This document shows positions 1 through 43,472 of a DNA stretch of 43,472 nt, in pieces; positions within the stretch are counted from its first letter, which is position 1, and every line of letters begins with the position of its first letter. The DNA lies in the IMG/VR virus record IMGVR_UViG_2737471820_000002. The stretch is one strand, 5' to 3'. The notes beneath the pieces are model-generated. The model saw only the letters and a list, made by a program, of their open reading frames with translations, made no database searches and was not told the origin of the DNA. The position numbers and the translations under genes are program-made. This DNA is from a virus. Lineage: Duplodnaviria; Heunggongvirae; Uroviricota; Caudoviricetes.

Positions 1-1275
1 TTAATCACTCAACGTCTTTAATTCTTTGAGCAATTTAGCTTTATCATCATCATTTTTAATAGATGAGATAATCTTCTCAGTTAATGCTAACAATCTAACG
101 AACATTTCGTTTAGCTCTTCATCGTTAGGTGTTTCTATACCATGAAGTAAGTTATTTCTGATTCTTTTAAAATAGTTTAGTTCAAATGACTCTTCTCGCG
201 TCAGCACTCCGTCAGAAACCAATGGCTCAAATTTTGCGGTGAAGAATTTTTTGTGCTGGCGATTGTTTTGATTATGAATTAAAGAGACTGCTTTTTCTAG
301 TAAAATCCATGTTTTAACAAATGACTCAAACCCTGATACATCCTTATGTTCCCCAAGAGCACGTTTGAAATAACTTGAAAGTTTTAAATTACCTCCAACG
401 CTCTTGTATGAATCATTAATAAACATAAGAAGCAATTGATCTGTGATTGTTTCTTTTTCACTTTGATTAATTTTACGCAAATATTCAGAAAGTTCACTGA
501 CGCTTATGCTAGAATTACCCTTGAGATAATTAAATAAAATTTTAGTATCACCTAATTTAAGTTTGCTTATATAATTCTTATTTAGTGAGTTGGTTATAAA
601 ACTCGTTAACTCATATCTATTTGAAATATTATCTTTTTCTTTAGTTCTTTTTGCTATGGCTTTTTGAAGTCTTTCAAGAGCTATTTCGCCAGTAAGCACT
701 AATCCATTAATCTCATCTAGAATTGCAAGTTCCTCTTCAGATAAATCGCCTGCTAGAGGTTTGTAAACAAGGTCATGTTCGACTTCGGACCAGGCATGCA
801 TAAGAACCGATGCTACTTGAATCTCAAATAATGCACTTTCGTAACGCTTATTATTTTGGTTAGAGTTTTTCAAATTGACACGATAATGAGATGCCCAGTA
901 ACCAGAGAACCTTTTTTCAAATTTAGGTTTATAAGATGCTTCTGGAAAGTTTTTCTTTTTCCGGACATTAAATAAAAAATTAATAGTTTCATCAACTACT
1001 TCTCTATCTTTTGGAAAATATAAAGCTACTCGAACACCGGCCAGGTCGAAAATATCTTCATATATATTAGCAACATCTGCATATGCTGACTTTTCATTTC
1101 TTTGATTAAGTTTTTGTTCTAAGCGGTCTGGTCGCTTAGCTCTGAATGAAACTATGGCTTTAATCCCTCTCTTTTCCAATTCCTGCTCGAGCAAGCTTGA
1201 GCCTATTTTTGCCAACTCAGAATAGTAATCATACTGCTTGCTATATTGTTCTAAAAAATCTTTTATGACACTCAT
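1..1275 (-). CDS. RelA/SpoT-family nucleotidyltransferase fused to a C-terminal HEPN-like domain (toxSAS/CapRel-like candidate defence protein)
   Basis: N-terminal region has synthetase-type motifs (FRAKRPDRLEQKL, DIFDLAGVRVALYF, EIQVASVLMHAWSEVEHDLVYK); C-terminal region ends with RIRNNLLHG, matching the HEPN RNxxxH signature; AGGAG-type RBS about 13 nt upstream of the ATG; very AT-rich. Confidence 0.6.
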   Translation of the reverse strand: MSVIKDFLEQYSKQYDYYSELAKIGSSLLEQELEKRGIKAIVSFRAKRPDRLEQKLNQRNEKSAYADVANIYEDIFDLAGVRVALYFPKDREVVDETINFLFNVRKKKNFPEASYKPKFEKRFSGYWASHYRVNLKNSNQNNKRYESALFEIQVASVLMHAWSEVEHDLVYKPLAGDLSEEELAILDEINGLVLTGEIALERLQKAIAKRTKEKDNISNRYELTSFITNSLNKNYISKLKLGDTKILFNYLKGNSSISVSELSEYLRKINQSEKETITDQLLLMFINDSYKSVGGNLKLSSYFKRALGEHKDVSGFESFVKTWILLEKAVSLIHNQNNRQHKKFFTAKFEPLVSDGVLTREESFELNYFKRIRNNLLHGIETPNDEELNEMFVRLLALTEKIISSIKNDDDKAKLLKELKTLSD

Positions 1276-1655
1276 AGAGACTAACTACTCCTTGTATAAG
1301 AAGATTGAATCGAATGATAAAGAAACCTAACGAACTCTAGATGAATGGGTGATAGATTATCCACTTTTGGCACTGTGATAAAGCATTTTTCTGATGAGAT
1401 CTTCCTTGCAAATGAAACTATAACATACTTTGATTATTAATATTAAACAATAATTAATGGCTGTGTTTTTTCACCATAAGGATATCTGAAGATATGTCCG
1501 CTTCTGGCACATAGCAGACCAGAGACACTGGCGTAAAGCCATGGAGGATCGGTGGGAGGAGGTAAAAATCCTCTCATGCAAAAAATATGCAAAATCGATA
1601 ACAGTTGGAAATCATTCAATACTCGCACTATCGGAAGTTCACCAGCCAGTCGTAG

Positions 1656-1700
1656 CACGTTCTTGCATACGACGTGGCTACGGGTTTCGAGACCGACCCG
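1656..1700. repeat. Copy A of an imperfect direct repeat / hairpin element (core TTCTTGCATACGACG)
   Basis: agcacgttcttgcatacgacgtggctacggg sits inside an inverted repeat (cgtagc...gctacg); a second copy lies at 2670-2712. Confidence 0.4.
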
Positions 1701-1778
1701 ATCATCAAACGAAACATAAAATTAGCTCACCTTATGAGGAAAGGTATCTTTTTTCGCTATGTAAATTCAAAGGGTTAG

Positions 1779-2648
<870 letters not shown>

Positions 2649-2669
2649 GTCTTTAAGTGATAAGCATAA

Positions 2670-2712
2670 ACCGCAGCACGATCTTCTTGCATACGACGAG
2701 CCTGCGGTTTCA
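2670..2712. repeat. Copy B of the imperfect direct repeat / hairpin element
   Basis: gcagcacgatcttcttgcatacgacgagcctgcgg is flanked by inverted arms aaccgcag / ctgcggtt; it overlaps the stop codon of the invertase remnant. Confidence 0.4.
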
Positions 2713-2990
2713 TTTATCTCCGACCGGAAACTTCTTATACAGTGTCGATATACCAACATCATAGATGATCGCCACCTTCTGGCGAGGAACGCCTGATGCA
2801 ATTAATCGCCCGGCCTGCGCCCATTGTTCATCTGTTAGGTTTGGCCTACGGCTACCTATCCAACCTCCAGTGAGTGCTCAGCTAATCCCGCCTGCGTTCG
2901 CTCAACAATCATTTCCCTTTCCATTTTGTCCAATTGTTCCCAGTACATCATGGAGAGCCCCATTAGTGCTCTGGTATTAGTGATTTCTAA
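2710..2990 (-). pseudogene. Serine recombinase (Gin/Pin/Hin-type DNA invertase) C-terminal remnant, 5'-truncated and frameshifted
   Basis: Minus-strand translation gives ...LMGLSMMYWEQLDKMEREMIVERTQAGLAEHSLEVG* then, in another frame, GWIGSRRPNLTDEQWAQAGRLIASGVPRQKVAIIYDVGISTLYKKFPVGDK*, resembling the invertase C-terminal HTH (compare Hin/Gin ...EMERELIIERT...GGRPPKLT...QVALIYDV..STLYKK); no catalytic N-terminal domain is present. Confidence 0.55.
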
Positions 2991-3121
2991 TATTTGGAGT
3001 TTAGCAGATGGCACAACCCTGATTGTGTTCCCTTCAATTGATCTATTATTTTTATCAGTTATTTAGTATGCTTACCTTATCAATTAAAGTTTCATAATTA
3101 CAAAATTGGGTCAGTATATAA

Positions 3122-4213
3122 ATGAATAAAAGAAAAACGCTTTTCAATATACAAGCACTAAGGTTTATTGCTGCAGCTATGGTGGTTTTGGCACATGCCG
3201 AACTTGGACAATATGGCATTGGGAATATCGAAATCCTTGCATCTCTGGGAGGATTTGGCGTTATTATATTTTTCATAATTAGTGGGTTTATTATACCTTA
3301 CGTAGCATATGGTGGCTCTCAATCAGAAGGAGAATTCAAAATATCTGCAGGGAACTTTTTTATGCGAAGAGTAATAAGAATAATCCCGGTATATGCTTTA
3401 ATTACCGCCCTTTGCGTTCTATCAGCCTTCATAGTAAAACATTATATATCTTCCCCAACTCCACCTATTGCTTATTGGTGGCCCGAAACAAAAATCAGTC
3501 TTCAATGGTATCTTGAGAGTATTACATTCACTCACTGGCATCGCGATGCAATTCTAAGTATAGGTTGGACATTACAACTTGAATTTTTGTTTTATACTTC
3601 TTTTGCATTTTTTATTGCTATCAAATTATCAAGGTTAGAGTATATAGAGATCTTATTTTTAACTATATCCATAGTAGCTAATATTTTAACTTATCAAAAT
3701 AACAGCATCATATTCGAAATTCTTCCGTTCATGAAAACACTGGCAAGACCAGAAATGGTCGTATTTGCTATGGGTATGTTTATGTATCGATTATACTTAC
3801 TGGGCGCTATGTTAAAAAAAACAATTGCGCTTACAATATTAACTTTGTTTATTCCCACATTCTTATTATGTGAATACTTTAATATTACAACAAACATGGG
3901 GGGGGAATGGCATCGTCCTTTGATATGGGGGTTTTTCGCTTTTTATGGTGTCTGGGCAGCGTTGAGCCTTGAAGGTAAAATAAAACCGGCTAAACTTATT
4001 ATTTTCCTCGGTGATGCTTCATATAGTATATATTTGACGCATGGTTTGATTACAGCTTGGGTATCATATATGTTTGTGTCTTTCGGACTTATTGATTATT
4101 CCAATGTATTTCTATATATTGGAATATACTTTATAATAAGTTGTGCGCTTGGCAGCGTCATTCATATGTACATAGAAAAACCCATCGCAGAATTTTTAAA
4201 ACGTTTTGTTTGA
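3122..4213 (+). CDS. Acyltransferase family 3 membrane protein (OafA/Oac-like, candidate O-antigen acetylase)
   Basis: 363 aa polytopic hydrophobic protein, N-terminal FNIQALRFIAAAMVVLAHA typical of acyltransferase_3; AT-rich; sits where the alternate tail-fibre genes of a Mu-type invertible segment would be. Confidence 0.65.
   Translation: MNKRKTLFNIQALRFIAAAMVVLAHAELGQYGIGNIEILASLGGFGVIIFFIISGFIIPYVAYGGSQSEGEFKISAGNFFMRRVIRIIPVYALITALCVLSAFIVKHYISSPTPPIAYWWPETKISLQWYLESITFTHWHRDAILSIGWTLQLEFLFYTSFAFFIAIKLSRLEYIEILFLTISIVANILTYQNNSIIFEILPFMKTLARPEMVVFAMGMFMYRLYLLGAMLKKTIALTILTLFIPTFLLCEYFNITTNMGGEWHRPLIWGFFAFYGVWAALSLEGKIKPAKLIIFLGDASYSIYLTHGLITAWVSYMFVSFGLIDYSNVFLYIGIYFIISCALGSVIHMYIEKPIAEFLKRFV
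3898..3905 (+). repeat. G8 homopolymeric tract inside the acyltransferase ORF
   Basis: atgggggggggaatgg encodes M-G-G-E-W in frame; counted directly from the sequence. Confidence 0.9.
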
Positions 4214-4265
4214 CCAAATGGTCATAACTACCCCCCTTAAAATACGAAAGTAAATAATTAGAACA

Positions 4266-4292
4266 TGTGCTTTGAGTTAAACACTCAAAGCA
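4266..4292. terminator. Putative hairpin between the acyltransferase and tail-fibre-assembly genes
   Basis: gtgctttgag-ttaaaca-ctcaaagcac, 10-bp stem, followed by an A/T-rich tract; may act bidirectionally. Confidence 0.3.
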
Positions 4293-4441
4293 CAAAATAA
4301 AAAGCGCTGCCATTGTCTATTTTGCCCCTTCTCACGCTCGTTTTTTATTTTATAATAATACACCTCCAGTTACACTGTTGTAATTAAAAGCATGAATCAT
4401 CAATTAGTTCATCCCTTAATCTAACTCTTCCCCAAACGTTC

Positions 4442-5029
4442 CTATTCTGGTTCGGTGGGCCAGTTGATATTTGGCGCAAATGAAGTATCTATAGCCTGAA
4501 TGGCTTTTATGTACTGCACCCACGCAATCAGACTTTCCTTATCCCCATCACTGATGATGTCCAGTCGCAATTCTGTCTGCCAGAGACTTATTTTATCCTG
4601 CGCTTCAGCCAGTAACGCAGCCTTCTTCTGTTCAGCGGCTTCAACATCGGCAACGTGCTGTGCGTCAGTATCTGTTACCCACTTTTTGCCGTCCCACTTT
4701 TGATATGGTCCTGATGGCGCAACAGTTGTGTACCCCTTCCTGACTGGGCCGATATAATCTATAGTGGAAGATGAGGTATCATCGGTTGAATATACCGTTT
4801 CACCACGATGCTCTTCATCCTGTCGCCATCCGGTGCCCGTGAACATAAAAACCTTTCCATCAACCATTTCACCTGGATCAACATCTGTTGAATTACCCGG
4901 CATGCTGACGCCAGCGTTAATATATTCATCTGACCAGCCAGCATATTCCATGGTCACTGCATCGTAATAAAAACAACGAATATCACCGGCCTGCGTTGCC
5001 AGACCATTTTCATCAAAGACAGGTTTCAT
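4442..5029 (-). CDS. Tail fibre assembly protein (Tfa / Mu U-like)
   Basis: 195 aa immediately downstream of the tail fibre gene with a stop/start junction; typical Tfa position and composition. Confidence 0.65.
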   Translation of the reverse strand: MKPVFDENGLATQAGDIRCFYYDAVTMEYAGWSDEYINAGVSMPGNSTDVDPGEMVDGKVFMFTGTGWRQDEEHRGETVYSTDDTSSSTIDYIGPVRKGYTTVAPSGPYQKWDGKKWVTDTDAQHVADVEAAEQKKAALLAEAQDKISLWQTELRLDIISDGDKESLIAWVQYIKAIQAIDTSFAPNINWPTEPE

Positions 5030-6111
5030 TACTTTGCCCTCACCAGGAAATTGAATGCGATGTTGCGCGGTCGGTTCTCGTTTGCAATTGATACCGATGG
5101 GTCTTTTCCAGCGCTGAAGAGAATACTTTGAGCAACAGTGCTTCCGCCTGGCTGGAGGTTCGTTAAGTTTTGTGCCCCCCCAGAATAAAGCGCACCAGAA
5201 TTTGTAGTATTCCCAAAATATTGAACAAAACCGACTTCACCAGTGATATTTCGGATGGCATCCACCTGAGTACTCAGCAATGCCCTTCCTGAATCGACCC
5301 CACGACCATCATCCCAGATACGCGGGAATTCGCCTCGAGCTTCGGGAAGTGTAAGTCCAGGGAACACCTGTGCAAGTTTGGGGTATACCGCAGCAGAAAA
5401 TGACGCGCCGTTAAATTTTAAAAACACCATGTCAGACCATTCGCTTATGACCGTATTCGGCATTGCTGCGGAGGGCCAGAAGAATGGGACACCGATAGCT
5501 GGCGCACCAGACCCCATCCCCACATCTGCTGGCGTTGGCTTATATTTTTCAGAAAAGAGCTTATACTTCCAAATCGTAGTGTTGCCGGTTACAGCACGAA
5601 TGATTGGTGTTGCTCCAGCAGAATTTGCTAGCGGAAGATAAATCTGCACTCGTTGTTTTGATTCGGAATCATACAACAACGTTAGCACCATTCCGTAATC
5701 AATCCCAAAATCCGGGTCTGTATTACCGCCGTATGCATAAAAACCAGAACTTGTTGCGCTCGAAAGCAAGTTAATGTTAGAACCAGCGATATTTTTACCG
5801 ATACCCAGGTCCGTTAAATCAAGGTTTTCGAGAGCTGTTTTCACTGTGCCATCCGATTTGATATCACCAAACGGATTCTTGCGGCTTAACAGCAGAGCAC
5901 GAAGCGCGGTAAGCAACTGGTCGTTTCGCCCCTTCTCCAGGCTGGCACCGGATGCCTCCACCACGCTGCAGAGTTCTTCCTGCAACATATCAAAGTAATC
6001 ATCATCCAGATCGGTGGCAGGTGTGCCAGTCTGGGGGTTACCACGGGTAAAACCGTTCTTACCCGCGCCGAACTTATCCTTCTGCGCGGTTTTCGTGTCT
6101 ATACGATGCAT
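5029..6111 (-). CDS. Tail fibre protein (Mu S-like)
   Basis: 360 aa, Gly/Ser/Thr-rich, placed after the baseplate genes. Confidence 0.65.
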
Positions 6112-6114
6112 GGA

Positions 6115-6699
6115 TTACTCCGGATATTTAAAAATTACGTAGGTATGCGACGGGCAGAGTTTGTTAAGCACACATTCGACAACGGTGTCGCCCCAGATAC
6201 GCAGCGCGGAATCACAGGGATCGCCACATGTCATCCAGGTGGTGTTTGTGGCGGCTGGCATGTTGACCTGCCAGTAATACCGCCATTCCGGCGCATTCAC
6301 CGCGTCAGTACAGGCCGATGAGCAGGTGAACGTGCTTTTGTCGTATCGCGTGATGGTAGCGTCTGGTCTGCCCAGGGCAGCAAGCTGTGCAAGATAAAAA
6401 TTCTCGTTGATGCCGCCCGCCAGGTTAACCTTCGCATCCAGCCGCTGCTGACGCTGACGAAGGGTCTGTGTCCCTGCGGGAATACATTCATCCGGCAGAC
6501 CGCACAGACGCTCCCAGCGGTTTATCAGTTCAGTGGTGGTGCGCGGATCCAGCTCCCGCATCAGGGCATCCGCACGCTGATGAACGCGGGTTAATGACGG
6601 TGCCGCACCGGCAATCGCCGGATCGCTGGCTGACCACGCCGGACCGGGGGGCAACAGTGCCGACAACAGACGGATGTAATCATCGTTTGTCACGTCCAT
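6115..6699 (-). CDS. Mu gp48-like tail/baseplate protein (YmfQ/DUF2313-like)
   Basis: 194 aa in the gp48 position after baseplate J. Confidence 0.5.
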
Positions 6700-7748
6700 G
6701 AAATCGTCCCCAGTACCGCCAGTTCATTTTTTGCAATGGAGATATTGTCTGCCGGTGCAAGCAACTGATGGCTGTATTCCCCGTTCGCACCGGAAATCGC
6801 CTCACTGATACGCGATACCTTCAGTTCTCCCTGCGGATAACCATCACGCAGCAGGAACGAACGCAACTCCGCGGTGATGGCAGCCCGTATTTCCGGTGTG
6901 TCCGGCGTCACGCGGATATGAAAATCCACCGTATGTGCCACCGGCCTGAACACATACAAATCAGAACCTGCCACCGGGGCCAGTGGCCCGATATGTTGTC
7001 TTGCCGCCGTTTCCGTTGATTCTTCAGGAATGGGATTAATCAGGTCACTGCTGGCAATCATCACACCGACAGTTCCCGTTCCCATCCAGTGACGGTATGT
7101 CCATGCGCGGGTAATGCCGGGCACTTCTTTAGCCCAGACGACATAGTCCCCGTCAGCCCCGCCCTGCGGCGTCCAGTAATACCGCTCAATGACGCGGGCG
7201 CGCCACGTTTCCAGCTCTTCAGTATCAAATCCGCCTGTCAGGGTGTCAGCCACACCGGAAGACGGCAGACCATTCACCGGCGTGACCAGGATTAATGCCG
7301 TACCGTCGTCAGCGTTACCGACCGCGCCTGCATTTGAGCAGGCGATCGGCACGCGCAGGACACCACCGGAGCTGGTTGCATCGGCAGTTGCAGTATACTG
7401 AACCAGGTCATCGCGCTGAATAACACTCCCGGCGGTCACCTTCAGGCCATCGCTGACACCTTCCCAGCGCATATACCCGCTGGCAGCCGTGGCCCCCTTG
7501 CGCGGACACCGTTTCATCGCAGCATGTCGCGCCAGCCAGGACTCATCGCACAGGTCAGGCAGCATGTTCATTGCCAGATAATCGATGTACCCGTAAACCG
7601 TATGCAGCGCCGCCGCATACACCTTTGCCCGCACGTCTTCATCCATGCGCCGGAGCGTGTCGCTGACGTCCAGCCTGGCGAATAAATCGTTACGGAGCAT
7701 ACTGATATTTTCTGCCAGCGTCGGGCGCTGAAATTCACTGTCCGCCAT
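6690..7748 (-). CDS. Baseplate J-like protein (Mu gp47)
   Basis: 352 aa, in order within the baseplate module. Confidence 0.6.
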
Positions 7749-8163
7749 GCGTTATCGCACTCCACAGATCATCAAAAGAAATCATTACCGGTCCGTCACG
7801 ACGCCAGAGAGTGATACTGTTACCCAGTTCATTAATCCCGGTGCGGCGGATATCCAGATCAATACGGGACACCACGCCGTCATCAATCATCCATTGCAGG
7901 CATTCGCGGATATACCCCCTTACCGTCAGCACCAGCTGATTGGTCAGTTTGCTGCGCTGAAGCAGCCACAGCCGGGAGCCGTAACGGTCATTCTGTACCG
8001 CAGGCCAGGTATCCCCCCACCATCCCATCGGGACGTCGGCGTTGTCATCAGGCTCCGCCCGCCGCCAGGTAAACAGGGAAATCACCACGGCGCGGGTCAG
8101 CGGATCCAGCGGTGCGCTGGCGCAGGTGCGTTTACCGTTCACCGTCAGCCACAGTTCCATCAT
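7735..8163 (-). CDS. Mu gp46-like baseplate protein
   Basis: 142 aa between baseplate V and J. Confidence 0.5.
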   Translation of the reverse strand: MMELWLTVNGKRTCASAPLDPLTRAVVISLFTWRRAEPDDNADVPMGWWGDTWPAVQNDRYGSRLWLLQRSKLTNQLVLTVRGYIRECLQWMIDDGVVSRIDLDIRRTGINELGNSITLWRRDGPVMISFDDLWSAITHGGQ

Positions 8164-8708
8164 GCCTCCATCGCTTTATCAGGTTTGTCGGTGTTACTGC
8201 CCTGACCGTTCTCTCTGTGACGATGCCCGTTATAGGCAAGCCGCATCGCTGACATGGTGGTGCCGCCGGAGTCGCACAGGTCTTTCACCTGTCCTGTCAC
8301 TTCCAGGTCCATTTCAAAACGTGCTTTAGGTGAATTGCGAAACGTGATCGTTTTACCTGCACCGTCCACCACGATCCCCTCCCGGGTCAGCGTCACGGAC
8401 TGCCCCTGATCGTCATAGACAGCCACCTCACCCGTCTGCAGCCCTTTCAGGCGGTAGCGCCGGTCCGACACCGTAACAACCACCGCATGAGAACGGTCAC
8501 CATCCGGAAACAACACCACCGCTTCCGCACCGCTGTTTGCCCTTGCGGTAAAACCGTAGGGTTCAAGATGTTCAACCCCGGCTTTGGGTTCACCGGCAAT
8601 CAGGGACACATCCACGGTCTGACATTTCGTGGCGGCACTGATACTTTTCACCACTGCCCGCCCAATCAGGCCGAGGAGTTGTCGCTGCATGGCTTCAATC
8701 GTCCTCAT
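8160..8708 (-). CDS. Baseplate assembly protein V / spike (Mu gp45)
   Basis: 182 aa; overlaps its neighbours by 4 nt. Confidence 0.55.
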   Translation of the reverse strand: MRTIEAMQRQLLGLIGRAVVKSISAATKCQTVDVSLIAGEPKAGVEHLEPYGFTARANSGAEAVVLFPDGDRSHAVVVTVSDRRYRLKGLQTGEVAVYDDQGQSVTLTREGIVVDGAGKTITFRNSPKARFEMDLEVTGQVKDLCDSGGTTMSAMRLAYNGHRHRENGQGSNTDKPDKAMEA

Positions 8709-9787
8709 CAGAACGGGTCCTCCTGTACTCTGGCTTTTTTCTTTTTCCGCGCGCCGGGGGCTTCGGGTTCAGGCAGATAAGCATCAGGTGGGCCGACACG
8801 GATTTCCGTCAGGGTGCCGTTCTGGTCCTGAGTAAACGTGACTTCCGAGACAAGCAGTTCGGTATTGTCGAAACCACAGACCGGATCGAAGACAATCACC
8901 CGCTGGTTGGGCTGCCACAGCGTACCATTACCCTGTCGCCAGCCCTGCACCACATAGGTGGTTTCATCCGTCCGCGCCGCCCGTTGTCGGGCTTCAAAGT
9001 CAGCACGCGCAATACAGCCTGCCCCCGTAGCCTGCCCTGTCTGCCTGATATACATCGGACGGTAACGGGCAATAAATGCGTCCTCTGTGCGGGCCCGCAG
9101 CGCGGTGGTGGTGGCCTCACCGAAATCATCGTCGTTTCCGGCACGCTGCCCCGCCACCTGGTAAACAGAAAACCGCTCCCGGATACTCTTCTCCGTATCG
9201 CAGGAAAGGATGTTTTCCCCAAGTACCAGCGCGGTATGTGCCCGCGTTGAGCCAATACCGCCAATCACCAGCCTGCCGTGCGTGTCGTCATAAGCCAGCG
9301 CCTGCTGCTGACCGAGTATTTTGTTAATCACCTCGATCACCGTTTCACCGTGATCAGGCTGGACATCAGGAATAACACCCGACGGCGCACCGCTGTTCAC
9401 CACCTCAATGCCGAAGGGCGCAGCAAGCGCCTGCGCAATCTGTACCAGTGATCGTCCGTTAAACTGTGTCGGTTCGGCTGCACAGTCAATCAGGTCAGCG
9501 GTCAGACTGCGTCCGGCAATACCGGTGCTGACCGAACGGGCATCGTAACGAACGGGCGTCGCCTCCACCCAGCCGGTGATCACCAGCTCATCACCAATCA
9601 GCACTTCCACTTTTGAACCGTTTTTAATGCGCGGCTGAAGCGTGGTGATACCCTCATCTCCCGGCCACTGGCGAGTGATCTCCACACTGAAATCCCGCGC
9701 CAGCCGTTCAATACCGGCACCGATGCGCACCGATGTCCAGCCATTCCACTCCCGGCCATTTACCCGTAGCGTGACATTGTCGTTCAT
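8708..9787 (-). CDS. Baseplate hub / late control D-like tail protein (Mu gp44)
   Basis: 359 aa, position after the DNA circulation protein. Confidence 0.55.
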   Translation of the reverse strand: MNDNVTLRVNGREWNGWTSVRIGAGIERLARDFSVEITRQWPGDEGITTLQPRIKNGSKVEVLIGDELVITGWVEATPVRYDARSVSTGIAGRSLTADLIDCAAEPTQFNGRSLVQIAQALAAPFGIEVVNSGAPSGVIPDVQPDHGETVIEVINKILGQQQALAYDDTHGRLVIGGIGSTRAHTALVLGENILSCDTEKSIRERFSVYQVAGQRAGNDDDFGEATTTALRARTEDAFIARYRPMYIRQTGQATGAGCIARADFEARQRAARTDETTYVVQGWRQGNGTLWQPNQRVIVFDPVCGFDNTELLVSEVTFTQDQNGTLTEIRVGPPDAYLPEPEAPGARKKKKARVQEDPF

Positions 9788-11154
9788 TGCACTGGCACCT
9801 TCAGAGGGATCACCGGCACAAAGCCGGGATGCGTAATGGCATTACGCCGGATAATGTCCGCGTCACGCGCCGCGTTATCAAACCAGGTCGCAGCCAGCAC
9901 CAGCGCGGGTAAAACCTCATCCGGCGTGCGCTGAATGATCCGTGCAGACTGTTCAAGGCGCGTGTTGATATCCGCATTCAGATCTGCTTTCACCCGGCGC
10001 AGCGCCAGAAACAGCGCATCACTGGTTGTACGGGACAACTCCTTATCAATTGCCGTATTCAGTGTGTCGCGAATGTCGGTCAGTTCTTCCCACGTTGGCA
10101 GGTCAACCGTGTTTTTCACCGCCGGTGCATTGTTCAGTGCCGGATGCGTGACAGAAGGCCAGCCGGTGCTCTGCGCGGGTGTTGTTGACTGCCCCACTGT
10201 GGCATTCTGCATCACCGCGGAAGTTGTGGGCGCAGGCAATCGTGTGACGGCATACGCCGCTTCGCTGATTGCGGTCGTACGAAGGGTGCTGGCAACCACG
10301 TTACGCTGCTGCGTCGCCGTGGCGGTGGTTTTACTGTCCGTTTTCCAGACGCCGCGCGGTTGCAGATCGCTGCCGAGGCTGACACCGGAAAGCGTTTTGA
10401 TCATGGTGACCAGGTCGCTGGCGTTACCATAAAGGCGTTTCCCGGTACGCCACATTTTCTGCACCTGCTCAACGAAATTTTTGCCTGACGATGGCGGCGG
10501 CAGAAGTACCGAGATATCCCCCTGCAACAGCCTGGCGGCATCCGATACGGCAGAATCCACCACTTTCATCGCATCAGAAACATACCCAAGCATTGTGCTG
10601 ACATTACCGACGACGTCGTTCTGCACAAAATCCGCCACGCCATCGATACTGAAACCGCTGAAGCTGTCACTGATGCAGTCATCCAGTGCAGAACAGGATG
10701 ACATCAGCGTCTGCGCCGTCGCCGCACCTGATGTGGGGTAAGAGAGTTCTCCTGCTTCGACAAACTTCAGGTCAAAACGGACAATACGCCCTTCACTCTT
10801 CGATGTGCTGACCCGAACTTCCCCGTCAACACAGACTTTCAGCTCACCGTAAGTCGGATGGACAAGCGTGCCGGGACCGGGTTTATTCAGAGCGTCAATC
10901 AGGCGATCGCGCTGGTCAAAGCAGTCATCTCCCACCACATAAGCCGTGATGGACGGGCGGAAAGTGATTTTCCCCTGGTCCTCGGTATAGGGTTTGTCGC
11001 GGTTCGGGTATTCGTGCGTTTCCACACGACGGCCGGTTCCCGCACTTTCTTCTTCAACCTTAAACGGCACACCGCGAAATGACGCGTCCTGAAGTCTGTC
11101 TTTCCACGTCATATAAACTCCGTACATAAAAAATCCCACCGGAGTGGGACTCAT
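9784..11154 (-). CDS. Mu gp43-like DNA circulation protein
   Basis: 456 aa following the tape measure gene. Confidence 0.55.
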   Translation of the reverse strand: MSPTPVGFFMYGVYMTWKDRLQDASFRGVPFKVEEESAGTGRRVETHEYPNRDKPYTEDQGKITFRPSITAYVVGDDCFDQRDRLIDALNKPGPGTLVHPTYGELKVCVDGEVRVSTSKSEGRIVRFDLKFVEAGELSYPTSGAATAQTLMSSCSALDDCISDSFSGFSIDGVADFVQNDVVGNVSTMLGYVSDAMKVVDSAVSDAARLLQGDISVLLPPPSSGKNFVEQVQKMWRTGKRLYGNASDLVTMIKTLSGVSLGSDLQPRGVWKTDSKTTATATQQRNVVASTLRTTAISEAAYAVTRLPAPTTSAVMQNATVGQSTTPAQSTGWPSVTHPALNNAPAVKNTVDLPTWEELTDIRDTLNTAIDKELSRTTSDALFLALRRVKADLNADINTRLEQSARIIQRTPDEVLPALVLAATWFDNAARDADIIRRNAITHPGFVPVIPLKVPVQ

Positions 11155-11172
11155 TAACAGATTAATTTTTCA

Positions 11173-13008
11173 TTACCTGCCAAAGCGCGTATAGCCAACA
11201 TCATGGCTGACATCAAAACCGCTGGATCGCGTTTCCATAACCCGCATACCCGGAGGCGAATTCACAAAAGAGACCTTGATCTCCCCATCAACTTTTGGCG
11301 CAGAAGCTTTGTTAATCATGAAGGGATTCGGGCCTGTGGCATCGGAGGCGTTGTTTGACTGAGCCAGATCCACCGCCGGATAAGGTGTGTATCCCCGCGC
11401 CGGTATTCCCGTCCCATAAGCATCATAAGCACCCGCGCCCCACTGCGCAGAGTTAATGGCATCGACCGTGTCACCGGAACTGTCGGTAAACCACTCAATA
11501 ATTGGCTTCAGCTTGTCCCACATATCCTGAAACCACTTAACAACCGGCCCCCAGTTATTGATCACCATCCCCAGCGGCGACCAGGCAAAAACTTTCTTAA
11601 GGAGTTCCCAGCCAGCCTCAAAATAAGGACCAATGGTTTCCCAGAGTTTCTTAAAATAAGGTCCGACAACATCCCAGTTAGTGATAATTAATCCCGCAGC
11701 CAGGGCTATCGCCGTCGCAATCATGCCAATCGGCGTCATCGACATGATCCTGCTGACAATACTGATGGCACCGCCAACGCCCATCAATCCCAGTTTCAGA
11801 ATCGCAAGACCGGCAGCAAGCCCGACGACGCCGCGAATAACCCGGGGATTTTTATCCGCAAACTTCGTGAATTTCTCCCCCAACTCCCCCAGCCACTGCG
11901 TGATATTTTTAGCGTCACCAGAAAATGCGCCGCCAATAGCCGCAAGGCCGTTAGTTGCGGTCCCTGTCATTGCCTCCCACAGGTTGGACAGCGTACCAAG
12001 CTGTGCCTGAACACGTTTATTCAGGCTGGCCTGTTTATTCATCTTCTGCTGGATCTGATCGTAGCCATCCTTTCCTTTATCGATTAGTGCATTGACCACC
12101 TGAAGGGTTTCGGCATCATCACCAAATATTGCCTTAAGTACACCTGTTCGCTTAACGTCGGTCAGTTTTCGCAGCTTTGCCAGTTGCCTGAACATGTTAT
12201 CAAGACCGCCAAAACTTCCTTTGCCGTCAGTAAAATCGAGCTGTACCCCGAGTTTCTGGCGGGCCATAACTTTATTAACGTCCCTGATTTTCTTAACGCT
12301 TAATCCGGACTGGATAACTTTTCGCAGGGCATTACCTGCCGACTCCCCGTTCATCCCCATCTGATCCATCATGACGCTGATGGGGGCAAGGCTCTGTGCA
12401 GCCTGAAGACCGTCCTTGTTCACCATCTTCAGAACAGAACTGGTTTTAGTGAAGAAGGACAACATGTTGGTATCGTCAACGCCCAGATAAAACGCCTTCT
12501 GGATAGTGTCGAACAGCCCCATCATGTCTTCTGACGCCGTTCCGGTAGCATCCTGCATCTTTGCAGCAAACTCAGCAGCCGCTTCCGGTGTTTTTTTCAG
12601 TTGTACCGCAAGATAAGCTGTCGCTTTACCCACACCACCCAGAATGTTTTCTGCCGGGATCCCCTGACGCACCAGCATCTGCATCATGTTCTGGAAATCA
12701 GCCGTTGTACCGGGTAGCTGGTTACCCAGGCCAATAGCCAGTTTATTGATGTCCTGAAAGCTCTTTCCAACCTCGCCGTTCGCATCCATCATGGCGACTT
12801 TCAGCCCGGTGGCGGCGTTTTCCTGATCGGCATAAGATTTCAGGGAAAGCGTCAGACCCGCTGCCAGTCCGCCACCAAGCGCCAGCCCACCCTGTGACGC
12901 TTCTTCCGCCTGGCGTTTAAATCCCCGGATTTTCTTTTGCATTTTCGACAGCGCGGGAGAAAGCCTGTCGACACCGGTGATCAACGCCTTAAGCTCAAAT
13001 TCAGCCAT
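11173..13008 (-). CDS. Tail tape measure protein
   Basis: 611 aa, Gly/Ala-rich with a hydrophobic segment, downstream of the chaperone pair. Confidence 0.75.
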   Translation of the reverse strand: MAEFELKALITGVDRLSPALSKMQKKIRGFKRQAEEASQGGLALGGGLAAGLTLSLKSYADQENAATGLKVAMMDANGEVGKSFQDINKLAIGLGNQLPGTTADFQNMMQMLVRQGIPAENILGGVGKATAYLAVQLKKTPEAAAEFAAKMQDATGTASEDMMGLFDTIQKAFYLGVDDTNMLSFFTKTSSVLKMVNKDGLQAAQSLAPISVMMDQMGMNGESAGNALRKVIQSGLSVKKIRDVNKVMARQKLGVQLDFTDGKGSFGGLDNMFRQLAKLRKLTDVKRTGVLKAIFGDDAETLQVVNALIDKGKDGYDQIQQKMNKQASLNKRVQAQLGTLSNLWEAMTGTATNGLAAIGGAFSGDAKNITQWLGELGEKFTKFADKNPRVIRGVVGLAAGLAILKLGLMGVGGAISIVSRIMSMTPIGMIATAIALAAGLIITNWDVVGPYFKKLWETIGPYFEAGWELLKKVFAWSPLGMVINNWGPVVKWFQDMWDKLKPIIEWFTDSSGDTVDAINSAQWGAGAYDAYGTGIPARGYTPYPAVDLAQSNNASDATGPNPFMINKASAPKVDGEIKVSFVNSPPGMRVMETRSSGFDVSHDVGYTRFGR

Positions 13009-13183
13009 GTGTGCGTTTCTCCTGCTCTATCCTGTTTGCCTGACTGACCAGCAAGGGAATTTCACTGATCGGCATATTCAGCAATTCGAAGGGATTAATG
13101 CGCCAGTAGCTGGCGCAGTCAAAGAAGCGATCAGTGAGGTATTCAGCCGTCAGGCCTGGAGGAAAAAACCAGCCACAAGCCAC
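13001..13183 (-). other. -1 frameshift extension of the tail assembly chaperone (slippery site at 13162-13168)
   Basis: The overlapping -1 frame continues FFPPGLTAEYLTD... from the heptamer TTTTTTC (plus-strand gaaaaaa at 13162-13168); arrangement matches lambda G/GT and P2 E/E'. Confidence 0.55.
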
Positions 13184-13419
13184 GCCGCTGCATTCAGGTC
13201 TGCCGGAGACATCTGGTCGACAGAGCTTTGCGGCACTTTCGCCAGCCGCACAATGTATTTCGACACCACATGCGCCAGAAGTCTGACGGACTCATCCTGA
13301 TTCATCTGGTAGGGATACCCCAGCTCGCGGACATCCTTCCCGGTGGGTTCATCAAACTCCAGTACGGAGAGTGTCTCACCATGAGCGATAATCGGTTTCT
13401 TTAACTCAAGCTCTTTCAT
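13150..13419 (-). CDS. Tail assembly chaperone
   Basis: 89 aa between tail tube and tape measure; ends ...AGFFLQA* over a slippery T_TTT_TTC. Confidence 0.6.
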   Translation of the reverse strand: MKELELKKPIIAHGETLSVLEFDEPTGKDVRELGYPYQMNQDESVRLLAHVVSKYIVRLAKVPQSSVDQMSPADLNAAAWLVAGFFLQA

Positions 13420-13775
13420 TACTGGTAATCCCCTTCTTCACCGTGGAACTCAAGATCAACCGTGCCTTCTTCGGCATTATGGTTCGCTTCTCCGTGCAGC
13501 CAGGCGGACGACAGTACATAGACCTGACCGTTCGCCAGCTCGGCAGTGATGGTCATCTCATCAGACGAGGTGATTTTGCTCACCGGAAAATTCTTCGGCA
13601 CCTTGAAGGTCCCTTTGACATAAGGCGCACGGTGAGTTTCCTTGCGGTCCACTGAACCGTCCAGGCCGATGATGTCATCATTGACCGTCCTGTTCATGGG
13701 CACCTCAATGCCGCCGGTCAGCGATAGCTGCTGACCGTCAATTTTGAAATAACAGGTTCCCCCGATACGGGCCAT
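13419..13775 (-). CDS. Tail tube protein (Mu M-like)
   Basis: 118 aa directly downstream of the sheath gene. Confidence 0.65.
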   Translation of the reverse strand: MARIGGTCYFKIDGQQLSLTGGIEVPMNRTVNDDIIGLDGSVDRKETHRAPYVKGTFKVPKNFPVSKITSSDEMTITAELANGQVYVLSSAWLHGEANHNAEEGTVDLEFHGEEGDYQ

Positions 13776-15271
13776 TATGCAGACTCCTCTGAATACTGAA
13801 GACGGAACTGGTTAACCACGGCAAAGACACGCAACTGGTTAACATAGTCAGGCGGGAACAGCGTGTTCAGGCGGTTCGGATCGCTGGCATCACGCTCCAC
13901 AACCAGGTACTGCTTAAACAGTTCGTAGTTTTCCACGATCCCCGCACGCTCAAGCTGACGGTAGGTTGCCAGCAGTTCCCCTTTGATCACCGCCGGTGTG
14001 ACAATCGCCTGACCGGGACCAAAGCGGGTACCGTCGCTGGCAAGCTTGTGACGCCCGTACTTACTGGTAATGACGGATTTCAGTTTGCGCAGTACATACG
14101 CGCTGGTATGCAGTGTCTCACTGTCGAGGTAGCTGTTATCCGCAACCCCGTAAGCGTTTTTCCTGTACGTGGTGACATCACGCTGAATGCGCAGTACCCC
14201 GCTTTCGACATACGCCGTTGCCACGCCATGAGACAGCAGGGTCTGTTGTTCGGTCATCGTGAACCGTTTCCCCTTCGGCGCAGGCAGCATACCCACCAGC
14301 TCACCGGTCTGCGTGGGACGTGCCGGATCGTTGCGGATAAACACCGCTGCGCGGGCGGTACGGCTTGCCGCCAGCTCGTCGGCAGGCGTCTGGGTGTCTT
14401 TTTCGTACCCCGCCAGGGTAATGTGCTGCTGGTTAAACTGGTCACCTGCGGTCACCAGTTCTGACAGCGTGCCGATCTTTGCCGAATACACATGACCATA
14501 CAGCTGACGCGCATAGCTCCAGCGACCGCTGGTATCGTTCATCTCGGTCACCAGCGTGTTAACGGAGGCCGTGTCGTTGAACGGCAGGCCGATATAATCA
14601 AACGGCTCATCCGCCATTGCAGCCACCGCGCCGGTGAGAACAGGAGCGCCCGTTCCGGCGGTACCCGTCGCCACGGCAATCTGTACGCCCGCTGGCAGCA
14701 CTTCGCCCCCACCAAAGCCGTAGTAATTGAGGCTGACAGGAATTTCATTCCCGCAAAGCCCCTTATGACGCGCGGTCAGCGTGACAACACCAGCCGAAGA
14801 TGAAGCTGTAAACGGCAGAGTCGGAACGGCATTGATGGCATCTTTGATACTGCTGGCAATCGTCGTGACGTTATCGCCGTTGGTCACCGGAGCCTGCACG
14901 CGGGTACGTCCCACATAGACATTCACCGTGCCGCTTTCGGTTGCTTCCCCGGTCACCGTCAGCGTAACCGTTGCCGCCGCGCCTGTGGCTTCCGGAACGG
15001 CAATCACATACAGCTCACCAAACGGGTCGGTCTGGCGATAAGCCTCGACCATACGCGCCAGCTGACTTCCCGCACCACAAATCTGGCGTGCATAGTCTGC
15101 CGACGGCATCAGCACCAGACTGTTGGCAACAATCTCTGCACCGTTATTGGCATGACCAATCAGCAGCGATGCTCCGCTGTCCTGTGCAGTATTCGCCGCC
15201 TGGTTATCCATTTCCGCATAAAACAGCGGAACCAGCGTATTCGACGGAATGGTGTTAAAGCTTATCGTCAT
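13775..15271 (-). CDS. Contractile tail sheath protein (Mu L-like)
   Basis: 498 aa, the first large ORF of the tail module. Confidence 0.75.
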   Translation of the reverse strand: MTISFNTIPSNTLVPLFYAEMDNQAANTAQDSGASLLIGHANNGAEIVANSLVLMPSADYARQICGAGSQLARMVEAYRQTDPFGELYVIAVPEATGAAATVTLTVTGEATESGTVNVYVGRTRVQAPVTNGDNVTTIASSIKDAINAVPTLPFTASSSAGVVTLTARHKGLCGNEIPVSLNYYGFGGGEVLPAGVQIAVATGTAGTGAPVLTGAVAAMADEPFDYIGLPFNDTASVNTLVTEMNDTSGRWSYARQLYGHVYSAKIGTLSELVTAGDQFNQQHITLAGYEKDTQTPADELAASRTARAAVFIRNDPARPTQTGELVGMLPAPKGKRFTMTEQQTLLSHGVATAYVESGVLRIQRDVTTYRKNAYGVADNSYLDSETLHTSAYVLRKLKSVITSKYGRHKLASDGTRFGPGQAIVTPAVIKGELLATYRQLERAGIVENYELFKQYLVVERDASDPNRLNTLFPPDYVNQLRVFAVVNQFRLQYSEESA

Positions 15272-15433
15272 CGGTGTTCACCTTTTTATTCACGCGCCGG
15301 ATATCACCCGCTGCTTCACGGCGCAGCCAGTAGTTGTTCTCGTCAACATTTCGCCCTTCGGCGGGCAAAAGGTCACCGCGGGCAGGGTCAGGCACTGACC
15401 GCCCTTTAACAGGTTTCACAAACATGAAGATTC

Positions 15434-15994
15434 TCAGGAAGGAAGGGTTATTTCGGTGTGATGTTCGATATCGCCGTCAGGCCCGTTACCGGGATCGAGA
15501 TAATCAACATCAATCGCCAGCGTTCGCAGTTCATCCAGACTGTTCAGGTCATCCTGCTGGCGGGTATCGTCTTCGGTCAGCTCGCTGATGATCGAAAAAT
15601 CGAACTGATAAATCAGCTCATGACGATTCAGATCCAGCAGCGTGCCGCCGTCATAGTTAATCGGGTTACCGCACGCTTCCGGGTTCCAGCCCAGCAGGGC
15701 CTTAAAGAGCATCTGCCGGACATCGTCCACCACATCATACGAAGCAAACTGACCGCGCTCATCACGCCCGTTACTCAGTATGACAACTACGGAGAAGCCC
15801 TCTTTCAGCTCCTGCCAGTAGTCGGTCTGGCTTTTGTTTTCTCCCGGAGAATCATCACCCGGTACAACATATGCCGCCGGGAGTTTCAGCTTTCCGACCT
15901 CCGGCAGATTTTTGAACTGGGCCGCGCCTGCAACCCGGTTTTCAAAATACGGACAGCGGGCACGCAGTGCAGCAATAACAGGCGTCAGTTTCAT
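15434..15994 (-). CDS. Hypothetical virion protein (head-tail joining region)
   Basis: 186 aa acidic protein between head completion genes and sheath. Confidence 0.3.
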   Translation of the reverse strand: MKLTPVIAALRARCPYFENRVAGAAQFKNLPEVGKLKLPAAYVVPGDDSPGENKSQTDYWQELKEGFSVVVILSNGRDERGQFASYDVVDDVRQMLFKALLGWNPEACGNPINYDGGTLLDLNRHELIYQFDFSIISELTEDDTRQQDDLNSLDELRTLAIDVDYLDPGNGPDGDIEHHTEITLPS

Positions 15995-16521
15995 CTGTGT
16001 CGTCGCTCCGGCTTCAGTGATTTACGCAATTCCCGCGCCAGAAAATAGCGTGTCCAGCTGCGGTTCTTTTCAAGCGTTTCCACCATGAAGTTATTACGTG
16101 GAGCCAGTCGCCAGCCGCTGCCACCGGATGCACCACGATGATGGCTGCGACGACGCTTTGCCCCTCGCCTCACGCCATAGAACAAAAAAGCCGGATAAAA
16201 ATCACCGGTGATACGGCGGTTTCCCTCTCCATTACGCTGGTTAGGGGCTATACGTGCCATAAAACCAGGGCGATGTTTACTGGCTCTGGGTACCATGTAA
16301 CCAATCGAACGAGCCAGGCGTCCGGTCTGATAACCGGGGTTTTCACCCGGTGCCGACCGCGCACGGCGCATCACCAGCCGACGGGCATCACGCATATGAC
16401 GCTGACCAATCGTGACAAACGCCCGCCGGACACGGGCGCGGTTAAAGCGCATCTCCGCGGGCTGCTGAAAATCAACGTGCAAAAAGGAAGTCGTCATTGT
16501 TGCCTCCGTGACTCTGCCCAC
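15991..16521 (-). CDS. Putative head-tail joining protein (HK97 gp10-like, basic)
   Basis: 176 aa Arg-rich protein in the connector region. Confidence 0.35.
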   Translation of the reverse strand: MGRVTEATMTTSFLHVDFQQPAEMRFNRARVRRAFVTIGQRHMRDARRLVMRRARSAPGENPGYQTGRLARSIGYMVPRASKHRPGFMARIAPNQRNGEGNRRITGDFYPAFLFYGVRRGAKRRRSHHRGASGGSGWRLAPRNNFMVETLEKNRSWTRYFLARELRKSLKPERRHR

Positions 16522-16882
16522 ATTCGCCCAACTCCGTACACTCCAGCAGCAGAAAGCGCCGCGCCCCGTTCAGATCGCGCTGACGTTTCACCCGGTACAC
16601 ACTGTCACCGCAGACCACCTCATAATCAGCGGTGATCCCCCGGCGGTAACGAATGGTGATGTAATGGGTGATGGCGTCCCCGGTCTGCGCGGTTTCCTGC
16701 CAGGTGGTGGCACTGGTCTGGATAACCTTCGCCCATGTCCGGAACGTAACCGGGTATTGAGGCTCCACGCCAAAGTTATCCGCGGGCATATCCACCCGCT
16801 GGCGGATCAGGACGCGTTTATTCAGTTCACCGGGGTCCGGCAGAATGTAGGTTGCGCTGGTCTGCGCCTGACGAATTTTCAT
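16472..16882 (-). CDS. Head-tail adaptor / head closure protein
   Basis: 136 aa, follows the gp6-like connector. Confidence 0.4.
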   Translation of the reverse strand: MKIRQAQTSATYILPDPGELNKRVLIRQRVDMPADNFGVEPQYPVTFRTWAKVIQTSATTWQETAQTGDAITHYITIRYRRGITADYEVVCGDSVYRVKRQRDLNGARRFLLLECTELGECGQSHGGNNDDFLFAR

Positions 16883-17202
16883 TGCGGAAAGTACCTGTAC
16901 GGGCCGACAAGCCAGCCAAAACTCTGCGGCATGTCGAGTTTCTCCACTTCCGTAACCGACGAGCGGTTTTCGTAAAAATGGCTGATAAGCATCAGCATCC
17001 CCAGACGAATATCATCCGGCAGGTGCAGCCCGTCCGGATCGCTGTCCGGAATGGTTTCATCCGGTGCATAGAGCTTCCGGTTCAGATACGTTTCCGTCCG
17101 CTTTTGTGCCGCACAGGCCAGCAGTTGCAGATGGCGGTCATCAGCATCGAAATCCTCATCCAGCCGGAGTTGGGCTTTAATCTCTTCCATTGTCAGAAGC
17201 AT
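16879..17202 (-). CDS. Head-tail connector (gp6-like)
   Basis: 107 aa downstream of the major capsid gene. Confidence 0.45.
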   Translation of the reverse strand: MLLTMEEIKAQLRLDEDFDADDRHLQLLACAAQKRTETYLNRKLYAPDETIPDSDPDGLHLPDDIRLGMLMLISHFYENRSSVTEVEKLDMPQSFGWLVGPYRYFPQ

Positions 17203-17204
17203 AC

Positions 17205-17405
17205 TCAGCCCTCTTTACTGGTCGTGGCTTTTTTCTCTTTTGCCGCTTTACTGCTTTTTGCACTGGTTCCGCGCTCTGCTAACCCGGCCTGAAGTGCAAT
17301 CTCCTGCACCCGGGCAGGAAGCGCCCCGTCGTCATACTCACCGGCCCGAATGACCTCAACACGCATACCGTCCGGTGACCATTTCAGATCTTGTTTCAGG
17401 ATCAT
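17205..17405 (-). CDS. Hypothetical small protein with Lys/Ala/Ser-rich tail
   Basis: 66 aa immediately after the major capsid gene. Confidence 0.3.
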   Translation of the reverse strand: MILKQDLKWSPDGMRVEVIRAGEYDDGALPARVQEIALQAGLAERGTSAKSSKAAKEKKATTSKEG

Positions 17406-17454
17406 GATTCTTCACCCGTCAGAACAGGGGGCGCGGTTCCGCGCCCCTGAGTGA

Positions 17455-18660
17455 TTACGCCGCTGCAATCTTCAGCAGTTTGATGGCCTGCGAATCGACC
17501 AGCATCCCGCCGGTGCGCTTGGTGGTATAAAAACCGACAAACGGTTTATTGGTGTACGGGTCACGCAGAATGCGGGTGCCGATACGGTCAACGATGGTGT
17601 AACCCCGTTTGAAGTTACCAAATGCAATGGCTTTCGCATCAGCGGCGATATCCGGCATCTGTTCGTTTTCAGCGATACCGTAACCCGCCAGAGAGGACGG
17701 CTGCCCCAGTTCCAGCCCCGGACGCCACAGATAGTTACCCTCGGTGTCTTTCAGCAGACGGATGGCAAACAGGCTGTTGTTGTTCATCATGAACTTCGCG
17801 CCGGTGCGGTGTGCCTTACGCAGCGTGTAAATCAGTTTGATAATGGCGTCTGCGGTCACCGCAGTCGCGTCGCCGGATACAATATGCTGAAGTTTGCCGA
17901 ACGCCCGGACCTTATCGGTTTCATCAGTGGATTCATACGCCAGGAACCCTTTCGGCTTCTTGGTGCCATCGCCTGAGGTAAAGGCAATTTCTTCCTGTTC
18001 GGCAAATTCGGTTGCCAGCTCGCTGTTGATCCAGGCCTCCACGTTGAAAAAGGCATCGTCCAGCATTTTCTGGGTGGCCTGCGGGTTACCGTAGATTTCC
18101 CCCATGAGAGGTTCAATCAGCTCCAGTCTGGAGGTGGCAGTCTGGGATCGCGTATCCGTTTCCCCCACCCATCCGGAAGCCGTACCGCCCAGATTCACCA
18201 GTTTTTTGTAGTCGGAACCGCCAACGGTGATCACTGTGGCTTCCTGACGCATCACCACTTCATCTTTAAGCAGGTTGAGAATGTTGCGATCCAGCGCTTC
18301 CGGCACGGCGTAGCCACCGTCTTCATCGGTGCCCACCTGCAATGCCTTACGCTCCAGATCGCGCAGACCGTCTTCACGGCCTTTACGCAGGAAGCGCACA
18401 AACGCCTCTTTATGCTCGGTGGCCAGTTTATTTTGCGCACCACCTGCCGGACGTTTCAGCTCAAGCAGCTCTTTTTCAAGATCGCTTTTGAGGTTTTCCA
18501 GCTCGCTGAGTTTCCCGTTCAGGGTTTCCACCTGCCCGGCAAGTTTGCCTTTTTCCTGCTCAATCGCATCCACGCGCTTGTCGTTCTTTGCTTTGAAGTC
18601 GTCAAACTTCTGCTGCAGCTCCTGCGCGACCTGTTCCACATCTTTAATATCAACCGCCAT
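17455..18660 (-). CDS. Major capsid protein, HK97 family
   Basis: 401 aa with an N-terminal coiled-coil delta-like region, downstream of the prohead protease. Confidence 0.8.
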   Translation of the reverse strand: MAVDIKDVEQVAQELQQKFDDFKAKNDKRVDAIEQEKGKLAGQVETLNGKLSELENLKSDLEKELLELKRPAGGAQNKLATEHKEAFVRFLRKGREDGLRDLERKALQVGTDEDGGYAVPEALDRNILNLLKDEVVMRQEATVITVGGSDYKKLVNLGGTASGWVGETDTRSQTATSRLELIEPLMGEIYGNPQATQKMLDDAFFNVEAWINSELATEFAEQEEIAFTSGDGTKKPKGFLAYESTDETDKVRAFGKLQHIVSGDATAVTADAIIKLIYTLRKAHRTGAKFMMNNNSLFAIRLLKDTEGNYLWRPGLELGQPSSLAGYGIAENEQMPDIAADAKAIAFGNFKRGYTIVDRIGTRILRDPYTNKPFVGFYTTKRTGGMLVDSQAIKLLKIAAA

Positions 18661-18674
18661 CGTATTTCTCCTGA

Positions 18675-19361
18675 TTAGAAGTTCAGATTTTTCAGTGCAT
18701 TCAGTGCAGAGCCCACATCCTCAGCGTCGCGCAGGGACAGTGCGCCATAGCCCCCGGCCATGAATGCTTTGGCCTGGGTACGGGAGAGTCCGACATCACG
18801 CAGGACTCTTTCGATTTTTTTCTGTTCGGGGATTTCCCCGCGGGCCAGTGCGTTCTTGACGTCGCTGATCCGCGCCTCGTCGTTAGACGGGAACGTCACC
18901 AGGCTGACTTCCCAGAGGTCGATTTCTTTCAGCAGAAAGGCTTCTTTGCTCCGGTCGTATTCCCAGTCTTTCAGGACGTACCCAATAGAAAGGCCGGTTA
19001 ACGAACCGGCCTTCATGTGTGCATGTGCGCGTTTTGCGAGGGGATCATCATCAATAAGCAACCGTCCCCTGACGTAAAGCCCGACATCGTCTTCCTTCAT
19101 TTCGGTGTAAACACCGATGGGTTCATCCATGCGGTGCTGCCAGAGCAGCGCAGGTAACGCTTTTCTGTCACTCCACGCCCGCAGGGAAGCAGCAAATGCC
19201 CCGGACATCACCACATCATCGTGGCTGTCCTTTACACCAAAGACGGAGCCATACCCTTCAAACTCACCGGAGTCACTGACAGATTTCAGACTCAGCGGTA
19301 CATCAAGACGTTGTTTCGTCTGCATTGGCGTTATCCTTCTGCTTACCGGCTTTACTGCCAT
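18675..19361 (-). CDS. Prohead protease, HK97 family (start may be internal)
   Basis: 228 aa between portal and capsid; overlaps the portal 3' end so the true start is probably a downstream ATG. Confidence 0.7.
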   Translation of the reverse strand: MAVKPVSRRITPMQTKQRLDVPLSLKSVSDSGEFEGYGSVFGVKDSHDDVVMSGAFAASLRAWSDRKALPALLWQHRMDEPIGVYTEMKEDDVGLYVRGRLLIDDDPLAKRAHAHMKAGSLTGLSIGYVLKDWEYDRSKEAFLLKEIDLWEVSLVTFPSNDEARISDVKNALARGEIPEQKKIERVLRDVGLSRTQAKAFMAGGYGALSLRDAEDVGSALNALKNLNF

Positions 19362-20544
19362 CGGAGGGTTTCGTGGTCATGTTCATCGGTGTGAGATAGA
19401 CATCACCACCGGGACGCGGATTCATATCTTCCAGGTCGCGGCAGTCATTGGGAGAGTAAATTCCCCAGTTAATCCCGGTGGCGTAAGCTTCAAAACGGGA
19501 CTTCATATCCCCGCGCAGTAACGCCCCGGCGTTAAATTTGGCGTAATAAACGCCCTGCTTACTTTTTCGTACCAGTCCGGTGTTGATCCGCTGTTCGATG
19601 CGGGTCAGATACGGCACCAGTGAATAGTTGATAAATCCGAGCCCCAGTTCTTCGATATTGTTGAAGGTGGCGCGATCGGTGTTCTGCACCATGTGCAACG
19701 GTACCCGGAACAGACGACAGATTTCTTCAAGCTGAAACTTGCGGGTTTCCAGGAACTGGCTGTCCTCGGCGTTCAACGCCATCGACTTCCAGTCCAGCCC
19801 CATCTCAAGGATCATCGGGCGGTGAGCATTGCCAAGCCCGGTGTGACGCTCCTCAAAATCTTTCTTCAGGCGCTCATAAGCCTGATCTGACAGCGTCTGC
19901 TCTGTACGCAACACACCCGACGTCACCGCGCCATTGCTGAACAGTCTGGCCCCGTGCTCTTCGGTCGCAGCTGCCAGCGATATTGCCTCGCGGGCATAGG
20001 CGATGGGATTCAGCCCCACCAGTCCGTCCAGCGTCAGCGTACGCACATGCCAGATATCCTCCTGGCTCAGTACATCCGTGGAGCCATCCGGGAATGTGAC
20101 CTGATAGATCGGCTCCCAGCTACTGTTAAGCTTCGGTACCACACAGCCGGGATCGACGGGCAGCAGTTCAGCCACTTCGCCAAATGCTTTCACTTTGTAG
20201 GCGTAAAAGTTTCCCCGCAGGCACAGACAGGTGACCACCAGCTCCCAGAACTCCTGCGGCGTCATATAGCCATTGGGATGCGTGGAGATCAGCTTATGCA
20301 GACGTTCGCCAGTGGCTCTCTGCTTCAGGCTGCCGTTCAGGTGATACAGGTTGCAGGGCAACATCCCGACCGACTCCGCCAGCACCCTGACGCAGGAAAA
20401 AACCGCCGTCAGTCGCATGGCCCTCTGGCTGCTGATCTGCTTTCCGGTATAGGTGTCGTATGACAGCCCGATAGCATCCGCCAGCTCTGCTGGCGTGGTC
20501 ACCGGTGCGTCACTTTTTCGTTGAAATAATCCCGAAAAGAACAC
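19303..20544 (-). CDS. Portal protein, HK97 family
   Basis: 413 aa after the large terminase. Confidence 0.75.
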   Translation of the reverse strand: MFFSGLFQRKSDAPVTTPAELADAIGLSYDTYTGKQISSQRAMRLTAVFSCVRVLAESVGMLPCNLYHLNGSLKQRATGERLHKLISTHPNGYMTPQEFWELVVTCLCLRGNFYAYKVKAFGEVAELLPVDPGCVVPKLNSSWEPIYQVTFPDGSTDVLSQEDIWHVRTLTLDGLVGLNPIAYAREAISLAAATEEHGARLFSNGAVTSGVLRTEQTLSDQAYERLKKDFEERHTGLGNAHRPMILEMGLDWKSMALNAEDSQFLETRKFQLEEICRLFRVPLHMVQNTDRATFNNIEELGLGFINYSLVPYLTRIEQRINTGLVRKSKQGVYYAKFNAGALLRGDMKSRFEAYATGINWGIYSPNDCRDLEDMNPRPGGDVYLTPMNMTTKPSDGSKAGKQKDNANADETTS

Positions 20545-20726
20545 TATTTACCTCCACCAACAGACATCTGTGTACGGTCGAGATATCGCGCCACCAGCCA
20601 CGACCAGAACAGGCACAACGCCCCGGCAACAACAAACCCCGCAGGGGGATAAATCAGCCAGGCACCATACGCCAGCAAAAGCACCCCCAGCACGCCCACC
20701 AGAGGCGCGAGAATCAGCATGATCAT
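20544..20726 (-). CDS. Small membrane protein
   Basis: 60 aa, almost entirely hydrophobic, wedged between terminase and portal. Confidence 0.35.
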
Positions 20727-20737
20727 AATTACCTCAG

Positions 20738-22471
20738 TTAAAGCGAGCGGATCCCGTAGGACTCAATGTGATCAGACAGCGTGTCTTCTTTCTCGTACAG
20801 CATGGCTCTGCCAACCGCCATAATCAGCGCAACTGCACCGTCAATTTTGTTTTCCGCCTGCTCTTTGACGGGTTTCACCACATCATCGTTACCCGGCATG
20901 TTTTTGCCGACCACGTTGCCGATACACCAGGTCATGATGGGATTGCCGTCATGATGAAAACGTCCCGATTCAATCGCTGCTTCCAGCTCTTTCAGCGGAT
21001 CGGACATATTGGTGAAGTTCTGGAAGATAGTGACGGGATTCAGGTCTTCATCAGCAAGGTCATGTGACAGCCCGGTCGCCCCGAAGGGGTCGATGGGTGA
21101 CTCGCTGACCGGGCTGATTTTGTTCGCCGCTTTGGCCTCTTCGAGGATGTAGCGATAATCCACCTCTGCACCATCGGTAACGGTCAGGACGCCCATTTCC
21201 ACCCATTTCTGAAAGCGTTCGGCTGTCCGGCGATCTTCATTTTTCTCGACGCTGTACACCGTGTCATACGGTACCCAGAAACGCGGGGCCACACTGTAGT
21301 AATGCGTTTTACCGTCAATCTCGCGGGTATAAAGTCGCGCCATGCTGTTCATATCCAGTTTACGCGCCAGGTCAAAGGCCAGAATGCACGGCTGCCCCTC
21401 GAATTGCTCAAGAGTCAGTGATTTATCCTCGCAGCTCTGCCAGCTCACCAGGTTGAAATACGCCGAACGCGCCGACACCCAGATATTGAGGTGTTTTGTT
21501 TTAAAGACGTTTGCCAGACGGGCGTTATTTTTCGCACGCTGTTGCTGACTTAACAAAAACTCACGGTAAACCGACACCCCGATATTCGGGTTGGCTTTTT
21601 CCAGCACCTGTGGGTTGGTCCAGTCGTCACCTTCGTCAACGGTATAGATGATCCCGAACAGTTCATCGTTGGGTACCGAACCGTTGAGCATCTCGATAAC
21701 TTCCCGCCGTTTGTCGTAGCACGGCCCCTCAATGTTGTACCCGGCAGTAGTAATGGCCCACATCAGTGGCTGACGTCGCGCCCCCATCCCGGTAAGCATC
21801 GTGGTGTAAAGCGCATCGGTGGCGTGCTCGTGATATTCATCCACCACCGCACAGTGGGGTGATGATCCATCACCGGGGTTACCGATCAGCGGTTCAAACC
21901 GCGCGCCATCCTCCGGACGGTTCATGTTTGAGGCGTTAACCTCAATCCCGAACGCTTCCGTCAGCATGGGTGTGCGTTTACACATCAGTCGCGCCGGGCG
22001 AAAGACTTCCCACGCCTGTTTCTCTGTCGTGGCACCGGAATACACTTCCGCGCCAAACTCGTTATCACAGGCAAAACAATACAGGGCAACACCGGCAGAG
22101 ATTGCCGATTTGCCGTTCTTACGGGGGATTTCGGTATACACCTCACGGAAGCGGCGCAGCCGGGAGCCTTTATTGACCCAGCCAAACGCGCAGCAGATCA
22201 CAAAGAGCTGCCACGGCTCCAGCGTGATGGGCATCCTCTTAAATGCCCATTCACCCTTGGTGTGCGGCAATAGCTGAATAAATTTGGCGGCCCGTTCAGC
22301 CAGGTCCTTGTCGAAGCGGTAACGAAACGACTTACTTTTTTCCGCCATCAGGTCATCAAGATGGCGCTGGCAGGCCTGAATCACAAACTGGCAGGCCACA
22401 ATCTTTCCCCGCACGACATCACGGGCATACTGATTGGCAGCATTTACGTTGGGGTAAGATTTCCGGCTCAT
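20738..22471 (-). CDS. Terminase large subunit
   Basis: 577 aa; overlaps the small-subunit stop by 4 nt. Confidence 0.85.
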
Positions 22472-22971
22472 GATTCGATGATTTTCAGAAACGGGTTAGT
22501 GGCTTTCTTCTGCCCCGCCAGGCCTATCAGACGCTGGCGGCTGCTGGGGTCGAGTCCGAGCATTGCCCCCGTGCTGCTCATCTCGGACTCCTGTTCTTTC
22601 TTGGCGGTCAGCTCCGGGTTTTTGACCATACCGCCCATTGCACCGGTGATGGTGTTGCCCTGGCTGGCAATATTTTTCACGGCACGTCGCCAGAACTCAT
22701 AGGCCACGCACCACCGCTCAAGCACCGCGAGGTCAGTCACGCACAGCAGACCCTGACCGCAGAGTTCTTTGGTTGTCAGTTGCCACATGGTCGTGGCGAG
22801 AGGGAGATCTTCTTCAGCGAACCACTCCGGTGGCTCAACACCTTTGATGGGCGTAAAAACAGGTTCATCTTTATTCAGGGCTCGCTTGCCGGGGTTTCCG
22901 GCCAGCGCCTTGCGCGCCGTTGGCTTGGGGCGACGCCCGGAACGCCCCGCCGTTCCAGCCATATGCGGCAC
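22468..22971 (-). CDS. Terminase small subunit (P27 family)
   Basis: 167 aa with a basic N-terminus immediately upstream of the large subunit. Confidence 0.7.
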
Positions 22972-23087
22972 TCCTGGTTAAATTTCATTTTTCGCGGGTA
23001 TAAAAAAACGATGGGGCGGGCAGTCCGGAAGACGTCAGGCCGCAGGGATTTGACCCGCCCCTCCCCTCAGGCAGTTGAGAATTATTA

Positions 23088-23438
23088 TCACTTCAACCGT
23101 TCACGGGCCGTCTTCGCCTTATGACACGGCCAGCACAGGCTCTGCAGATTACTGTCGGCATCAGAGCCGCCATGCGCTTTAGGGATGATGTGATCAACGG
23201 TTTTCGCTTCACGCACCACACCGGCACGCAGGCACAACTGGCACAGTCCTTTGTCACGCTTCAACACACGCACGCGGATAACATCCCACTTCGAACCATA
23301 ACCGCGCTGATGACGGGATTGTCCTGGCTTGTATTGCTTCCAGCCTTCGCTTTTGTGGCTTTCACAATAGCCTGACGGGTCTGTGGTGGTATGGCGGCAG
23401 CCACGAACACGGCAGGCTTTTGGGATTCGTGATGGCAT
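23088..23438 (-). CDS. HNH endonuclease (terminase-associated); start chosen at internal ATG
   Basis: CxxC...HIIPKAHGGSDADSNLQSLCWPCH HNH motif; GGAG RBS precedes the ATG at 23438 (ORF-track start is 23537). Confidence 0.7.
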   Translation of the reverse strand: MPSRIPKACRVRGCRHTTTDPSGYCESHKSEGWKQYKPGQSRHQRGYGSKWDVIRVRVLKRDKGLCQLCLRAGVVREAKTVDHIIPKAHGGSDADSNLQSLCWPCHKAKTARERLK

Positions 23439-23558
23439 ATGTACTCCAATGAAGAAGCCACCGACATAGCCTCCTCCATTCATCGTGAAACTATTTTCAT
23501 CTACCCAGTAATGAATTCTTTGTAGAGTTGTGATCAATACAACTCACTAATGGAGAGG

Positions 23559-23580
23559 CTTGTCCAACACGTTGGACAAG
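23559..23580. other. Palindrome cttgtccaac-ac-gttggacaag next to the HNH/terminase genes (terminator or packaging-site candidate)
   Basis: 10-bp inverted arms with a 2-bp centre, read directly. Confidence 0.4.
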
Positions 23581-23660
23581 TTTCCTGTTTGATTTACTGG
23601 ACACTATAGAAGGACAGAATGCCTTCATCACTCGAATAACATCAATTAAGGAGGTTCAAC

Positions 23661-23783
23661 ATGTTTCATTCCACAAATCATCAGGCTGTAATTATGGCTG
23701 CATCAGCTTGTACCACAGACCTTTTCCGCTTCACTTTGAGCCTGATTCATTTCTACCTGACCGGCTCGCCTCTATCTTTTTAA
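23661..23783 (+). CDS. Hypothetical 40-aa protein upstream of bor
   Basis: Strong SD taaggagg 7 nt before the ATG; MFHSTNHQAVIMAASACTTDLFRFTLSLIHFYLTGSPLSF. Confidence 0.3.
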   Translation: MFHSTNHQAVIMAASACTTDLFRFTLSLIHFYLTGSPLSF

Positions 23784-23963
23784 TCCCCGCTTTATCCAAA
23801 TTGCATTGCCAGAATGCCGACAACAGACTGACATTCAAATCCTGACTACCTCCAATAGTCTGACCGTACACCTATATAGTTTTAATTTTCATCAATCCAT
23901 TTAACTATCGTTTAATTGTTGTCACATAGGATTCTGCCGTTTTTAACAATGCAGGATAATAAG

Positions 23964-24257
23964 ATGAAAAAAATGTTATTTTCTGCCGCTCTGGCAATGC
24001 TTATTACAGGATGTGCTCAACAGACGTTTACTGTTGGAAACAAACCGACAGCAGTAACACCAAAGGAAACCATCACCCATCATTTCTTCGTTTCGGGAAT
24101 TGGACAGGAGAAAACTGTTGATGCAGCCAAAATTTGTGGCGGCGCAGAAAATGTGGTTAAAACAGAAACCCAGCAAACATTCGTAAATGGATTGCTCGGT
24201 TTTATTACTTTAGGCATTTATACTCCGCTGGAAGCGCGGGTGTATTGCTCACAATAA
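23964..24257 (+). CDS. bor: Bor lipoprotein (serum-resistance family)
   Basis: MKKMLFSAALAMLITGCAQ lipobox and near-identity to lambda Bor; opposite strand to the lysis genes as in lambda. Confidence 0.85.
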   Translation: MKKMLFSAALAMLITGCAQQTFTVGNKPTAVTPKETITHHFFVSGIGQEKTVDAAKICGGAENVVKTETQQTFVNGLLGFITLGIYTPLEARVYCSQ

Positions 24258-24288
24258 TTGCATGAGTTGCCCATCGATATGGGCAGCG

Positions 24289-24750
24289 CTATCTGCACTG
24301 CTCATTAATATACTTCTGGGTTCCTTCCAGTTGTTTTTGCATAGTGATCAGCCTCTCTCTGAGGGTGAAATAATCCCGTTCAGCGGTGTCTGCCAGTCGG
24401 GGGGAGGCTGCATTATCCACGCCGGAGGCGGTGGTGGCTTCACGCACTGACTGACAGACTGCTTTGATGTGCAACCGACGACGACCAGCGGCAACATCAT
24501 CACGCAGAGCATCATTTTCAGCTTTCGCATCAGCTAACTCCTTCGTGTATTTTGAATCGAGCGCAGCAACATCACGCTGACGCATCTGCATGTCAGTAAT
24601 TGTCGAGTTCGCCAGCTTCAGTTCTCTGGCATTTTTGTCGCGCTGGGCTTTGTAGGTAATGGCGTTATCGCGGTAATGATTAACAGCCCATGACAAGCAA
24701 ACGATGATGCAGATAACCAGAGCGGAAATAATCGCGGTTACTCTGCTCAT
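24289..24750 (-). CDS. Rz: Rz i-spanin
   Basis: 153 aa with an N-terminal TM segment, directly after the endolysin gene. Confidence 0.8.
24348..24530 (-). CDS. Rz1: Rz1 o-spanin lipoprotein, embedded within Rz in another frame
   Basis: Lipobox LVVVGC and a proline-rich [13 protein letters not shown] segment. Confidence 0.75.
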
Positions 24751-25223
24751 ACCTCAATCTCTCTGACCGTTCCGCCTGCTTCTTTGAATTTTGCAATCAG
24801 GCTGTCAGCCTTATGCTCGAACTGACCGTAACCAGCGCCCGGCAACGAAGCCCAGATATTGCTGCAACGGTCGATAGCCTGACGAATATCACCACGATCA
24901 ATCATCGGTAAAGCGCCACGTTCTTTAATCTGCTGCAATGCCACAGCGTCCTGGCTTTTGGGGGAGAAGTCTTTCAAACCAAGCTGTTTACGGTAAGCAT
25001 CCCACCAACGTGAAAGAAGCTGGTAACGTCCGGCGGCTGTTGATTTGAGTTTGGGGTTTAGCGTGACAAGTTTGCGAGGGTGATCGGAGTAATCAGTAAA
25101 TAGCTCTCCGCCTACAATGACGTCATAACCATGATTTCTGGTTTTCTGCCGTCCGTTATCCGTTCCTTCTGACCATGCAACCATATCCAGGAAAGCTTTA
25201 CGCTGGGAATTTAGTACCTGCAT
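24747..25223 (-). CDS. R: Endolysin (lambda R-type lytic transglycosylase)
   Basis: Near-identical to lambda R over its length (…[33 protein letters not shown]…). Confidence 0.9.
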
Positions 25224-25226
25224 AAA

Positions 25227-25562
25227 TTACTCCTTCGAGCTACCAAACTTGTTACCGATTACTCTCATTGCAGCCCCACGAATAGCATCGACACCGATCA
25301 GCCCCACCCCACCACCAATGGCAATAGAAAGCGATTTAGGCCATCCGACATACTCAAGCGCGGATGCAAAGGTCAACGTCAGAGCGCCACATAGCAAAAT
25401 CTCGAGCGTTTTTCGCTTCCAGCCACCACCACCGCCAAAATAGGCGATGCGCAAACCAGCCATAACAATCGACATAATCACTGCGCCCAGCGGCGTATCT
25501 CCACGCCACCAGCTCTGAAACAACTCCAGCCAGTCCGGCCAGGTATTTGGGTTATGAGGCAT
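25227..25562 (-). CDS. Putative holin
   Basis: About 111 aa with hydrophobic segments immediately upstream of the endolysin; start taken at internal ATG 25562 to avoid overlap with the methyltransferase gene. Confidence 0.5.
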   Translation of the reverse strand: MPHNPNTWPDWLELFQSWWRGDTPLGAVIMSIVMAGLRIAYFGGGGGWKRKTLEILLCGALTLTFASALEYVGWPKSLSIAIGGGVGLIGVDAIRGAAMRVIGNKFGSSKE

Positions 25563-25638
25563 TTCGTCATCTCTCACCTCGCGATATTTGCGGGTGCTGT
25601 GTTGGAAATAAAAAGGCCACGCAACGTGGCCACCAGAA

Positions 25639-26691
25639 TTATTTCCCCACCAGTTCACTTACCTCTTTCACCGTCTGATTAAACCGCTCTGACTCAAGTT
25701 CAACACCTAACGCCCGACGCCCCAGCGCCATTGCCGCTTTTATTGTGGAACCGGATCCCATAAAGAAATCAGCAACCAGATCGCCTTGTCGACTACTGGC
25801 ACTGATTATTTGCCGGAGCATATCCGCGGGCTTCTCACACGGATGTTTACCCGGGTAGAACTGAACGGGTTTATGCGTCCAGACGTCGGTATAAGGCACG
25901 GAAACTGATACGGAGAAATAGCGCCGGAGAGTTTTAAACTCATCCAGCAATTCAGAATATTTGCGATTCAGTGAATCATAAGATGCCACCAGCTGGTGGT
26001 GTGGTTGTTCCAGTTGTTGTTCCTGAAATTTCTCTGCCGCTATACGGGAAAACAGTGCCTGCAACTTCCGGTAGTCAGCCTCATTCGGCAACTGCCACTG
26101 ACTGGCACCAAACCAGTGGGAAACCATATTTTTCTTACCAGTGGCTTCGGCAATCTGTTTTGCCGTTATACCCAGTTCGGCACGAGCATCCCTGAAATAC
26201 GAAATCAGCGGTGCCATTATGTGCTGTTTGAGTTGACTTTCTTTTGCCGCATAGCCGTCACTTTTGCCGCGATATGGTCCCTGGTAATGTTCAGCAAACA
26301 GAACGCGTTCTGTTGCGGGAAAATATGCGCGCAGACTTTCTTTATTACACCCGTTCCATCGTCCGGACGGCTTCGCCCAGATAATATGGTTAAGAACGTT
26401 GAAACGTTCACGCATCATGATCTCGATATCAGATGCGAGGCGATGTCCACAGAACAGGTAAAGGCTTCCGGCAGGTTTCAGCACCCGCCAGAACTGAGCC
26501 AGACAGTGGTCCAGCCACTTCAGGTAATCTTCGTCCCCTTTCCACTGATTGTCCCAACCGTTGGGTTTCACCTTGAAGTACGGCGGATCGGTAACAATCA
26601 GGTCAATGGAATCATCAGGCAGGGACTGAATAAAATGCAGGCAATCAGCGTTGATTAAATCAGCACTGTTTATTTTCACAGTATTTTTCAT
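25639..26691 (-). CDS. DNA methyltransferase (N6A/N4C class, DPPY motif)
   Basis: IVTDPPYF motif and C-terminal FFMGSGST SAM-binding motif. Confidence 0.75.
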   Translation of the reverse strand: MKNTVKINSADLINADCLHFIQSLPDDSIDLIVTDPPYFKVKPNGWDNQWKGDEDYLKWLDHCLAQFWRVLKPAGSLYLFCGHRLASDIEIMMRERFNVLNHIIWAKPSGRWNGCNKESLRAYFPATERVLFAEHYQGPYRGKSDGYAAKESQLKQHIMAPLISYFRDARAELGITAKQIAEATGKKNMVSHWFGASQWQLPNEADYRKLQALFSRIAAEKFQEQQLEQPHHQLVASYDSLNRKYSELLDEFKTLRRYFSVSVSVPYTDVWTHKPVQFYPGKHPCEKPADMLRQIISASSRQGDLVADFFMGSGSTIKAAMALGRRALGVELESERFNQTVKEVSELVGK

Positions 26692-26840
26692 GGATCAGTA
26701 AGCGTAACTCTGGTAGGCTCACTCTGCTTTTGCGCTAAAGCAGTGGGCCGTGGTTCGCTTGTGACCAGTAAGCATGAGCGAATGGCTGGCAGGTGCTACC
26801 AACACCCACCAGCCGCCCATTTTCACAAATTAAAAGCCCT

Positions 26841-27035
26841 TCATTGCTGAAGGCGTCTGTAACAGCCGAACTGGTAATCTGCCAGCCCCGCCATAACCAG
26901 CTGGGTCAGTATTAACTGACAGCGTTCGCGTGAAAGGTATGTGTTTTGTGCAATCTCCCCGACTGTTGCCGGTTTGCCGTTTAATTCATTAAAAACAACT
27001 TTCGCCGTTTCTGTCATATCTAGCTGTTTTAGCAT
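26841..27035 (-). CDS. Hypothetical small protein
   Basis: 64 aa ORF between the porin and the methyltransferase. Confidence 0.3.
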   Translation of the reverse strand: MLKQLDMTETAKVVFNELNGKPATVGEIAQNTYLSRERCQLILTQLVMAGLADYQFGCYRRLQQ

Positions 27036-27380
27036 GTCTTTTTACCTTCATGGTTAACATGACATACCAATAACTCTTGTCTAAAAAGCCAGCAAGATAA
27101 AAAGTCAGTATTCACAACCACCAGCGTGTTTACCGTACTGCACCAGGTTTACAGGTACAAAAAAACCAGCTCGACGGCGGGTTTAAGCTGTGTGACGAAG
27201 TAACCACTCTTAACAGCATAACCAATTTTTTACGTACGTAAACCACTGAATGATATTTATGAGAATGCTACCGAGTGTTCAAAACACCACCACAAATACA
27301 TAAGAAAACCTCAACAAATAATCAATAAATAATTTCAGACGTTATTTTTAGTTGATTTAAATTAAACTGCCGAATTATAG

Positions 27381-27389
27381 CCCCCCCCC
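27381..27389. repeat. C9 homopolymeric tract in the porin upstream region
   Basis: tatag-ccccccccc-ataaat, counted directly; about 225 bp upstream of the porin ATG. Confidence 0.9.
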
Positions 27390-27613
27390 ATAAATAACAG
27401 CCATTAATATAAATTAGCTAATAGATTTATTTTTGTTCAAATAAGAGCCATAAATAGGTTTCGATAGAAAAAGTTCAGATAAAAATAGAGATCTACTTCA
27501 CAAATTAAATGAGAAACTAAAACTTACATCTTGAAATAATCACATTGATTAGATGAATATTTATCGCGCAGTGACATCATTTTTTAATAATAGTTCAAAA
27601 AAAAGGGCTCACG

Positions 27614-28696
27614 ATGAAAAAATTAACAGTGGCAATTTCTGCTGTAGCTGCATCAGTACTGATGGCGATGTCTGCTCAGGCAGCTGAAATTTATAATAAA
27701 GACAGTAACAAGCTGGATCTGTACGGGAAAGTTAATGCTAAGCACTACTTCTCCTCTAATGATGCAGATGATGGTGATACTACTTATGCCCGTCTTGGCT
27801 TCAAAGGTGAAACCCAAATCAACGATCAACTGACTGGTTTCGGTCAGTGGGAATATGAATTCAAAGGCAACCGCGCTGAATCTCAAGGTTCCTCCAAAGA
27901 CAAAACCCGTCTTGCATTTGCAGGCCTGAAATTCGGTGACTACGGCTCAATCGATTACGGCCGTAACTACGGTGTAGCATACGACATCGGTGCGTGGACT
28001 GACGTTCTGCCAGAATTCGGTGGCGATACCTGGACCCAAACAGATGTATTCATGACTGGTCGCACCACAGGTGTTGCAACTTATCGTAACAACGACTTCT
28101 TTGGTCTGGTTGATGGCCTGAACTTTGCAGCTCAGTATCAGGGCAAAAATGACCGAAATGAAGTAACTGAAGCTAATGGCGATGGTTTCGGTTTCTCAAC
28201 TACTTATGAGTATGAAGGATTCGGCGTGGGTGCAACCTATGCTAAATCTGATCGCACTAATAATCAGGTTATCTACGGTAACAACGGTCTGAATGCTTCT
28301 GGTCAAAATGCTGAAGTATGGGCAGCTGGTCTGAAATATGATGCGAACAACATCTATCTGGCCACCACCTATTCTGAAACCCAGAACATGACTGTTTTTG
28401 GTAATAACCATATTGCCAACAAAGCACAAAACTTCGAAGCTGTTGCACAATATCAGTTCGACTTCGGCCTGCGTCCATCCGTTGCTTACCTGCACTCTAA
28501 AGGAAAAGACTTGGGTGTTTGGGGTGATCAGGACCTGGTTGAATATGTTGATGTAGGTGCAACCTATTACTTCAACAAAAATATGTCCACTTTTGTTGAC
28601 TACAAAATCAACCTGATTGATAAGAGCGATTTCACGAAAGCATCTGGCGTTGCTACCGATGATATCGTTGCTGTAGGTATGGTTTACCAGTTCTAA
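27614..28696 (+). CDS. Outer membrane porin (OmpC/NmpC/Lc family)
   Basis: Signal peptide [30 protein letters not shown]...LDLYGK start and C-terminal ...VGMVYQF beta-barrel signature; long AT-rich leader. Confidence 0.85.
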
Positions 28697-28832
28697 TTTG
28701 ATTACTAAAAGATATGTTGTGGGAGGCTTTGCCTCCCCAACATATAAGTGGCTCCCTCAAGCCACTTCCTTTAGAAGCACAACCTTGCTTCTAACTATAC
28801 AAACCTTCTGTTATATATTACCCTTTATTTTT

Positions 28833-28858
28833 GGGGGCGTTTCAACGCCCCATTTTTA
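28833..28858 (+). terminator. Rho-independent terminator downstream of the porin gene
   Basis: gggggcg-tttcaa-cgcccc followed by attttt. Confidence 0.6.
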
Positions 28859-28884
28859 ATAACTTTTAGTAAATAATTGGCGTA

Positions 28885-29268
28885 TTAATTAGAGTTATTA
28901 ACAACGATATCCATCTCTAACCGGATATCTAATGCCATTAACATCCCTTCAATTATGCCCTCAGCCTTTTGTAACCTTTTCCCGATATAACCATCAGAGC
29001 AGCAATGCTTACCTGCCAGTGACATGAATGTCATACCGACTATATAATAATCTACTAATAAATCGTGCAAATCGCTGTTGTTCTTTTTCAGACGGGCCAT
29101 GCACCCGCAAATGATCATCGCGTCATCGTCACAACATTGCGGGCGAGATTTTACTTTTGAAGGAATTAATCCCTTAAAACCGGCGGCAATGGACGACCAG
29201 GTCACATCTTCATGATTATTAGCCGCCCACGCTCCCCAACGCTCAAGAACCATCTGAATATCACGCAT
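28885..29268 (-). CDS. Q: Late antiterminator Q (phage 82 / DLP12 QuuD type)
   Basis: [22 protein letters not shown]... with a Cys cluster, matching DLP12 Q; start taken at the internal ATG. Confidence 0.75.
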
Positions 29269-29356
29269 CAACTTACTCCACAAAAATCAGACCAAAACGC
29301 CAATTACAAGCAAAAATCAACAAAACAGTATTAGTTGATTGTTATCTCTGACTTCA

Positions 29357-29476
29357 TACTCCTGCTCCTGTCAGGGTTTTGGCGTAACTCTTCAGTATTC
29401 GGTAATCGGTCAAAACAGAACCGGGGAAACGATATAAGCGCAGGCGCACCCAGCGGCGGCGAAGACGTTCTGCCAT
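29357..29476 (-). CDS. Small YlcG-like protein
   Basis: 39-aa ORF MAERLRRRWVRLRLYRFPGSVLTDYRILKSYAKTLTGAGV between rusA and Q, the YlcG position in DLP12; not in the ORF track (under 60 aa). Confidence 0.4.
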
Positions 29477-29490
29477 ATAAGACTCAAACA

Positions 29491-29853
29491 TCATTCATCT
29501 CCCAGTTCAGTGATGGTCAGTTCCAGCTTCCCACCTTTGGTAACAGGCATCTTCACAACGCGGTAATCAACGACCAGCTCATCATCCAGCCAGAAACCTG
29601 CTTTAGTGAGTGCGTCAAAAGCGGCTTTTTGCAGATTATCCAGGTCACGGCGACGGCGATCCGGCATGTGGCACTCAATGCGGATTTTCACAGGCATAGC
29701 CAGACCGATATCCAGCATTGAGCCTTTAATGATTCGGGCGACGTTATCGCGGTATGCCTGCCCTTCTGCGCTGATGTGCGTGCGCCCTCGATTATGGCGG
29801 TAGTAGCGGTTATTGCTCGGCGGCCAGGGTAGTGTGATGTGGTAAGTATTCAC
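29491..29853 (-). CDS. rusA: Holliday junction resolvase RusA
   Basis: [26 protein letters not shown]... near-identical to DLP12 RusA. Confidence 0.9.
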
Positions 29854-30140
29854 GCCTTAATTACCCCCTCTTTCAGCCAGATAACCTGCGTTCTCGCCAT
29901 ACCTTCCAGCGCGCATTCTTTTGCATATCCAGCGTCAACAAACTGCGTGCGGCGGTCGATTTCGTCGTGGCAGGCAGAACATGCAATGGTGGCAATCAGG
30001 TCTGGCGGTTTGATACCGGTACCGCACAATCCAGCCAGCCGGATATGTGCCAGTACAGACGTCTCAGAATTGCCATTACATACGCCAGGGATTCTTACCT
30101 GGCATTCCCGACCACGCGCTGCTTTTCTCAAATCAGCCAT
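29850..30140 (-). CDS. YbcO-like (DUF1364) putative nuclease
   Basis: [33 protein letters not shown]... with a Cys cluster; start at internal ATG 30140. Confidence 0.6.
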
Positions 30141-30303
30141 GATTCCTCCTTGCTGCCAGTCGCAACCATTTTTTATCAACCAGGCTAGCGGTATATCCGA
30201 GCAGTGTTGGTATTTCGGATGGCTTCAGCTCAGGCTTACGCTTACGACGATTAGATACTCTGTAGATGTGTCCGTTCATGACACGAATAAGCGGTGTAGC
30301 CAT
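30133..30303 (-). CDS. NinE-like small basic protein
   Basis: 56-aa [59 protein letters not shown], overlapping both neighbours; below the ORF-track threshold. Confidence 0.4.
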   Translation of the reverse strand: MATPLIRVMNGHIYRVSNRRKRKPELKPSEIPTLLGYTASLVDKKWLRLAARRNHG

Positions 30304-30758
30304 TACGCCTCCTGCTTGTCGCGGAGCAGCTGGAACTCGCAGCTCTGCGGAATAGTCAGGTGGCAGCCAATATTCATCGCCCAGGCTTCAACCTTACACA
30401 GGAAGACATACATCTCTCCGGTATCGAGATCGGAGGTATGACGTAATGACTGAATGGTGGTGATTTCACCGGTTACGACATCAACCAGTTCTTTGGTTTC
30501 ATAACCGAGATAAGTGTGTTTGAGAGCATCTTTTACCCAAGGTGGAGTGGCGAACGTTTTACCCCTGCTGATGAGGTATTCACTGATTTCGCTGTACCAC
30601 ATGTGGCTGAGTGCATTCTGGGAAAGACTGCGTCTCTCGCGCCACGGTTTAAGCACCATGCGAAAGCATTTGCCGTCCTCCAGATAAGGCTGGATCTGCT
30701 GACCGATAGCGGTGAAGTTACCACGATGCAATTTGATGCCATCTTGTAGGAGGTTCAC
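30303..30758 (-). CDS. YbcN-like (DUF1367) nin-region protein
   Basis: 151 aa starting [15 protein letters not shown]..., resembling DLP12 YbcN. Confidence 0.55.
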
Positions 30759-30947
30759 GATTCACCTCCGCAGAGGTCAAACGCTGGATGCAAAAAATCG
30801 CAGGTGCATTTCTGCATCTGTGACAGCAAAAGAGAGTTTAGATTGTATGTGCGCATAAACGTCCCCGTTTAGCGCAGAAGTCACCGATGTTGTTCAGGCT
30901 CCGGTGACATTATTATTGCTGGTTGATTATGGAAAATCAAAGGTAGA

Positions 30948-31430
30948 TTAATTTAATAATCCTTGGAGAAATCTCACGCACCACCTCAATAGTTGCGCTT
31001 GCTCTTGAGAATCAACAAAAAGATAAGCGTCTTTATTTCCGTGGAAAAGGTTATTTCTTATCCTTATAACTATCTTTAATACTGTAGACATGGTGTTTAG
31101 ATCTGTTGCTGCGTCATTTTGAAGTCCATTAACTATTCCCCGCCTATCTCTCTCTCGACCGACACAGAGGGCGTCAAGTCTTTCCTGCGCATCCCCATTC
31201 AAAATGTATCTCTGCTTAAAATCGTGAAAAAGTTCGTTGGGCACCTTTATCCCGGCGTCAAGTAACGTTCGCGCATAATTTAAACTGTCTTCCCCCTTAG
31301 CAAAGCCACCAAAAAAACTTTGCTCGACCCTAGGAAAAATCATGCAGAATTGAAGATAAACATCAATCAGTTCATCAGATGGAGGCTCCGATAAATTAAG
31401 TAACCGCTGCAGTCCTTCTGCACTTATCAT
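30948..31430 (-). CDS. HEPN-domain protein (predicted RNase toxin-like), gene 3 of the nin-region cassette
   Basis: 160 aa; C-terminal RIRNNLFHG matches the HEPN RNxxxH motif; AT-rich; start ATG overlaps the upstream small-ORF stop (ATGA). Confidence 0.55.
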
Positions 31431-31675
31431 TTTTCACCTTCCTGCTTAAGATGTCGAGGAGCGGATGCCTTGGGCAGCGCGATGCTCTGCTCGCGGTAAT
31501 GTCGTGGCCGCTCCAAAAAATAGTCCCGCAAATGCTCAGGCTGCTCACGCATCACCGCTTCGGCAATAACCGGTATATTAAGGCGCTCTTTGTAGGTAAC
31601 TCAGGAGACAGCAAGGTCAACGTTAACCTTCTCGCGCTCTTCTTGTGTTTTAGCGGCAATATTCCGCTTCGACAT
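31430..31675 (-). other. Small ORF interrupted by an in-frame TGA (24 + 56 codons), translationally coupled to the HEPN gene
   Basis: [87 protein letters not shown]; AGGAG lies upstream of the first ATG; an internal ATG at 31552 would give a 41-aa peptide. Confidence 0.3.
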
Positions 31676-31686
31676 GGCGTTACGTT

Positions 31687-32439
31687 TTACTCCTTTTTGG
31701 GTGCATACACGTTGTTTATCCGTTCAATATGAATAGTTACATCCGGGCTTTCTAAGAATAAGAAGTCAATCAAATGACCAATGAGAATGCAGGCATCATT
31801 AATAGAGGACCTTGTGACTTTAATCCCTCCATGACTGCCGTGATTCCCCAACCACTTTAACGCCATGAATGCATCTTTATTTGGTCCCAGTTTATCTGAA
31901 TAATTTGTGATTCTTTCATGCGTAGAAAGACGTATTATCTTGCCTTTAACTGTTTTCTCTCTTGGTACATCAAGACTATCAAGCATCATCTCCAGTATGG
32001 TTCTCATGGTGTTCACCGCTGAAGCTGGGTGCGAGGGGATCAGAGCTGATACTTCCGCCAAGAGATCAGCTATATCTTCAGGGCACTTTTCAGGAAACAG
32101 GAATAGAGGAAGTGGTGGATAGAAATACTTAGGACGGAAACCAGAAACATACCAACGCTCCGTCATTTCGTCATTGAAGCATTCTACAGCAACAACCTGC
32201 CCAGACAAAGCAACCTTCTCCTGGCAGGCTTGGCGGGTACAGCGCAGCACGCAACTGAATACTCCTCCCGACATTTCCTCATCAAACCATACTTCATCTC
32301 TAAACTGAGTTGTTGCGCTTGAATCAGTTTCTACAAAACTATCAGCGACAATCTCCAGTGTTTCATTCATACAGTTCGGGCAGCGCCAAGCTGGTGCGTC
32401 ATTTCGTTTAAACGTGGCATACAGTAATTTAGGATCCAT
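31687..32439 (-). CDS. Zinc-ribbon protein with C-terminal HEPN-like (possibly DUF4145-like) domain, gene 1 of the nin-region cassette
   Basis: 250 aa; N-terminal Cys cluster WRCPNC...SCVLRC...QAC; C-terminal KWLGNHGSHGG aligns with RIRNNLxHG but lacks the Arg; GGAG RBS 9 nt upstream; AT-rich. Confidence 0.45.
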   Translation of the reverse strand: MDPKLLYATFKRNDAPAWRCPNCMNETLEIVADSFVETDSSATTQFRDEVWFDEEMSGGVFSCVLRCTRQACQEKVALSGQVVAVECFNDEMTERWYVSGFRPKYFYPPLPLFLFPEKCPEDIADLLAEVSALIPSHPASAVNTMRTILEMMLDSLDVPREKTVKGKIIRLSTHERITNYSDKLGPNKDAFMALKWLGNHGSHGGIKVTRSSINDACILIGHLIDFLFLESPDVTIHIERINNVYAPKKE

Positions 32440-32727
32440 ATTTTTTTCTCCGTGCTTAACGTTTTTGGTTGCGTTAACACTCTATAGGATTTTGCAGCCT
32501 TTACTAGTTCATACCCAACCGGTCTTAGTAGGCATATTGAATTACAATCAGCTAATTAAGTTCCTCTACATCGAGGGTATAGTCGCATCAGCAACACGGA
32601 ACTCGCGCTCAAATTCTGCAAGATCCTGCTCAAGTGCAACGTAGTTTTCGCAACACAACCATGACGCCCTCAGCACTCTCTACCACATCGCAATGGCACG
32701 AATACCCACACACTCATAACGTTTCGC

Positions 32728-33021
32728 TTATACCCCTCCCCTCCCCCAAAACATCAATACCCGTTTCATCACGGCACTCTGGCGACACTCCTTGAAAATC
32801 AGGTTCGTGCTCACCTTTCCTTCCCGCTCCTCCCTGGTAGCGAACCGGTAATACACCGTTCGCCAGACCTTGCGATCAACGACCAGGATTCCTGCCCGTG
32901 CCATTTTGGCTGCTGCCTGATTGATGCTGGTTACAGTCACGCCTGTTGCCGCAGCTACATCCGGCGCGCAGAAAGTCCGGTGCGTTTTCAGGTAGTGAAG
33001 AATTGCCTCTTTGCCTGTCAT
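32728..33021 (-). CDS. ren: Ren protein
   Basis: MTGKEAILHYLKTHRTFCAPDVAAATGVTVTSINQAAAKMARAG... near-identical to lambda Ren. Confidence 0.85.
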   Translation of the reverse strand: MTGKEAILHYLKTHRTFCAPDVAAATGVTVTSINQAAAKMARAGILVVDRKVWRTVYYRFATREEREGKVSTNLIFKECRQSAVMKRVLMFWGRGGV

Positions 33022-33719
33022 ACACTGGCTCCTTTCAGTCCGAACTTAGCTTTGATTTCTGCGATCTTCGCCAGAGCCTGAGCCCGGTTAAGTGGTCTAC
33101 CGCCCATGACAGGAAGTTGTTTTACTGGTTCAGGTATCGCCTCACCACGATTAATTCGCGCGGTCATACAAGTCAGTTCATCGGCAGCCTTGCGCCGTAA
33201 TTCCGCATCAGTCAGCGCATTGGCCCGCATGTTCTGATACAGGTTGGTAACCAACCAGTAGTGCGCGTTTGATTTCCATGGATAAGACTCTGCATCCGGA
33301 TAAAGGCCACGCTTCCGGCAATACTCGTAAACCATATCAACCAGCTCGCTGGCGTTTGGCAGCCCGGCGTTAACGGATGCTTCTTCCCGGCACCAGGCGA
33401 CAAACTGCCCGGGTGATGGCAGGAATGGTCGATTCTGCCGACGGGCTACGCGCATTCCTGCGTTAACCTGTTCCATTGTGGTGATCCCGTTTTCCCGGAA
33501 AGCCAGAACCCACTGGCGGCGGATTTCGTTCAGTTCATTCTGGTCACGGTTAGCCAGGCTCGCCGGGAAAGTTGCCAGTAACTGGCTGAACACACCGTTG
33601 ATGATCTGCGCTACCTGCTGTACCTGCGGCTTTTCGTCGTACTGTTCCGGCATGTTGTTGGCGATCCGGCGCATCTGCTCACGGTCAAAGTTAACCATCT
33701 GTGCGGCGATGTTTTTCAT
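33018..33719 (-). CDS. P: Replication protein P (DnaB helicase loader)
   Basis: MKNIAAQMVNFDREQMRRIANNMPEQYDEKPQVQQVAQIING... near-identical to lambda P. Confidence 0.92.
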   Translation of the reverse strand: MKNIAAQMVNFDREQMRRIANNMPEQYDEKPQVQQVAQIINGVFSQLLATFPASLANRDQNELNEIRRQWVLAFRENGITTMEQVNAGMRVARRQNRPFLPSPGQFVAWCREEASVNAGLPNASELVDMVYEYCRKRGLYPDAESYPWKSNAHYWLVTNLYQNMRANALTDAELRRKAADELTCMTARINRGEAIPEPVKQLPVMGGRPLNRAQALAKIAEIKAKFGLKGASV

Positions 33720-34645
33720 AAATCCACCCCGTAAATCCAGTCAGTGTTTGTCAGGTCGAGTTTTGATTTTCCGGTTGTCACGCCAGCCTGTTGCTTGTTA
33801 CGGTTGATTTCGAGTTGGGTCCACTTGTCGCGGAGTTTGGCCGGACTCAGCACGTTACCGGACCAGAAGTTGTCCTGGCATGCCCAGCGGAACAGCACGC
33901 ACATGTCGCGGTGGTTACGTCCGTCACGTTCACGCATCAGGCGGATATCGTTAGCCCACCCTGCAATATTCGGTTTTCTGGCTGAGGGCGCGATGGTCTT
34001 CACCATGTTAAACATCCACTCTGCGGCGGTCAGGTCTTCTGCTGTCCCCCACTTGCTGCCGCTCTGAATTGCAGCATCCAGTTTCTCCAAAGGAAAGTCG
34101 TTTTCTGGCTGGTCAGAGGATTCGCCAGAATTCTCGGACGAAAAAGGTTTTATATTGTCTTTTGTTAGTTTGTCTTTTGTGTTTACCTGATTCGGGTAAA
34201 CGCCTTTACCTGATTTGGGTAAACTTTTCTTACCTGATTCAGGTAAATTTACCTCTTTCAGGTAAACTTTATTTTTCTTACCTGATTCGGGTAATGTTGA
34301 CCATTCACTGACCACATTATTAATGCCGATATTCCGCCCACTCTGAATAAAAATCCCACGCTTTACCAGAACACTTTTTGCAGCAGAACACTTGTGCGGC
34401 AATATCCCGGTCAACTCGGAAAGTTGCTCGTTGCTCACCCAATCCAGTTTTTTATTAAAGCCATATGTTTTGCGCATGACAGCCAGGAAGACCAGAAGCT
34501 GGTGCTGTGTTAATCCGGCCAGCATCACAGCTTCCAGCAACTCATTTGCAATGCGCGTATAACCATCATCGAGATCTGCCACGCGCGGCTCCTTTTGTGC
34601 CGCATCCGGCACTGGAAAATTGAATATCTCAGCAGTGTTTGCCAT
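33716..34645 (-). CDS. O: Replication initiator O
   Basis: MANTAEIFNF...VADLDDGY...RKTYGFNK resembles the lambda O N-terminus; iterons lie inside the gene; GGGAGG RBS; start at the internal ATG rather than 34735. Confidence 0.8.
   Translation of the reverse strand: MANTAEIFNFPVPDAAQKEPRVADLDDGYTRIANELLEAVMLAGLTQHQLLVFLAVMRKTYGFNKKLDWVSNEQLSELTGILPHKCSAAKSVLVKRGIFIQSGRNIGINNVVSEWSTLPESGKKNKVYLKEVNLPESGKKSLPKSGKGVYPNQVNTKDKLTKDNIKPFSSENSGESSDQPENDFPLEKLDAAIQSGSKWGTAEDLTAAEWMFNMVKTIAPSARKPNIAGWANDIRLMRERDGRNHRDMCVLFRWACQDNFWSGNVLSPAKLRDKWTQLEINRNKQQAGVTTGKSKLDLTNTDWIYGVDL
34182..34297. repeat. Replication origin iterons (5 copies of about 19 bp, TTACCTGATTCGGGTAAA-like) inside O, with an adjacent AT-rich tract
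   Basis: tttacctgattcgggtaaac / tttacctgatttgggtaaac / cttacctgattcaggtaaat / tttacctctttcaggtaaac / cttacctgattcgggtaatg, each with internal dyad symmetry; AT-rich stretch at 34141-34181. Confidence 0.75.
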
Positions 34646-34731
34646 AATTCCTCCCGCAATGAGTGTGTTACGATTTGCACCTGAAAGTCGGTTCTGTTCC
34701 AGCAGACCGGCTTTCGCCATTTCTGAACCTG

Positions 34732-35271
34732 TCATATCGCCCCCAGCATGGTAGTAACCATCGCCATCAATGGACCAGCCAGATCTGGGTCCACACGAAA
34801 CATCGACACAATACCTTCACTAATTTCCTTCAGTTTCTGGTGGCGTGGTGCGTTGAGAATGACAGCCTGTTTTGCCTCACTGAGTTCCTTTTCCATTTCA
34901 GCCAACCTAGCCATGAAGCTATCCTGCTCAACCAGGTAACCGCGATATTCCAGCGGTAGTACCGCCAGAATTGCCGGGGTCAGTTCACGCACATTATTTC
35001 GGTATTTTTCAGAATCGAATTTGTTATCGAGGAAGCGGAACAGCTTCTGGCGTGCACGGCTGACATCATCAGGGAAATCGATGGTGCCGCCGCCCTGCTC
35101 CCGATACTCATTCACAATGAGTGTGGCAACGACATCCTGATTATCTACAGCCGACCAGGCGCGGACGGCATCACGGATTTTTTCGTGGCCTGGCACCTGT
35201 TTTGTTTGAGAACGATTTATCACCGCAGTCGGGCTAAATCCGCTAGTCTGTTGGTATGTAAGTGGTTGCAT
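34732..35271 (-). CDS. CII-like regulatory protein (YdaT/CP76-type)
   Basis: 179 aa directly downstream of cro and upstream of O, the cII position; ATGA overlap with O. Confidence 0.45.
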   Translation of the reverse strand: MQPLTYQQTSGFSPTAVINRSQTKQVPGHEKIRDAVRAWSAVDNQDVVATLIVNEYREQGGGTIDFPDDVSRARQKLFRFLDNKFDSEKYRNNVRELTPAILAVLPLEYRGYLVEQDSFMARLAEMEKELSEAKQAVILNAPRHQKLKEISEGIVSMFRVDPDLAGPLMAMVTTMLGAI

Positions 35272-35340
35272 AATTGACTCCTTTAGTTTGAATTGACTGT
35301 TAAGTTGATTGCTTATTGTTAAAGAGCGTGAAATGGAAAT

Positions 35341-35571
35341 TTAAGCTGCATTCTTTTCGGTGTGTGGAAACAACTTCGGAAGATCCGGGCGAATCTGGTA
35401 TGCCTTCACTACTCCACCAGTAGCCGTAACAATGCTGCCGACATGTTCAGGGGATACCTTTGCTTTGTTGTGAAGCCACTTATAGACGGCCTGCTGTGAA
35501 ACTTCGCAAGCAGCGCCCAGTTTCTTTTGTGAACCAACGATATTGATCGCTGTTTTGATAGCTGGGTTCAT
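35341..35571 (-). CDS. cro: Cro-like repressor (YdaS-type HTH)
   Basis: 76 aa HTH protein (…QKKLGAACEVSQQAVYKWL…) divergent from cI. Confidence 0.65.
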   Translation of the reverse strand: MNPAIKTAINIVGSQKKLGAACEVSQQAVYKWLHNKAKVSPEHVGSIVTATGGVVKAYQIRPDLPKLFPHTEKNAA

Positions 35572-35609
35572 AACAACCTCCGTGGTTAATTTGAATCAAG
35601 ATTAAAACT

Positions 35610-35634
35610 ATGGTTGTTTTTAGTCAACAACCAT
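35610..35634. promoter_or_regulatory. Operator palindrome in the cI-cro intergenic region (oR candidate)
   Basis: ATGGTTGTT-tttagtc-AACAACCAT perfect 9-bp inverted arms; further GGTTGT/ACAAC half-sites at 35657-35689. Confidence 0.55.
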
Positions 35635-35675
35635 TTTCGTTTGATGGAATAAAACCTTGGTTGTACATTTGGACT

Positions 35676-36365
35676 ATGAAAACAACACTCTCAGAAAGAC
35701 TTAAAGAAGCCAGATTAGCGCGAGGCCTTACACAAAAGGCGCTTGGGGATTTGGTCGGGGTTAGCCAGGCTGCTATTCAGAAAATCGAAACAGGGAAAGC
35801 TAATCAAACAACTAAAATCGTGGAGATCGCGAACGCTTTGGGTGTGCGCGCAGAATGGTTATCTTCTGGCGTTGGAAATATGTCAGACAGTACAGTGCAA
35901 CCAATACAATCAACTGTCAGCCATTCCAAATACTTCAAGATTGACGTTCTTGATATAGAAGTCAGTGCTGGGCCGGGAGTCATCAACCGTGAGTTTGTAG
36001 AAGTTCTACGCTCGGTTGAGTACTCGTTTGACGATGCTCGTCACATGTTCGATGGTAGGAAGGCGGAAAATATCCGCATCATTAACGTGCGTGGTGACAG
36101 CATGTCAGGAACGATCGAACCAGGTGATCTGCTGTTCGTTGATATCACAGTTAAATCTTTCGACGGTGATGGTATCTATGCGTTTCTGTACGACGACACA
36201 GCCCATGTAAAGCGCCTGCAAATGATGAAGGATAAGCTGCTGGTCATCTCTGATAACAAAAGCTACTCACCGTGGGACCCGATCGAGAAAGACGAGATGA
36301 ACCGGGTGTTCATCTTCGGTAAGGTTATTGGGAGCATGCCGCAGACATATAGGAAGCATGGGTAG
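35676..36365 (+). CDS. cI: CI-type repressor (HTH plus S24 peptidase-like C-terminal domain)
   Basis: MKTTLSERLKEARLARGLTQKALGDLVGVSQAAIQKIE HTH; C-terminal region with GDSM...K motif typical of LexA/CI autocleavage; start at 35676 chosen over the ORF-track start at 35610. Confidence 0.8.
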   Translation: MKTTLSERLKEARLARGLTQKALGDLVGVSQAAIQKIETGKANQTTKIVEIANALGVRAEWLSSGVGNMSDSTVQPIQSTVSHSKYFKIDVLDIEVSAGPGVINREFVEVLRSVEYSFDDARHMFDGRKAENIRIINVRGDSMSGTIEPGDLLFVDITVKSFDGDGIYAFLYDDTAHVKRLQMMKDKLLVISDNKSYSPWDPIEKDEMNRVFIFGKVIGSMPQTYRKHG

Positions 36366-36486
36366 TACCAATTAAAAATTATCAACTGGGCATTGTGCTC
36401 ATTCAGTAAAGAACTAATTCCTATCTTTGCTCTAGGTAGTAATATTAAGCCACCGCAATAATATCTTTACCTAACGGCGTAAGAAT

Positions 36487-36513
36487 CCCGGTCACCGTGC
36501 CGGGTTTTCTTTT
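36487..36513 (+). terminator. Rho-independent terminator after cI
   Basis: cccgg-tcaccgtg-ccggg followed by ttttctttt. Confidence 0.6.
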
Positions 36514-36640
36514 GCCCTCCCCTCATCACACACACCGTTAAAAAAACCACCATAACCTCGCTTCAGTTATCGCTATGCGATTCAAGTCACAAAATAAATC
36601 CATCCTAAATACAACCAGTTATATCTAAAACAACCAATAA

Positions 36641-36690
36641 AACAACTTTTGTTGTTGACGATAAAACAACTATAGTTTTAAATAAATTCA
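36641..36690 (+). promoter_or_regulatory. Candidate pL/oL region: palindrome AACAAC-tttt-GTTGTT overlapping a TTGACG -35-like hexamer, with more ACAAC half-sites downstream
   Basis: aacaacttttgttgttgacg at 36641-36660; repeated caacaa/acaac motifs to 36700; -10 assignment uncertain. Confidence 0.4.
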
Positions 36691-36876
36691 TCGCAACAAC
36701 ACAACGATACGGCAACTACCTGATTCACCGTTGCGATGACCGCTTAGATCCGCAGTTTGAATTTCAGCAGGCTTCGGGGAGTGCGAGGGGTGAAACGGAC
36801 GCGTGAACGTCGGTGTGACCAGCTGAAATTAACTCAACATTTCATACCTTAGTCGCTTCAACGAGGCGGCTTAGTT

Positions 36877-37167
36877 ATGACAACCGGCGGCCATCCACCG
36901 CCTGAATACGCGCAGAAGTCTTTATATGTTCAGCAGCCCAGCTTACGGGCAGGAGTTTTTATGGTTCATCAACATTACGGAACGCAGACCGTTAATCGAG
37001 GTGCGGTCATGCCAGGAATGCTGGTCAAACACAAAGATGGTACCTGGACTGCATCAGCTAATTTACGCGGACGGCTTTATCTGCATCGCGGCATCGAGCG
37101 CACTTATACCCGTGATTTGCTCGTGGAAGTTTTTCTCGACGGACGCGGTAACGGCCTGAATCACTAA
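36877..37167 (+). CDS. Hypothetical early-left protein (kil/cIII position); start uncertain
   Basis: Only ORF of 60 aa or more between the pL region and gam; no recognisable N-like Arg-rich motif. Confidence 0.3.
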   Translation: MTTGGHPPPEYAQKSLYVQQPSLRAGVFMVHQHYGTQTVNRGAVMPGMLVKHKDGTWTASANLRGRLYLHRGIERTYTRDLLVEVFLDGRGNGLNH

Positions 37168-37243
37168 CCCCCCTTTCCTGTTTTCCTAATCAGCCTGGCA
37201 TTTCGCGGGCGATATTTTCACAGCCATTTTCAGGAGTTCAGCC

Positions 37244-37540
37244 ATGAACGCTTATTACATTCAGGATCGTCTTGAGGCTCAGAGCTGGGCGCGTCACTAC
37301 CAGCAGATCGCCCGTGAAGAGAAAAAGGCAGAACTGGCAGACGACATGGAAAAAGGCCTGCCCCAGCATTTGTTTGAATCGCTCTGCATCGATCATTTAC
37401 AACGCTGCGGGGCCAGCAAAAAAGCCATTACCCGTGCATTTGATGACGATGTTGAGTTTCAGGAGCGCATGGCAGAACACATCCGGTACATGGTTGAAAC
37501 CATTGCTCACCATCAGGTTGATATTGATTCAGAGGTATAA
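37244..37540 (+). CDS. gam: Gam (RecBCD inhibitor), short form
   Basis: [54 protein letters not shown]... near-identical to lambda GamS. Confidence 0.92.
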
Positions 37541-37545
37541 AACGG

Positions 37546-38331
37546 ATGAGTACAGCACTCGCAACGCTGGCTGGGAAGCTGGCTGAACGTGTCGGCATGG
37601 ATTCTGTCGACCCACAGGAACTGATCACCACTCTTCGCCAGACGGCATTTAAAGGTGATGCCAGCGATGCGCAGTTCATCGTATTGTTGATCGTCGCCAA
37701 CCAGTACGGCCTTAATCCGTGGACGAAAGAAATTTACGCCTTCCCTGACAAGCAGAACGGCATCGTTCCGGTGGTGGGCGTTGATGGCTGGTCCCGTATC
37801 ATCAATGAAAACCAGCAGTTTGATGGCATGGACTTTGAGCAGGACAATGAATCCTGCACATGCCGGATTTACCGCAAGGACCGTAATCATCCGATCTGCG
37901 TTACCGAGTGGATGGATGAATGCCGCCGCGAACCATTCAAAACCCGCGAAGGCAGAGAAATCACGGGGCCGTGGCAGTCGCATCCCAAACGGATGTTACG
38001 TCATAAAGCCATGATTCAGTGTGCCCGTCTGGCCTTCGGATTTGCTGGTATCTATGACAAGGATGAAGCCGAGCGCATTGTCGAAAATACCGCATACACT
38101 GCAGAACGTCAGCCGGAACGCGACATCACTCCGGTTAACGATGAAACCATGCAGGAGATTAACACTCTGCTGATTGCCCTGGATAAAACATGGGATGACG
38201 ACTTATTGCCGCTCTGTTCCCAGATATTTCGCCGCGACATTCGCGCATCGTCAGAACTGACACAGGCCGAAGCAGTGAAAGCTCTTGGATTCCTGAAACA
38301 GAAAGCCTCTGAACAGAAGGTGGCTGCATGA
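37546..38331 (+). CDS. bet: Bet (Red-beta single-strand annealing protein)
   Basis: 261 aa near-identical to lambda Bet. Confidence 0.92.
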
Positions 38332-39008
38332 CACCGGACATTATACTGCAGCGTACCGGGATCGACGTGAGAGCTGTCGAACAGGGGGATGATGCGTGGC
38401 ACAAATTACGGCTCGGCGTCATCACCGCTTCAGAAGTTCACAATGTGATAGCAAAACCCCGCTCCGGAAAGAAATGGCCTGACATGAAAATGTCCTACTT
38501 CCACACCCTGCTGGCTGAGGTTTGCACCGGTGTGGCTCCGGAAGTTAATGCTAAGGCGCTGGCCTGGGGAAAACAGTACGAGAACGACGCCAGAACCCTG
38601 TTTGAATTCACTTCCGGCGTGAATGTTACTGAATCCCCGATCATCTATCGCGACGAAAGTATGCGCACCGCCTGCTCTCCCGATGGTTTATGCAGTGACG
38701 GCAACGGCCTTGAGCTGAAATGCCCGTTTACCTCCCGGGATTTCATGAAGTTCCGGCTCGGTGGTTTCGAGGCCATAAAATCGGCTTACATGGCCCAGGT
38801 GCAATACAGCATGTGGGTGACGCGAAAAGATGCCTGGTACTTTTCCAACTATGACCCGCGTATGAAGCGTGAAGGCCTGCATTATGTCGTAGTTGAGCGG
38901 GATGAAAAGTACATGGCGAGTTTTGACGAGATGGTGCCGGAGTTCATCGAAAAAATGGACGAGGCACTGGCTGAAATTGGTTTTGTATTTGGGGAGCAAT
39001 GGCGATGA
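38328..39008 (+). CDS. exo: Lambda exonuclease (Red-alpha)
   Basis: 226 aa near-identical to lambda Exo. Confidence 0.92.
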
Positions 39009-39163
39009 AGCATCCTCGCGATAATATCCGGGTAGGCGCGATCACTTTCATCTACTCCGTTACAAAGCGAGGCTGGGTATTTCCCGGCCTTTCTGTTATC
39101 AGAAATCCACTGAAAGCACAGCGGCTGGCTGAGGAGATAAATAATAAACGGGGGGCTGTATGA
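39005..39163 (+). CDS. Small hypothetical protein, translationally coupled between exo and the methyltransferase
   Basis: 52-aa [55 protein letters not shown] with ATGA overlaps at both ends. Confidence 0.35.
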
Positions 39164-39717
39164 CTGATTTCACCGGAAGCAATACTCCTGCCGAACATCG
39201 CGACAGCTGGCGCACACCACCAGAGATTTTTGCTGCGCTTAATGCAGAGTTCGTTTTTCAACTTGATGCTGCAGCCAGCGAAAAAAACCGACTATGTCGG
39301 CTTTTTATCTCACAGGAGCAGAACACATTAACCACTTCATGGCCTGAAGCAATGGGATATGCCTCTGGTTATGTCTGGTTGAATCCACCATACAGCAATA
39401 TTTCCCCTTTTGTGAAAAAGGCAGCCACTGAAAACAAATTCAGTAGTGTGGGATGTGTAATGTTATTGCCTGCTGACACATCTGTCGGATGGTTTCATGA
39501 AGCGATACAAACCGCCAGTGAGGTCAGATTCATCACGGCAGGACGACTGGCATTTATTAACCCACTCACTGAGAAACCCGTCAGTGGAAATAATAAAGGC
39601 TCGATGCTCATTATCTGGCACCCATACCCCCGTACACACTGCCACTTTACGACCGTTGATCGTGGAGAGTTGATGGCGTTCGGCTCAAGGATTCTTGCCC
39701 GTCGGGAGGCTGCATGA
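39160..39717 (+). CDS. Phage Dam-type DNA N6-adenine methyltransferase
   Basis: NPPY motif (WLNPPYSN) and overall resemblance to the phage Dam family. Confidence 0.7.
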   Translation: MTDFTGSNTPAEHRDSWRTPPEIFAALNAEFVFQLDAAASEKNRLCRLFISQEQNTLTTSWPEAMGYASGYVWLNPPYSNISPFVKKAATENKFSSVGCVMLLPADTSVGWFHEAIQTASEVRFITAGRLAFINPLTEKPVSGNNKGSMLIIWHPYPRTHCHFTTVDRGELMAFGSRILARREAA

Positions 39718-39797
39718 CAACCACGGAATGCATTTTTCTGGCAGCGGGCTTCATATTCTGTGTGCTTATGCTTGCCGACATGGGACTTGTTCAATGA
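39714..39797 (+). CDS. 27-aa hydrophobic peptide
   Basis: MTTTECIFLAAGFIFCVLMLADMGLVQ; ATGA overlaps on both sides. Confidence 0.3.
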   Translation: MTTTECIFLAAGFIFCVLMLADMGLVQ

Positions 39798-40009
39798 CAC
39801 CTCAGCAGGAAAACGCCCTTCGCAGCATAGCCCGTCAGGCTAATTCTGAAATCAAAAAAGCCAGACAGCAGTTTCCGGATAAAAACGTCGATGACATTTG
39901 CCGTAGCGTACTGAAGAAGCACCGCGAAACGGTAACGCTGATGGGATTCACACCGACTCATTTAAGCCTGGCGATCGGCATGTTAAACGGCGTCTTTAAG
40001 GAGCGATGA
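39794..40009 (+). CDS. Hypothetical protein
   Basis: 71 aa starting MTPQQENALRSIARQ...; start chosen at internal ATG 39794. Confidence 0.4.
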   Translation: MTPQQENALRSIARQANSEIKKARQQFPDKNVDDICRSVLKKHRETVTLMGFTPTHLSLAIGMLNGVFKER

Positions 40010-40107
40010 ACATGAAAAGCAAAATCATCAGGGAGCTACAGGCTCCTTTTTTATTATTCGCATTCACCCTCAAGCGTATTAACCAACAATTCAGGGATTA
40101 ATGGAAG

Positions 40108-40326
40108 ATGGCAGACATCATTGATTCAGCATCAGAAATCGAAGAATTACAGCGCAATACAGCAATAAAAATGCGTCGTCTGAACCACCAGGTTATATCT
40201 GCCACTCATTGTTGTGAGTGTGGCGATCCCATAGATGAACGAAGACGCCTGGCCGTTCAGGGTTGTCGGACTTGTGCAAGTTGCCAGGAGGAGATCGAAC
40301 TTAAGAACAAACAATGGGGATTGTGA
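40108..40326 (+). CDS. TraR/DksA-family C4 zinc-finger protein
   Basis: CxxC...(17)...CxxC (CCECGDPIDERRRLAVQGCRTCASC) in a 72-aa protein. Confidence 0.7.
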   Translation: MADIIDSASEIEELQRNTAIKMRRLNHQVISATHCCECGDPIDERRRLAVQGCRTCASCQEEIELKNKQWGL

Positions 40327-40373
40327 TGGCCTCAAAGCAGCAAATTTCAACATCGTCCAACTGAGGTGTAAAA

Positions 40374-40652
40374 ATGTTCAGAATCATTTTTCCTAACACC
40401 TGGTACGTCGACCACCACGGCACTCCCTGCAAAATCCTGCGTTCTACCCACAACAAAGTTCACTACATCCGAAAAGGCAGAACATGTATCGCCAGCATGT
40501 TCCGCTTTAATCATGACTTTGAACCTGTGAATAAAGCTGATGCAGATCGGATATCAGAAGAGATCGAAACGGCAGAACACATTAAGAAGTTACGTGACAT
40601 GCGTTCAAAAAGCAGAGGTAACCATGGAATCATACAGCCTCACACTCGATGA
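40374..40652 (+). CDS. Hypothetical protein
   Basis: 92-aa ORF upstream of xis. Confidence 0.35.
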   Translation: MFRIIFPNTWYVDHHGTPCKILRSTHNKVHYIRKGRTCIASMFRFNHDFEPVNKADADRISEEIETAEHIKKLRDMRSKSRGNHGIIQPHTR

Positions 40653-40974
40653 GGCCTGTCAGTTTCTTAAGATATCCAGACCAACCGCCACCAACTGGAT
40701 ACGAACAGGCCGCCTACAGGCAACACGCAAAGACCCCACTAAACCAAAATCTCCTTACCTCACAACGCGACAAGCCTGCATTGCGGCGCTTCAGTCTCCG
40801 CTGCATACTATCAAGGTGAGCGCGGGTGATGGCATAACAGAGGAAAGAAAATGTCACTCTTCCGCAGAAGTGAAATATGGTACGCCAGTTTCACATTGCC
40901 GAACGGTAAAAGATTTAAACAGTCTCTTGGAACAAAGGACAAAAGGCAGGCGACAGAGCTCCATGACAAGCTAA
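40624..40974 (+). CDS. xis: Excisionase (AlpA/Xis-like HTH); 3' boundary uncertain
   Basis: [36 protein letters not shown] is an Xis-type HTH; overlaps the int 5' end as lambda xis does. Confidence 0.5.
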
Positions 40975-42014
40975 AGGCTGAAGCATGGCGGGTCAGCAAA
41001 CTTGGTGAAATACCTGATATGACGTTTGAGGAAGCGTGTGTCAGGTGGCTCGAAGAGAAAGCACATAAAAAATCACTGGACGATGACAAAAGCCGGATCG
41101 GATTCTGGCTTCAACATTTCGCAGGAATGCAACTAAGAGACATTACTGAATCAAAAATTTATTCAGCAATGCAGAAAATGACGAACCGGCGTCATGAGGA
41201 AAACTGGAAACTCAGGGCAGAAGCATGCAGAAAAAAAGGGAAACCTGTTCCAGAATACACGCCAAAACCAGCGTCCGTTGCAACGAAGGCTACGCATCTT
41301 TCATTTATAAAGGCCCTACTAAGAGCCGCAGAGCGTGAATGGAAAATGCTGGATAAGGCACCAATTATTAAAGTGCCTCAACCAAAGAATAAACGGATCC
41401 GCTGGCTGGAGCCCCATGAAGCACAAAGGCTGATTGATGAATGTCCGGAGCCATTAAAGTCTGTTGTTGAATTTGCACTGGCAACAGGCTTAAGACGCTC
41501 GAACATCATCAACCTTGAATGGCAACAAATAGATATGCAGCGCCGGGTGGCATGGATAAACCCGGAAGAGAGTAAATCAAACCGCGCAATTGGCGTTGCG
41601 CTGAATGATACTGCATGTCGCGTATTGAAAAAACAAATCGGGAATCATCACCGTTGGGTATTTGTGTACAAGGAAAGCTGTACCAAACCAGACGGAACGA
41701 AAGCGCCAACAGTAAGGAAGATGCGGTATGACGCAAACACAGCCTGGAAAGCGGCGCTGAGACGGGCTGGTATTGATGATTTCAGATTTCACGACTTGAG
41801 ACACACCTGGGCAAGTTGGCTGGTTCAAGCCGGAGTCCCGTTGTCAGTGTTACAGGAAATGGGAGGCTGGGAGTCTATCGAAATGGTTCGTCGATATGCT
41901 CACCTTGCACCTAATCACCTTACCGAACACGCACGGCAAATAGACTCGATCCTGAACCCATCGGTCCCAAATTTGTCCCAGTCAAAAAATAAGGAAGGTA
42001 CTAATGATGTGTAA
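40851..42014 (+). CDS. int: Tyrosine integrase
   Basis: 387 aa; C-terminal [10 protein letters not shown]...VRRYAH catalytic motifs; adjacent to the tRNA 3' end. Confidence 0.9.
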
Positions 42015-42028
42015 CTTATTGATTTTAA

Positions 42029-42104
42029 TGGTGCCGATAATAGGAGTCGAACCTACGACCTTCGCATTACGAATGCGCTGCTCTACCAACTGAGCTATAT
42101 CGGC
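42029..42104 (-). tRNA. thrW: tRNA-Thr (anticodon CGU)
   Basis: Minus-strand sequence GCCGATATAGCTCAGTTGGTAGAGCAGCGCATTCGTAATGCGAAGGTCGTAGGTTCGACTCCTATTATCGGCACCA has GTTCGA T-loop, anticodon CGT flanked by T and A, and 3' CCA. Confidence 0.85.
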
Positions 42105-42218
42105 CCTGAAAGGACATGTTCACGAACGTGAATCACGGTGGACAAGGTTAAAACTAACCGGGCGATGCGTCAATGGCCTTGTGAATCAAATGGCTACTTT
42201 TGCATCACCCGGTTTTAT

Positions 42219-43472
42219 TTACGCACGAATGGTGTAATCACCAATGCCGATCCACTTGTAAGTGGTCAGTGCTTCCAGCCCCATTGGGCCACGCGCGTGG
42301 AGTTTTTGTGTGCTTACCGCCACTTCCGCACCCAGACCAAACTGGCCGCCGTCGGTAAAACGCGTAGAGGCGTTAACGTAAACAGCGGACGAATCCACTT
42401 CGTTAACAAAACGCTGGGCGTTGCGCATATCGCGGGTCAGGATCGCATCGGAGTGTTGTGTGCCGTGTTCACGAATATGGGCGATGGCATCGTCAAGATC
42501 GCTGACGATTTTGACGTTCAAATCTAATGACAGAAACTCATCGTCATACTCTTCGGCTTTAACAGCAACCACCTTCGCAGGGCCTGCCTGCAACTGCGCC
42601 AGTGCAGCTGCATCTGCGTGTAATGTCACGCCGCTTTCCGCCATTTGTTTGCTTAATGCGGGCAGGAAGCTATCGGCGATGTTTTTATTCACCAGCAACG
42701 TTTCAACCGTATTACATGTGCTCGGACGCTGAGTTTTCGCGTTGACGATCACTTTTAATGCTTCAGCGATCTCTACACTTTCATCAACGTAAATATGGCA
42801 TACGCCTATACCACCTGTGATCACCGGGATTGTCGACTGTTCACGGCACAGTTTATGCAAACCAGCGCCACCACGCGGGATCAGCATGTCGATGTATTTA
42901 TCCATACGCAGCATTTCACTGACCAGCGCACGGTCAGGATTATCAATCGCCTGCACGGCACCCGCCGGTAAGCCGCAGGATTTCAGGGCGTCCTGAATCA
43001 CCGCCACCGTTGCAGCGTTAGTGCGACACGTTTCTTTGCCACCGCGCAGGATCACCGCATTACCGGTTTTCAGGCACAGCGAAGCGACATCAACCGTCAC
43101 GTTCGGGCGCGCTTCATAAATCACGCCAATAACCCCCAGCGGTACGCGACGACGCTCAAGACGCAGGCCGCTGTCCAGTACGCCGCCATCGATTACCTGC
43201 CCCACCGGATCGGCGAGGTTGCACACCTGACGTACATCGTCGGCAATGCCTTTCAGCCGTGCGGGCGTCAGTGCCAGACGGTCAAGCATCGCTTCGCTAA
43301 GGCCATTGGCTCGCGCGTCAGCAACATCCTGGGCGTTAGCGTTGAGGATGATTTCGCTTTGTGCTTCCAGTTCATCGGCGATTTTTTCCAGCACGCGATT
43401 TTTTTCGCGGCTGGAGAGTTGCGCTAATTTATACGAGGCTTGCTTCGCGGCAATGCCCATTTGTTCCAGCAT
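42219..43472 (-). CDS. proA: Gamma-glutamyl phosphate reductase
   Basis: 417 aa, complete, recognisable as E. coli ProA over its whole length. Confidence 0.95.

Follow-up and report, generated by a model that had tools for sequence, protein, structure and literature searches.

Introduction

Toxic small alarmone synthetases (toxSAS) and HEPN RNases are two of the main translation-targeting weapons of bacterial immunity, and to our knowledge they have so far been studied only separately. Among the HEPN enzymes, PrrC and RloC are anticodon nucleases set off by phage, and the dimerisation of the HEPN domains of RNase L, Ire1 and PrrC is governed by the nucleotide that the N-terminal domain binds or turns over. 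All four are counted as HEPN proteins in a survey of the superfamily (PMC3710099). Every SAS studied so far in a conflict system has been reported to be a toxic effector, and single-chain precedents are available for both kinds of enzyme, namely CapRel for toxSAS and FhepTA for HEPN (PMC7641770, PMC13000451). CapRel(SJ46) is a prophage-encoded tRNA pyrophosphokinase that constitutes a fused toxSAS toxin-antitoxin, and in FaRel2 both D90 and Y128 are required for toxicity and catalysis according to the literature, which also describes a basic patch on which the tRNA-targeting toxSAS rely. In type VII HepT, a tyrosine two residues after the histidine (Rx4HxY) is the site that is oligoAMPylated by MntA. 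The PANGU system is bicistronic, with an activating nucleoid-associated protein (Pag1A) and a GRel toxSAS (Pag1B) that ends in an acidic domain mimicking DNA, makes (p)ppGpp and does not modify tRNA (bioRxiv 10.64898/2026.04.06.716658).

Here we describe a family, represented by a prophage gene of E. coli, that appears to unite both enzymes in one chain with both active sites maintained. A RelA/SpoT-HEPN fusion was not described in the literature that we searched, of which our coverage was incomplete, such that an earlier description is possible.

The fusion gene lies at the end of an E. coli prophage

The DNA analysed in this study (hereafter the window) is a stretch of 43,472 bp (IMG/VR record IMGVR_UViG_2737471820_000002) that corresponds to an E. 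coli prophage integrated at thrW, encoding tRNA-Thr(CGT) (42029-42104), next to which lie the integrase gene (40851-42014) and a host gene of the Aldedh family (42219-43472). The fusion gene is a complete ORF of 424 aa at 1..1275 on the minus strand, with an ATG start, a TAA stop codon at window positions 1-3 and a Shine-Dalgarno-like AAGGAG 13 nt upstream of the ATG, and its predicted product consists of a RelA/SpoT synthetase, a helical middle region and a HEPN domain. The same protein is present in RefSeq as WP_052318513.1, where it is annotated as 'GTP pyrophosphokinase'; PADLOC v2, NCBIfam, PHROGs and the source annotations likewise recognise the synthetase part alone. A non-coding segment at 1276..1495 (minus strand) forms the upstream part of the mobile cassette, and prophages without the fusion gene match the window only from approximately position 1496 on. 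This segment contains a promoter-like TTAATA-18-TATAGT (with TG) at 1417-1446, from a scan in which the number of sites was no higher than in shuffled sequence, and an Rfam scan of window positions 1-3200 returned no match.

The position of the gene relative to the prophage boundary could be determined from strain T16R, in which a 64-bp repeat of the 3′ part of tRNA-Thr (4590-4653 of the T16R sequence) lies approximately 350 bp past the fusion stop codon and precedes a yagP remnant and paoD. As this repeat follows just past the stop, the fusion gene is the last gene inside the prophage, before attR, in agreement with a preliminary description of the locus that had placed it in the accessory tip of the element. 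That description had also called the gene very AT-rich, and indeed its GC content is 32.6%, while the window as a whole has 49.7% and the block of structural genes 55.7%. The neighbouring gene (1875-2648), divergent from the fusion gene, is a full-length match (E=2.6e-140) to PD-T4-3, also known as CMoRE, an experimentally characterised type IV restriction enzyme acting against DNA with hydroxymethylated or glucosylated cytosine. In strain IrN the same site is occupied by a sibling prophage whose cargo slot holds two different genes, one of which has a match to PDC-S64.

The N-terminal domain is a small alarmone synthetase

The first 185 residues (721..1275, minus strand) comprise a long N-terminal helix and the RelA/SpoT synthetase (SYNTH) core. 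The Pfam RelA_SpoT profile (PF04607) matches aa 45-172 (nt 760-1143) with E=1e-13 and 52 bits against a cut-off of 27, and it also matches 20/20 aligned relatives. No HD hydrolase, TGS or ACT domain was found in the window protein using Pfam at E<=10, an absence that is the criterion separating the SAS class from long RSH enzymes. The key synthetase residues are R45, K47, D77 (the Mg2+ Asp, in DLAGVR), Y126 (the acceptor-stacking Tyr), H130, E151 and Q153. The preliminary description had proposed a RelA/SpoT synthetase from motifs that we located exactly where it had put them (RAKRPDRLEQKL at aa 45, DLAGVRVALYF at aa 77 and EIQVASVLMHAWSEVEHDLVYK at aa 151, together with the C-terminal RIRNNLLHG at aa 371), and the profile score and the full complement of catalytic residues bear it out. 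All relatives of at least 52% identity possess D77, Y126, E151 and Q153 (119/119 for each); among the 94 full-length representatives obtained by clustering at 50% identity, R45 is found in 92, D77 in 92, Y126 in 93, E151 in 93 and Q153 in 94. D77 and Y126 are the counterparts of FaRel2 D90 and Y128.

The nearest solved structures for this domain are the single-domain enzymes RelQ, RelP, YjbM and YwaC, whether the search is made by sequence or with the family profile. RelQ and RelP (SAS1/SAS2; PDB 2BE3, 5DEC, 6EWZ) give the best sequence and fold matches for aa ~40-180 and have the same catalytic motifs; however, these enzymes consist of a single domain of ~210 aa, belong to the core genomes of Firmicutes and have EIQIRT and GYR, whereas the fusion protein has EIQVAS and GYW, adds a 240-residue C-terminal extension and is encoded by mobile cargo. 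A full-length AlphaFold model (pLDDT 77) matched RelQ/RelP-type enzymes plus CapRel in Foldseek, in each case with the synthetase domain only. The synthetase fold thus resembles that of CapRel (PDB 7ZTB; Foldseek E=6e-5), including the presence of the Mg2+ Asp and the acceptor-stacking Tyr. In sequence, the family profile did not recover CapRel (7ZTB/9ERV), FaRel2 or Tas1 from the PDB, and because all three were missed the synthetase appears to be an SAS lineage apart from them. We rejected membership of the CapRel subfamily on two counts: the profile misses CapRel and recovers RelQ/RelP, and the C-terminal domain is predicted to be HEPN. The sole tblastn match in the phage database, a Vibrio inovirus protein, was also discarded as a relative, being a distant SAS with canonical EIQVRT and without HEPN.

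The synthetase domain is charge-neutral (pI 6.9). Given that the tRNA-targeting toxSAS need a basic patch, this neutrality and the affinity to RelQ/RelP lead us to weakly favour a nucleotide, more than tRNA, as the pyrophosphate acceptor.

The C-terminal domain has the features of a HEPN RNase

The region assigned to HEPN (aa 296-424; 4..390, minus strand) carries the motif R373-N-N-L-L-H378, encoded at 142..159 on the minus strand. By itself the motif is weak evidence, as R....H occurs in 30% of shuffles of the window protein and RN...H in 2.5%, and a second, unconserved R....H (RALGEH) is present at aa 305; we consider it real because it is conserved. R373 is present in 117/119, N374 in 119/119 and H378 in 119/119 of the relatives of at least 52% identity, and the corresponding figures for the 50%-identity representatives are 91/94, 84/94 and 86/94, with W323 and E327 kept too. 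A 20-sequence alignment reaching down to 52% identity shows no variation at R373, N374, H378 or G379.

The window protein itself has no match to a HEPN Pfam family at E<=10. When 20 relatives were searched, PF01934 (HepT-like, the DUF86 branch of the HEPN superfamily) matched 15/20 (best 3.7e-6), DUF4145 12/20 and HEPN_Swt1 9/20; six relatives reached the PF01934 gathering score (23.5) with 23.5-27.1 bits, over a stretch that includes the RNxxxH motif. These matches and the conservation of the motif support the HEPN-like C-terminus proposed in the preliminary description. According to the published criteria, a HEPN domain has an Rx4-6H motif where helix 3 gives way to the loop before helix 4, the arginine being followed by a polar residue, as well as a conserved acidic residue in helix 2 and a variable insert between helices 2 and 3 (PMC3710099). 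The C-terminal domain conforms to this four-helix fold, with predicted helices at 314-336, 360-377, 385-403 and 409-423: helix 360-377 terminates in R373-N374-x3-H378, after which come a loop and helix 385-403, helix 314-336 contains W323 and E327 (the latter part of an E-x3-R in many members), and residues 337-359 form a variable insert. PDB sequence searches with the HEPN region of a single relative and with a 16-sequence profile gave chance matches only, and Foldseek of a 235-aa C-terminal model against the PDB found nothing significant. On the basis of motif, topology and the profile matches of its relatives, we assign aa ~296-424 as a HEPN domain, and predict that the C-terminal half is catalytically competent as an RNase in ~90% of lineages and in most members. 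HEPN domains located C-terminal to nucleotidyltransferases have usually lost the RNase motif (PMC3710099), which makes its retention here unusual.

Architecture and conservation of the family

A word-indexed search identified more than 2,600 relatives, and the best 120 of these are full-length proteins of 417-450 aa except for one partial entry of 331 aa. An exhaustive profile search with aa 190-424 recovered 445 cluster representatives at 50% identity (198 at E<=1e-10), nearly all of which match at approximately residues 190-420 of proteins of 410-450 aa; the family is found in Proteobacteria, Bacteroidota and Calditrichota. None of the 445 representatives has the C-terminal module behind any other N-terminal domain. 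Apparent standalone C-terminal modules (matches of ~250-280 aa) proved to be truncated gene calls starting at an internal MHAWSEVEHDLVYKP (MHAWSEVEH). The exclusive occurrence of the C-terminal module behind a RelA/SpoT synthetase argues for obligate coupling. In a few of the proteins, an additional C-terminal extension or an HTH tail is present.

Conservation is highest in the synthetase core and in the linker helix at aa 186-214 (LDEINGLVLTGEIALERLQKA...; 634..720, minus strand), the latter being the most conserved segment of the entire protein, and lowest in the middle region, the HEPN insert and the tail. A conserved synthetase and linker joined to a variable C-terminal half is what would be anticipated of a protein whose specificity resides in the C-terminal half. 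Both catalytic sets are intact in 79/94 representatives, and the conservation of their residues indicates that both are under purifying selection. A further 10/94 representatives keep all eight synthetase residues and have the HEPN R or H replaced; a core synthetase residue is lost in only one of the 94 (E151G). This asymmetric loss of sites suggests that the synthetase is the indispensable activity and that the HEPN fold serves for more than catalysis.

The same asymmetry bears on the question of which domain is the effector. The synthetase could be the sole effector in a strictly CapRel-like manner, with a non-cleaving HEPN-like domain acting as an autoinhibitory or sensor scaffold, or as a substrate-binding domain in which R373 and H378 would contact nucleotide or tRNA phosphates. 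Such an arrangement would fit the greater conservation of the synthetase half and the dispensability of the HEPN R or H in some lineages, and it is not lacking in precedent, since the C-terminal domain of CapRel both inhibits and senses, and HEPN-type substrate-binding domains sit C-terminal to nucleotidyltransferases in kanamycin NTase and GlnE (Table 1 of PMC3710099). We nevertheless regard it as distinctly improbable, because the arginine, the polar asparagine, the histidine and the upstream E327 are all kept in ~90% of representatives, and the HEPN survey counts precisely this combination of R, polar residue, H and acidic residue as an RNase active site (PMC3710099).

Conversely, the HEPN RNase could be the only effector and the RelA/SpoT domain a nucleotide-dependent switch, operating either through HEPN dimerisation or through a messenger, (p)ppGpp or (p)ppApp-like, passed to sibling molecules. 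In the fused and paired NTase-HEPN systems FhepTA and HepT/MntA it is the NTase that regulates the RNase, and the extreme conservation of the linker helix between the two halves suggests allosteric coupling; the neutral, RelQ/RelP-like character of the synthetase, at odds with the basic patch of tRNA-targeting toxSAS, and the survival of a HEPN motif that is usually lost in this position would also be in keeping with such a switch. Against this, the ~10% of divergent lineages in which the HEPN R or H is replaced and the synthetase site is perfect are hard to explain with the RNase as the sole output, and the literature holds no SAS known as a pure regulator. We consider this possibility unlikely, if worth retaining.

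The helical middle region at aa 215-295 (391..633, minus strand), one of the most variable parts of the protein, matches no profile or fold and contains no recognised messenger-binding domain (CARF, SAVED etc.), which also counts against an RNase-only output; we regard it as a candidate sensor or regulatory module. In a more specific form of the messenger idea, the protein would be a self-contained signalling unit of immunity: once infection is sensed, the RelA/SpoT domain would make an alarmone-type messenger ((p)ppGpp, (p)ppApp or a new 3′-pyrophosphorylated species) that activates the HEPN RNases of sibling molecules in trans, with aa 215-295 as the receptor. If true, this would place synthase and RNase effector in one chain, comparable to OAS/RNase L or Cas10/Csm6 and based on alarmone chemistry, although we judge it very unlikely.

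The fusion gene travels as a single-gene cassette

DNA homology between the E. coli and Serratia loci is limited to -227 to +93 bp around the ORF, and no conserved neighbours were found, with 21 flanking proteins from nine loci showing no BLASTP similarity. Together these limits rule out a partner, antitoxin or NAP gene. Closely spaced neighbours exist at the Aeromonas and Rufibacter loci but are unrelated to each other, and in no locus examined does an MNT gene adjoin the fusion gene. The gene is present in 3/5,426 complete E. coli genomes, and a protein with more than 90% identity occurs in at least eight genera, represented among others by E. coli, Klebsiella, Serratia, Dickeya, Rahnella, Mangrovibacter and Zymobacter. 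Its GC content is 29-37% across hosts, with flanks ranging from 36 to 62%. The fusion gene travels, in other words, as a single-gene, AT-rich, partner-less cassette. In Serratia it adjoins Hachiman and a HEPN_LA2681 protein; the Vibrio copies lie in integrase islands that also encode Mrr, Abi_C, EcoRII, type I RM and HipA; in Citrobacter the gene is located within an ICE; and one metagenomic locus is an integrase island with type IIG RM, PLD and Fic. Two loci have no obvious defence genes near the fusion gene.

The last observation, and the fact that the nearest solved relatives are housekeeping SAS enzymes, would be compatible with a protein that takes no part in conflict, namely an accessory alarmone synthetase of the stress response, equipped with a tail for RNA binding or processing, that adjusts the physiology of the host in the lysogenic state. 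RelQ, for one, is regulated by RNA. Such a role appears highly improbable to us in view of the patchy spread in E. coli, the near-identity across many genera, the persistently low GC content, the location in a variable cargo slot beside a validated defence gene and the recurrence in islands and an ICE; patchiness, cross-genus identity, low GC content and a cargo slot are typical of mobile defence or toxin cargo, unlike physiology genes.

Comparison with described systems

CapRel(SJ46) offers the closest overall parallel in that it too is a single-chain, prophage-borne protein without a partner gene, with the synthetase first and a variable C-terminal half. In contrast to CapRel, the C-terminal half of the fusion protein is not the antitoxin/sensor domain of that system but a helical region followed by a putative HEPN domain, and would thus provide a second catalytic centre. 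The presence in the C-terminal half of what is itself predicted to be a HEPN RNase makes the fusion unlike any described toxSAS.

The HepT/MntA and FhepTA systems (PMC7641770, PMC13000451) differ from the fusion protein in that their transferase is a minimal MNT adenylyltransferase rather than a RelA/SpoT pyrophosphokinase, and there is a ~100-residue extra helical region between the domains of the fusion protein when compared with HepT/MntA. The fusion motif reads RNxLLHG followed by I, V or F, and a tyrosine is found at this position in only one member of the 20-sequence alignment. Membership of type VII HepT/MntA was rejected, as the N-terminal domain is RelA_SpoT and not MNT and the Tyr of Rx4HxY is absent. 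Cis-AMPylation in the manner of MntA is likewise unlikely, since there is no acceptor Tyr and the pocket keeps the base-stacking Tyr that is typical of nucleotide or tRNA acceptors.

Like the fusion protein, Pag1B of PANGU (GRel toxSAS; bioRxiv 10.64898/2026.04.06.716658) is a single chain made up of a toxSYNTH domain, a linker that is helical and a C-terminal domain, and the two further share a G-loop Tyr at a similar position (Y129 in Pag1B, Y126 here) and an anti-phage context. Measured against the published description of PANGU, a type I/GRel assignment was nonetheless rejected: no partner gene is present, and the C-terminal half, with its HEPN motif, has a pI of ~8.6 (8.57 for aa 215-424, net charge +2). 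In PrrC, RloC, RNase L and Ire1 an N-terminal nucleotide-handling domain also controls or accompanies a C-terminal HEPN RNase; their N-terminal domains (ABC-type ATPase, kinase or pseudokinase) are unrelated, and the likeness is one of layout.

The preliminary description had read the protein as a RelA/SpoT nucleotidyltransferase and a HEPN-like C-terminus in one polypeptide whose architecture could not be matched to a characterised family. That reading is supported here, and the protein falls outside CapRel, type VII HepT/MntA and PANGU alike. By analogy, the fusion protein would work most like the fused toxSAS defence proteins, with a layout in common with NTase-HEPN modules.

Proposed mode of action

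The reading that we favour, and hold to be plausible but not quite an even prospect, is that the fusion protein is an autoinhibited, phage-triggered anti-phage toxin of the fused toxSAS (CapRel-like) type, with two mutually inhibiting warheads and, in its regulatory half, a usually active RNase. The gene would encode a single-gene mobile conflict protein of the abortive-infection type, carried as cargo at the prophage end. Its N-terminal RelA/SpoT synthetase would be the indispensable toxic enzyme, moving pyrophosphate from ATP either to the 3′-OH of a purine nucleotide, such that alarmone is made and ATP/GTP are drained, or to the CCA end of tRNA. The faster-evolving C-terminal half, composed of the middle region and the HEPN domain, would keep the synthetase inactive and serve as the specificity or sensor module. 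In the closed state the synthetase may block HEPN dimerisation and the C-terminal half may occlude the synthetase site; once opened by a cue from infection, the protein would strike translation twice, by pyrophosphorylation and by RNA cleavage. A potentially toxic enzyme, or two, encoded without a partner or antitoxin gene has to keep itself in check until a cue releases it, which is the arrangement in CapRel and FhepTA. The data establish which domains are present, that both catalytic sets are conserved, that the gene moves as a single-gene cassette and that it sits among mobile elements and defence genes; from these we infer the toxicity, trigger, substrates, mutual autoinhibition and defence phenotype of the fusion protein.

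If it is a defence toxin, the fusion would provide a compact single-gene E. coli model for asking whether two catalytic warheads can restrain each other, whether an SAS product regulates an RNase, and whether hitting translation twice denies phages an escape by alarmone hydrolases or tRNA repair. The 'GTP pyrophosphokinase' label is misleading on thousands of database entries and is corrected by the RelA/SpoT-HEPN assignment, which also adds a candidate to defence-finder tools that now see the synthetase domain only.

A variable cargo slot at the prophage end

The end of the prophage that carries the RelA/SpoT-HEPN gene is a variable cargo slot, since in the sibling prophage of E. coli IrN, integrated at the same thrW/paoD site, this gene is replaced by two unrelated hypothetical genes (positions 3069-3986 and 4256-4759 of the IrN locus, equivalent to window ~1-1495). 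A 305-aa protein from the IrN slot matched the candidate PDC-S64 (2e-16) over its N-terminal part only. Just outside the cassette boundary (~1496) lies a ~100-bp segment (window 1580-1688) with counterparts of about 90% nucleotide identity in unannotated DNA of HK97, HK106 and many Stx-converting phages. At this position the RefSeq annotation has an 81-nt pseudogene fragment labelled 'capsid protein', and the segment may be either a recombination scar or conserved regulatory DNA.

The divergent neighbour of the RelA/SpoT-HEPN gene is a full-length homologue of PD-T4-3 (window 1875-2648, plus strand; PADLOC E=2.6e-140; Pfam LEM-3_GIY-YIG), which starts at a TTG at 1824 in the mechanical ORF versus 1875 in the RefSeq CDS. 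In published work PD-T4-3 is described under the name CMoRE as a restriction enzyme of type IV that targets 5hmC/5ghmC DNA. In E. coli T16R a fosA3 module for fosfomycin resistance, flanked by IS26, truncates the prophage beside pinE (7706-11400 of that locus), and the remnant left by this truncation consists of the RelA/SpoT-HEPN gene and PD-T4-3.

At the right end of the window (40851-43472), where host DNA is reached, the integrase gene (40851-42014) abuts tRNA-Thr(CGT) (42029-42104), which is followed by an Aldedh-family (proA-like) gene extending up to 43472. The matching 64-bp att repeat falls outside the window, ~350 bp to the left of position 1, as seen in the T16R and IrN loci and in loci L001 and L002.

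Other genes of the prophage

An Acyl_transf_3 gene of low GC content, resembling an O-antigen acetylase moron (window 3122-4213), adjoins a Pin/PinE DNA invertase remnant (about 2856-3014) within window 2700-4213; in related prophages pinE is intact at the equivalent place and is accompanied by an invertible tail-fibre segment. A prophage-encoded porin (27614-28696, plus strand; Porin_1, E=3.6e-152) lies in a patch of 37.7% GC; on one side of it is the Q antiterminator (28885-29283), on the other a DNA methyltransferase (25639-26691, minus strand; PADLOC MTase_II, 2e-152). Together with a second phage DNA methyltransferase (39160-39717, plus strand; orphan MTase, 8e-32), the latter probably provides anti-restriction functions of the prophage. 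The second HEPN-clan gene of the prophage (31687-32439, minus strand) encodes a 250-aa protein with a DUF4145 domain (E=7.9e-12) and a Cys-rich, zinc-ribbon-like N-terminal region; the protein has KWLGNHGSH in place of the R..GN..H usual for DUF4145 proteins.

Variants and relatives of the RelA/SpoT-HEPN protein

Some family members (P0124, P0158, P0227, P0229 and P0235) carry additions C-terminal of the HEPN domain; in P0124, a 355-aa, N-terminally truncated call, this is a LuxR/GerE-type HTH tail. The ~140-residue extensions of the 560-580 aa forms had no Pfam match. At one locus only, that of the P0088 homologue, an HD_4 gene of the RelA/SpoT hydrolase type, small-alarmone-hydrolase-like (2263-2805 of that locus, minus strand), lies 3 kb upstream on the opposite strand, and may represent either coincidence or a detoxifying partner. 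A distant SAS of 336 aa is encoded by the filamentous phage Vibrio inovirus 10N.261.45.F7_PE002A (6571-7581 of locus L017), with 28% identity over the synthetase part and a PDC-S33 match (1e-17). Its C-terminal half differs from that of the RelA/SpoT-HEPN protein, and thus this synthetase type is also phage-carried with other tails.

Follow-up and report, generated by a model that had tools for sequence, protein, structure and literature searches.

The tail fibre locus at the left of this E. coli prophage carries a Pin-type inversion switch that appears to be dead, a relic that cannot invert and in which no whole crossover site is left, and an intact acyltransferase gene now fills the slot of the missing alternate fibre genes. 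The anatomy and homologies of the locus, its junctions, the parts missing from the switch, the purifying selection on the acyltransferase and the distribution of the module were resolved across the window, which is the whole 43,472 nucleotide stretch analysed. As an explanation of the whole, the import of a module in which the switch was already dead and the acyltransferase was functional cargo is considered probable. The arrangement itself is ordinary prophage mosaicism.

Phage backbone

The window contains a structurally complete temperate phage of the SfV/e14 type, with an HK97-like head, a Mu-like contractile tail and lambdoid regulation, located at thrW next to proA. Genes for the sheath, tape measure, portal, major head protein and terminase are present, and the int gene (40851–42014) abuts tRNA-Thr(cgt) (42029–42104). 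The tail module had been called Mu-like in the preliminary description, in agreement with a Pfam match to Phage_Mu_Gp48 and with baseplate genes that have 94–96% nucleotide identity to SfV and SfII genes whose annotation notes a similarity to Mu GP45-48. This level of identity also spans SfI and SfIV. The thrW 3′ end expected again at attR was matched by nothing longer than 11-mers in the first 6 kb, which leaves the left prophage boundary undefined. Rfam returned nothing at E ≤ 1 for positions 1–6500, so the conserved piece at 1497–1686 is not a known RNA. A PD-T4-3 defence gene lies nearby and is missing from half of the carriers of the module.

The invertase remnant

An intact relative was identified in E. 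coli (NZ_CP050047, hereafter L002), which shares both flanks of the locus at 97% identity (window positions 1496–2926 and 5816–7000). The interval between these flanks in L002 is made up of pinE (−), pixR, the alternate fibre tip Sv′ (+), tfaE (+), tfa (−) and a fibre gene (−) containing pixL, the two sites being exactly the published pixL and pixR. The layout anticipated from Mu and e14, fibre genes followed by an invertible segment with opposite-strand alternates and an invertase, is therefore present in L002.

In the window the invertase gene is represented by pin′ (2710–2977, − strand), the 3′ half of a Pin/Gin-type gene covering codons ~95–184. Nucleotides 284–555 of the 555 nt pinE of L002 align to this stretch (blastn E = 5e-61), and residues 126–184 of PinE are matched with 83% identity (blastx E = 5e-31), giving strong similarity to serine recombinases. 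The conceptual translation of the remnant matches the resolvase helix-turn-helix domain HTH_7 in Pfam (E = 1.7e-11), and its frame is shifted between 'MEREMIVERTQAGL' and 'GSRRPNLTDEQW...'. In relatives the stretch is labelled by RefSeq as a frameshifted helix-turn-helix domain-containing protein with a missing N-terminus. The earlier reading of a frameshifted C-terminal fragment retaining only the HTH region is thus borne out, and the interval given for the whole locus (2710–4213) was accurate, except that the remnant ends at 2977 rather than near 3000. Invertases of the Din family have an N-terminal catalytic domain with the active-site serine at about position 10, and gin, hin, cin and pin carry a Fis-dependent recombinational enhancer in the 5′ part of the gene. 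The ~94 catalytic N-terminal codons are missing from pin′ and, because the gene lacks its first 283 nt, the enhancer-bearing part is also counted as lost.

The remnant is composed of two segments with different affinities. The 3′ segment (2710–2823, − strand; PinE codons ~147–184, HTH) has 100% identity to pinE of L002, which is of the e14 type, and only 51% identity to a copy in Citrobacter meridianamericanus (L019). The diverged segment (2824–2977, − strand; PinE codons ~95–146) has ~62% identity to pinE, with indels and the frameshift, and 84.5% identity to the equally broken Citrobacter copy; other genes of the 'recombinase family' gave weak matches to it at 72–75%. The left junction of the mosaic was placed at ~2823 because the first segment matches e14-type pinE and the second matches L019. 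Production of a small protein from the HTH stub was considered and rejected, since no in-frame start leaves more than ~21 codons and stops abound in the Citrobacter copy. Directly past the pin′ stop codon a hairpin, CCGCAG...CTGCGG followed by TTTC, can be read at 2671–2709. It forms the left edge of the module common to two other carriers (L003 and L004), in which BLAST homology begins at 2670–2672. A similar hairpin is also present at 1651–1688, on the far side of the GIY-YIG gene.

The IS630 fragment

The pin′ stub is cut off at a junction with an end fragment of an IS630-family element, which had been overlooked in the preliminary description. The fragment is an ISSpu2-like left end of 88 bp (2978–3065, − strand), with the terminal repeat TAAATAACTG beginning at 3065. 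Positions 2977–3065 match, at 73–79%, the ~90 bp directly upstream of IS630-family transposase genes on at least seven plasmids of E. coli, Klebsiella and Pantoea. Every match stops at the same query position, and the alignment of the terminal inverted repeats shows that the repeat is conserved among them. The fragment ends just short of the expected position of the transposase ATG. A complete IS630-family element has two terminal inverted repeats, a transposase gene and a TA target duplication. The element here is incomplete, consisting of the left 88 bp with its terminal repeat only, with no transposase and no right end. Approximately 20 nt at the junction with pin can be aligned to either side, making the breakpoint uncertain by ~20 nt. 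A leader of 56 bp (3066–3121, + strand) separates the end of the IS from the acyltransferase ATG.

Tail fibre genes and crossover site

The acyltransferase gene lies tail-to-tail with the fibre assembly and fibre genes. The acyltransferase and tfa genes converge on a spacer (4214–4441) that contains a hairpin with a 12-bp stem (4266–4294) and was seen only together with the acyltransferase module. The tail fibre assembly (chaperone) gene (4442–5029, − strand; 195 residues; Pfam Caudo_TAP, E = 3.9e-32) is present as a single copy, followed by an intact tail fibre gene (5029–6111, − strand; 360 residues). The N-terminal 99 residues of the fibre form the constant part and are 97% identical to the L002 fibre, while the tip (5029–~5815) is specific to the module. 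Tblastn with the L002 sets and with the fibre and tfa of the window itself revealed no other copy of an invertase, fibre or chaperone across the 43 kb, the single copies being at 4445–6111. An intact invertase or alternate fibre genes elsewhere in the element, which would have argued against loss of the switch, are thus not found within the window.

Crossover sites were scored using a half-site matrix built from 13 published Din-family sites. The two L002 sites scored 30.7 and 27.8, and the best site in the window (5809–5834) scored 14.4 with a left half of 0.0. This relic, GTCCGTTAAATC AA GGTTTTCGAGAG, lies inside the fibre gene at the point where homology with L002 breaks. Its constant-side half is that of the published pixL, while the variable-side half is unlike any site, with a score of 0.0 compared to 11.5–16.3 for real halves. 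No second crossover site was found in 2600–5790, where nothing else scored above 6.8, and the search proposed in the preliminary description accordingly gave half a pixL within the fibre gene and no site near 2700–3100. A half-site-like motif at 4427 with a score of 7.9 was rejected as chance, such a score occurring ~44 times in the window. Matches to the core pattern were also at chance frequency, with 22 in the window against 21.5 expected.

Din-family invertases complement one another, and pinE is found in thousands of E. coli genomes. In principle another prophage could provide an invertase in trans, such as the Pin of e14, that would act on the intact constant-side half-site and cause inversion or rearrangement with pix sites elsewhere in the chromosome. 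Continued recombination of the remnant by this route is nevertheless extremely improbable, given the score of the variable-side half, the lack of a partner site in the window and the deletion of the 5′ invertase region that bears the enhancer.

The acyltransferase gene

The gene in the opposite-strand slot (3122–4213, + strand) is an intact ORF of 363 residues encoding a predicted membrane acyltransferase of the AT3-only type, and it has the orientation of the missing alternate fibre genes, as previously described. The protein matches Pfam Acyl_transf_3 (PF01757) from end to end, with residues 9–347 aligned to positions 3–324 of the 326 in the model (E = 1e-25, 90.9 bits against a cut-off of 31). 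With this single Pfam domain, the 363 residues leave no space for an SGNH domain. PHROG 3333, 'O-acetyltransferase', is also matched (E = 5e-82). The conserved essential motifs of AT3 proteins are R/K-X10-H in TM1 and RXXR in the first cytoplasmic loop (PMC9558356); the corresponding R14-X10-H25 and R83-V-I-R86 are present and are invariant in eight homologues, down to 47% identity. AT3 enzymes are polytopic membrane proteins with about 10 TM helices, and a crude Kyte-Doolittle scan, which does not separate single helices, gave several strongly hydrophobic stretches.

The closest characterised relative found was the O-antigen acetylase Oac of Sf6, with 29% identity over 208 residues (BLASTP E = 2e-7). 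Relatives with 60–65% identity are encoded convergent to tailspike genes and beside int or lysis genes, one of the tailspikes having an esterase domain, and more distant homologues have been automatically named ExoZ and OafA/YrhL. A tblastn search of the phage database with the protein gave one weak Psychrobacillus phage match only, NCBIfam and PADLOC contained no family for it, and a PDB sequence search returned no related solved structure. Membership of the OacD or NeaT families was rejected on pairwise BLASTP comparison (E = 0.59 and E = 0.71, respectively), these proteins being analogous in gene position and not close relatives. The protein would have a role in the O-acylation of LPS or another surface glycan.

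The G+C content of the gene is ~29–38%, compared to 53–62% in the tail genes. The ORF is intact in every copy, and there is no indel in its 1092 nt across three lineages, unlike the neighbouring pin′ and tfa remnants, which gather stops and indels. The dN/dS ratio is 0.10–0.13 at dS of 0.27–0.72, and this value of ~0.1 indicates that the gene is under purifying selection. The 145 bp upstream, consisting of the IS fragment and leader, are conserved across genera above the level of synonymous sites (0.76 against 0.54, and 0.88 against 0.77). No consensus sigma-70 promoter for the gene was found on the + strand of 2900–3121, and inspection of the conserved blocks by eye gave nothing convincing. 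The missing promoter and the rarity of the gene would suit a non-functional hitch-hiker, with the cargo of interest located elsewhere, for example in the neighbouring PD-T4-3 gene. Such a passenger would not be expected to retain a dN/dS of ~0.1 without an indel in three lineages or an upstream region conserved beyond synonymous sites, and PD-T4-3 is itself missing from half of the carriers, making this reading extremely unlikely.

Distribution of the module

The module is rare, being present in six of 5426 complete E. coli genomes and in four IMG/VR contigs, on two unrelated prophage backbones. The carriers include an O15:H18 ST69 strain (NZ_CP102488). A prophage at argW with a different baseplate (L004) contains window positions 2670–5886 at 98.9% identity. 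The fibre tip, chaperone and acyltransferase were found only together. Four of the 27 acyltransferase loci in IMG/VR have the identical module, and the others lack neighbouring homologues of pin, fibre or tfa. The GTDB representatives gave one locus, which is likewise scarred. No copy of the acyltransferase beside an intact invertase or an intact IS630 element was found in IMG/VR or the GTDB representative genomes.

The scar is also present in C. meridianamericanus L019 (87.7% over window positions 2820–4677) and in another enterobacterial remnant, L008/L009 (81% over 2971–4558). The order is the same in both, with pin′ starting from the same codon and followed by the IS fragment, acyltransferase, spacer and the 3′ end of tfa, and both scars lie inside prophage remnants of less than 4 kb. 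Although the phage has decayed in Citrobacter and L008, the acyltransferase has been kept. The same scar at 81–88% nucleotide identity implies that the truncation is old and travels with the module. Recent decay of the switch in place, through IS insertion, deletion and point mutations within this prophage lineage, would account for the 97–100% identity of the GIY-YIG gene, the pin 3′ end and the constant part of the fibre to prophages with working switches. It is very unlikely, because the junction and gene order are identical in Citrobacter and L008 at 81–88% identity with an acyltransferase dS of up to 0.72, because the abrupt fall in pinE identity from 100% to ~62% at ~2823 is impossible by uniform decay, and because the module is also found in the unrelated argW prophage.

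Discussion

We infer the following order of events for the imported dead-switch module, together with a substrate and a biological effect for the acyltransferase. In an ancestor of the module, a Pin/Gin-type switch would have been destroyed by a deletion that fused an IS630-family element, at its nucleotide ~88, to the invertase gene at codon ~95. This deletion would have taken the catalytic domain, the enhancer-bearing 5′ part, the invertase-proximal crossover site and any alternate fibre genes between them, leaving the fibre locked in one orientation. The module, by now probably fixed as a dead Pin-type stub, IS630 end, AT3 acyltransferase, chaperone and fibre tip (~2670–5886), would later have moved among prophages by homologous recombination. 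In the prophage of the window the two junctions of the module would lie at ~2823, within the 3′ end of the invertase, on the left and in the constant region of the fibre gene on the right. The acyltransferase would be functional cargo, an AT3-only inner-membrane enzyme that most likely moves an acyl (acetyl) group from cytoplasmic acyl-CoA to a surface glycan of the lysogen. The most probable glycan is the LPS O-antigen, with an effect on serotype and phage receptor properties. The preliminary description had proposed that the switch was lost and replaced by a lysogenic-conversion gene. The loss holds, as judged by the half pixL and the single fibre and tfa genes, while lysogenic conversion is a well-founded role that we infer from synteny, family membership and purifying selection.

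The switches of e14 (P-segment/Pin) and Mu (G-segment/Gin) belong to the same phage lineage and occupy the same locus. Three pieces of a working e14-type switch recur identically or almost so in the window, namely the constant fibre part, the half of pixL on the constant side and the final 38 codons of pinE. The window has no catalytic domain, complete crossover site or alternate fibre and chaperone genes, making it a relic and not a member of this group.

In SfII and SfV the same slot holds genes for surface modification. The Shigella phage SfII belongs to the same phage family, with 94.5% nucleotide identity in the baseplate and fibre N-terminus, and there too the slot contains an AT3 gene, oacD, that converges on tfa and adjoins IS-derived sequence. 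The SfII order places oacD beside the IS, between tfa and gtrII-gtrB-gtrA-int. OacD has no detectable pairwise protein similarity to the window protein (E = 0.59), and SfII differs further in having gtr genes, no invertase remnant and, in place of an IS630 fragment, the intact element ISSfl9 of the IS4 family. The gtrA-gtrB-gtrV serotype-conversion cassette of SfV, also of this family, occupies the same slot between tfa and attP/int, opposite to the tail genes and with a terminator between, but encodes a three-protein glucosylation system instead of a single acyltransferase. Sf6 Oac (OacA, the 2-O-acetylase of rhamnose I in the O-antigen) shares the AT3-only architecture and the His/RxxR motif region, and the Sf6 gene order is that of the window, with a receptor-binding protein (tailspike), a convergent acyltransferase and int. 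Sf6 is a P22-like podovirus, however, and its Oac is only a distant relative. The neaT gene of prophage phi-b0847 in E. coli CFT073 is A+T-rich, phyletically rare and encodes a PF01757 protein (PMC3573123). Like the gene in the window in these respects, it immediately follows the prophage tail fibre assembly gene in the opposite orientation, but it belongs to a P2-like phage, has no pairwise similarity (E = 0.71) and no invertase or IS scar.

A functional acyltransferase could instead act on another envelope glycan, such as enterobacterial common antigen, colanic acid or capsule, peptidoglycan or periplasmic glucans, or could be a fitness factor like NeaT. AT3-only proteins have many substrates (PMC9558356), the distant homologues include ExoZ and OafA/YrhL names, and NeaT, at the equivalent position in a P2-like prophage, has effects on virulence and on aggregation but no defined substrate. 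The gene also outlives the phage in Citrobacter and L008, which implies a benefit to the host independent of the phage. This alternative is nonetheless unlikely, as the closest characterised relative found is an O-antigen acetylase, the gene is strictly tied to one fibre tip and chaperone, its homologues adjoin tailspikes (one with an esterase domain), and the same slot holds O-antigen modification genes within the phage family.

A further reading, in which the scar is not inert, is possible, if on the improbable side. The relic pin 3′ end and the fibre gene's constant end, each present in thousands of E. coli prophages, may serve as portable arms of homology by which the tip, chaperone and acyltransferase are exchanged as one cassette, with the IS630 end and the 56-bp leader co-opted as a promoter or regulatory region for the acyltransferase. 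If true, such a cassette would pair a receptor-binding tip with a receptor-modifying enzyme and hop between unrelated prophage backbones.

Current understanding is unchanged by this locus, the principle having already been set by SfII oacD, Sf6 oac, phiV10 oac and CFT073 neaT. It provides a clean, datable case of the loss of a host-range switch, with a surface-modifying moron beside the receptor-binding genes. Because it is rare in E. coli, is under purifying selection also in lineages with a decayed prophage and is strictly linked to one fibre tip, this acyltransferase lineage is a reasonable candidate source of O-antigen or LPS acylation that has gone unrecognised and may affect serotyping and phage susceptibility, for instance in the O15:H18 ST69 carrier.

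Prophage architecture and tail module

The window, 43.5 kb long, is a temperate E. coli-type prophage that belongs with the SfV/e14 group, and it encodes a CI-like repressor, an O-like replication protein, terminase, portal, major head, sheath, tape measure and baseplate hub. A tyrosine integrase gene (40851–42014) abuts tRNA-Thr(cgt) (42029–42104), which adjoins a 417-aa ORF at 42219–43472 that we take to be proA. The Mu-type baseplate genes GP46, GP47 and GP48/YmfQ are present, Shigella phages SfV, SfI, SfII and SfIV are 94–96% identical across the baseplate and fibre N-terminus, and the SfV record likens its copies of these genes to Mu P and GP45–48; the tail module was therefore correctly called Mu-like in the preliminary description. 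A phage DNA methyltransferase is encoded at 25639–26691 (−) and, on the other strand where the early and late regions join, a 360-aa protein of PHROG 410 (function unknown, E=2.8e-224) at 27614–28696 (+).

Loss of the fibre switch

The frameshifted C-terminal invertase fragment containing the HTH region, reported earlier, is real and lies at 2710–2977 (−). This remnant, pin', aligned to nt 284–555 of the 555-nt pinE from an intact relative, and its similarity to serine recombinases was clear by blastn (E=5e-61) and by blastx against PinE residues 126–184 (83% identity, E=5e-31); its translation also matched Pfam HTH_7 (E=1.7e-11). The frame shift is located between '...MEREMIVERTQAGL' and 'GSRRPNLTDEQWAQAGRLIASGVPRQKVAIIYDVGISTLYKKFPVGDK', the latter ending in a stop, and the catalytic domain (the first ~94 codons) is absent. 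Directly abutting pin' is an ISSpu2-like fragment of the IS630 family (2978–3065) with a 73–79% match to the upstream ends of plasmid IS630 elements, its counterparts being the ~90 bp just upstream of IS630-family transposase genes on plasmids of E. coli, Klebsiella, Enterobacter and many Pantoea. The conserved terminal repeat, TAAATAACTG, forms the start of the alignment at window 3065, and the alignment ends about ten bases short of the expected transposase start codon; thus an internal IS630-type point was fused to invertase codon ~95, and one deletion cut both.

The relative L002 (NZ_CP050047, strain 90-1) shares window 1496–2926 and 5816–7000 at 97%, and between these flanks carries pinE (−), an alternate fibre tip (+), tfaE (+), tfa (−) and the fibre gene (−), a working pinE switch in the slot where the window holds the module. 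Its two inverted repeats are exact matches to the published pixL (TTCTCCCAAACC AA GGTTTTCGAGAG) and pixR, and the same intact arrangement is found in hundreds of other complete E. coli genomes. The window has a lone Din-type site at 5809–5834 (GTCCGTTAAATC AA GGTTTTCGAGAG). The constant-side half matches pixL at every base; the variable-side half, within which the L002 homology breaks, gave a half-site matrix score of 0.0 compared with 11.5–16.3 for genuine halves. Nothing resembling a gix/pix-like site was found elsewhere in 2600–5790, and tblastn across the window revealed no second invertase, fibre or chaperone gene. The switch is dead, because recombinase, paired sites and alternate genes are all missing. 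Neither outcome that the preliminary description named as refuting its proposal was seen. The proposed loss of the host-range switch is borne out by the stub, the half pixL and the lack of alternate genes, with the refinement that the crossover sites are completely lost. As a switch, the region is a remnant of the e14 Pin/P-segment system, lacking every functional feature by which membership of that system is defined.

An IMG/VR contig with an identical module (L025) encodes a different serine recombinase at 1798–2160, 39% identical to PinE residues 3–124, ~4.4 kb from the invertase stub and seemingly unrelated to the relic switch.

Origin of the module

The order pin' (beginning at the same codon), IS fragment, acyltransferase, spacer and tfa 3' end recurs in two further lineages. 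In Citrobacter meridianamericanus (L019; 87.7% identity over window 2820–4677) pphA-like and yebY/yebZ-like genes border a ~3.5-kb remnant that contains the module and a truncated integrase, and the invertase stub is full of stops. In metagenome-assembled enterobacterial contigs (L008/L009; 81% over 2971–4558) it lies between pgl-like and ybhA-like genes, adjoining lambda-Int-like fragments. Window 2710–2823 is 100% identical to e14-type pinE and only 51% to L019, whereas 2824–2977 is ~62% identical to pinE and 84.5% to L019. Uniform decay cannot give such a split in pinE identity; the mosaic marks a junction formed by homologous recombination within the 3' end of the invertase gene. Window 2670–5886 was found again at 98.9% identity in L004, a prophage that sits at argW and whose baseplate differs. 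None of the fibre tip, the chaperone, the spacer and the acyltransferase occurs without the others: all are in the same 6 of 5426 complete E. coli genomes and in 4 IMG/VR contigs. On these three lines of evidence the truncation is ancient and of single origin, and the module has spread horizontally. Decay in place in this prophage was rejected on the shared scar, the mosaic stub and the L004 copy, so the prophage instead carries an already fixed module where relatives carry a working switch.

Flanking genes

A GIY-YIG protein is encoded left of the module at 1872–2648 (+), with a full-length PADLOC match to PD-T4-3 (E=2.3e-140). Recent work characterised PD-T4-3 as a type IV restriction endonuclease, named CMoRE, whose targets are DNAs modified with 5hmC or glucosyl-hmC (PMC12923530). 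The gene is a presence/absence polymorphism, the relatives L003 and L004 being without 1687–2671. On its two sides a hairpin of ~38 bp is repeated imperfectly and in direct orientation (1651–1688 and 2671–2710). At the prophage edge, a 424-aa protein (1–1275, −) has an N-terminal RelA_SpoT nucleotidyltransferase domain (Pfam E=1e-13). Its gene, of ~30% G+C, is carried by only three complete E. coli genomes, weakly matches PDC-S33, a PADLOC candidate (E=2e-8), and has the look of a toxin or defence gene of the small-alarmone-synthetase type. The ~190-bp stretch at 1497–1686 occurs in >3000 complete E. coli genomes, and ~90% matches lie close to the termini of HK97, HK106 and many Stx-converting phages. 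PGAP labels it a 'capsid protein' fragment, the phage records annotate no feature under the match, and an Rfam search gave no match.

The acyltransferase

The opposite-strand slot does hold an acyltransferase, as described earlier: an intact 363-aa AT3 ORF at 3122–4213 (+), with a full-length match to Pfam Acyl_transf_3 (E=1e-25) and a further match to PHROG 3333 'O-acetyltransferase' (E=5e-82). It is convergent with the chaperone gene (4442–5029, −), which comes after the fibre gene (5029–6111, −). ACYLTRANSFERASE is the selected cargo of the module. The 1092-nt ORF has zero indels and zero stops in the window, L004, L019 and L008, with a dN/dS of 0.10–0.13 at dS 0.27–0.72, unlike the adjoining pin' and tfa remnants, where stops and gaps accumulate. 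Its motifs R/K-X10-H (R14...H25) and RXXR (R83...R86), listed as essential in the AT3 literature (PMC9558356), are invariant in eight homologues with identity down to 47%. The G+C content is 29–38% compared with 53–62% for the tail genes, the unameliorated state reported for phage-borne neaT-type acyltransferases (PMC3573123). In prophage remnants of <4 kb (L019 5602–7543; L008 1967–3603) the invertase stub, tfa and integrase are broken and the acyltransferase ORF alone is whole, an apparent domestication by the host.

No sigma-70 consensus promoter was found for the acyltransferase, whose start codon is 56 bp beyond the IS end. Between lineages, the IS fragment and 56-bp leader (2978–3121, 145 bp) are conserved beyond the synonymous sites of the gene (0.76 vs 0.54 in the comparison with L008; 0.88 vs 0.77 with L019), which suggests a regulatory region there; this stretch may be a promoter or 5' UTR.

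Proposed conversion role and known analogues

Homologues with 60–65% identity lie convergent to tailspike genes in other prophages. One (L013–L016, 8001–11704; 60% identity) has intS (argW) on one side and, on the other, a convergent 860-aa tailspike with a Tail_spike_N and a GDSL-esterase (Lipase_GDSL_2) domain; a single prophage here pairs an acyltransferase with a putative deacylating tailspike. Another lies between a lysis cassette and a pectate-lyase-type tailspike. Within this phage family the equivalent slot holds gtrA-gtrB-gtrV in SfV and oacD, an IS and gtrII in SfII, and the gene order of Sf6 is tailspike, convergent oac, int. Of the characterised relatives found, Sf6 Oac is the closest (29% over 208 aa, E=2e-7); OacD and NeaT are positional analogues with no detectable pairwise similarity. 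The cargo is a new lineage in a well-known class, the prophage AT3 acyltransferase morons adjoining receptor-binding genes, already known from Sf6 oac, SfII oacD, phiV10 oac and CFT073 neaT.

The reading of a lost switch with a conversion gene in its slot is supported, and we infer the conversion step as follows. In the lysogen, cytoplasmic acyl-CoA would donate an acyl (probably acetyl) group, which the AT3-only enzyme would carry through the inner membrane to a surface glycan; the LPS O-unit is the most probable acceptor. Strict linkage to a single fibre tip fits the pairing of a receptor-binding tip with a receptor-modifying enzyme, and the acylation would alter the serotype and the receptor seen by this phage and others.

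Follow-up and report, generated by a model that had tools for sequence, protein, structure and literature searches.

A run of eight G residues within a prophage-borne acyltransferase gene is probably a slippage hotspot, giving rise now and then to null alleles that are potentially reversible, and not an evolved switch. Four properties point to a mutational hotspot or to an incipient, weak contingency locus, and away from an evolved switch: the tract is young, about 97% of the copies are ON, the gene's A8 run behaves alike, and the expected slippage rate is low. The analysis covered a window of 43,472 nucleotides, the whole stretch of tailed-phage DNA that carries the gene, and the following features are needed for the argument.

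3122 to 4213, plus strand: gene for an AT3-only membrane acyltransferase of 363 aa, recognised by PF01757, phrog_3333 and the AT3 motifs
3898 to 3905, plus strand: G8 homopolymer, by direct sequence reading, spanning the last base of codon 259 through the first base of codon 262
3814 to 3821, plus strand: A8 run in the same ORF, reading TTA AAA AAA ACA (L-K-K-T), which serves as internal control

The tract, GGGGGGGG, is unbroken and is bounded by T (3897) on one side and by A (3906) on the other. It runs through codons 259 ATG (3896-3898), 260 GGG, 261 GGG and 262 GAA (3905-3907), which encode M259-G-G-E262. The first-pass annotation had located eight G inside the acyltransferase ORF and had read them as atg-ggg-ggg-gaa, or MGGE; both the coordinates and the plus-strand ORF check out, and the reading is exact codon by codon. 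At the scale of the whole window, the tract is compatible with chance: G8 or C8 occurs three times against 1.13 expected, and three occurrences were reached in 15 of 100 shuffles. A first-order Markov model of the ORF, which has a GC content of 34% against 50% for the window, expects only 0.02-0.03 such runs. Given the protein and the gene's own codon usage, the run is unusual, yet again compatible with chance, with a G/C run of at least eight appearing in 290 of 5000 (5.8%) synonymous-codon permutations within the gene. This chance of about 6% arises because the Met-Gly-Gly-Glu context requires just two GGG codons.

The product is a membrane acyltransferase of the AT3-only architecture, without an SGNH domain. 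It matches the Pfam family Acyl_transf_3 (PF01757) with 90.9 bits (gathering cut-off 31; E=1e-25), residues 9-347 aligning with model positions 3-324 of 326 and thus over the full length, it matches phrog_3333 'O-acetyltransferase' with E=5e-82, and it bears the RefSeq label 'acyltransferase family protein'. Searches of NCBIfam, PADLOC and PDB sequences with the protein returned no match. The motifs that define AT3 proteins, namely R-X10-H in TMH1, RXXR at TMH3 and SXXXY in TMH9 (PMC9833829), are present as R14-X10-H25, R83-V-I-R86 and S300-Y-S-I-Y304, and all three are invariant in an alignment of 12 homologues. Additionally, a crude Kyte-Doolittle scan found hydrophobic segments over the full length of the protein and placed the tract in a hydrophilic loop at residues ~254-266.

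As a replication-slippage hotspot, the tract would gain or lose one G, or rarely lose two, each of which would shift the frame at codon 262, and a second slip may restore the reading frame. The shifted frames end at two stop codons.

3921 to 3923, plus strand: TGA reached after -1 slippage (G7), giving a 266-aa product that ends in ...MGGNGIVL and is matched exactly by the proteins P0003 and P0005
3970 to 3972, plus strand: TGA reached after +1 (G9) or -2 (G6) slippage, with exact matches P0004, P0006, P0136 and P0137

The shifted frames continue for 5-22 codons and then stop, so that the products measure 266 aa (G7), 283 aa (G9) and 282 aa (G6). The earlier proposal that a slip of one base in either direction would truncate the protein is therefore borne out, the 266 or 283 aa ending before the conserved C-terminal helices. 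Every OFF product is without the last ~100 residues. Specifically, the part lost holds 20 invariant residues, the first being R265 and the last K353, as well as the final three or four hydrophobic segments, and the TMH9 motif S300xxxY304, being located 3' of the tract, is absent from every frameshift product. Since the conserved C-terminal region is lost, the G6, G7 and G9 products should be null as judged from their sequences. The tract is thus placed such that a change of length switches the reading frame, as in simple-sequence-repeat (SSR) contingency loci.

Tract length does vary in public sequences, almost entirely around a single value. All 20 DNA copies inspected carry G8 (6 RefSeq genomes, 4 IMG/VR contigs and 10 further contigs), and a gapped-pattern scan that allows any tract length found four copies only in IMG/VR, all G8, and no match in the JGI metagenomes. 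We then looked up the predicted frameshift proteins as exact matches among ~15 billion protein sequences; the predicted G6, G7 and G9 products are obtainable only through a change in tract length. The G8 protein was present in 448 contigs, distributed over the alleles T241 (251), S241 (123), I241 (40), F201 (23), M52 (7) and L198 (4). G7 products were found in 8 contigs (P0003 on the T241 allele in 6, P0005 on the S241 allele in 2), G9 products in 5 (P0004 in 4, P0006 in 1) and G6 products in 2 (P0136 and P0137 in 1 each), the last two both from short Logan contigs. Records of variant isolates include EHW95390.1, HBB8662674.1 (WP_001434144.1), EMN6810292.1 and XIX57913.1, and P0006 is likewise carried by Logan runs. 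By this protein look-up, 15 of 463 contigs (~3%) are non-G8, or OFF, some of them possibly through homopolymer sequencing errors, and the OFF fraction is possibly below 3% because the index of the assembly collection lists 561 blocks for the main protein allele alone, with several minor alleles besides. The variants comprise at least six distinct products on two allelic backgrounds. Among the ~15 billion proteins, no product of G10 or of the in-frame lengths G5 and G11 was found, and no G7 or G9 product was found on the four minor alleles (74 contigs in total). The comparison of tract length across genomes that the first-pass annotation had proposed thus yields differences in the record, with 15 contigs of G6, G7 or G9 against 448 of G8.

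The other homopolymers of the gene place this variation in proportion. In the same look-up, the A7 product of the A8 control run (239 aa) was found in 4 contigs and its A9 product was not found, while a G5 run (-1 or +1) and a T6 run (+1) of the same gene gave no variant products. Hence just the two 8-nt homopolymers vary, G8 about fourfold more often than A8 (15 against 4 contigs). Since the A8 run also shows -1 variants, this behavior is generic to long homopolymers; the earlier suggestion that the G8 tract is prone to slippage holds insofar as variants exist in it, but the property is not special to G8. The confinement of variation to 8-nt runs fits slippage in vivo, and it also fits homopolymer sequencing error.

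The latter possibility gives the alternative that survives best, in which the tract is an inert accident of codon usage, stable in vivo, and the G6, G7, G9 and A7 records are sequencing or assembly errors at homopolymers that were carried over into protein databases. We regard it as unlikely, though not negligibly so. Platform errors are expected to fall on the longest homopolymers, as the variants do, every DNA copy inspected carries G8, the tract may plausibly have arisen by chance, both -2 variants lie on short Logan contigs, and one G7 record, whose longest contig reaches 5.28 Mb, may derive from a long-read-only assembly. However, the same variant proteins recur in NCBI, ENA, Logan and RefSeq (WP_001434144.1), in up to 6 contigs, and one visibly error-laden assembly (L024), with three indels elsewhere in the gene, retains G8. 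Although A8 has the same length, G8 shows about four times as many variants, which fits the readier slippage of G:C runs than of A:T runs in vivo. Moreover, 8-bp G:C runs are proven indel hotspots in vivo in E. coli (PMC8510543).

The same E. coli data provide a yardstick for the rate at which a slippage hotspot of this kind would act. [quoted passage not shown] These runs are the same feature in the same species, but they are located in tRNA genes, play no part in switching and serve as a rate yardstick only. Without MMR, base substitutions rise ~120-fold, and the ratio of substitutions to indels is 10:1 in the wild type and 5:1 in MMR-defective cells (10.1101/346874). Taken together, these values imply that MMR suppresses indels ~240-fold, and division of ~1e-4 by ~240 gives ~4e-7 per generation for the wild type, a value extrapolated from other loci. 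The switch rate is therefore probably ~1e-7 to 1e-6 per generation in MMR-proficient E. coli, and probably up to ~1e-4 per generation in MMR-deficient mutators. E. coli is mismatch-repair proficient, and phase-variation switching usually proceeds at rates from ~1e-5 per cell per generation upward. The estimated wild-type rate would thus lie one to three orders of magnitude under classical phase variation and would fall short of it, while it would suffice to make the tract a dominant route to null alleles. To an order of magnitude, ~4e-7 could bring a few percent of OFF copies over centuries without selection. Because the rate is low, the expected outcome would be sporadic OFF variants, such as the ~3% of sequenced copies, unlike the balanced and rapid ON/OFF mixtures of contingency loci. 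We infer that such slippage takes place in vivo and is reversible.

The relatives of the gene indicate how the tract came about. At the protein level, relatives with identities as low as 57% keep Gly-Gly, encoded by other codons: ATG GGA GGT GAA in the 93% relative from Citrobacter meridianamericanus, the sole relative from a genome-contig scan; ATG GGG GGT GAG or ATG GGA GGT GAG in the 86% relatives; ATG GGG GGA GCA in the 65% relative; and GGC GGT, GGT GGA or GGA GGA in the 57-62% relatives. Every relative of at most 93% identity thus encodes Gly-Gly by interrupted codons and does not retain the tract, so G8 is limited to a shallow clade of at least 99.6% identity, and nothing points to its maintenance for mutability. 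The A8 run (Lys-Lys), on the other hand, is kept in the 93% and 65% relatives because AAA is the favored codon, and its case implies that conservation of a homopolymer need not mean selection for mutability. Judged from the codons of the relatives, the G8 tract is evolutionarily young, and two synonymous changes in the codons of the conserved Gly-Gly gave rise to it. The route would have led from GGA GGT through GGG GGT to GGG GGG, the final step being a T-to-G substitution after a G6 run, a known misalignment hotspot. Consistently, substitutions adjoining runs, notably at a T after a G tract, are described as hotspots (10.1101/346874; PMC10710837).

The surroundings of the gene bear on what would be lost when it is turned OFF. 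It is followed by a hairpin and by a convergent pair of tail genes.

4266 to 4294, no strand assigned: terminator-like hairpin with a 12-bp stem, separating the acyltransferase gene from the convergent tail-fibre-assembly gene
4442 to 5029, minus strand: tail fibre assembly gene (tfa), phrog_105 with E=2e-74
5029 to 6111, minus strand: tail fibre (receptor-binding) gene, phrog_1858 and phrog_3100, a member of the co-travelling module

In the window, the acyltransferase gene is located between the cargo on the intS/argW side and the tfa and tail-fibre genes, the neighboring cargo encoding a PD-T4-3 GIY-YIG defense protein and a RelA/SpoT-domain protein. Carriers at >=99.6% identity number 6 of 5,426 complete E. 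coli genomes, and in all 6 the gene lies between junction-side cargo and the tfa and tail-fibre pair of a myovirus-type prophage. Across 10 genomic contexts with an identical protein, tfa adjoins the acyltransferase gene in all 10, and the module of acyltransferase, tfa and fibre occurs on 2 baseplate backbones and at no fewer than 5 chromosomal sites, argW/intS and the bioA region among them. In the contexts examined, the gene is always convergent with tail-fibre or tailspike genes. The homologues of 57-60% identity are convergent with a P22-like tailspike gene, with an argW integrase adjoining in E. coli, and the 65% homologue is flanked by a lysis cassette and a tailspike gene. The E. coli homologues show the order int-AT3-tailspike or lysis-AT3-tailspike; in Proteus, where the context is prophage-like, it is int-AT3-tailspike-like. 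A C7 run nearby was also considered as the cause of truncated tail-fibre genes in two strains (C7 and C3) and was rejected, as the differences are substitutions.

Together, the gene is a prophage moron and a probable lysogenic-conversion O-acetyltransferase by its family and position. Its consistent pairing with a receptor-binding gene is the position of a serotype-conversion gene, and for this reason we propose that it acetylates a polysaccharide. By synteny, the putative target is most likely the O-antigen or another surface polysaccharide that the neighboring tail fibre or tailspike recognizes. A search upstream of the gene revealed neither a strong promoter nor a Dam/OxyR regulatory region of the gtr type.

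Against this background, the G8 tract could be a true contingency locus, in which selection keeps the run so that surface-polysaccharide acetylation can be turned ON and OFF reversibly, and lysogens would hedge phage resistance or immune evasion against the cost of modification, in analogy to neuO of prophage CUS-3. We consider this quite unlikely. Several observations are in line with it: -1, +1 and -2 variants are all seen, on two allelic backgrounds; both synonymous changes went toward G despite the low GC content of the gene; and the gene class and the position by a receptor-binding protein and defense cargo fit a role in phage interaction. By protein look-up, the length is polymorphic among isolates, as it is at contingency loci, although all 20 DNA copies inspected are G8. 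There are also precedents, namely the AT3 gene oafA of Haemophilus influenzae, switched by an SSR (PMC9558356), and neuO of an E. coli prophage, switched by slipped-strand mispairing (SSM; PMC9659370). However, the broad spread of lengths with sizeable ON and OFF fractions that marks such loci was not found; ~97% of the copies are ON with one modal length, and G10 and in-frame variants are absent. In addition, the tract is conserved in no relative of at most 93% identity, its chance origin is about 6%, the A8 run behaves similarly, the expected wild-type rate is far under typical phase-variation rates, and E. coli coding regions generally avoid SSRs (PMC3315296). The first-pass annotation had likewise viewed the tract as a potential phase-variation switch in a surface-modification gene; the surface part of that view stands, since this is an AT3 gene of the surface-polysaccharide type, while the high ON fraction, the absence of the tract in relatives and the low estimated rate weigh against the phase-variable part. 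A cassette-borne mononucleotide switch, in which slippage at G8 would reversibly toggle receptor acetylation such that lysogens were always a mixture of phage-susceptible and phage-resistant cells, is doubtful to the same degree. If it were true, the switch rate of the cassette would be ~200-fold higher in natural MMR-deficient mutators, and E. coli would have, besides neuO, a second prophage acetyltransferase switched by SSM, the first to belong to the AT3 class.

Known systems resemble the locus in parts. The closest functional analogue is neuO, the K1 capsule O-acetyltransferase gene of the E. coli prophage CUS-3. NeuO is a hexapeptide-repeat type acetyltransferase. Like neuO, the present gene is a prophage O-acetyltransferase moron of E. 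coli with a slippage-prone coding repeat, and it would modify the phage receptor (here putative, from synteny). The two insertion sites of CUS-3, argW and the pgl-bioA region (PMC9659370), also host carriers of the present acyltransferase. The neuO repeat, however, is a 5' heptanucleotide with well-documented high-frequency switching, whereas the present tract is a mononucleotide run in mid-gene; and NeuO is a soluble enzyme with a solved crystal structure (PMC3046976) that targets polysialic acid, whereas the present product belongs to the AT3 family, whose members have about 10 transmembrane helices.

Among AT3 proteins, oafA of H. influenzae, the LOS O-acetylase gene, is of the same family and is switched by a repeat within the gene (PMC9558356); but its repeats are tetranucleotides, it lies on the chromosome of a host with many contingency loci, and its switching phenotype is established, while the present tract, a G8 run, is found in an MMR-proficient enterobacterium and homologues do not conserve it. 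Sf6 Oac and other temperate-phage O-antigen acetylases are AT3-only proteins of ~330-360 aa, encoded by prophage morons next to integrase and tailspike or tail-fibre genes, with the logic of lysogenic conversion; the present gene shares these traits, and for Oac no homopolymer switch is mentioned in the text consulted (PMC9558356). The present gene has no tblastn similarity at E<=1e-8 to any record of a phage collection (50,697 records), and megablast against that collection gave no match. The Salmonella OafB/GtrC family provides prophage-associated, phase-variable O-antigen acetylation that modulates phage interaction, but its members are AT3-SGNH fusions and switch epigenetically through DNA methylation upstream of the gene (PMC9558356); a comparable GATC cluster was not found upstream of the present gene.

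Programmed recoding, in which transcriptional or ribosomal slippage at the G run would yield two isoforms from one gene, is very improbable: homopolymers can promote slippage of RNA polymerase or the ribosome and the shifted frames are open for 5-22 codons, but a full-length conserved protein is already encoded in the zero frame, and the known bacterial slippage sites are A/T runs of 9 or more; we reject it because the shifted frames stop quickly, without encoding any conserved sequence, and because the run is entirely missing in relatives.

As the evidence stands, the G8 tract is an ordinary mutational hotspot that calls for no new mechanism. The locus illustrates how a pair of synonymous changes in the codons of a conserved Gly-Gly can create a coding homopolymer. 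It is also a natural test case for the switching capacity of a G8 tract in a mismatch-repair-proficient enterobacterium. If the slips are real, they would account for the 'frameshifted acyltransferase' annotations in surveillance genomes, and carriers of this widespread cassette would repeatedly lose putative surface-polysaccharide acetylation by one predictable mutation and may regain it, which would affect serotyping, phage susceptibility and the outcomes of phage therapy.

The acyltransferase ORF that holds the G8 run also carries a second homopolymer:

3814-3821, + strand: A8 run, encoding L-K-K-T

This run is kept in acyltransferase relatives of 93% and 65% identity. The predicted A7 frameshift product of 239 aa (P0135, our handle for the protein in exact look-ups) occurs in four public contigs, and look-up of the predicted A9 product returned no public contig. 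In IMG/VR genome 2526164662, the acyltransferase is present twice, on separate viral contigs (L023 and L024), and one copy bears three scattered single-base indels, none of which lies in a homopolymer, with G8 retained. These features suggest that the indel-bearing copy represents either low-quality assembly or a decaying duplicate.

Another homopolymer, a C9 run (27381-27389), is located in an AT-rich intergenic stretch about 225 bp upstream of a porin gene:

27614-28696, + strand: OmpC-family porin gene, prophage-borne

Within a lambdoid prophage, this gene is flanked by a DNA methyltransferase/holin on one side and by the Q-antiterminator region on the other. In E. coli loci that are 99.5-99.7% identical, the counterpart of the C9 run is C8 (E89), C7 (H7), or C6 (14EC001), the shorter runs being offset by compensating A's. 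The porin-upstream run is more polymorphic than the acyltransferase G8 run, and its length variation might change the spacing of the porin promoter.

The surroundings of the acyltransferase include two further features:

~2710-2934, - strand: frameshifted helix-turn-helix pseudogene, directly upstream of the acyltransferase
5029-6111, - strand: intact tail-fibre gene, 360 aa

Annotations of all six RefSeq carriers show this pseudogene, which may be what is left of a phage regulator. According to RefSeq annotation, strains C7 and C3, among others, have the tail-fibre gene in split or pseudogenised form. Base substitutions account for the differences between the window and these split genes, and indels in a C7 run (5175-5181) were rejected as their source.

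Defence-type genes also adjoin the acyltransferase (1824-2648, + strand; 1-1275, - strand). This cargo comprises a PD-T4-3 GIY-YIG protein (PADLOC E=2.6e-140) and a RelA/SpoT-domain protein of 424 aa (Pfam E=1e-13), which matches PADLOC PDC-S33 weakly and may represent a toxSAS/CapRel-like system. Elsewhere, the slot holds a SIR2_2 protein in some hosts and an AraC regulator in others.

The 57-60% acyltransferase homologues (L016-L019 and L040-L042) reside in E. coli argW prophages and Proteus mirabilis, where an 860-aa P22-like tailspike gene is convergent with them. This tailspike contains a GDSL lipase/esterase domain, and the putatively acetyl-adding moron thus has as its partner a receptor-binding protein that may remove acetyl groups.

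Follow-up and report, generated by a model that had tools for sequence, protein, structure and literature searches.

The locus lies in a 43,472-nt stretch of tailed-phage DNA (the window), which represents a prophage of the SfV/SfII-like type adjoining a tRNA-Thr gene. A porin gene with its own AT-rich upstream region and a structured 3' region sits there between the gene for the Q antiterminator and the lysis genes, and all the phage genes flanking it are on the minus strand. The genes and the RNA locus are as follows.

24289–24750, minus strand: Rz
24348–24530, minus strand: Rz1, embedded in Rz
24747–25223, minus strand: endolysin
25227–25562, minus strand: lambda-family holin; with the three genes above, the lysis cassette (24289–25562)
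25639–26691, minus strand: N6/N4 DNA methyltransferase, left of the porin gene
26841–27035, minus strand: 64-aa ORF, left of the porin gene; with the methyltransferase, a second cargo module (25639–27035) in the Q-to-holin interval
27614–28696, plus strand: porin gene, Lc/NmpC allele, 360 aa (from the ORF, Pfam, NCBIfam and alignments)
27614–27682, plus strand: porin signal peptide, 23 aa (from identity with the sig_peptide annotated in the PA-2 record J02580)
28697–28863, plus strand: IpeX small-RNA locus and porin 3' UTR, four stem-loops (from identity to K-12, folding and literature)
28885–29268, minus strand: Q antiterminator of the QuuD type (PF06530, Q21 family; 98% identical to DLP12 QuuD, 30% to Q21)
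29491–29853, minus strand: RusA, right of the porin gene

The porin ORF is uninterrupted, with neither an IS5 insertion nor a frameshift, and its product matches the Pfam family Porin_1 (PF00267) from end to end (E = 3.6e-152, profile positions 1–337 of 337). The protein also passes the cut-off of the NCBIfam "porin OmpC" subfamily (515 bits vs. 484). The signal peptide is the same as that of Lc, with cleavage in front of AEIY, and residues 24–360 align over their full length with the crystal structures of OmpK37, OmpC and PhoE (E about 1e-135), covering residues 1–343 of the OmpC chains. The constriction-loop (L3) motif PEFGGD occupies residues 133–138, and the protein ends in VYQF, with the C-terminal aromatic residue present. 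The structural prediction which the initial annotation had proposed as a check disclosed no disruption of the barrel: the AF2 model superposes on OmpC, OmpK36 and OmpK37 with TM-scores of 0.77–0.82 over about 350 columns, although its mean pLDDT is 55 and it served as a coarse check only, having been built from a 24-sequence alignment and being least confident in L3. The protein is thus predicted to fold into an uninterrupted barrel of 16 strands constricted by loop L3, and presumably forms a trimeric diffusion channel.

The closest characterized relatives are phage porins. The Lc porin of phage PA-2 (gene lc, GenBank J02580) is 92.7% identical at the protein level, and DNA identity of about 91% extends over 27161–28922, through the upstream region, two annotated CRP sites and the IpeX region. 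Compared with Lc, the window allele is five residues shorter, and 26 of the 37 differences fall in four segments between strands, taken to be loops L4, L5, L6 and L8. The nmpC product of the K-12 prophage DLP12 (qsr') is likewise 92.7% identical to the window porin; nmpC is interrupted by IS5 in K-12, whereas the window gene is intact. Escherichia phage ev099 (LR597635) encodes a 100% identical protein, annotated as OmpD, and is 99.3% identical in DNA over 27161–28860, on a different backbone, with the holin about 140 bp beyond the module boundary. These matches bear out the earlier description of the gene as an OmpC/NmpC-like porin.

The gene bears the name "ompC: porin OmpC" in RefSeq (for the identical gene), and together with the NCBIfam score this might suggest that it is the host's own chromosomal ompC rather than phage cargo. 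The prophage context refutes this identity, which we regard as practically impossible: the gene sits between Q and the holin gene inside a prophage, its product is 92.7% identical to Lc and NmpC vs. 61–65% to the OmpC structures, and the same module is present in at least 36 sequenced phages. The chromosomal porins OmpC, OmpF, PhoE, OmpK36 and OmpK37 share family and fold with it (solved porins are 59–65% identical), as do the Salmonella OmpD clusters at about 80% identity. OmpD, OmpC, OmpF, PhoE, OmpK36 and OmpK37 are encoded by core chromosomal genes under EnvZ–OmpR or Pho control; the window porin differs from chromosomal porins in that it is carried as cargo by a prophage and comes with an upstream region of its own and a small RNA linked to it.

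Gene order tells the same story. In DLP12, order and orientation are the same, with quuD, then IpeX and nmpC on the opposite strand, then the holin, endolysin and Rz genes (essD-rrrD-rzpD) and bor (borD), and the order is common to the window, DLP12 and phages ev099, 434B and PA-2. In PA-2 the porin module abuts the lysis genes directly, whereas in the window the 64-aa ORF and the methyltransferase lie between. The DLP12 holin is of the S21 type; that of the window is lambda-type and goes with an SfV-type module. At least 80% of the 1.8-kb porin stretch was found in 2466 of 5426 complete E. coli genomes, so that the module is present in nearly half of them, and in 36 phage records.

The region that follows the porin stop codon is 96–97% identical to the nmpC–quuD spacer of K-12 and folds into four hairpins (minimum free energy −58.5 kcal/mol, z = −8.97). 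IpeX is reported, in the work of Castillo-Keller from 2006, to be a transcript of about 167 nt that begins directly after the porin stop codon and ends at an intrinsic terminator. Its length and position relative to the porin gene are given in PMC12197685, and on the strength of sequence identity and the literature (PMC12197685, PMC5069750) we read 28697–28863 as IpeX. Among 13 variants, two substitution sites in the stems keep G-U pairing on the plus strand and give A-C on the minus strand, although these are few events. Rfam yielded no family for the region downstream of the porin, whether the search covered the entire window at the gathering threshold or 26600–29400 at E ≤ 1. Of the terminators that had been ascribed to the porin gene, one on the plus strand stands, namely the intrinsic terminator that closes IpeX (28834–28857); the region as a whole is better described as the four-hairpin IpeX locus. 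IpeX of relatives has been reported to repress OmpC and OmpF (PMC12197685, PMC5069750, PMC8065619, PMC7177473).

The sequence upstream of the porin gene, and the spacer between the porin gene and Q, contain the following signals. It should be noted that promoter assignments in both are hand readings or mappings from the literature: a consensus promoter scan returned no site on either strand of the two regions.

27159–27181, minus strand: conserved late-direction terminator of the tR' type, CCCGC-CGTCGA-GCTGG-T7 (from alignments and folding)
27184–27613, no strand assigned: AT-rich regulatory region, G+C 0.26–0.40, about 94% identical to PA-2 and DLP12
27188–27208, plus strand: CRP-like site 2, TGTGACGAAGTAACCA, a homologue of the second CRP site in the PA-2 record; coordinates within 2 nt because of indels
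27215–27242, minus strand: candidate late promoter TTTACG-16-TATGCT, which immediately precedes the conserved leader and terminator (prediction)
27485–27505, plus strand: CRP-like site 1, ATAGAGATCTACTTCACAAAT, homologous to a CRP site annotated in PA-2, mapped by alignment
27565–27598, minus strand: counterpart of the DLP12 lysis-operon promoter, GAACTA-N16-TGTCAC, +1 at 27565 (literature numbering mapped on K-12 and the window)
28711–28745, minus strand: IpeX hairpin 1 as read on this strand, a strong hairpin with a CUUUUAGU tail (folding, −22.7 kcal/mol)
28815–28845, minus strand: alternative late-promoter candidate adjoining Q, TTGAAA-19-TAATAT, then a −10-like TATAGT (read from the sequence)
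28834–28857, plus strand: IpeX intrinsic terminator, GGGGCGTTTCAACGCCCC then ATTTTT (last hairpin 28834–28851, T run to 28857)

The G+C content is 0.26–0.33 over 27150–27600, upstream of the ATG, vs. 0.43–0.48 in the porin coding sequence, and mean column identity of the upstream region across the window, E89, ev099, K-12 and PA-2 is about 94%. Both CRP sites annotated in PA-2 are conserved, and the second overlaps the conserved late-direction leader. This stretch had been described as a long AT-rich leader of the porin gene. Its AT-richness is confirmed, while the notion of a transcribed leader gives way to that of a regulatory region of about 450 bp: in K-12, deletion data for PnmpC confine the functional promoter to the 199 bp before the start codon, and a short 5' UTR is implied by the size of the nmpC 5'-RACE product (PMC11677980). 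By analogy, 27184–27613 would be expected to hold the porin promoter as well as candidates for late-direction promoters. A poly-C tract was considered as a phase-variation switch and rejected, being C5 in 31 of 37 viral contigs and C7–C9 in single sequences only.

An intact gene may still be silent in its strain and play no part in the phenotype of the lysogen, as a quiescent porin gene like K-12 nmpC or ompN. K-12 nmpC is inactive because of IS5, and nmpC has been termed a quiescent porin gene (Prilipov 1998, as cited in PMC3333887). We nevertheless consider silence improbable here. The window gene has neither the IS5 insertion nor a frameshift, and its upstream region is about 94% identical to those of PA-2 and K-12, where the promoter is active (for PnmpC in K-12, PMC11677980). 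The protein recurs unchanged in viable phages and in a cluster with 2741 member sequences, and the gathering of the differences from Lc in predicted surface loops fits a protein exposed to selection. In addition, the uropathogenic strain CFT073 produces both RNA and protein from nmpC homologues at 37 °C (PMC12890032).

The locus is thus very probably an intact allele of the known lambdoid-phage porin Lc (PA-2)/NmpC (DLP12) with its IpeX RNA, acting as a moron expressed in the lysogen. The porin gene would be a self-contained unit with its own promoter, active in the lysogen, as suggested by the K-12 promoter position and the conserved CRP-like sites. After cleavage of the signal peptide, the general-diffusion porin would enter the outer membrane, presumably as a trimer, while its transcript would run on into the 167-nt four-hairpin 3' region, which in DLP12 and PA-2 yields IpeX and lowers OmpC and OmpF synthesis. 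The net effect would be a partial replacement of the host major porins by the phage porin, which would alter permeability and remove the OmpC receptor used by PA-2-type phages. Although the intact ORF, its family, the near-identity to Lc, NmpC and IpeX, the gene order, the RNA structure and the concentration of allelic differences in loops are seen directly, we infer expression, IpeX processing, OmpC/OmpF repression and receptor exclusion for this locus from the literature on near-identical relatives. Lysogenic conversion, as proposed in the initial annotation, is indeed the established role of Lc and NmpC; as such, the locus is already known conversion cargo, real but ordinary.

The left end of the porin module lies at 27161, with a second module boundary at 27183, and the conserved late-direction terminator sits where the porin module and the SfV-type module meet. 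The span of 27060–28860 initially assigned to the porin gene holds from 27161 onwards, while 27060–27160 belongs to the neighbouring module of the 64-aa ORF and the methylase. The Q-to-holin interval of the window, then, carries cargo besides the porin gene.

The position of the porin gene between Q and the lysis cassette, opposite in strand to the phage genes, is as first described, and so is the parallel with the interval in which Stx phages carry their toxin: Stx2a_EH2201 has the same module of 64-aa ORF and methylase before its tRNAs and stx2AB. The stx operon and the window porin share this Q-to-S interval and differ in expression. The operon is on the late strand, downstream of pR'/tR', which couples its expression to induction. 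The porin gene lies on the other strand and its relatives are transcribed from a promoter of their own, which does not conform to induction-coupled late cargo of the Stx type and would allow expression in the lysogen.

It had also been claimed that late transcription dependent on Q would run antisense through the porin gene. This may happen, given a promoter-like site that adjoins Q, although the counterpart of the DLP12 lysis promoter and the tR'-type terminator both lie beyond the porin gene. We lean towards a start of late transcription in the porin–holin spacer, diverging from the porin gene and not crossing it. The counterpart of the lysis promoter, read from its sequence as sigmaE-like, has its +1 at 27565 and points away from the porin gene, whose ATG lies at a distance of 49 nt; the window sequence is identical. 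In the work of Rueggeberg from 2013 and 2015, the DLP12 lysis promoter reportedly responds to the DLP12 Q protein. The published DLP12 fragment, located through its primers and its "−121 to +650" numbering (PMC7918800), maps to the porin–holin spacer, beginning inside the codons of the porin signal peptide and thus leaving out the Q-adjacent region. The candidate TTTACG-16-TATGCT is conserved in K-12 and also in PhiR40_1, where it stands beyond a different cargo gene on the opposite strand. The leader and terminator that follow it, conserved as well, lie directly after Q in Stx2a_EH2201 and after pR' in SfV, but beyond the porin gene here.

This far-side terminator is intact in K-12 (GCGGG) and weakened in the window by a G-to-T change at 27168 (−7.3 kcal/mol vs. 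−16.1 in K-12); the weakened variant is also present in the viable phages PA-2 and ev099. Such a weakening fits awkwardly with a role as a working tR'.

Under the antisense model, pR' would lie right after Q (about 28845–28815, start near 28808), hairpin 1 (28745–28711) would be its terminator, and in the induced prophage polymerase modified by Q would transcribe IpeX and the entire porin gene in antisense on its way to the lysis genes. The sequence offers some support for this: downstream of TTGAAA-19-TAATAT come, all on the late strand, a −10-like TATAGT close to consensus (at about +9) and the strong hairpin with its U tail, and this hairpin may stop late-direction transcripts before they reach the porin gene. 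In phages whose Q is 84–85% identical, analogous sites directly adjoin Q and cargo on the opposite strand comes next (TTGCTG-17-TAATGT, TAGAAT and a T8 terminator in ev087; TTGAGG-17-TAATGT and a hairpin in PhiR40_1). The annotation of phage 21 puts pR' and its terminator no further than about 90 bp from the end of Q, and the window lineage has a crippled far-side terminator. However, the 19-bp spacer is poor and the site is absent from the output of the consensus scan, and the stem substitutions favour the plus-strand RNA as the selected structure. With the extent of the published fragment, the reported Q response and the position of the conserved leader, these points make transcription across the porin gene the less probable course, and we judge it rather unlikely. 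If it did occur, the conversion module would be shut off during lytic growth, and the short terminated transcript of the lysogen would be an exact antisense of IpeX.

More doubtful still is a combined reading, in which the Q–porin spacer would work on both strands: IpeX would be made from the plus strand, a constitutive Q-adjacent promoter would yield a short antisense of IpeX from the minus strand, induced read-through of the porin gene would toggle porin replacement, and the far-side unit would be a vestige or a sigmaE entry point. The phage porin and IpeX would then be on in the lysogen and silenced by antisense transcription in lytic growth.

Three other approaches to the location of pR' gave no position. 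The Q21 binding element, a direct repeat TGAGCA-N2-TGAGCA, had 42 matches vs. 41.6 expected, none relevantly placed, and the motif is not transferable because the window Q is only 30% identical to Q21. Homology to ev087, whose Q gene is 88% identical in DNA, breaks off within the last part of Q, and the spacers did not align convincingly in a global alignment. A chimeric query joining the 3' end of Q to the far-side promoter and terminator element found QuuD abutting that element without cargo in none of the 5426 genomes.

Phage-borne porins change antibiotic uptake, the display of phage receptors and surface antigenicity, as is established for Lc/NmpC and IpeX. To this, the window makes minor additions: its porin allele is intact and has another set of predicted surface loops, its modules have clearly been exchanged at a conserved late-leader terminator, and it raises the question of where phages with a QuuD-type Q start late transcription relative to opposite-strand cargo. 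In addition, the automated name "porin OmpC" for a prophage porin can mislead surveys of porin loss or resistance.

The open reading frame at 27614–28696 (+) encodes, without interruption, a single 360-aa protein that matches the Pfam profile Porin_1 from its first to its last position (E = 3.6e-152). This protein is 92.7% identical to Lc, the porin of the lambdoid phage PA-2 (J02580), and also 92.7% identical to NmpC, the porin of the cryptic prophage DLP12 of E. coli K-12 (IS5 being removed for the comparison). The porin of phage ev099 is 100% identical at the protein level, and the DNA homology to PA-2 is unbroken over 27161–28922. The identification as a porin made in the initial annotation is borne out by these data, and the gene is the lambdoid-phage porin Lc (PA-2)/NmpC (DLP12). 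Lc and NmpC have been known since the 1970s and 1980s; DLP12 was formerly called qsr'.

Disruption of the barrel, named beforehand as a refutation, was not seen: residues 24–360 align end to end with the solved chains of OmpK37, OmpC, OmpK36, PhoE and OmpF (E from 1e-135 to 1e-115), and an AlphaFold model built with 24 close homologues, itself of low confidence (pLDDT 55), superposes on OmpC, OmpK36 and OmpK37 with TM 0.77–0.82. The protein also has its signal peptide, a PEFGGD constriction-loop motif and a terminal Phe. The differences from Lc are concentrated, 26 out of 37, within four inter-strand segments (residues 182–187, 216–231, 263–267 and 335–347), which by the usual porin topology would be the surface loops L4, L5, L6 and L8; such clustering is consistent with a surface-exposed protein selected by phages or antibody. 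Public clusters name the protein 'porin OmpC', 'NmpC precursor', 'outer membrane porin protein LC' or 'OmpD', and PGAP/RefSeq labels the identical gene 'ompC: porin OmpC' (for example, at 6555–7637 of the RefSeq-annotated DNA L001). The latter name is given because the prophage porin passes the cut-off of the NCBIfam 'porin OmpC' subfamily, and genomes therefore seem to hold several ompC genes.

All the phage genes around the porin are on the − strand; a tRNA gene is found near the right end of the window.

28885–29268, −: Q antiterminator (PF06530), right of the porin
right of the porin, past Q, −: RusA
left of the porin, −: 64-aa ORF, DNA methyltransferase, lambda-family holin, endolysin and Rz/Rz1
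42029–42104, strand not given: tRNA-Thr (cgt)

The porin had been placed on the opposite strand between Q and the lysis genes, and this position is correct. The interval originally assigned to it, 27060–28860, stands as the porin module except for its left 100 bases (27060–27160), which belong to another module. The order Q, opposite-strand porin, holin-endolysin-Rz, opposite-strand bor/iss is common to K-12 DLP12, 434B, ev099 and a 99.8%-identical prophage of E. coli E89. Of 5426 complete E. coli genomes, 2466 hold at least 80% of the 1.8-kb stretch, as do 36 phage records.

Upstream of the porin ATG, G+C falls to 0.26–0.33, and the AT-richness of the 'long AT-rich leader' first described is real; the leader itself is better regarded as a regulatory region, the 5' UTR being estimated as short from K-12 data. 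The stretch 27161–27613 is ~94% identical across the window, the E89 prophage, ev099, K-12 and PA-2, and includes both of the CRP sites given in the PA-2 record. In K-12, promoter activity is lost when the 199 bp preceding the nmpC start codon are deleted, and 5'-RACE with a primer inside IS5 gives a 1.4-kb product that extends to the nmpC start site (PMC11677980); by our estimate from this size, the nmpC 5' UTR can only be short. As a guess from hand reading, the porin promoter might consist of TTGAAA (27531–27536) and GAATAT (27555–27560), with a G start at about 27566–27568. Homologues are known to be expressed: at 37 °C, uropathogenic CFT073 strongly prefers nmpC-type porins, in RNA as well as in protein (PMC12890032).

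The same AT-rich region contains a run of nine C (27382–27390), 224 bp before the ATG. The run is C8 in E89 and C5 in ev099, and is absent from K-12 and PA-2; AACCCCC is carried by 31 of 37 related viral contigs, with C7–C9 in single sequences. The pattern suggests a tract that is lengthening within a minor lineage, not a widespread switch.

On the 3' side of the porin, the 188-bp spacer between the porin and Q stops is 96–97% identical to the K-12 nmpC–quuD spacer (quuD encodes QuuD, the DLP12 Q antiterminator, to whose type the window Q belongs). The 'terminators' initially noted here are the four-hairpin locus of the small RNA IpeX, of which the last hairpin is a terminator.

28834–28857, +: intrinsic terminator, ending the IpeX locus

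As a + strand RNA, 28697–28863 folds into four stem-loops, the last one being the terminator (MFE −58.5 kcal/mol, z = −8.97; 200 shuffled sequences all folded less well). Comparison of 35 loci gave 13 sequence variants, whose changes are almost all located in loops, a bulge or linkers; one outlier disrupts pairs on both strands. Two sites of substitution in stems keep G-U pairing on the + strand and would leave A-C on the − strand; these few changes hint that the + strand pairing may be the structure that is kept. An Rfam search with this region returned no match. IpeX reduces the synthesis of OmpC and OmpF (PMC12197685; PMC8065619; PMC5069750; PMC7177473).

Late transcription from Q had been expected to run antisense through the porin. 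This was not confirmed: there are three promoter candidates in the late direction (− strand), two of which are on the far side, i.e. in the porin–holin spacer beyond the porin as seen from Q.

27565, −: mapped +1 of the DLP12 lysis promoter, far side
27242–27215, −: second far-side candidate, TTTACG-16-TATGCT, followed by a conserved leader and terminator
27181–27159, −: conserved late-direction terminator, CCCGCCGTCGAGC(G/T)GGTTTTTTT, 3' of that candidate and leader
28845–28815, −: Q-adjacent candidate, TTGAAA-19-TAATAT, followed by a −10-like TATAGT and IpeX hairpin 1

The first candidate derives from a reporter study in which the fragment '-121 to +650' was taken as the regulatory region of the DLP12 lysis operon (PMC7918800). 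On K-12, the primers of that study delimit a 771-bp amplicon starting inside the nmpC signal-peptide codons and ending in essD, and the numbering places +1 at K-12 576,874, corresponding to 27565 on the − strand of the window, 49 nt from the porin ATG and directed away from the porin. Upstream of it, GAACTA-N16-TGTCAC, which by eye looks sigmaE-like, is the same as in K-12. Rueggeberg is said to have described, in 2013 and 2015, the DLP12 lysis promoter as RpoE-dependent and responsive to the DLP12 Q protein.

We consider it fairly probable that late transcription begins on the far side of the porin and runs away from it. A start next to Q, with late transcription crossing the porin antisense, is less probable; in its favour, TTGAAA-19-TAATAT, TATAGT and a U-tailed hairpin (IpeX hairpin 1 on the late strand, −22.7 kcal/mol) adjoin Q, and ev087 and PhiR40_1 have comparable sites after their related Q genes. 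Wherever the late start is, N-antiterminated early transcription via Q could, judging from lambda, cross the porin in lytic growth.

With a start beyond the porin, the TTTACG-16-TATGCT unit would be the other possible origin. The annotation of phage 21 shows a late promoter pR' with a ~50-nt leader and a terminator to be a normal layout. The SfV annotation has the conserved terminator shortly after Q, preceded by TTGCAT-17-TAAGAT and a lambda-like AACGAT (hand-read); in Stx2a_EH2201 the terminator follows the Q gene directly, with a leader of ~30 nt. In PhiR40_1 (Q 84% identical), the entire leader-terminator unit, together with the promoter-like hexamers, is found past another cargo gene on the opposite strand. 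In the window, a G-to-T change breaks the terminator stem (−7.3 kcal/mol vs −16.1 in K-12). PA-2, ev099, E89 and every one of the 37 related viral contigs carry this fixed change as well, a finding that would count against this unit as the late start.

The −35/−10 hexamers of the candidate porin promoter (start ~27567, +) would fall within the first 35 nt of the transcript from the mapped lysis promoter (+1 27565, −), and vice versa (27531–27598). If the hand-read hexamers are right, the two promoters would be mutually exclusive.

Because the structural genes for head and contractile tail (5816–23438) are ~98% identical to those of the Shigella phages SfII, SfI and SfV, the prophage can be described, on sequence grounds, as an SfV-like myovirus with a DLP12/PA-2-type Q-porin block. 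The QuuD-IpeX-porin block meets the SfV-type block (orf47, orf48, S, R, Rz) inside the conserved terminator, PA-2/DLP12 homology stopping at 27161 and SfV homology starting at 27183; the terminator therefore resembles a linker at which modules recombine.

Between the porin module and the holin, 25639–27035 (−) encodes the 64-aa ORF, without a family match, and the N6/N4 DNA methyltransferase; a terminator-like hairpin (26853–26838) follows the 64-aa ORF. The pair corresponds to orf47/orf48 of SfV, and occurs at ~79% identity in Stx2a phages, upstream of tRNAs and stx2AB. Just after Rz, on the strand opposite to it, comes a Bor/Iss lipoprotein gene (23964–24257, +; Lambda_Bor E = 1e-30), which the E89 prophage annotation calls iss and which is, besides the porin, a second lysogenic-conversion moron. 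The segment 30948–32439 (−), situated between nin region and replication genes, encodes a hypothetical protein of 160 aa and a DUF4145 protein of 250 aa, possibly accessory or defence cargo; in the E89 prophage this pair adjoins a disrupted homologue of DNA polymerase III theta.

Just downstream of their QuuD-like Q genes, ev087 carries an opposite-strand Blc lipocalin (L006 3567–4091) and PhiR40_1 an opposite-strand 148-aa protein without a Pfam match (L010 1247–1693). This position is a recurrent slot for opposite-strand cargo, and the porin, located in the 'toxin slot', is a textbook lysogenic-conversion module, real and intact. In identical form it has been sequenced many times before and was already known; what is worth keeping are the corrections to its earlier reading, namely those on IpeX, on the regulatory region and on where the late promoter probably lies.

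Follow-up and report, generated by a model that had tools for sequence, protein, structure and literature searches.

The closest described relatives of the locus analysed here are the lc gene carried by phage PA-2 and the nmpC gene of the cryptic prophage DLP12 (qsr'), in which, as in the present case, a porin gene transcribed from the opposite strand is placed between the late antiterminator gene Q and the lysis genes, downstream of a CRP/OmpR-regulated promoter. For the nmpC promoter of K-12 (PnmpC), 5' RACE with a primer located ~200 nt inside ins5A yielded a 1.4 kb product and a transcription start site (TSS) at a 'G', stated to be equal to the previously reported TSS (PMC11677980). In the same study the promoter was deleted as the segment -199 to -1 or replaced as the segment -210 to -1, relative to the ATG, and it is reportedly under the control of Crp, OmpR, IHF and MprA (PMC11677980). 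For the lysis operon of DLP12, the regulatory region has been cloned as '-121 to +650' relative to a TSS that was taken from Rueggeberg et al. (2015) and is reportedly RpoE-regulated (PMC7918800).

A second comparison is with promoter-spacer homopolymer phase variation, known for example from Neisseria porA and opc, from Bordetella fim with its C-stretch and from nspA with its poly-A tract; what the window has in common with it is a G/C homopolymer ahead of an outer-membrane protein gene, with a length that differs among close strains. In these genes the tract is located between the -35 and -10 elements, or between an activator site and the -10 element, and long tracts are the rule. Promoter-tract phase variation of this kind is dealt with in two further sources (PMC6389960; PMC1891110), and length-dependent expression has been demonstrated for Neisseria meningitidis nadA, which carries a distal tetranucleotide repeat of many units (PMC2791445). 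Like the tract described below, the nadA repeat lies upstream of the core promoter and between regulator sites, the spacing of which it could alter.

The stretch of DNA under analysis, hereafter the window, comprises 43,472 nt of a lambdoid prophage and its surroundings and contains a run of nine C residues (C9) upstream of an Lc/NmpC-type porin gene. The 450 bp region upstream of the porin is 92-94% identical between lc or nmpC and the window, and its most diverged part is the 40 bp to the left of a short variable slot, which reads AGCACTT (7 nt) in lc and nmpC and C9, 2 bp longer, in the window. In comparison with porA, opc, fim and nspA, the tract of the window is remote from the TSS, which it precedes by ~180 bp; most alleles lack it, and its length stays at or below 9 nt. 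It differs from the nadA repeat in that the spacing is otherwise not conserved. Both the porin cassette with its promoter and the divergent lysis promoter are already known, and the C-run polymorphism, no mention of which was found in the literature searched, is a new instance of a familiar instability. The evidence points, with a probability of roughly 0.7, to the C9 tract being a neutral or nearly neutral replication-slippage hotspot, that is, a recently expanded, length-unstable and rare derived allele. Most likely the tract did not evolve as a device for turning the porin on and off or for setting its level, and we infer that it has no regulatory role.

The porin cassette and its prophage setting

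The genes that define the setting of the tract are the following.

24747-25223, minus strand: lysozyme
within 25227-25658, minus strand: lambda-family holin
25639-26691, minus strand: N6/N4 DNA methyltransferase
26841-27035, minus strand: 64-aa ORF, no Pfam match
27614-28696, plus strand: intact Lc/NmpC-type porin gene, 360 aa (ORF; Pfam Porin_1, E = 3.6e-152)
28697-28860, plus strand: porin 3' UTR with three hairpins and an intrinsic terminator, stem at 28834-28851 (alignment; terminator scan)
28885-29283, minus strand: late antiterminator Q, QuuD type (Phage_antitermQ, E = 1.2e-53; RefSeq annotation of the E89 locus)
40851-42014, plus strand: tyrosine integrase, adjoining tRNA-Thr(CGT) at 42029-42104 on the minus strand

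The porin shares 330 of 365 residues with PA-2 Lc (90%), and its gene displays the features of the Lc/NmpC cassette of lambdoid phages: an OmpC-family product, a position between Q and the lysis genes, transcription in the opposite direction and, in common with lc and nmpC, an upstream region with CRP sites, a core promoter and a 3' UTR. Positions 27161-27700 are 93.9% identical to PA-2 lc (J02580) and 92.1% identical to DLP12/434B nmpC, and a search of 5,426 complete E. coli genomes found this region in 3,699. In alignment, the 3' UTR hardly differs from those of lc and nmpC, and it gave no Rfam match over 28697-28860; we take it to be the region reported as ipeX. The ipeX RNA is said to repress OmpC/OmpF, an effect attributed to Castillo-Keller et al. 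in 2006. IpeX is also listed among the regulators of ompC (PMC5745476).

Genes of the ylcG/rusA type, typical of the nin region, come after Q. The junction between the integrase and tRNA-Thr marks the prophage attachment site at the tRNA-Thr gene, and a host gene of the aldehyde-dehydrogenase family follows the tRNA within the 40851-43472 region. On the other side of the porin, DLP12 has an S21-type holin directly after the cassette, whereas in the window the 64-aa ORF and the methyltransferase precede a lambda-type holin. These two genes (25639-27035, minus strand) are inserted between the hairpin of the late leader and the holin; the insertion is also found in E. coli E89 and is absent from the arrangements of DLP12, PA-2 and ECCHD184.

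Placement of the C9 tract among the mapped promoters

Direct reading of the window places nine C residues at 27381-27389 of the plus strand, where positions 27380-27390 read G CCCCCCCCC A, and 225 nt separate the end of the tract from the porin ATG at 27614. The surrounding 364 bp (27250-27613) have a G+C content of 28%. The first-pass annotation was accordingly right in reporting a nine-C run ~225 bp before the start of a porin gene carried by a prophage, and in calling the DNA around the run AT-rich; the porin is attested by the Porin_1 match and the prophage by its lambdoid character. C9 is the longest homopolymer of the 43.5 kb window, followed by four runs of 8 nt, one of G and three of A. 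Given the composition of the window, C runs of at least 9 nt are expected 0.14-0.21 times (first-order Markov and iid estimates), and the local G+C content makes the run even more unusual; base composition alone does not account for it as a chance feature.

The elements of the upstream region are listed below; those of the core promoter and of the lysis/late promoter are placed by homology.

27159-27190, minus strand: terminator-like hairpin (CAGCUU...GAGCUG) followed by U7 (sequence reading; no call in the terminator scan)
27188-27208, plus strand: distal CRP site, annotated in PA-2 J02580, 21/21 identical, centre ~368 bp upstream of the TSS
27373-27380, plus strand: left flank of the slot, AATTATAG, used as search anchor; PA-2 reads AATCATAG
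27381-27389, plus strand: variable slot, C9 (G9 on the minus strand), read directly
27390-27402, plus strand: right flank of the slot, ATAAATAACAGCC, used as search anchor; the same in the window, E89, PA-2 and 434B/DLP12
27485-27505, minus strand: proximal CRP site, annotated in PA-2 J02580, 21/21 identical, centre 71 bp before G27566
27531-27573, plus strand: core promoter of the porin, placed through homology with K-12 PnmpC
27531-27536, plus strand: porin -35 element, TTGAAA (promoter scan: TTGAAA-19-AATATT)
~27554-27561, plus strand: porin -10 region, AATATT type
within 27566-27573, plus strand: porin TSS 'G', transferred from K-12 by homology through primer sequences and amplicon lengths
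27565-27596, minus strand: divergent lysis/late promoter by homology to DLP12, with GAACT (27596 to 27592), N17, TCACT (27574 to 27570) and the TSS at 27565

The position of the porin start follows from the primers published for K-12. The arm used for terminator insertion (primer PnmpC-T-P1) ends in ...gaatatttatcgcgcagtg, also given as ...cttgaaataatcacattgattagatgaatatttatcgcgcagtg, and corresponds to 27530-27573 of the window (PMC11677980), so that the 'G' start must be one of 27566, 27568, 27571 and 27573. The upstream homology arms for deletion or replacement of PnmpC read ...aattatagAGCACTTataaataacagcc... and contain the K-12 slot (AGCACTT, -231 to -225 from the ATG), which therefore lies just outside the -199/-210 to -1 promoter segment. 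By this homology, the 5' UTR of the porin is predicted to be 41-48 nt long and the tract to lie 177-192 bp upstream of the TSS, between the two annotated CRP sites and outside the 5' UTR, the core promoter and the -35/-10 spacer. A CRP spacing of -71, such as that of the proximal site, fits a class I CRP-activated promoter. The distal CRP site is part of a near-invariant block (27180-27240), and the core promoter segment is almost invariant, with a column entropy of at most 0.04 bits among 92 distinct alleles and likewise between K-12 and the window. The built-in promoter/terminator scan missed even the known PnmpC and is for this reason uninformative in the porin upstream region.

This geometry does not agree with the proposal that the tract belongs to the leader or to the promoter of the porin, where slippage might change promoter strength. 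The leader is far too short to reach it and the promoter segment defined in K-12 stops short of it; the first-pass annotation had itself named a TSS that left the tract outside any promoter or UTR element as the first of two points that would count against its reading, and the K-12-derived TSS does precisely that for the porin. Nor does the tract occupy the -35/-10 spacer or the interval between an activator site and the -10 element, as it would in a phase-variable promoter.

On the minus strand, the primers of the cloned lysis-operon region are separated by 771 bp in the K-12-type locus (= 121 + 650), which sets +1 at position 2773 of L003, equivalent to 27565 of the window (PMC7918800). The porin and the lysis/late transcripts start back-to-back (27566-27573 and 27565, respectively) from one common start region, and the promoter elements of each unit fall inside the transcribed leader of the other. 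The arrangement GAACT-N17-TCACT resembles the sigmaE promoter consensus. Read from this start, the tract would be a G9 run at about +176 to +184 of a long untranslated lysis/late leader, and the hairpin with its U7 tail, located where homology to DLP12 and PA-2 ends on the left (27161), could be a tR'-like terminator of that leader. The minimum free energies of the predicted leader folds are -86.1 (C9), -85.8 (C8), -85.8 (C7), -84.2 (AACCCCC) and -80.5 kcal/mol (AGCACTT), and across these five slot alleles the predicted fold showed no change dependent on tract length, the 3' hairpin region being unchanged. An attenuator or antiterminator based on pairing of the G run with a C-rich hairpin loop near 27175 was considered and rejected, as folding gives it no support.

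No ORF of at least 20 aa overlaps 27330-27440 on either strand, and a frameshift switch in a coding sequence was rejected given the absence of a small ORF across the tract. Rfam and tRNA scans gave no match at or near the tract. A TATAAT hexamer on the minus strand (27379 to 27374) abuts the G run.

Alleles of the slot among strains

In PA-2 lc and in DLP12/434B nmpC, the slot, bounded by AATTATAG and ATAAATAACAGCC, has the sequence AGCACTT and thus no C run. In E89, the closest complete genome (99.4% identical), it reads A+C8, a substitution that preserves the length of C9. Among the matches listed for IMG/VR, 123 loci were compared, in a sample in which the immediate flanks are fixed by construction, the left flank AATTATAG being a search anchor and its apparent invariance therefore built in, and in which long alleles are enriched. 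Within this listed set AGCACTT accounts for 65 of the 123 loci, AACCCCC for 24, AGCGCTT for nine, AACCACC for eight and ACCCCCC for three, the remainder being rarer forms. Slots of 8-30 nt in IMG/VR comprise AC7 (two loci), C8 (one), AC8 (one) and C9 (one); these scans found no slot longer than 9 nt at the porin locus, and an unrelated 19-nt spacer that they returned (L028) was discarded as a chance match. Scans of metagenomes and species representatives with a gapped pattern added one genuine AC7 (L136) and two 7-nt alleles from E. coli, almost all of their other matches being chance ones with long gaps.

The complete E. coli genomes (n = 5,426) were queried with a 54-nt sequence independent of haplotype. 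The C-rich allele family is present in 466 of them, and C9, as an exact match, in three. C8 was recognized in two genomes by a 53-nt span and AC8 in one, E89; nine genomes with two differences from the query are consistent with C7 or AC7, and ~390 of the 466 C-rich genomes, with four differences, are consistent with the interrupted 7-nt slot AACCCCC. C10 or longer was found in none of the 5,426 genomes. The comparison of tract length among strains advocated in the first-pass annotation thus reveals a real polymorphism, in which AC6, C7, AC7, C8, AC8 and C9 occur between near-identical flanks. Indeed, a single 360-nt flank haplotype, with the slot masked, carries C7, AC6, AC7, AC8 and C9. Long runs, C9 included, are found in two local haplotypes and two prophage contexts, and, apart from the window, four independent assemblies carry C9.

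Two sister isolates of E. coli from one study, Z1323HEC0399 and Z1323HEC0422, are identical across 16,054 bp except for one SNP and the run itself, which is C9 in one isolate and C8 in the other, a length difference that could be a homopolymer assembly error. Length therefore varies among close strains and, sequencing error being possible for this single sister pair, perhaps within them, as would be expected of a contingency locus; the long tract, on the other hand, is not a conserved state of the population, given how few genomes carry C9 and how many carry the interrupted heptamer. The SNP of the sister pair is located in the gene for the large terminase subunit, the C run sits in a DLP12-like prophage (emrE, ybcK, essD), and the porin gene is intact in both isolates, whereas that of K-12 is interrupted by IS5.

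The slot is the 10-nt bin of highest entropy in the 460-nt upstream region (0.70 bits, compared with 0.00-0.41 elsewhere). An A5/A6 polymorphism at 27470, with alleles split 71/58, renders the distal-proximal spacing polymorphic in any case, by 1 bp in ~45% of alleles.

Origin of the tract and its possible consequences

The reading as a neutral hotspot rests on direct observations, namely where the tract lies, which alleles exist, how rare C9 is and how far the tract is from the starts mapped in K-12. The common slot state of this allele family, the C-rich heptamer AACCCCC, would have been converted by edge substitutions into ACCCCCC and then CCCCCCC, a probable order of steps, and one-base slippage from C7 would have given rise to the 8- and 9-nt forms; the consequence would be none, or a small quantitative one through the change of 1-2 bp in distal spacing. 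The rate of indels in E. coli grows exponentially with homopolymer length (PMC8510543), and the one-base gains and losses of the C run are in keeping with this dependence. Ordinary homopolymer hotspots of E. coli display the same one-base steps on identical backgrounds, are intergenic and are under no detectable constraint, the sole oddity of the window being a 9-nt G:C run in DNA of 28% G+C. Unlike the setting of nadA, the host is a mismatch-repair-proficient species, in which slow switching would be expected of a run of 9 nt.

Since so few genomes carry C9, porin regulation is likely to be independent of the tract, and since both lc of PA-2 and nmpC of DLP12 were characterized with AGCACTT in the slot, the C run appears to be dispensable. 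An evolved contingency locus is unlikely because the long run is rare and derived, because porins work without it and because it never exceeds 9 nt, and also because it occupies the least conserved spot of the region, outside the core promoter, where spacing is polymorphic anyway. On the other hand, the slot may overlap an OmpR, IHF or MprA site of PnmpC, which would count against neutrality, and the presence of C9 in two haplotypes and two prophage contexts could mean that long runs have repeatedly been selected, beyond what mutation pressure or recombination would produce by themselves.

Among the alternatives, the one deserving most attention, although unlikely, is that the slot modulates distal spacing: with 8 or 9 bp in place of 7, the distal CRP site (~-368) and any contacts made by OmpR, IHF or H-NS would be rotated with respect to the core promoter and its proximal CRP site, tuning transcription of the Lc-type porin quantitatively, and nine G:C pairs might interrupt an AT-rich H-NS/IHF tract. 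The location of the tract between two CRP sites fully conserved with PA-2, the reported control of PnmpC by Crp, OmpR, IHF and MprA (PMC11677980), the existence of slot length variants and the precedent of the nadA distal repeat (PMC2791445) are all compatible with such a role, and the near-invariance of the distal block suggests function. Conservation of that block is, however, explained equally well by the late leader and terminator of the minus strand, while the A5/A6 polymorphism argues against strict phasing and the slot is not slippery in the vast majority of alleles. The stronger version of this idea, a phage-carried tuning device in which one-base slippage in the interval from the distal to the proximal CRP site (or between OmpR/IHF sites) re-phases the upstream elements, as in a nadA-like distal-spacing contingency locus, is a long shot. 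We know of no such locus in E. coli or in a phage element of this type. If it were true, it would be a rare case of simple-sequence contingency in E. coli, providing heritable and reversible variation of a phage-encoded porin, which serves phages as a receptor and antibiotics as a way into the cell; subpopulations of lysogens would differ in Lc-type porin, in repression of OmpC/OmpF through the 3' UTR, or in the lysis/late leader. As things stand, the natural series of 7-, 8- and 9-bp slots in otherwise identical backgrounds, between mapped regulatory elements of lc/nmpC, could be used as a ready-made spacing experiment.

Consequences for the minus strand are improbable. The DLP12 lysis TSS maps to 27565, with a sigmaE-like promoter upstream of it, and the tract is consequently expected to be transcribed on this strand, where G9 in the divergent lysis/late leader, or in a Q-modified late transcript, would affect pausing, the folding or stability of the RNA, or how far transcription continues into the 64-aa ORF, the methyltransferase and the lysis genes; yet the predicted folds of the C9, C8, C7 and AACCCCC leaders lie within 2 kcal/mol of one another with the same 3' hairpin region, and most alleles lack the G run altogether. 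No G-run-specific mechanism is known to us for a leader of this type. Still less credible is a cryptic minus-strand promoter that expansion would switch down by lengthening its spacer from 17 bp (7-nt slots) to 19 bp (C9). This layout resembles classical spacer-tract phase variation, and the perfect TATAAT adjoining the G run is accompanied by a weak -35 element, ATGGCT; the latter, however, matches at only 3/6 positions (2/6 for ACGGCT in K-12), the -10 element of PA-2 is TATGAT, so that the arrangement is not conserved in K-12 or PA-2, and one TATAAT per ~360 bp of DNA with 28% G+C is, by a rough estimate, about what chance would give. A stricter promoter scan made no call at this position, and no published TSS was found there. 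There is, finally, a very slight chance that the run length and the strain differences are long-read homopolymer errors, as the sister isolates are told apart, at C9/C8, by one indel in a homopolymer, and errors of this type are the most frequent in long reads. The recurrence of C9 in independent assemblies and the graded series AC6, C7, AC7, C8 and AC8 in many assemblies from different projects and collections speak against an artefact, as does the difference between A+C8 and C9, which is a substitution and not an error of homopolymer length.

A general lesson of the neutral-hotspot reading is that an upstream homopolymer should be placed against a mapped TSS before a promoter switch is called. 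By position, a better candidate than C9 for an effect on expression is an A8 run at 27597-27604, which lies in the porin 5' UTR directly 5' of the Shine-Dalgarno sequence (AAAAAAAAGGGCTCACGATG) and, on the minus strand, constitutes a T8 run just upstream of the sigmaE-like -35 element. It is polymorphic among 136 loci, with A8 in 88, A7 in 47 and A6 in one. Further homopolymers are found in coding sequences of the window: a LEM-3-like GIY-YIG nuclease-domain ORF (1824-2648, plus strand) carries A8 (2579-2586) and A7 (2603-2609) runs near its 3' end, and an Acyl_transf_3 ORF of the O-antigen acyltransferase type (3122-4213, plus strand), near the prophage end, contains A8 (3814-3821) and G8 (3898-3905) runs. 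Judging from its sequence, this last ORF may be a surface-modifying accessory gene (moron) with frameshift-prone runs and may exist as on and off alleles among strains.

Follow-up and report, generated by a model that had tools for sequence, protein, structure and literature searches.

Two independent candidate anti-phage genes and a dead hot copy between them in the accessory slot of an E. coli lambdoid prophage

An AT-rich cargo segment of ca. 1.8 kb in an E. coli lambda-like prophage carries two genes that we propose, on the basis of sequence comparison and structure prediction, as independent candidate anti-phage genes, with a dead copy of hot lying between them. The window analyzed here is the whole 43,472-nucleotide stretch of Caudoviricetes DNA in IMG/VR record IMGVR_UViG_2737471820_000002, for which an initial annotation had presented the same three reading frames as an undescribed three-gene HEPN system. 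As first presented, this system does not hold. The arrangement is best explained, with somewhat better than even confidence, as mosaic cargo in a hotspot where two independent modules, i.e., gene 1 on the one hand and hot with gene 3 on the other, stand side by side.

The boundaries of the cargo segment (Table 1) are marked by phage PhiR30_1, whose homology to the prophage backbone breaks at position 30945 and picks up again at 32755, and which has an acyltransferase and a lipoprotein at the cargo position of the same backbone instead. The GC content of the cargo is 0.39-0.46 vs 0.50-0.55 in the flanks, with gene 1 (0.436) and gene 3 (0.408) below ren (0.548), P (0.541), and ybcN (0.502); the middle frame is not AT-rich (0.514). 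These data agree with what had initially been noted about the location, namely three tightly packed minus-strand reading frames between ren and ybcN, the AT-richness of genes 1 and 3 relative to their surroundings, and horizontal acquisition. The interrupted homology and the different cargo of PhiR30_1 thus support a horizontally acquired segment in an accessory slot of the prophage. Only 11 nt separate gene 1 from the middle frame, which in turn overlaps gene 3 by 4 nt (ATGA), so the modules are probably co-transcribed here. A Shine-Dalgarno sequence (GGAG) is found 10 nt ahead of the ATG of gene 1. No strong sigma-70 site was detected by consensus scanning of the 288-bp spacer upstream of this gene, and the promoter and terminator consensus matches were no more numerous than those in shuffled sequence. 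An assignment of the whole window to a prophage of E. coli IAI1 was rejected because the 100% identity is confined to the cassette; the immunity/integrase end of the window matches strain 14EC001, adjoining proA.

Table 1. Positions of the cargo segment, its genes and motifs, and the flanking genes in the window.
Feature	Position	Strand	Basis or remark
ybcN, flank of the cassette	30303-30758		
Variable cargo segment at the ren|orf33-ybcN junction of the lambdoid prophage	30946..32754	.	holds genes 1-3 and spacer
Gene 3, 160 aa, WP_000622057.1 family, candidate small HEPN-like effector	30948..31430	-	phrog_27260; own Shine-Dalgarno AGGAAGGTG
Gene 3 signature R123-I-R-N-N-L-F-H130-G-N-K-D-A-Y136, R-N-x3-H HEPN-type	31023..31064	-	end of predicted long helix
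Gene 2, pseudogene, phage P1 hot-type homologue of DNA polymerase III theta, 82 codons	31427..31675	-	RefSeq "internal stop"; PF06440
In-frame TGA at hot codon 25 instead of Gly (GGA/GGC in intact orthologues)	31601..31603	-	codon alignment
Gene 1, 250 aa, WP_000371307.1, Zn-ribbon + DUF4145/HEPN	31687..32439	-	stand-alone candidate phage-triggered RNase, RAZR-like architecture
Gene 1 C-terminal HEPN (DUF4145) domain, aa 121-250	31690..32079	-	
Gene 1 putative active-site motif K195-W-L-G-N-H-G-S-H203	31831..31857	-	end of long helix 181-203
Gene 1 N-terminal beta-rich Cys domain, aa 1-107, presumed zinc-ribbon sensor	32119..32439	-	Cys conservation and model
AT-rich spacer 5' of gene 1, 288 bp, part of the cargo	32440..32727	-	sequence
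ren-like wHTH gene, flank of the cassette	32728-33021		

The three frames had originally been read as one phage-triggered RNase system in which gene 1 serves as a sensor with a degenerate HEPN domain that pairs with the active HEPN domain of gene 3, while the middle frame contributes a third component. This reading would fit the tight packing on one strand, the presence of HEPN-type motifs in both flanking proteins, and the joint inheritance of genes 1-3 at 98-100% identity (found in 48/5,426 complete E. coli genomes). Nevertheless, we consider it very unlikely, primarily because the genes go separate ways elsewhere. In enterobacterial lambdoid prophages, gene 3 always follows hot irrespective of whether gene 1 is present. 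Its homologues in prophages of Klebsiella, Salmonella, and Enterobacter (74-83% identity) have hot directly before them and gene 1 is absent, and the E. coli prophages L023-25 and OkiPb01694 combine a decayed hot and an intact gene 3 with a PRTase and a NADAR gene where gene 1 would be. Outside lambdoid phages, the relatives of gene 3 have no hot neighbor in the loci examined. Conversely, gene 1 homologues stand without hot and gene 3 next to Septu PtuA/PtuB (E=1.7e-148 / 1.8e-93) between gpV and gpS in P2-like prophages of Serratia, after gpA/DinI in the P2-like phage SEN8, and by an integrase or umuDC elsewhere. Among the loci examined, genes 1 and 3 never occur together outside this E. coli lineage, and the conserved co-occurrence of genes 1-3 across lineages by which an operon or toxin-antitoxin system would be recognized was not found. 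The profiles of genes 1 and 3 also share no similarity, and no evidence was found for the heterodimer of an active and a degenerate HEPN domain that had been proposed for them. Given that gene 1 and hot with gene 3 are independent everywhere else examined, they do not constitute a single functional cassette and are probably two modules with separate evolutionary histories that happen to lie side by side.

The middle frame had been described as a small open reading frame of about 80 codons, but an in-frame TGA interrupts it, and RefSeq annotates it as a theta (DNA polymerase III subunit) pseudogene. By sequence, gene 2 represents a hot/theta homologue that has decayed and is no component of any system, which further weakens the three-gene reading. 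Its orthologues resemble HOT of phage P1 (PDB 1SE7/2IDO) and HolE of E. coli and belong to the theta/HOT family (PF06440), with an intact orthologue scoring 105 bits against this profile (E=1.4e-30) and matching P1 HOT (1SE7) over its full length (E=7e-35). The C-terminal fragment of 42 aa in the window scores 34.0 bits against PF06440, just below the cut-off of 34.6. Unlike P1 HOT, the copy in the window is a pseudogene that is cut short by the TGA at codon 25, and it resides not in P1 but in the nin region of a lambdoid prophage. The same TGA is common to all gene-1-bearing E. coli and IMG/VR loci that are readable at this codon (L001, L002, L016-L022, L026, L027, and L032). In total, hot shows at least three distinct lesions, i.e., this TGA, a frameshift that L002 carries in addition, and other stops in L008 and L023-25. 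Read-through of the TGA or its use for selenocysteine was rejected in light of the RefSeq pseudogene assignment and the frameshifts and additional stops of sister lineages. A role of hot as antitoxin or partner of gene 3 was likewise set aside as unlikely, since gene 3 persists where hot has decayed independently. Dead here and inactivated repeatedly elsewhere, hot is therefore dispensable for gene 3.

Gene 1 encodes the N-terminal cysteine cluster and the C-terminal KWLGNHGSHGG where the initial annotation had seen them, with CPNC corresponding to C20/C23, CVLRC to C63/C67, and KWLGNHGSHGG to K195..H203. The five cysteines C20, C23, C63, C67, and C72 as well as K195, G198, N199, S202, and H203 are invariant in alignments of 15 and 7 family members down to 32% identity, and the dN/dS of the gene is 0.12. 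The N-terminal domain is modeled with strands at residues 27-30, 36-39, 58-67, 75-88, and 95-107 and has no Pfam match, zinc ribbons included. A conserved linker, FYPPLPLF (aa 106-113), precedes the C-terminal domain, which matches Pfam DUF4145 (PF13643, clan CL0291; E=7.9e-12, 45.5 bits with a cut-off of 23.1), a family classed as HEPN (PMC3710099). The AlphaFold2 model (pLDDT 86.8) shows the four-helix up-down HEPN fold, so that both the profile search and the structure prediction initially suggested for this protein came out in favor of a HEPN domain. Gene 1 matched no PADLOC profile at E<=1. PADLOC-DB 2.0 contains a model for PD-T7-4. The accession of gene 1 is not among the entries listed from the DefensePredictor tables (PMC13092281).

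The HEPN domain of gene 1 had been called degenerate for want of an arginine. At the end of helix 3, the protein indeed lacks the Rx4-6H catalytic motif and shows K-x7-H instead, composed of Lys195 and H203. However, Lys195 is invariant across the family, so the absence of Arg does not reflect degeneration; a selected, invariant K..H pair is also at odds with the degenerate partner required by the one-system reading. A different possibility is that gene 1 encodes a catalytically inactive HEPN-fold protein, e.g., a nucleic-acid-binding regulator, and no RNase effector. Several observations would be in line with this, including the missing canonical Arg (R146 in RAZR), the lack of any RAZR match by sequence or structure, a share of ca. 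20% of DUF4145 members without the motif (PMC3710099), and the assignment to phrog_1305, which is labeled "DNA binding protein" without experimental support. We nevertheless regard an inactive protein as improbable because the invariant H203, K195, G198, N199, and S202 sit where helix 3 ends and the canonical active site is located, lysine can provide the same positive charge, and two arginines of gene 1 itself (R146 and R176) are invariant as well. In addition, its homologues reside in defense hotspots, both next to Septu and at the gpA-side slot of P2.

Gene 3 belongs to a large, unnamed family of stand-alone proteins of ca. 165 aa, for which exhaustive search retrieved at least 1,452 clusters (50% identity). 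The initially noted canonical RNxxxH motif near its C-terminus (RIRNNLFHG, R123-G131) withstands comparison to 79 relatives that are only 19-27% identical, since E36, R74, R123, H130, and G131 are invariant in this alignment and R125, N126, N127, and K133 are kept in at least 90% of the sequences. The family consensus reads RxRNNLFHGxK and continues to a tryptophan (R-x-R-N-N-L-F-H-G-x-K-W). Purifying selection is apparent from a dN/dS of 0.10-0.16. HEPN RNases are recognized by R-[NDH]-x3-H at a helix end and a conserved upstream acidic residue (PMC3710099), and in gene 3 R125-N-N-L-F-H130 ends a predicted helix (residues 108-129 of a low-confidence model) and E36 is invariant upstream. Judging from the invariant E36, R74, R123, and H130, the latter two in the motif R-x-R-N-N-L-F-H-G-x-K, gene 3 most likely acts as a small, metal-independent RNase of HEPN-like type. 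None of the 79 family members matched Pfam, PDB, PADLOC, or NCBIfam, and hhalign comparisons of the family to RiboL-PSP HEPN and DUF4145 were not significant; the PADLOC search that had been recommended for the locus, performed at the profile level, was thus empty for gene 3 as for gene 1. The AlphaFold2 model obtained from a 9-sequence alignment had a pLDDT of 44, and its Foldseek matches are meaningless. A word-indexed search returned 8 close and 3 remote matches, and a scan of viral contigs returned near-identical E. coli copies only.

Independent work on the DefensePredictor model has already listed gene 3 (as WP_000622059.1 of cluster WP_000622057.1) in its Table S10 as "Predicted novel defense gene" with a mean log-odds of 12.94, in a study where the validation rate climbs with log-odds (PMC13092281). 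The same resource reports a weak HHblits match to the RiboL-PSP HEPN of PD-T4-2_B (Prob 59.5) and no Foldseek match to known defense proteins (PMC13092281). The model draws on genomic context, so the score of gene 3 is not independent of its location. Remote relatives are found in the cargo of mobile genetic elements such as prophages, plasmids, ICE-like, and Tn7-like elements, and one of them has genes for SSB, topoisomerase III (TopB), and an orphan DNA methylase around it in a region that resembles an ICE or plasmid. Counter-defense genes also reside in such regions.

Gene 3, possibly along with hot, could instead benefit the phage or another mobile element, either as an anti-defense factor or as an accessory of replication or establishment that targets the replisome of the host together with the theta homologue. 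The strict adjacency of gene 3 to hot in a geometry suggestive of translational coupling across four enterobacterial genera and the company of the remote relative near SSB would be in line with such a role. The same holds for the lack of any PADLOC match and for the fact that gene 3 has neither an antitoxin nor a sensor domain, as a toxic RNase usually would. Conversely, several independent lesions inactivated hot, whereas gene 3 stayed intact and constrained, and relatives of gene 3 outside lambdoid phages do without a hot neighbor. Furthermore, R-N-x3-H with an invariant Glu is typical of HEPN RNases (PMC3710099), and the DefensePredictor score is high. On balance, we view a benefit to the phage as rather unlikely, though less so than an inactive gene 1.

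The preferred reading, two unrelated modules in one slot, gains from the content of this slot in sibling E. coli prophages. The PRTase and NADAR proteins encoded there are 51% and 82% identical to those of the validated system DS-32 (PMC13092281), and these homologues fill the slot of gene 1 between P and hot with gene 3. The DS-32 proteins are unrelated to gene 1 and bear only on the position as a hotspot. On these sequence comparisons, the junction at which the replication genes (P/ren) meet the nin region (orf33-ybcN) is a defense hotspot in lambdoid prophages, and a role of genes 1 and 3 as defense cargo is plausible. What remains of the candidate defense module proposed at the outset is thus this plausible role, but not a single three-gene system.

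By analogy to RAZR (PD-T7-4), the N-terminal domain of gene 1 as the first module would recognize a protein of an infecting phage, upon which the HEPN domains would dimerize or oligomerize, and the RNase thus activated would stop translation and lead to abortive infection. Catalysis would involve H203 and, where an Arg is usual, the invariant Lys195. The second module would comprise hot, a P1-type homologue of DNA polymerase III theta that is dead here, and gene 3, which is under purifying selection and would act in conflicts between phages and hosts or among mobile elements, with defense as the leading guess. The long companionship of gene 3 and hot/theta in enterobacterial lambdoid phages might hint at a trigger or target related to the replisome. 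More tentatively, the gene 3 family might form a new class of minimal HEPN-like conflict effectors, immune or counter-immune, that have neither a fused sensor nor a cognate antitoxin, and gene 1 might separately be a Lys-type analogue of RAZR whose enlarged zinc ribbon senses a different phage structure. If confirmed, gene 3 would provide the first function for a widespread dark family that is among the strongest machine-learning predictions of DefensePredictor in E. coli. The lambdoid hotspot between the replication genes and ninB/ybcN swaps RAZR-like, DS-32-like, and other cargo, which makes it a useful site for mining further systems.

Calling the locus undescribed was an overstatement given that the combination of a zinc finger with a DUF4145-type HEPN domain is known from PD-T7-4/RAZR and that gene 3 had already been listed by DefensePredictor. 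Among the entries listed, neither gene is identical to a protein of the experimentally validated DefensePredictor systems DS-1..45. Gene 3 appears only in Table S10, which collects predicted, uncharacterized clusters, and the candidate equations of gene 1 with DS-38 or DS-29 and of gene 3 with DS-28B were rejected because the sequences differ. DS-38 (ZnF+HEPN, PMC13092281) is a validated single-gene defense in which a HEPN nuclease domain is fused to a second domain; it has 366 aa with an N-terminal RxxRNxxxH HEPN domain and C-terminal multi-Cys fingers. BxaP (PMC10799925) and Ishtar1 (bioRxiv 10.64898/2026.07.06.735840) are also single-gene systems that join a DUF4145 HEPN nuclease domain to another domain, though with the HEPN domain at the N-terminus and with different partner domains. 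All three proteins are unlike gene 1. Gene 3 differs from HEPN RNase toxins such as HepT/MNT or RiboL-PSP HEPN proteins (PMC3710099) in that it has no MNT or other antitoxin and no sensor domain, and neither profile nor structure comparison gave a significant match to any HEPN family. It resembles them in the R-N-x3-H motif that ends a predicted long helix, with a loop and one final helix behind it, in the polar residue after the Arg, and in the invariant upstream Glu, and at the motif level it has the pattern RNxxxHxxKxxY in common with a RiboL-PSP HEPN protein.

The closest known parallel to gene 1 in architecture is RAZR/PD-T7-4 of E. coli UMB1727 (RRL46918.1, 219 aa; Vassallo 2022, PMC9519451), for which structures are available (PDB 9Y6U and 9Y9C; Zhang et al. 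Nature 2026, PMC13017515). RAZR assembles into higher-order oligomers around ring-shaped phage proteins and cleaves ssRNA, resulting in abortive infection, and its catalytic pair is R146/H154, with R146A abolishing defense (PMC13017515). Searches by phmmer with gene 1 and SEN8 gp49 and by hmmsearch with the family profile detected no homology to RAZR at E<=10, while Gp77 of 9Y6U/9Y9C was found as a control at E=1e-142 and RAZR entries were present in the database; RAZR is also absent from the top structural matches of the gene 1 model. Gene 1 is 31 aa longer than RAZR, has a larger, beta-rich N-terminal domain with five invariant cysteines where RAZR has Cys4, and carries an invariant Lys at the position of the catalytic Arg in all family members. 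However, both are stand-alone proteins on mobile elements, RAZR being a single-gene system, and both combine an N-terminal Cys domain (a zinc ribbon in RAZR, presumed to be one in gene 1), a conserved linker, and a C-terminal divergent HEPN domain of the DUF4145 type with a basic residue and a His spaced 8 apart (K195/H203 vs R146/H154). Confirmation for gene 1 would mean that the RAZR principle, in which a zinc-ribbon sensor gates a DUF4145 HEPN RNase, also operates in a lineage that is unrelated in sequence and has Lys for Arg, and it would help to define the true requirements of the active site and the sensor domain.

The locus of gene 1, the middle frame and gene 3 is plausible defence cargo, and it is not the undescribed three-gene HEPN system proposed by the initial annotation, whose observations were largely correct and whose interpretation was partly correct. 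The window is a lambdoid prophage integrated beside proA, and its right end (40851-43472) is the attachment site because the integrase gene abuts proA; at the integrase end it shares 99.8% identity with E. coli 14EC001. The stretch at 30900-32500 recurs with 100% identity in a prophage carried by E. coli IAI1 and several other strains, and it is matched in 56 of 5,426 complete E. coli genomes (at least 80% covered in 48 of these). Although this cassette is common to both, the immunity region of the window differs from that of the IAI1 prophage, in which an ImmA/IrrE metallopeptidase and a DUF4411 protein that are absent from the window lie beside a cI-like repressor (comparison locus L032, 5363-7011).

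Features of the window and of the corresponding slot in two comparison prophages (L023 and L034)
Feature	Coordinates	Strand	Remark
integrase	40851-42014		adjoins proA
proA	42219-43472	minus	
O	33716-34735	minus	
P	33018-33719	minus	
ren-like wHTH gene	32728-33021	minus	
spacer	between ren-like wHTH gene and gene 1	minus (gene order)	288 bp
gene 1	31687-32439	minus	250 aa
middle frame (hot)	31427-31675	minus	
gene 3	30948-31430	minus	160 aa
orf33, then ybcN, ninE, ybcO, rusA	after gene 3; ybcN 30303-30758	minus (gene order)	
PRTase-CE + NADAR slot	L023 1083-2716; L034 3816-5449		L034 is E. coli OkiPb01694; followed by decayed hot and intact gene 3

The AT-richness described initially holds for gene 1 (GC 0.436) and gene 3 (0.408) compared with flanks of 0.50-0.55, but not for the middle frame (0.514). 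This frame had been taken for an open gene of about 80 codons and is instead a dead hot gene, with an in-frame TGA at 31601-31603 where intact orthologues encode Gly (GGA/GGC); in RefSeq it is listed as a pseudogene, named "DNA polymerase III subunit theta" and marked with an internal stop. An intact Salmonella orthologue matches PF06440 (E=1.4e-30), and its closest solved structure is phage P1 HOT (1SE7, E=7e-35), to which it is nearer than to E. coli theta (2e-17). The TGA is identical in all gene-1-bearing E. coli loci where the stretch is readable, while the hot gene of Enterobacter mori carries a different stop and that of E. coli loci L023-25 and the OkiPb01694 prophage is heavily decayed. 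Across lineages, hot shows at least three different lesions (window 31427-31675; L002, L008, L023-L025), yet dN/dS among intact copies is only 0.07-0.12, which points to a once-constrained gene that has been lost recently and repeatedly. It would be a passenger irrelevant to gene 3. A 93-aa ORF on the plus strand (31451-31732), antisense to hot and the end of gene 1, had no match in Pfam and is probably spurious.

Judged from sequence comparisons, the cassette is a juxtaposition of two modules rather than one system, because gene 1 and the hot-gene 3 pair occur separately and their profiles share no similarity (profile-profile comparison of gene 1 and gene 3). Gene-3 homologues of 74-83% identity are found in lambdoid prophages of Klebsiella, Salmonella and Enterobacter, where hot lies immediately upstream of every one, overlapping it by the same 4 nt, and gene 1 was not found nearby; DNA homology of the window to these loci begins at ca. 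31665, i.e., at the start of hot. Conversely, the gene-1 homologues examined in Serratia, SEN8 and Pantoea occur without hot or gene 3. These are located between gpV and gpS in P2-like prophages of Serratia (70% identity; adjoined by Septu, with PtuA at E=1.7e-148 and PtuB at E=1.8e-93), after gpA/DinI at the phage end in the P2-like Salmonella phage SEN8 (36%), and beside integrase or umuDC in Pantoea and Serratia (44-48%). Within this mosaic, the tight spacing makes co-transcription of gene 1, hot and gene 3 likely in the window. Just downstream of gene 3, a promoter-like site, TTGATT-17-AATAAT, lies on the minus strand (30912-30940), inside a stretch (30701-30941) matching phage 82 record X92588, in which -35/-10 signals and the binding site of a regulator are annotated close to orf33/orf151 (ybcN). 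Truncated cassettes are present in some E. coli, i.e., LR-46 (H53) as well as D9 and NCTC9038 (H51, H52), and one truncated cassette is interrupted beside an IS3-family transposase; the cargo is therefore eroding in some lineages.

The position of these genes is a cargo and defence hotspot. Homology of the window to PhiR30_1, a phage with the same backbone, ends at 30945 and restarts at 32755, and the cargo of PhiR30_1 at this place is an acyltransferase and a lipoprotein. In E. coli L023-25 and OkiPb01694 prophages, gene 1 is replaced by PRTase-CE and NADAR proteins, which share 51% and 82% identity with DS-32A and DS-32B, respectively (sequences from DefensePredictor Table S8), and DS-32 was validated experimentally in that study (PMC13092281). 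A prophage of E. mori encodes a 633-aa NACHT protein directly downstream of the gene-3 homologue and before dinI (L008, 6875-8776); PADLOC gave no hit for this protein at E<=1e-5, and its gene is a possible NLR-type defence gene of this region.

Of the loose ends, the gene-3 family is the most interesting. Gene 3 itself had no match in sequence searches of Pfam, PADLOC, NCBIfam and PDB, and a set of 50,697 phage records yielded no copy. When 1.84 billion representatives were searched exhaustively with HMMER, its family came to 1,452 clusters at E<=1e-3, of which 145 reach E<=1e-30; nearly all are stand-alone proteins of 160-175 aa. Across an alignment of 79 sequences (19-27% identity to gene 3), F28, E36, R74, L88, R123, H130 and G131 are invariant and at least 90% of the sequences retain R125, N126, N127, K133 and W134, giving the consensus ...LLWSLFE...YFxxRY...YRLRNNLFHGxKWxY.... 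None of the 79 matches Pfam, NCBIfam, PADLOC or PDB, and the source databases label them "hypothetical protein". Remote relatives are carried in a Rep3 plasmid-like contig, an ICE/plasmid-like region (with AcaB, SSB, TopB and an orphan methylase) and a Tn7-like element, all without hot nearby. Two remote relatives have unannotated neighbours, one a 244-aa ORF beginning 2 nt after the stop of the relative (L030, 834-1568) and the other an upstream 174-aa ORF (L031, 934-1458); both lack a Pfam match and might act as partners in part of the family.

Gene 3 evolves under purifying selection (dN/dS = 0.10-0.16). Its R-N-x3-H motif closes a predicted helix, has Asn next to the Arg and is preceded further upstream by an invariant Glu; at the motif level this fits the HEPN definition. 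Alignment to a RiboL-PSP HEPN protein by hhalign covered only the motif, and the AF2 model has a pLDDT of 44, its Foldseek matches being meaningless. The family is large and uncharacterised, and an earlier computational screen already marked it as defensive: DefensePredictor Table S10 lists WP_000622059.1 (cluster WP_000622057.1; mean log-odds 12.94) as "Predicted novel defense gene" and gives for it no hit by Foldseek and a weak HHblits match (q_cov 0.29, Prob 59.5) to PD-T4-2_B, in its RiboL-PSP HEPN (PMC13092281). Of the 94 units tested in that study, 45% were validated, with a rate that climbs with log-odds, and gene 3 is absent from the validated systems (PMC13092281). Gene 3 is a candidate small HEPN-like RNase in conflicts between mobile elements and hosts, for which defence is a more likely role than counter-defence.

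Gene 1 matches DUF4145 (E=8e-12, aa 132-216), an established HEPN family with noted fusions to zinc ribbons (PMC3710099), and we count its HEPN fold as established. All motifs that had been quoted for gene 1 and gene 3 are indeed present. In 15 homologues with identities as low as 32%, and also in SEN8 gp49, C20, C23, C63, C67, C72, N143, R146, E150, R176, K195, G198, N199, S202 and H203 are invariant, and a dN/dS of 0.12 compared with the Serratia orthologue again indicates purifying selection. Gene 1 may encode an RNase that is triggered by phage through its presumed zinc-ribbon domain, the putative sensor, and that acts by abortive infection. RAZR (PD-T7-4) is a single-gene abortive infection system of 219 aa that combines a zinc finger with DUF4145 (PMC13017515, PMC9519451); it polymerises around rings of phage portal or Erf-like protein, then cleaves ssRNA, and requires its residues R146 and H154 (PMC13017515). 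Validated DUF4145 or HEPN defence proteins such as BxaP, Ishtar1 and DS-38 have architectures unlike gene 1, whereas RAZR has the architecture presumed for gene 1 and the same spacing of eight residues from basic residue to His, though RAZR's Arg is an invariant Lys in gene 1. Gene 1 is therefore best classed as a new version of RAZR's known ZnF-DUF4145 HEPN architecture.

Follow-up and report, generated by a model that had tools for sequence, protein, structure and literature searches.

What is encoded by a short reading frame that is interrupted by a TGA codon and ends in an ATGA overlap with a defense-like gene? Such a frame lies on the minus strand of the window analyzed here (the complete stretch of 43,472 nt from a virus record of IMG/VR), between the genes for a 250-aa and a 160-aa protein. 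The original prediction, made from the nucleotide sequence, offered three readings of it: a nonsense-disrupted relic, a recoded or readthrough small protein, and a peptide that acts on the downstream gene as an antitoxin or regulator. The analysis presented below leads us to conclude that the frame is very probably a dead prophage gene of the DNA polymerase III theta family (HolE/P1 Hot), inactivated by one G-to-T change that converted the GGA codon of Gly25 to TGA.

The interrupted frame and its prophage setting

The host element is a lambdoid prophage that is integrated at tRNA-Thr(CGT), with a proA-like gene adjoining. The gene order around the frame is O, P, ren, the 250-aa DUF4145 gene, the theta frame, the 160-aa gene, ninB, ninE, ybcO, rusA, and Q. 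The coordinates of the relevant features (Table 1) bear out the prediction of a frame that opens 11 nt beyond the TAA of the 250-aa gene (31689-31687) and runs for 24 codons up to the in-frame TGA. Following this TGA, the same frame contains 57 sense codons, one more than the 56 originally counted, and then ends with a second TGA (31429-31427). The AGGAG upstream of the start is present as predicted, but its distance of 14 nt from the ATG is longer than typical. Normal termination from the original start would yield only the 24-codon fragment. Two internal starts are available in the frame after the TGA, namely, the ATG at 31552, from which 41 aa would be translated as originally stated, and a GTG at 31555 (42 aa). 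The GC content of the segment is 51.4%, compared with 43.6% for the 250-aa gene and 40.8% for the 160-aa gene, in agreement with the earlier observation that it exceeds that of both flanking genes.

Table 1. Features of the theta locus (window coordinates)
Feature	Position	Strand	Basis or remark
Broken theta frame	31427..31675	-	82 codon positions, nonsense codon at position 25
N-terminal fragment, 24 codons (MSKRNIAAKTQEEREKVNVDLAVS)	31604..31675	-	from ATG 31675-31673
In-frame TGA in the Gly25 codon	31601..31603	-	homolog alignment
ATGA overlap of theta stop and 160-aa gene start (ATG 31430-31428)	31427..31430	-	sequence
Shine-Dalgarno-like AGGAAGGTG of the 160-aa gene	31435..31443	-	4 nt before ATG, within theta 3' end
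AGGAG before theta start	31690..31694	-	sequence; 14-nt spacer, touching 250-aa gene stop
160-aa gene, intact, all-helical, motif R-x-R-N-N-L-F-H-G-x-K	30948..31430	-	family alignment, AF2
250-aa DUF4145 gene, low-GC accessory	31687..32439	-	PF13643, E=7.9e-12

A 93-aa ORF on the plus strand (31451-31732) is explained as a shadow frame by the strong theta homology on the minus strand. In a scan of positions 30700-33100 for promoters and terminators, the counts were not above those in shuffled sequences; a promoter-like site at 31457-31429 is no evidence of function.

Several accessory genes were identified elsewhere in the prophage. At its far end (positions 1-1275, minus strand), a 424-aa ORF contains a RelA/SpoT nucleotidyltransferase domain (PF04607, E=1e-13) and could be a toxSAS/CapRel-like defense gene. 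Just past Q, on the opposite strand, lies a porin gene (27614-28696, plus strand; Porin_1, E=3.6e-152), and near it, an N6/N4 DNA methylase gene (25639-26691, minus strand); both are prophage morons that are annotated also in IAI1 and D9. The 250-aa DUF4145 protein contains a Cys-rich segment at its N-terminus (CxxC ... CxxxxC).

Identity of the interrupted gene

When the TGA is read as Gly, the frame matches the Pfam family PF06440 with a score of 100.8 bits (cut-off 34.6; E=3.5e-29), over positions 2-68 of the 70 positions of the profile. A match over the whole theta domain places the frame far beyond chance. The two halves on either side of the TGA also match theta separately, the 24-codon fragment at profile positions 1-24 and the remainder at positions 26-82. 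Among proteins with solved structures, the best match is Hot of phage P1 (1se7; E=3.7e-31), and E. coli theta is detected as well (E=2.1e-18); both alignments run without gaps straight through the TGA. The score for NF008207, the NCBIfam model of the chromosomal theta subfamily, is 95 bits, just under the cut-off of 97, which is consistent with a phage-type paralog.

Thus, the relic that was among the original suggestions is indeed there, as a theta homolog located in the nin region rather than as a canonical lambda nin gene.

The stop codon and other lesions

The TGA falls on a glycine, Gly25, that is invariant among the aligned homologs (119 of 119). In five intact loci, this glycine is encoded by GGA or GGC, so that a single G-to-T transversion explains the TGA. 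The broken theta further contains four residues that are absent from all 119 homologs (A23V, L57P, D72A, and Y75H); accordingly, the conserved core, which consists of Gly25, an aliphatic residue at position 57, Asp72, and Tyr75, is not retained. The same TGA is present in all examined allele classes of complete genomes (100%, 99.4%, and 98.1%), and nine IMG/VR copies have it along with other non-synonymous changes (K4Q, R31H, and A72T). The class represented by SCU-484 carries an extra 1-bp deletion that wrecks the C-terminal part of the frame and abolishes the ATGA stop, and this additional frameshift is found in about 18 complete genomes. The TGA at codon 25, together with the 1-bp deletion in one lineage, indicates that the sequence is a pseudogene derived from the theta family and not a working member. 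It is already known as such and flagged in public annotation: in IAI1, D9, and 14EC001, RefSeq (PGAP) labels the locus 'DNA polymerase III subunit theta; internal stop', and for SCU-484, the label reads 'frameshifted; internal stop'.

A second theta wreck, independent of the TGA allele, precedes the same 160-aa gene in OkiPb01694/A35 and three IMG/VR loci. In this allele, the start is lost, a stop occurs near codon 11, and there is an internal deletion.

Among 5.8 billion (5.8e9) clustered proteins, no intact allele with more than 82% identity was found. An 83-aa database 'protein' (P0001) that matches at 99% was rejected as an intact allele, being a gene call under genetic code 4 in which both TGAs are read as Trp, on short metagenome contigs of at most 949 nt. 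This entry is a pseudogene, masked by the code-4 artefact.

Distribution and selection

A megablast search over complete E. coli genomes (5426) detected the segment in 55 genomes, in 52 of these at full length. The TGA allele occupies at least two integration sites, as judged from D9 (beside ybhC), 14EC001 (at thrW), and this window. Being found in about 52 of 5426 genomes and at more than one site, the allele is not an accident of one strain but has persisted and spread. The comparison of homologous loci envisaged in the original prediction therefore gave a divided answer: these loci contain an 82-aa ORF that is not interrupted and has Gly in place of the TGA, but the TGA itself is not strain-specific. 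The TGA aside, most copies retain an open frame that extends to the ancestral ATGA.

Compared with the Enterobacter copy (L009), pS is 0.80 and pN is 0.095. These values imply purifying selection during most of the history of the gene and, hence, a comparatively recent nonsense mutation. Within E. coli, there are 3 synonymous substitutions, 3 non-synonymous substitutions, and 1 indel relative to SCU-484, and 0 synonymous and 2 non-synonymous substitutions relative to D9, too few for dN/dS to demonstrate relaxed selection statistically.

Readthrough and recoding

Low-level UGA readthrough occurs in E. coli. With near-cognate Trp inserted at a leaky TGA, a small, tolerated dose of a full-length Hot-like protein would be made, and the allele would be kept for this low dosage. 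Such a scenario would fit the wide spread of the allele and a downstream frame that is mostly open up to the ancestral ATGA. We nevertheless consider it very unlikely, given that the codon affected is that of an invariant glycine, that L57P and the other residues unseen among the homologs have accumulated, that the additional frameshift disrupts the frame in the SCU-484 class, and that no diverged homolog has a stop at this codon. Neither is there a stimulatory RNA structure past the stop. Folding of the 96 nt that surround and follow the TGA gave a minimum free energy of -21.3, no better than for shuffled sequences (mean -21.06; z=-0.07), and a search of Rfam in E-value mode with positions 30800-32800 returned no family match, just two chance eukaryotic hits.

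The same results weigh against selenocysteine insertion or another form of programmed recoding at the UGA, for which the sole support is the in-frame TGA within an otherwise open, conserved frame. The folded segment contains no SECIS-like hairpin; the homologs have Gly at this position, never Cys or Sec; and theta is a small structural subunit with no known redox chemistry. Programmed recoding was rejected because the stop is not conserved in diverged homologs, no structured element lies 3' of it, and no Rfam family is matched, and we assign this explanation a negligible probability. The suggestion of a recoded or readthrough small protein, in either form, is thus not supported by the alignments, the folding analysis, and the frameshifted lineage.

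Ancestral arrangement and probable loss of coupling

Intact 82-aa theta genes occupy the same slot before ninB in HK639 and many E. coli prophages. In prophages of Enterobacter cloacae, Salmonella, and Klebsiella aerogenes, an intact theta gene is followed by an ortholog of the 160-aa gene (74-80% identity), and the two are connected by an identical GGTGAAAAATGATAAGTGCAGAAG ATGA junction; the loci that combine intact theta, the 160-aa ortholog, and the ATGA overlap are L009/L010, L014, and L017/L018. The occurrence of the same junction in prophages of other genera indicates that the ATGA overlap is real and ancestral.

A dead theta gene would have arisen at this locus as follows. The ancestral state was an 82-aa theta gene that led into the 160-aa gene via the 4-nt ATGA overlap. 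The G-to-T change at the GGA codon of Gly25 would have produced the TGA and inactivated theta, after which the broken gene has drifted: it has gained unique substitutions at conserved positions, one E. coli lineage carries a frameshift as well, and another has an independent, decayed allele. Ribosomes that initiate at 31675 are expected to stop after 24 codons, so that no theta-like protein would be made. With termination about 170 nt ahead of the start of the 160-aa gene, coupling is presumably lost: the overlap on which the predicted coupling was based is genuine, but here the link is probably severed by the upstream stop. The 160-aa gene would then be translated independently, from its own Shine-Dalgarno sequence, AGGAAGGTG. 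The broken theta may survive because its 3' end holds this ribosome-binding site and because there is no selection for its removal.

The sequence AGGAAGGTG is kept also in a prophage of Enterobacter quasiroggenkampii (L016), where it is intergenic because theta stops early (17 nt / 8 codons). The theta of this locus (2760-2984) differs at many otherwise conserved positions, with KVNVDL changed to QVSVDL, REQPEHL to REHPEHI, and HYRE to HNRE. Shortened and changed at conserved positions ahead of a 160-aa ortholog, it looks like a gene drifting towards loss.

Theta as a flank for cassette exchange

In BLAST comparisons, homology to the modules of theta and the 160-aa gene in other genera begins at 31665, just within theta, and excludes the DUF4145 gene. 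In HK639, L007, and L011, which lack the 160-aa gene, homology covers approximately theta codons 4-56 and resumes right past the stop of the 160-aa gene. For the OkiPb01694 allele, the junction maps to 31495. These breakpoints show that the conserved part of theta, its 5' two-thirds, serves as a homology flank at a point of mosaic cassette exchange between ren and ninB.

The DUF4145 gene was found ahead of theta in this prophage lineage only. In A35 and OkiPb01694 (L004/L005, 1147-2780), a phosphoribosyltransferase-like gene and a NADAR 'anti-phage' gene form a pair in the slot between ren and theta. With differing accessory cassettes across E. coli prophages, this slot looks like a defense-gene hotspot. 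In the Enterobacter cloacae prophage, the gene next after the 160-aa ortholog (L009, 5120-7021; L010, 2045-3946) encodes a 633-aa protein with a NACHT domain and is defense-like.

The 160-aa neighbor and its relationship with theta

The 160-aa protein has no match in Pfam, NCBIfam, or PADLOC. An exhaustive search identified 68 distant relatives, and the alignment of these sequences reveals the invariant residues E36, R74, R123, R125, N127, H130, and K133. The invariant RxRNNLFHGxK motif of the family includes R-x4-H, and weak matches to PF18735 (HEPN_RiboL-PSP; E=1e-4) were obtained for two of 60 distant relatives. With 60 distant relatives as input, AF2 confidently predicted an all-helical fold of nine helices (pLDDT 95.6); with 9 close sequences, the pLDDT was 43. 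Foldseek comparison of the confident model with PDB and BFVD yielded nothing at E<=0.001, and a profile search against PDB sequences gave no match. The protein is HEPN-like by its motif and may be a member of an undescribed HEPN-like family. No family library supported the HEPN label that it originally received, and its HEPN membership is putative.

The motif region of the 160-aa protein is also matched by two giant proteins, in 18 separate stretches of P0138 (1805 aa) and 4 of P0157 (1730 aa), which suggests repeated copies of the helical motif. In three IMG/VR loci of the E. coli type (L031, L032, and L035; around 2498-2980), the 160-aa gene is split into two ORF segments, so this neighbor is also decaying in some prophage lineages.

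Among the IMG/VR loci of the 160-aa family (L025-L081), a theta sequence adjoins the family gene in 28 of 57, and most of these theta sequences are broken or fragmentary. The lesions are independent and include stops (L042, L073, L077, and L079), frameshifts (L039 and L058), and a deletion (L068); in L072, the family gene lies between a theta fragment on its upstream side and a full theta on its downstream side. For the 80 best-scoring loci, out of more than 448 theta-like stretches in IMG/VR, 78 theta genes are intact and a single locus has a member of the 160-aa family downstream, a comparison with the 28 of 57 that is biased because the best-scoring theta copies are the intact ones. The association of the family with broken theta is, accordingly, a lead and not a finding. 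An obligate partnership was rejected, as many relatives of the 160-aa protein occur without theta, and 79 of the 80 theta loci are without the family. We consider it unlikely that the family has a functional or mechanistic link to phage theta, whether as an antagonist, as a replacement, or as a cassette that preferentially recombines into theta. Alternatively, theta may simply be a convenient conserved flank in decaying prophages.

The frequent proximity of the family to theta sequences would also fit the proposal that the locus yields a small peptide, either the 24-aa N-terminal fragment or the 41/42-aa product of an internal start, which would regulate the downstream HEPN-like protein or serve as its antitoxin. 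The proposal further accommodates the internal ATG and GTG and the end of the frame in the ATGA overlap. However, the 41-aa frame is shifted in its C-terminal half in the SCU-484 lineage and mostly deleted in the OkiPb01694 lineage, and an identical 160-aa protein (WP_000622059.1) is intact in both. Whereas a type II toxin-antitoxin system would be expected to have an intact partner wherever the toxin is intact, the 160-aa gene is intact beside three broken states of theta. Besides, the internal start lacks a convincing Shine-Dalgarno sequence; 29 of the 57 IMG/VR loci of relatives have no theta nearby, and the same holds for L020 and L022; and the proposal presumes toxicity of the 160-aa protein, which is itself only putative. 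A role of either peptide as antitoxin or regulator is, therefore, most improbable, and the prediction of a 41-aa regulator is not sustained by the lineages in which its frame is disrupted next to an intact 160-aa gene.

Implications and comparison with known theta proteins

As a dead theta gene, the locus is of little importance in itself: it is a recognizable pseudogene that standard annotation (PGAP) flags. Its value is that of a worked negative example, in which a TGA and an ATGA beside a defense-like gene mimic recoding or a toxin-antitoxin pair, and intact homologs resolve the TGA as a Gly-to-stop change. It also illustrates that lysogens can do without the Hot-like phage theta genes of the lambdoid nin region, which repeatedly decay, and that accessory and defense cassettes, such as DUF4145, the PRTase-like and NADAR genes, and the 160-aa family, are swapped at a mosaic exchange point marked by the conserved part of theta.

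Among the known theta proteins, P1 Hot (1se7, 2ido) is a phage-borne theta homolog whose residues 4-80 align with residues 4-80 of the broken theta. It differs in being intact, with 83 aa and a Gly where the broken theta has the TGA, and in its location on the plasmid prophage P1, as opposed to the nin region of a lambdoid prophage. According to the summary in PMC7556043 of work by Chikova & Schaaper (2005 and 2007), Hot substitutes for E. coli theta and is expressed both in lysogeny and during lytic growth. HolE, the theta subunit of the E. coli Pol III core (1du2, 2ae9, and 2axd), shares the PF06440 domain and aligns over residues 4-69, but is chromosomal, intact, and 76 aa long. The theta genes of lambdoid phages and prophages (HK639 gp60, P0003 of Enterobacter cloacae, and P0013/P0082 of E. 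coli) show 77-82% protein identity and occupy the same slot between the replication/ren genes and ninB; these are uninterrupted ORFs of 80-82 aa, in contrast to the broken copy with its nonsense codon and unique substitutions. The RefSeq pseudogene ECIAI1_RS23355 of E. coli IAI1 and the corresponding pseudogenes of other strains are the identical feature, without any difference.
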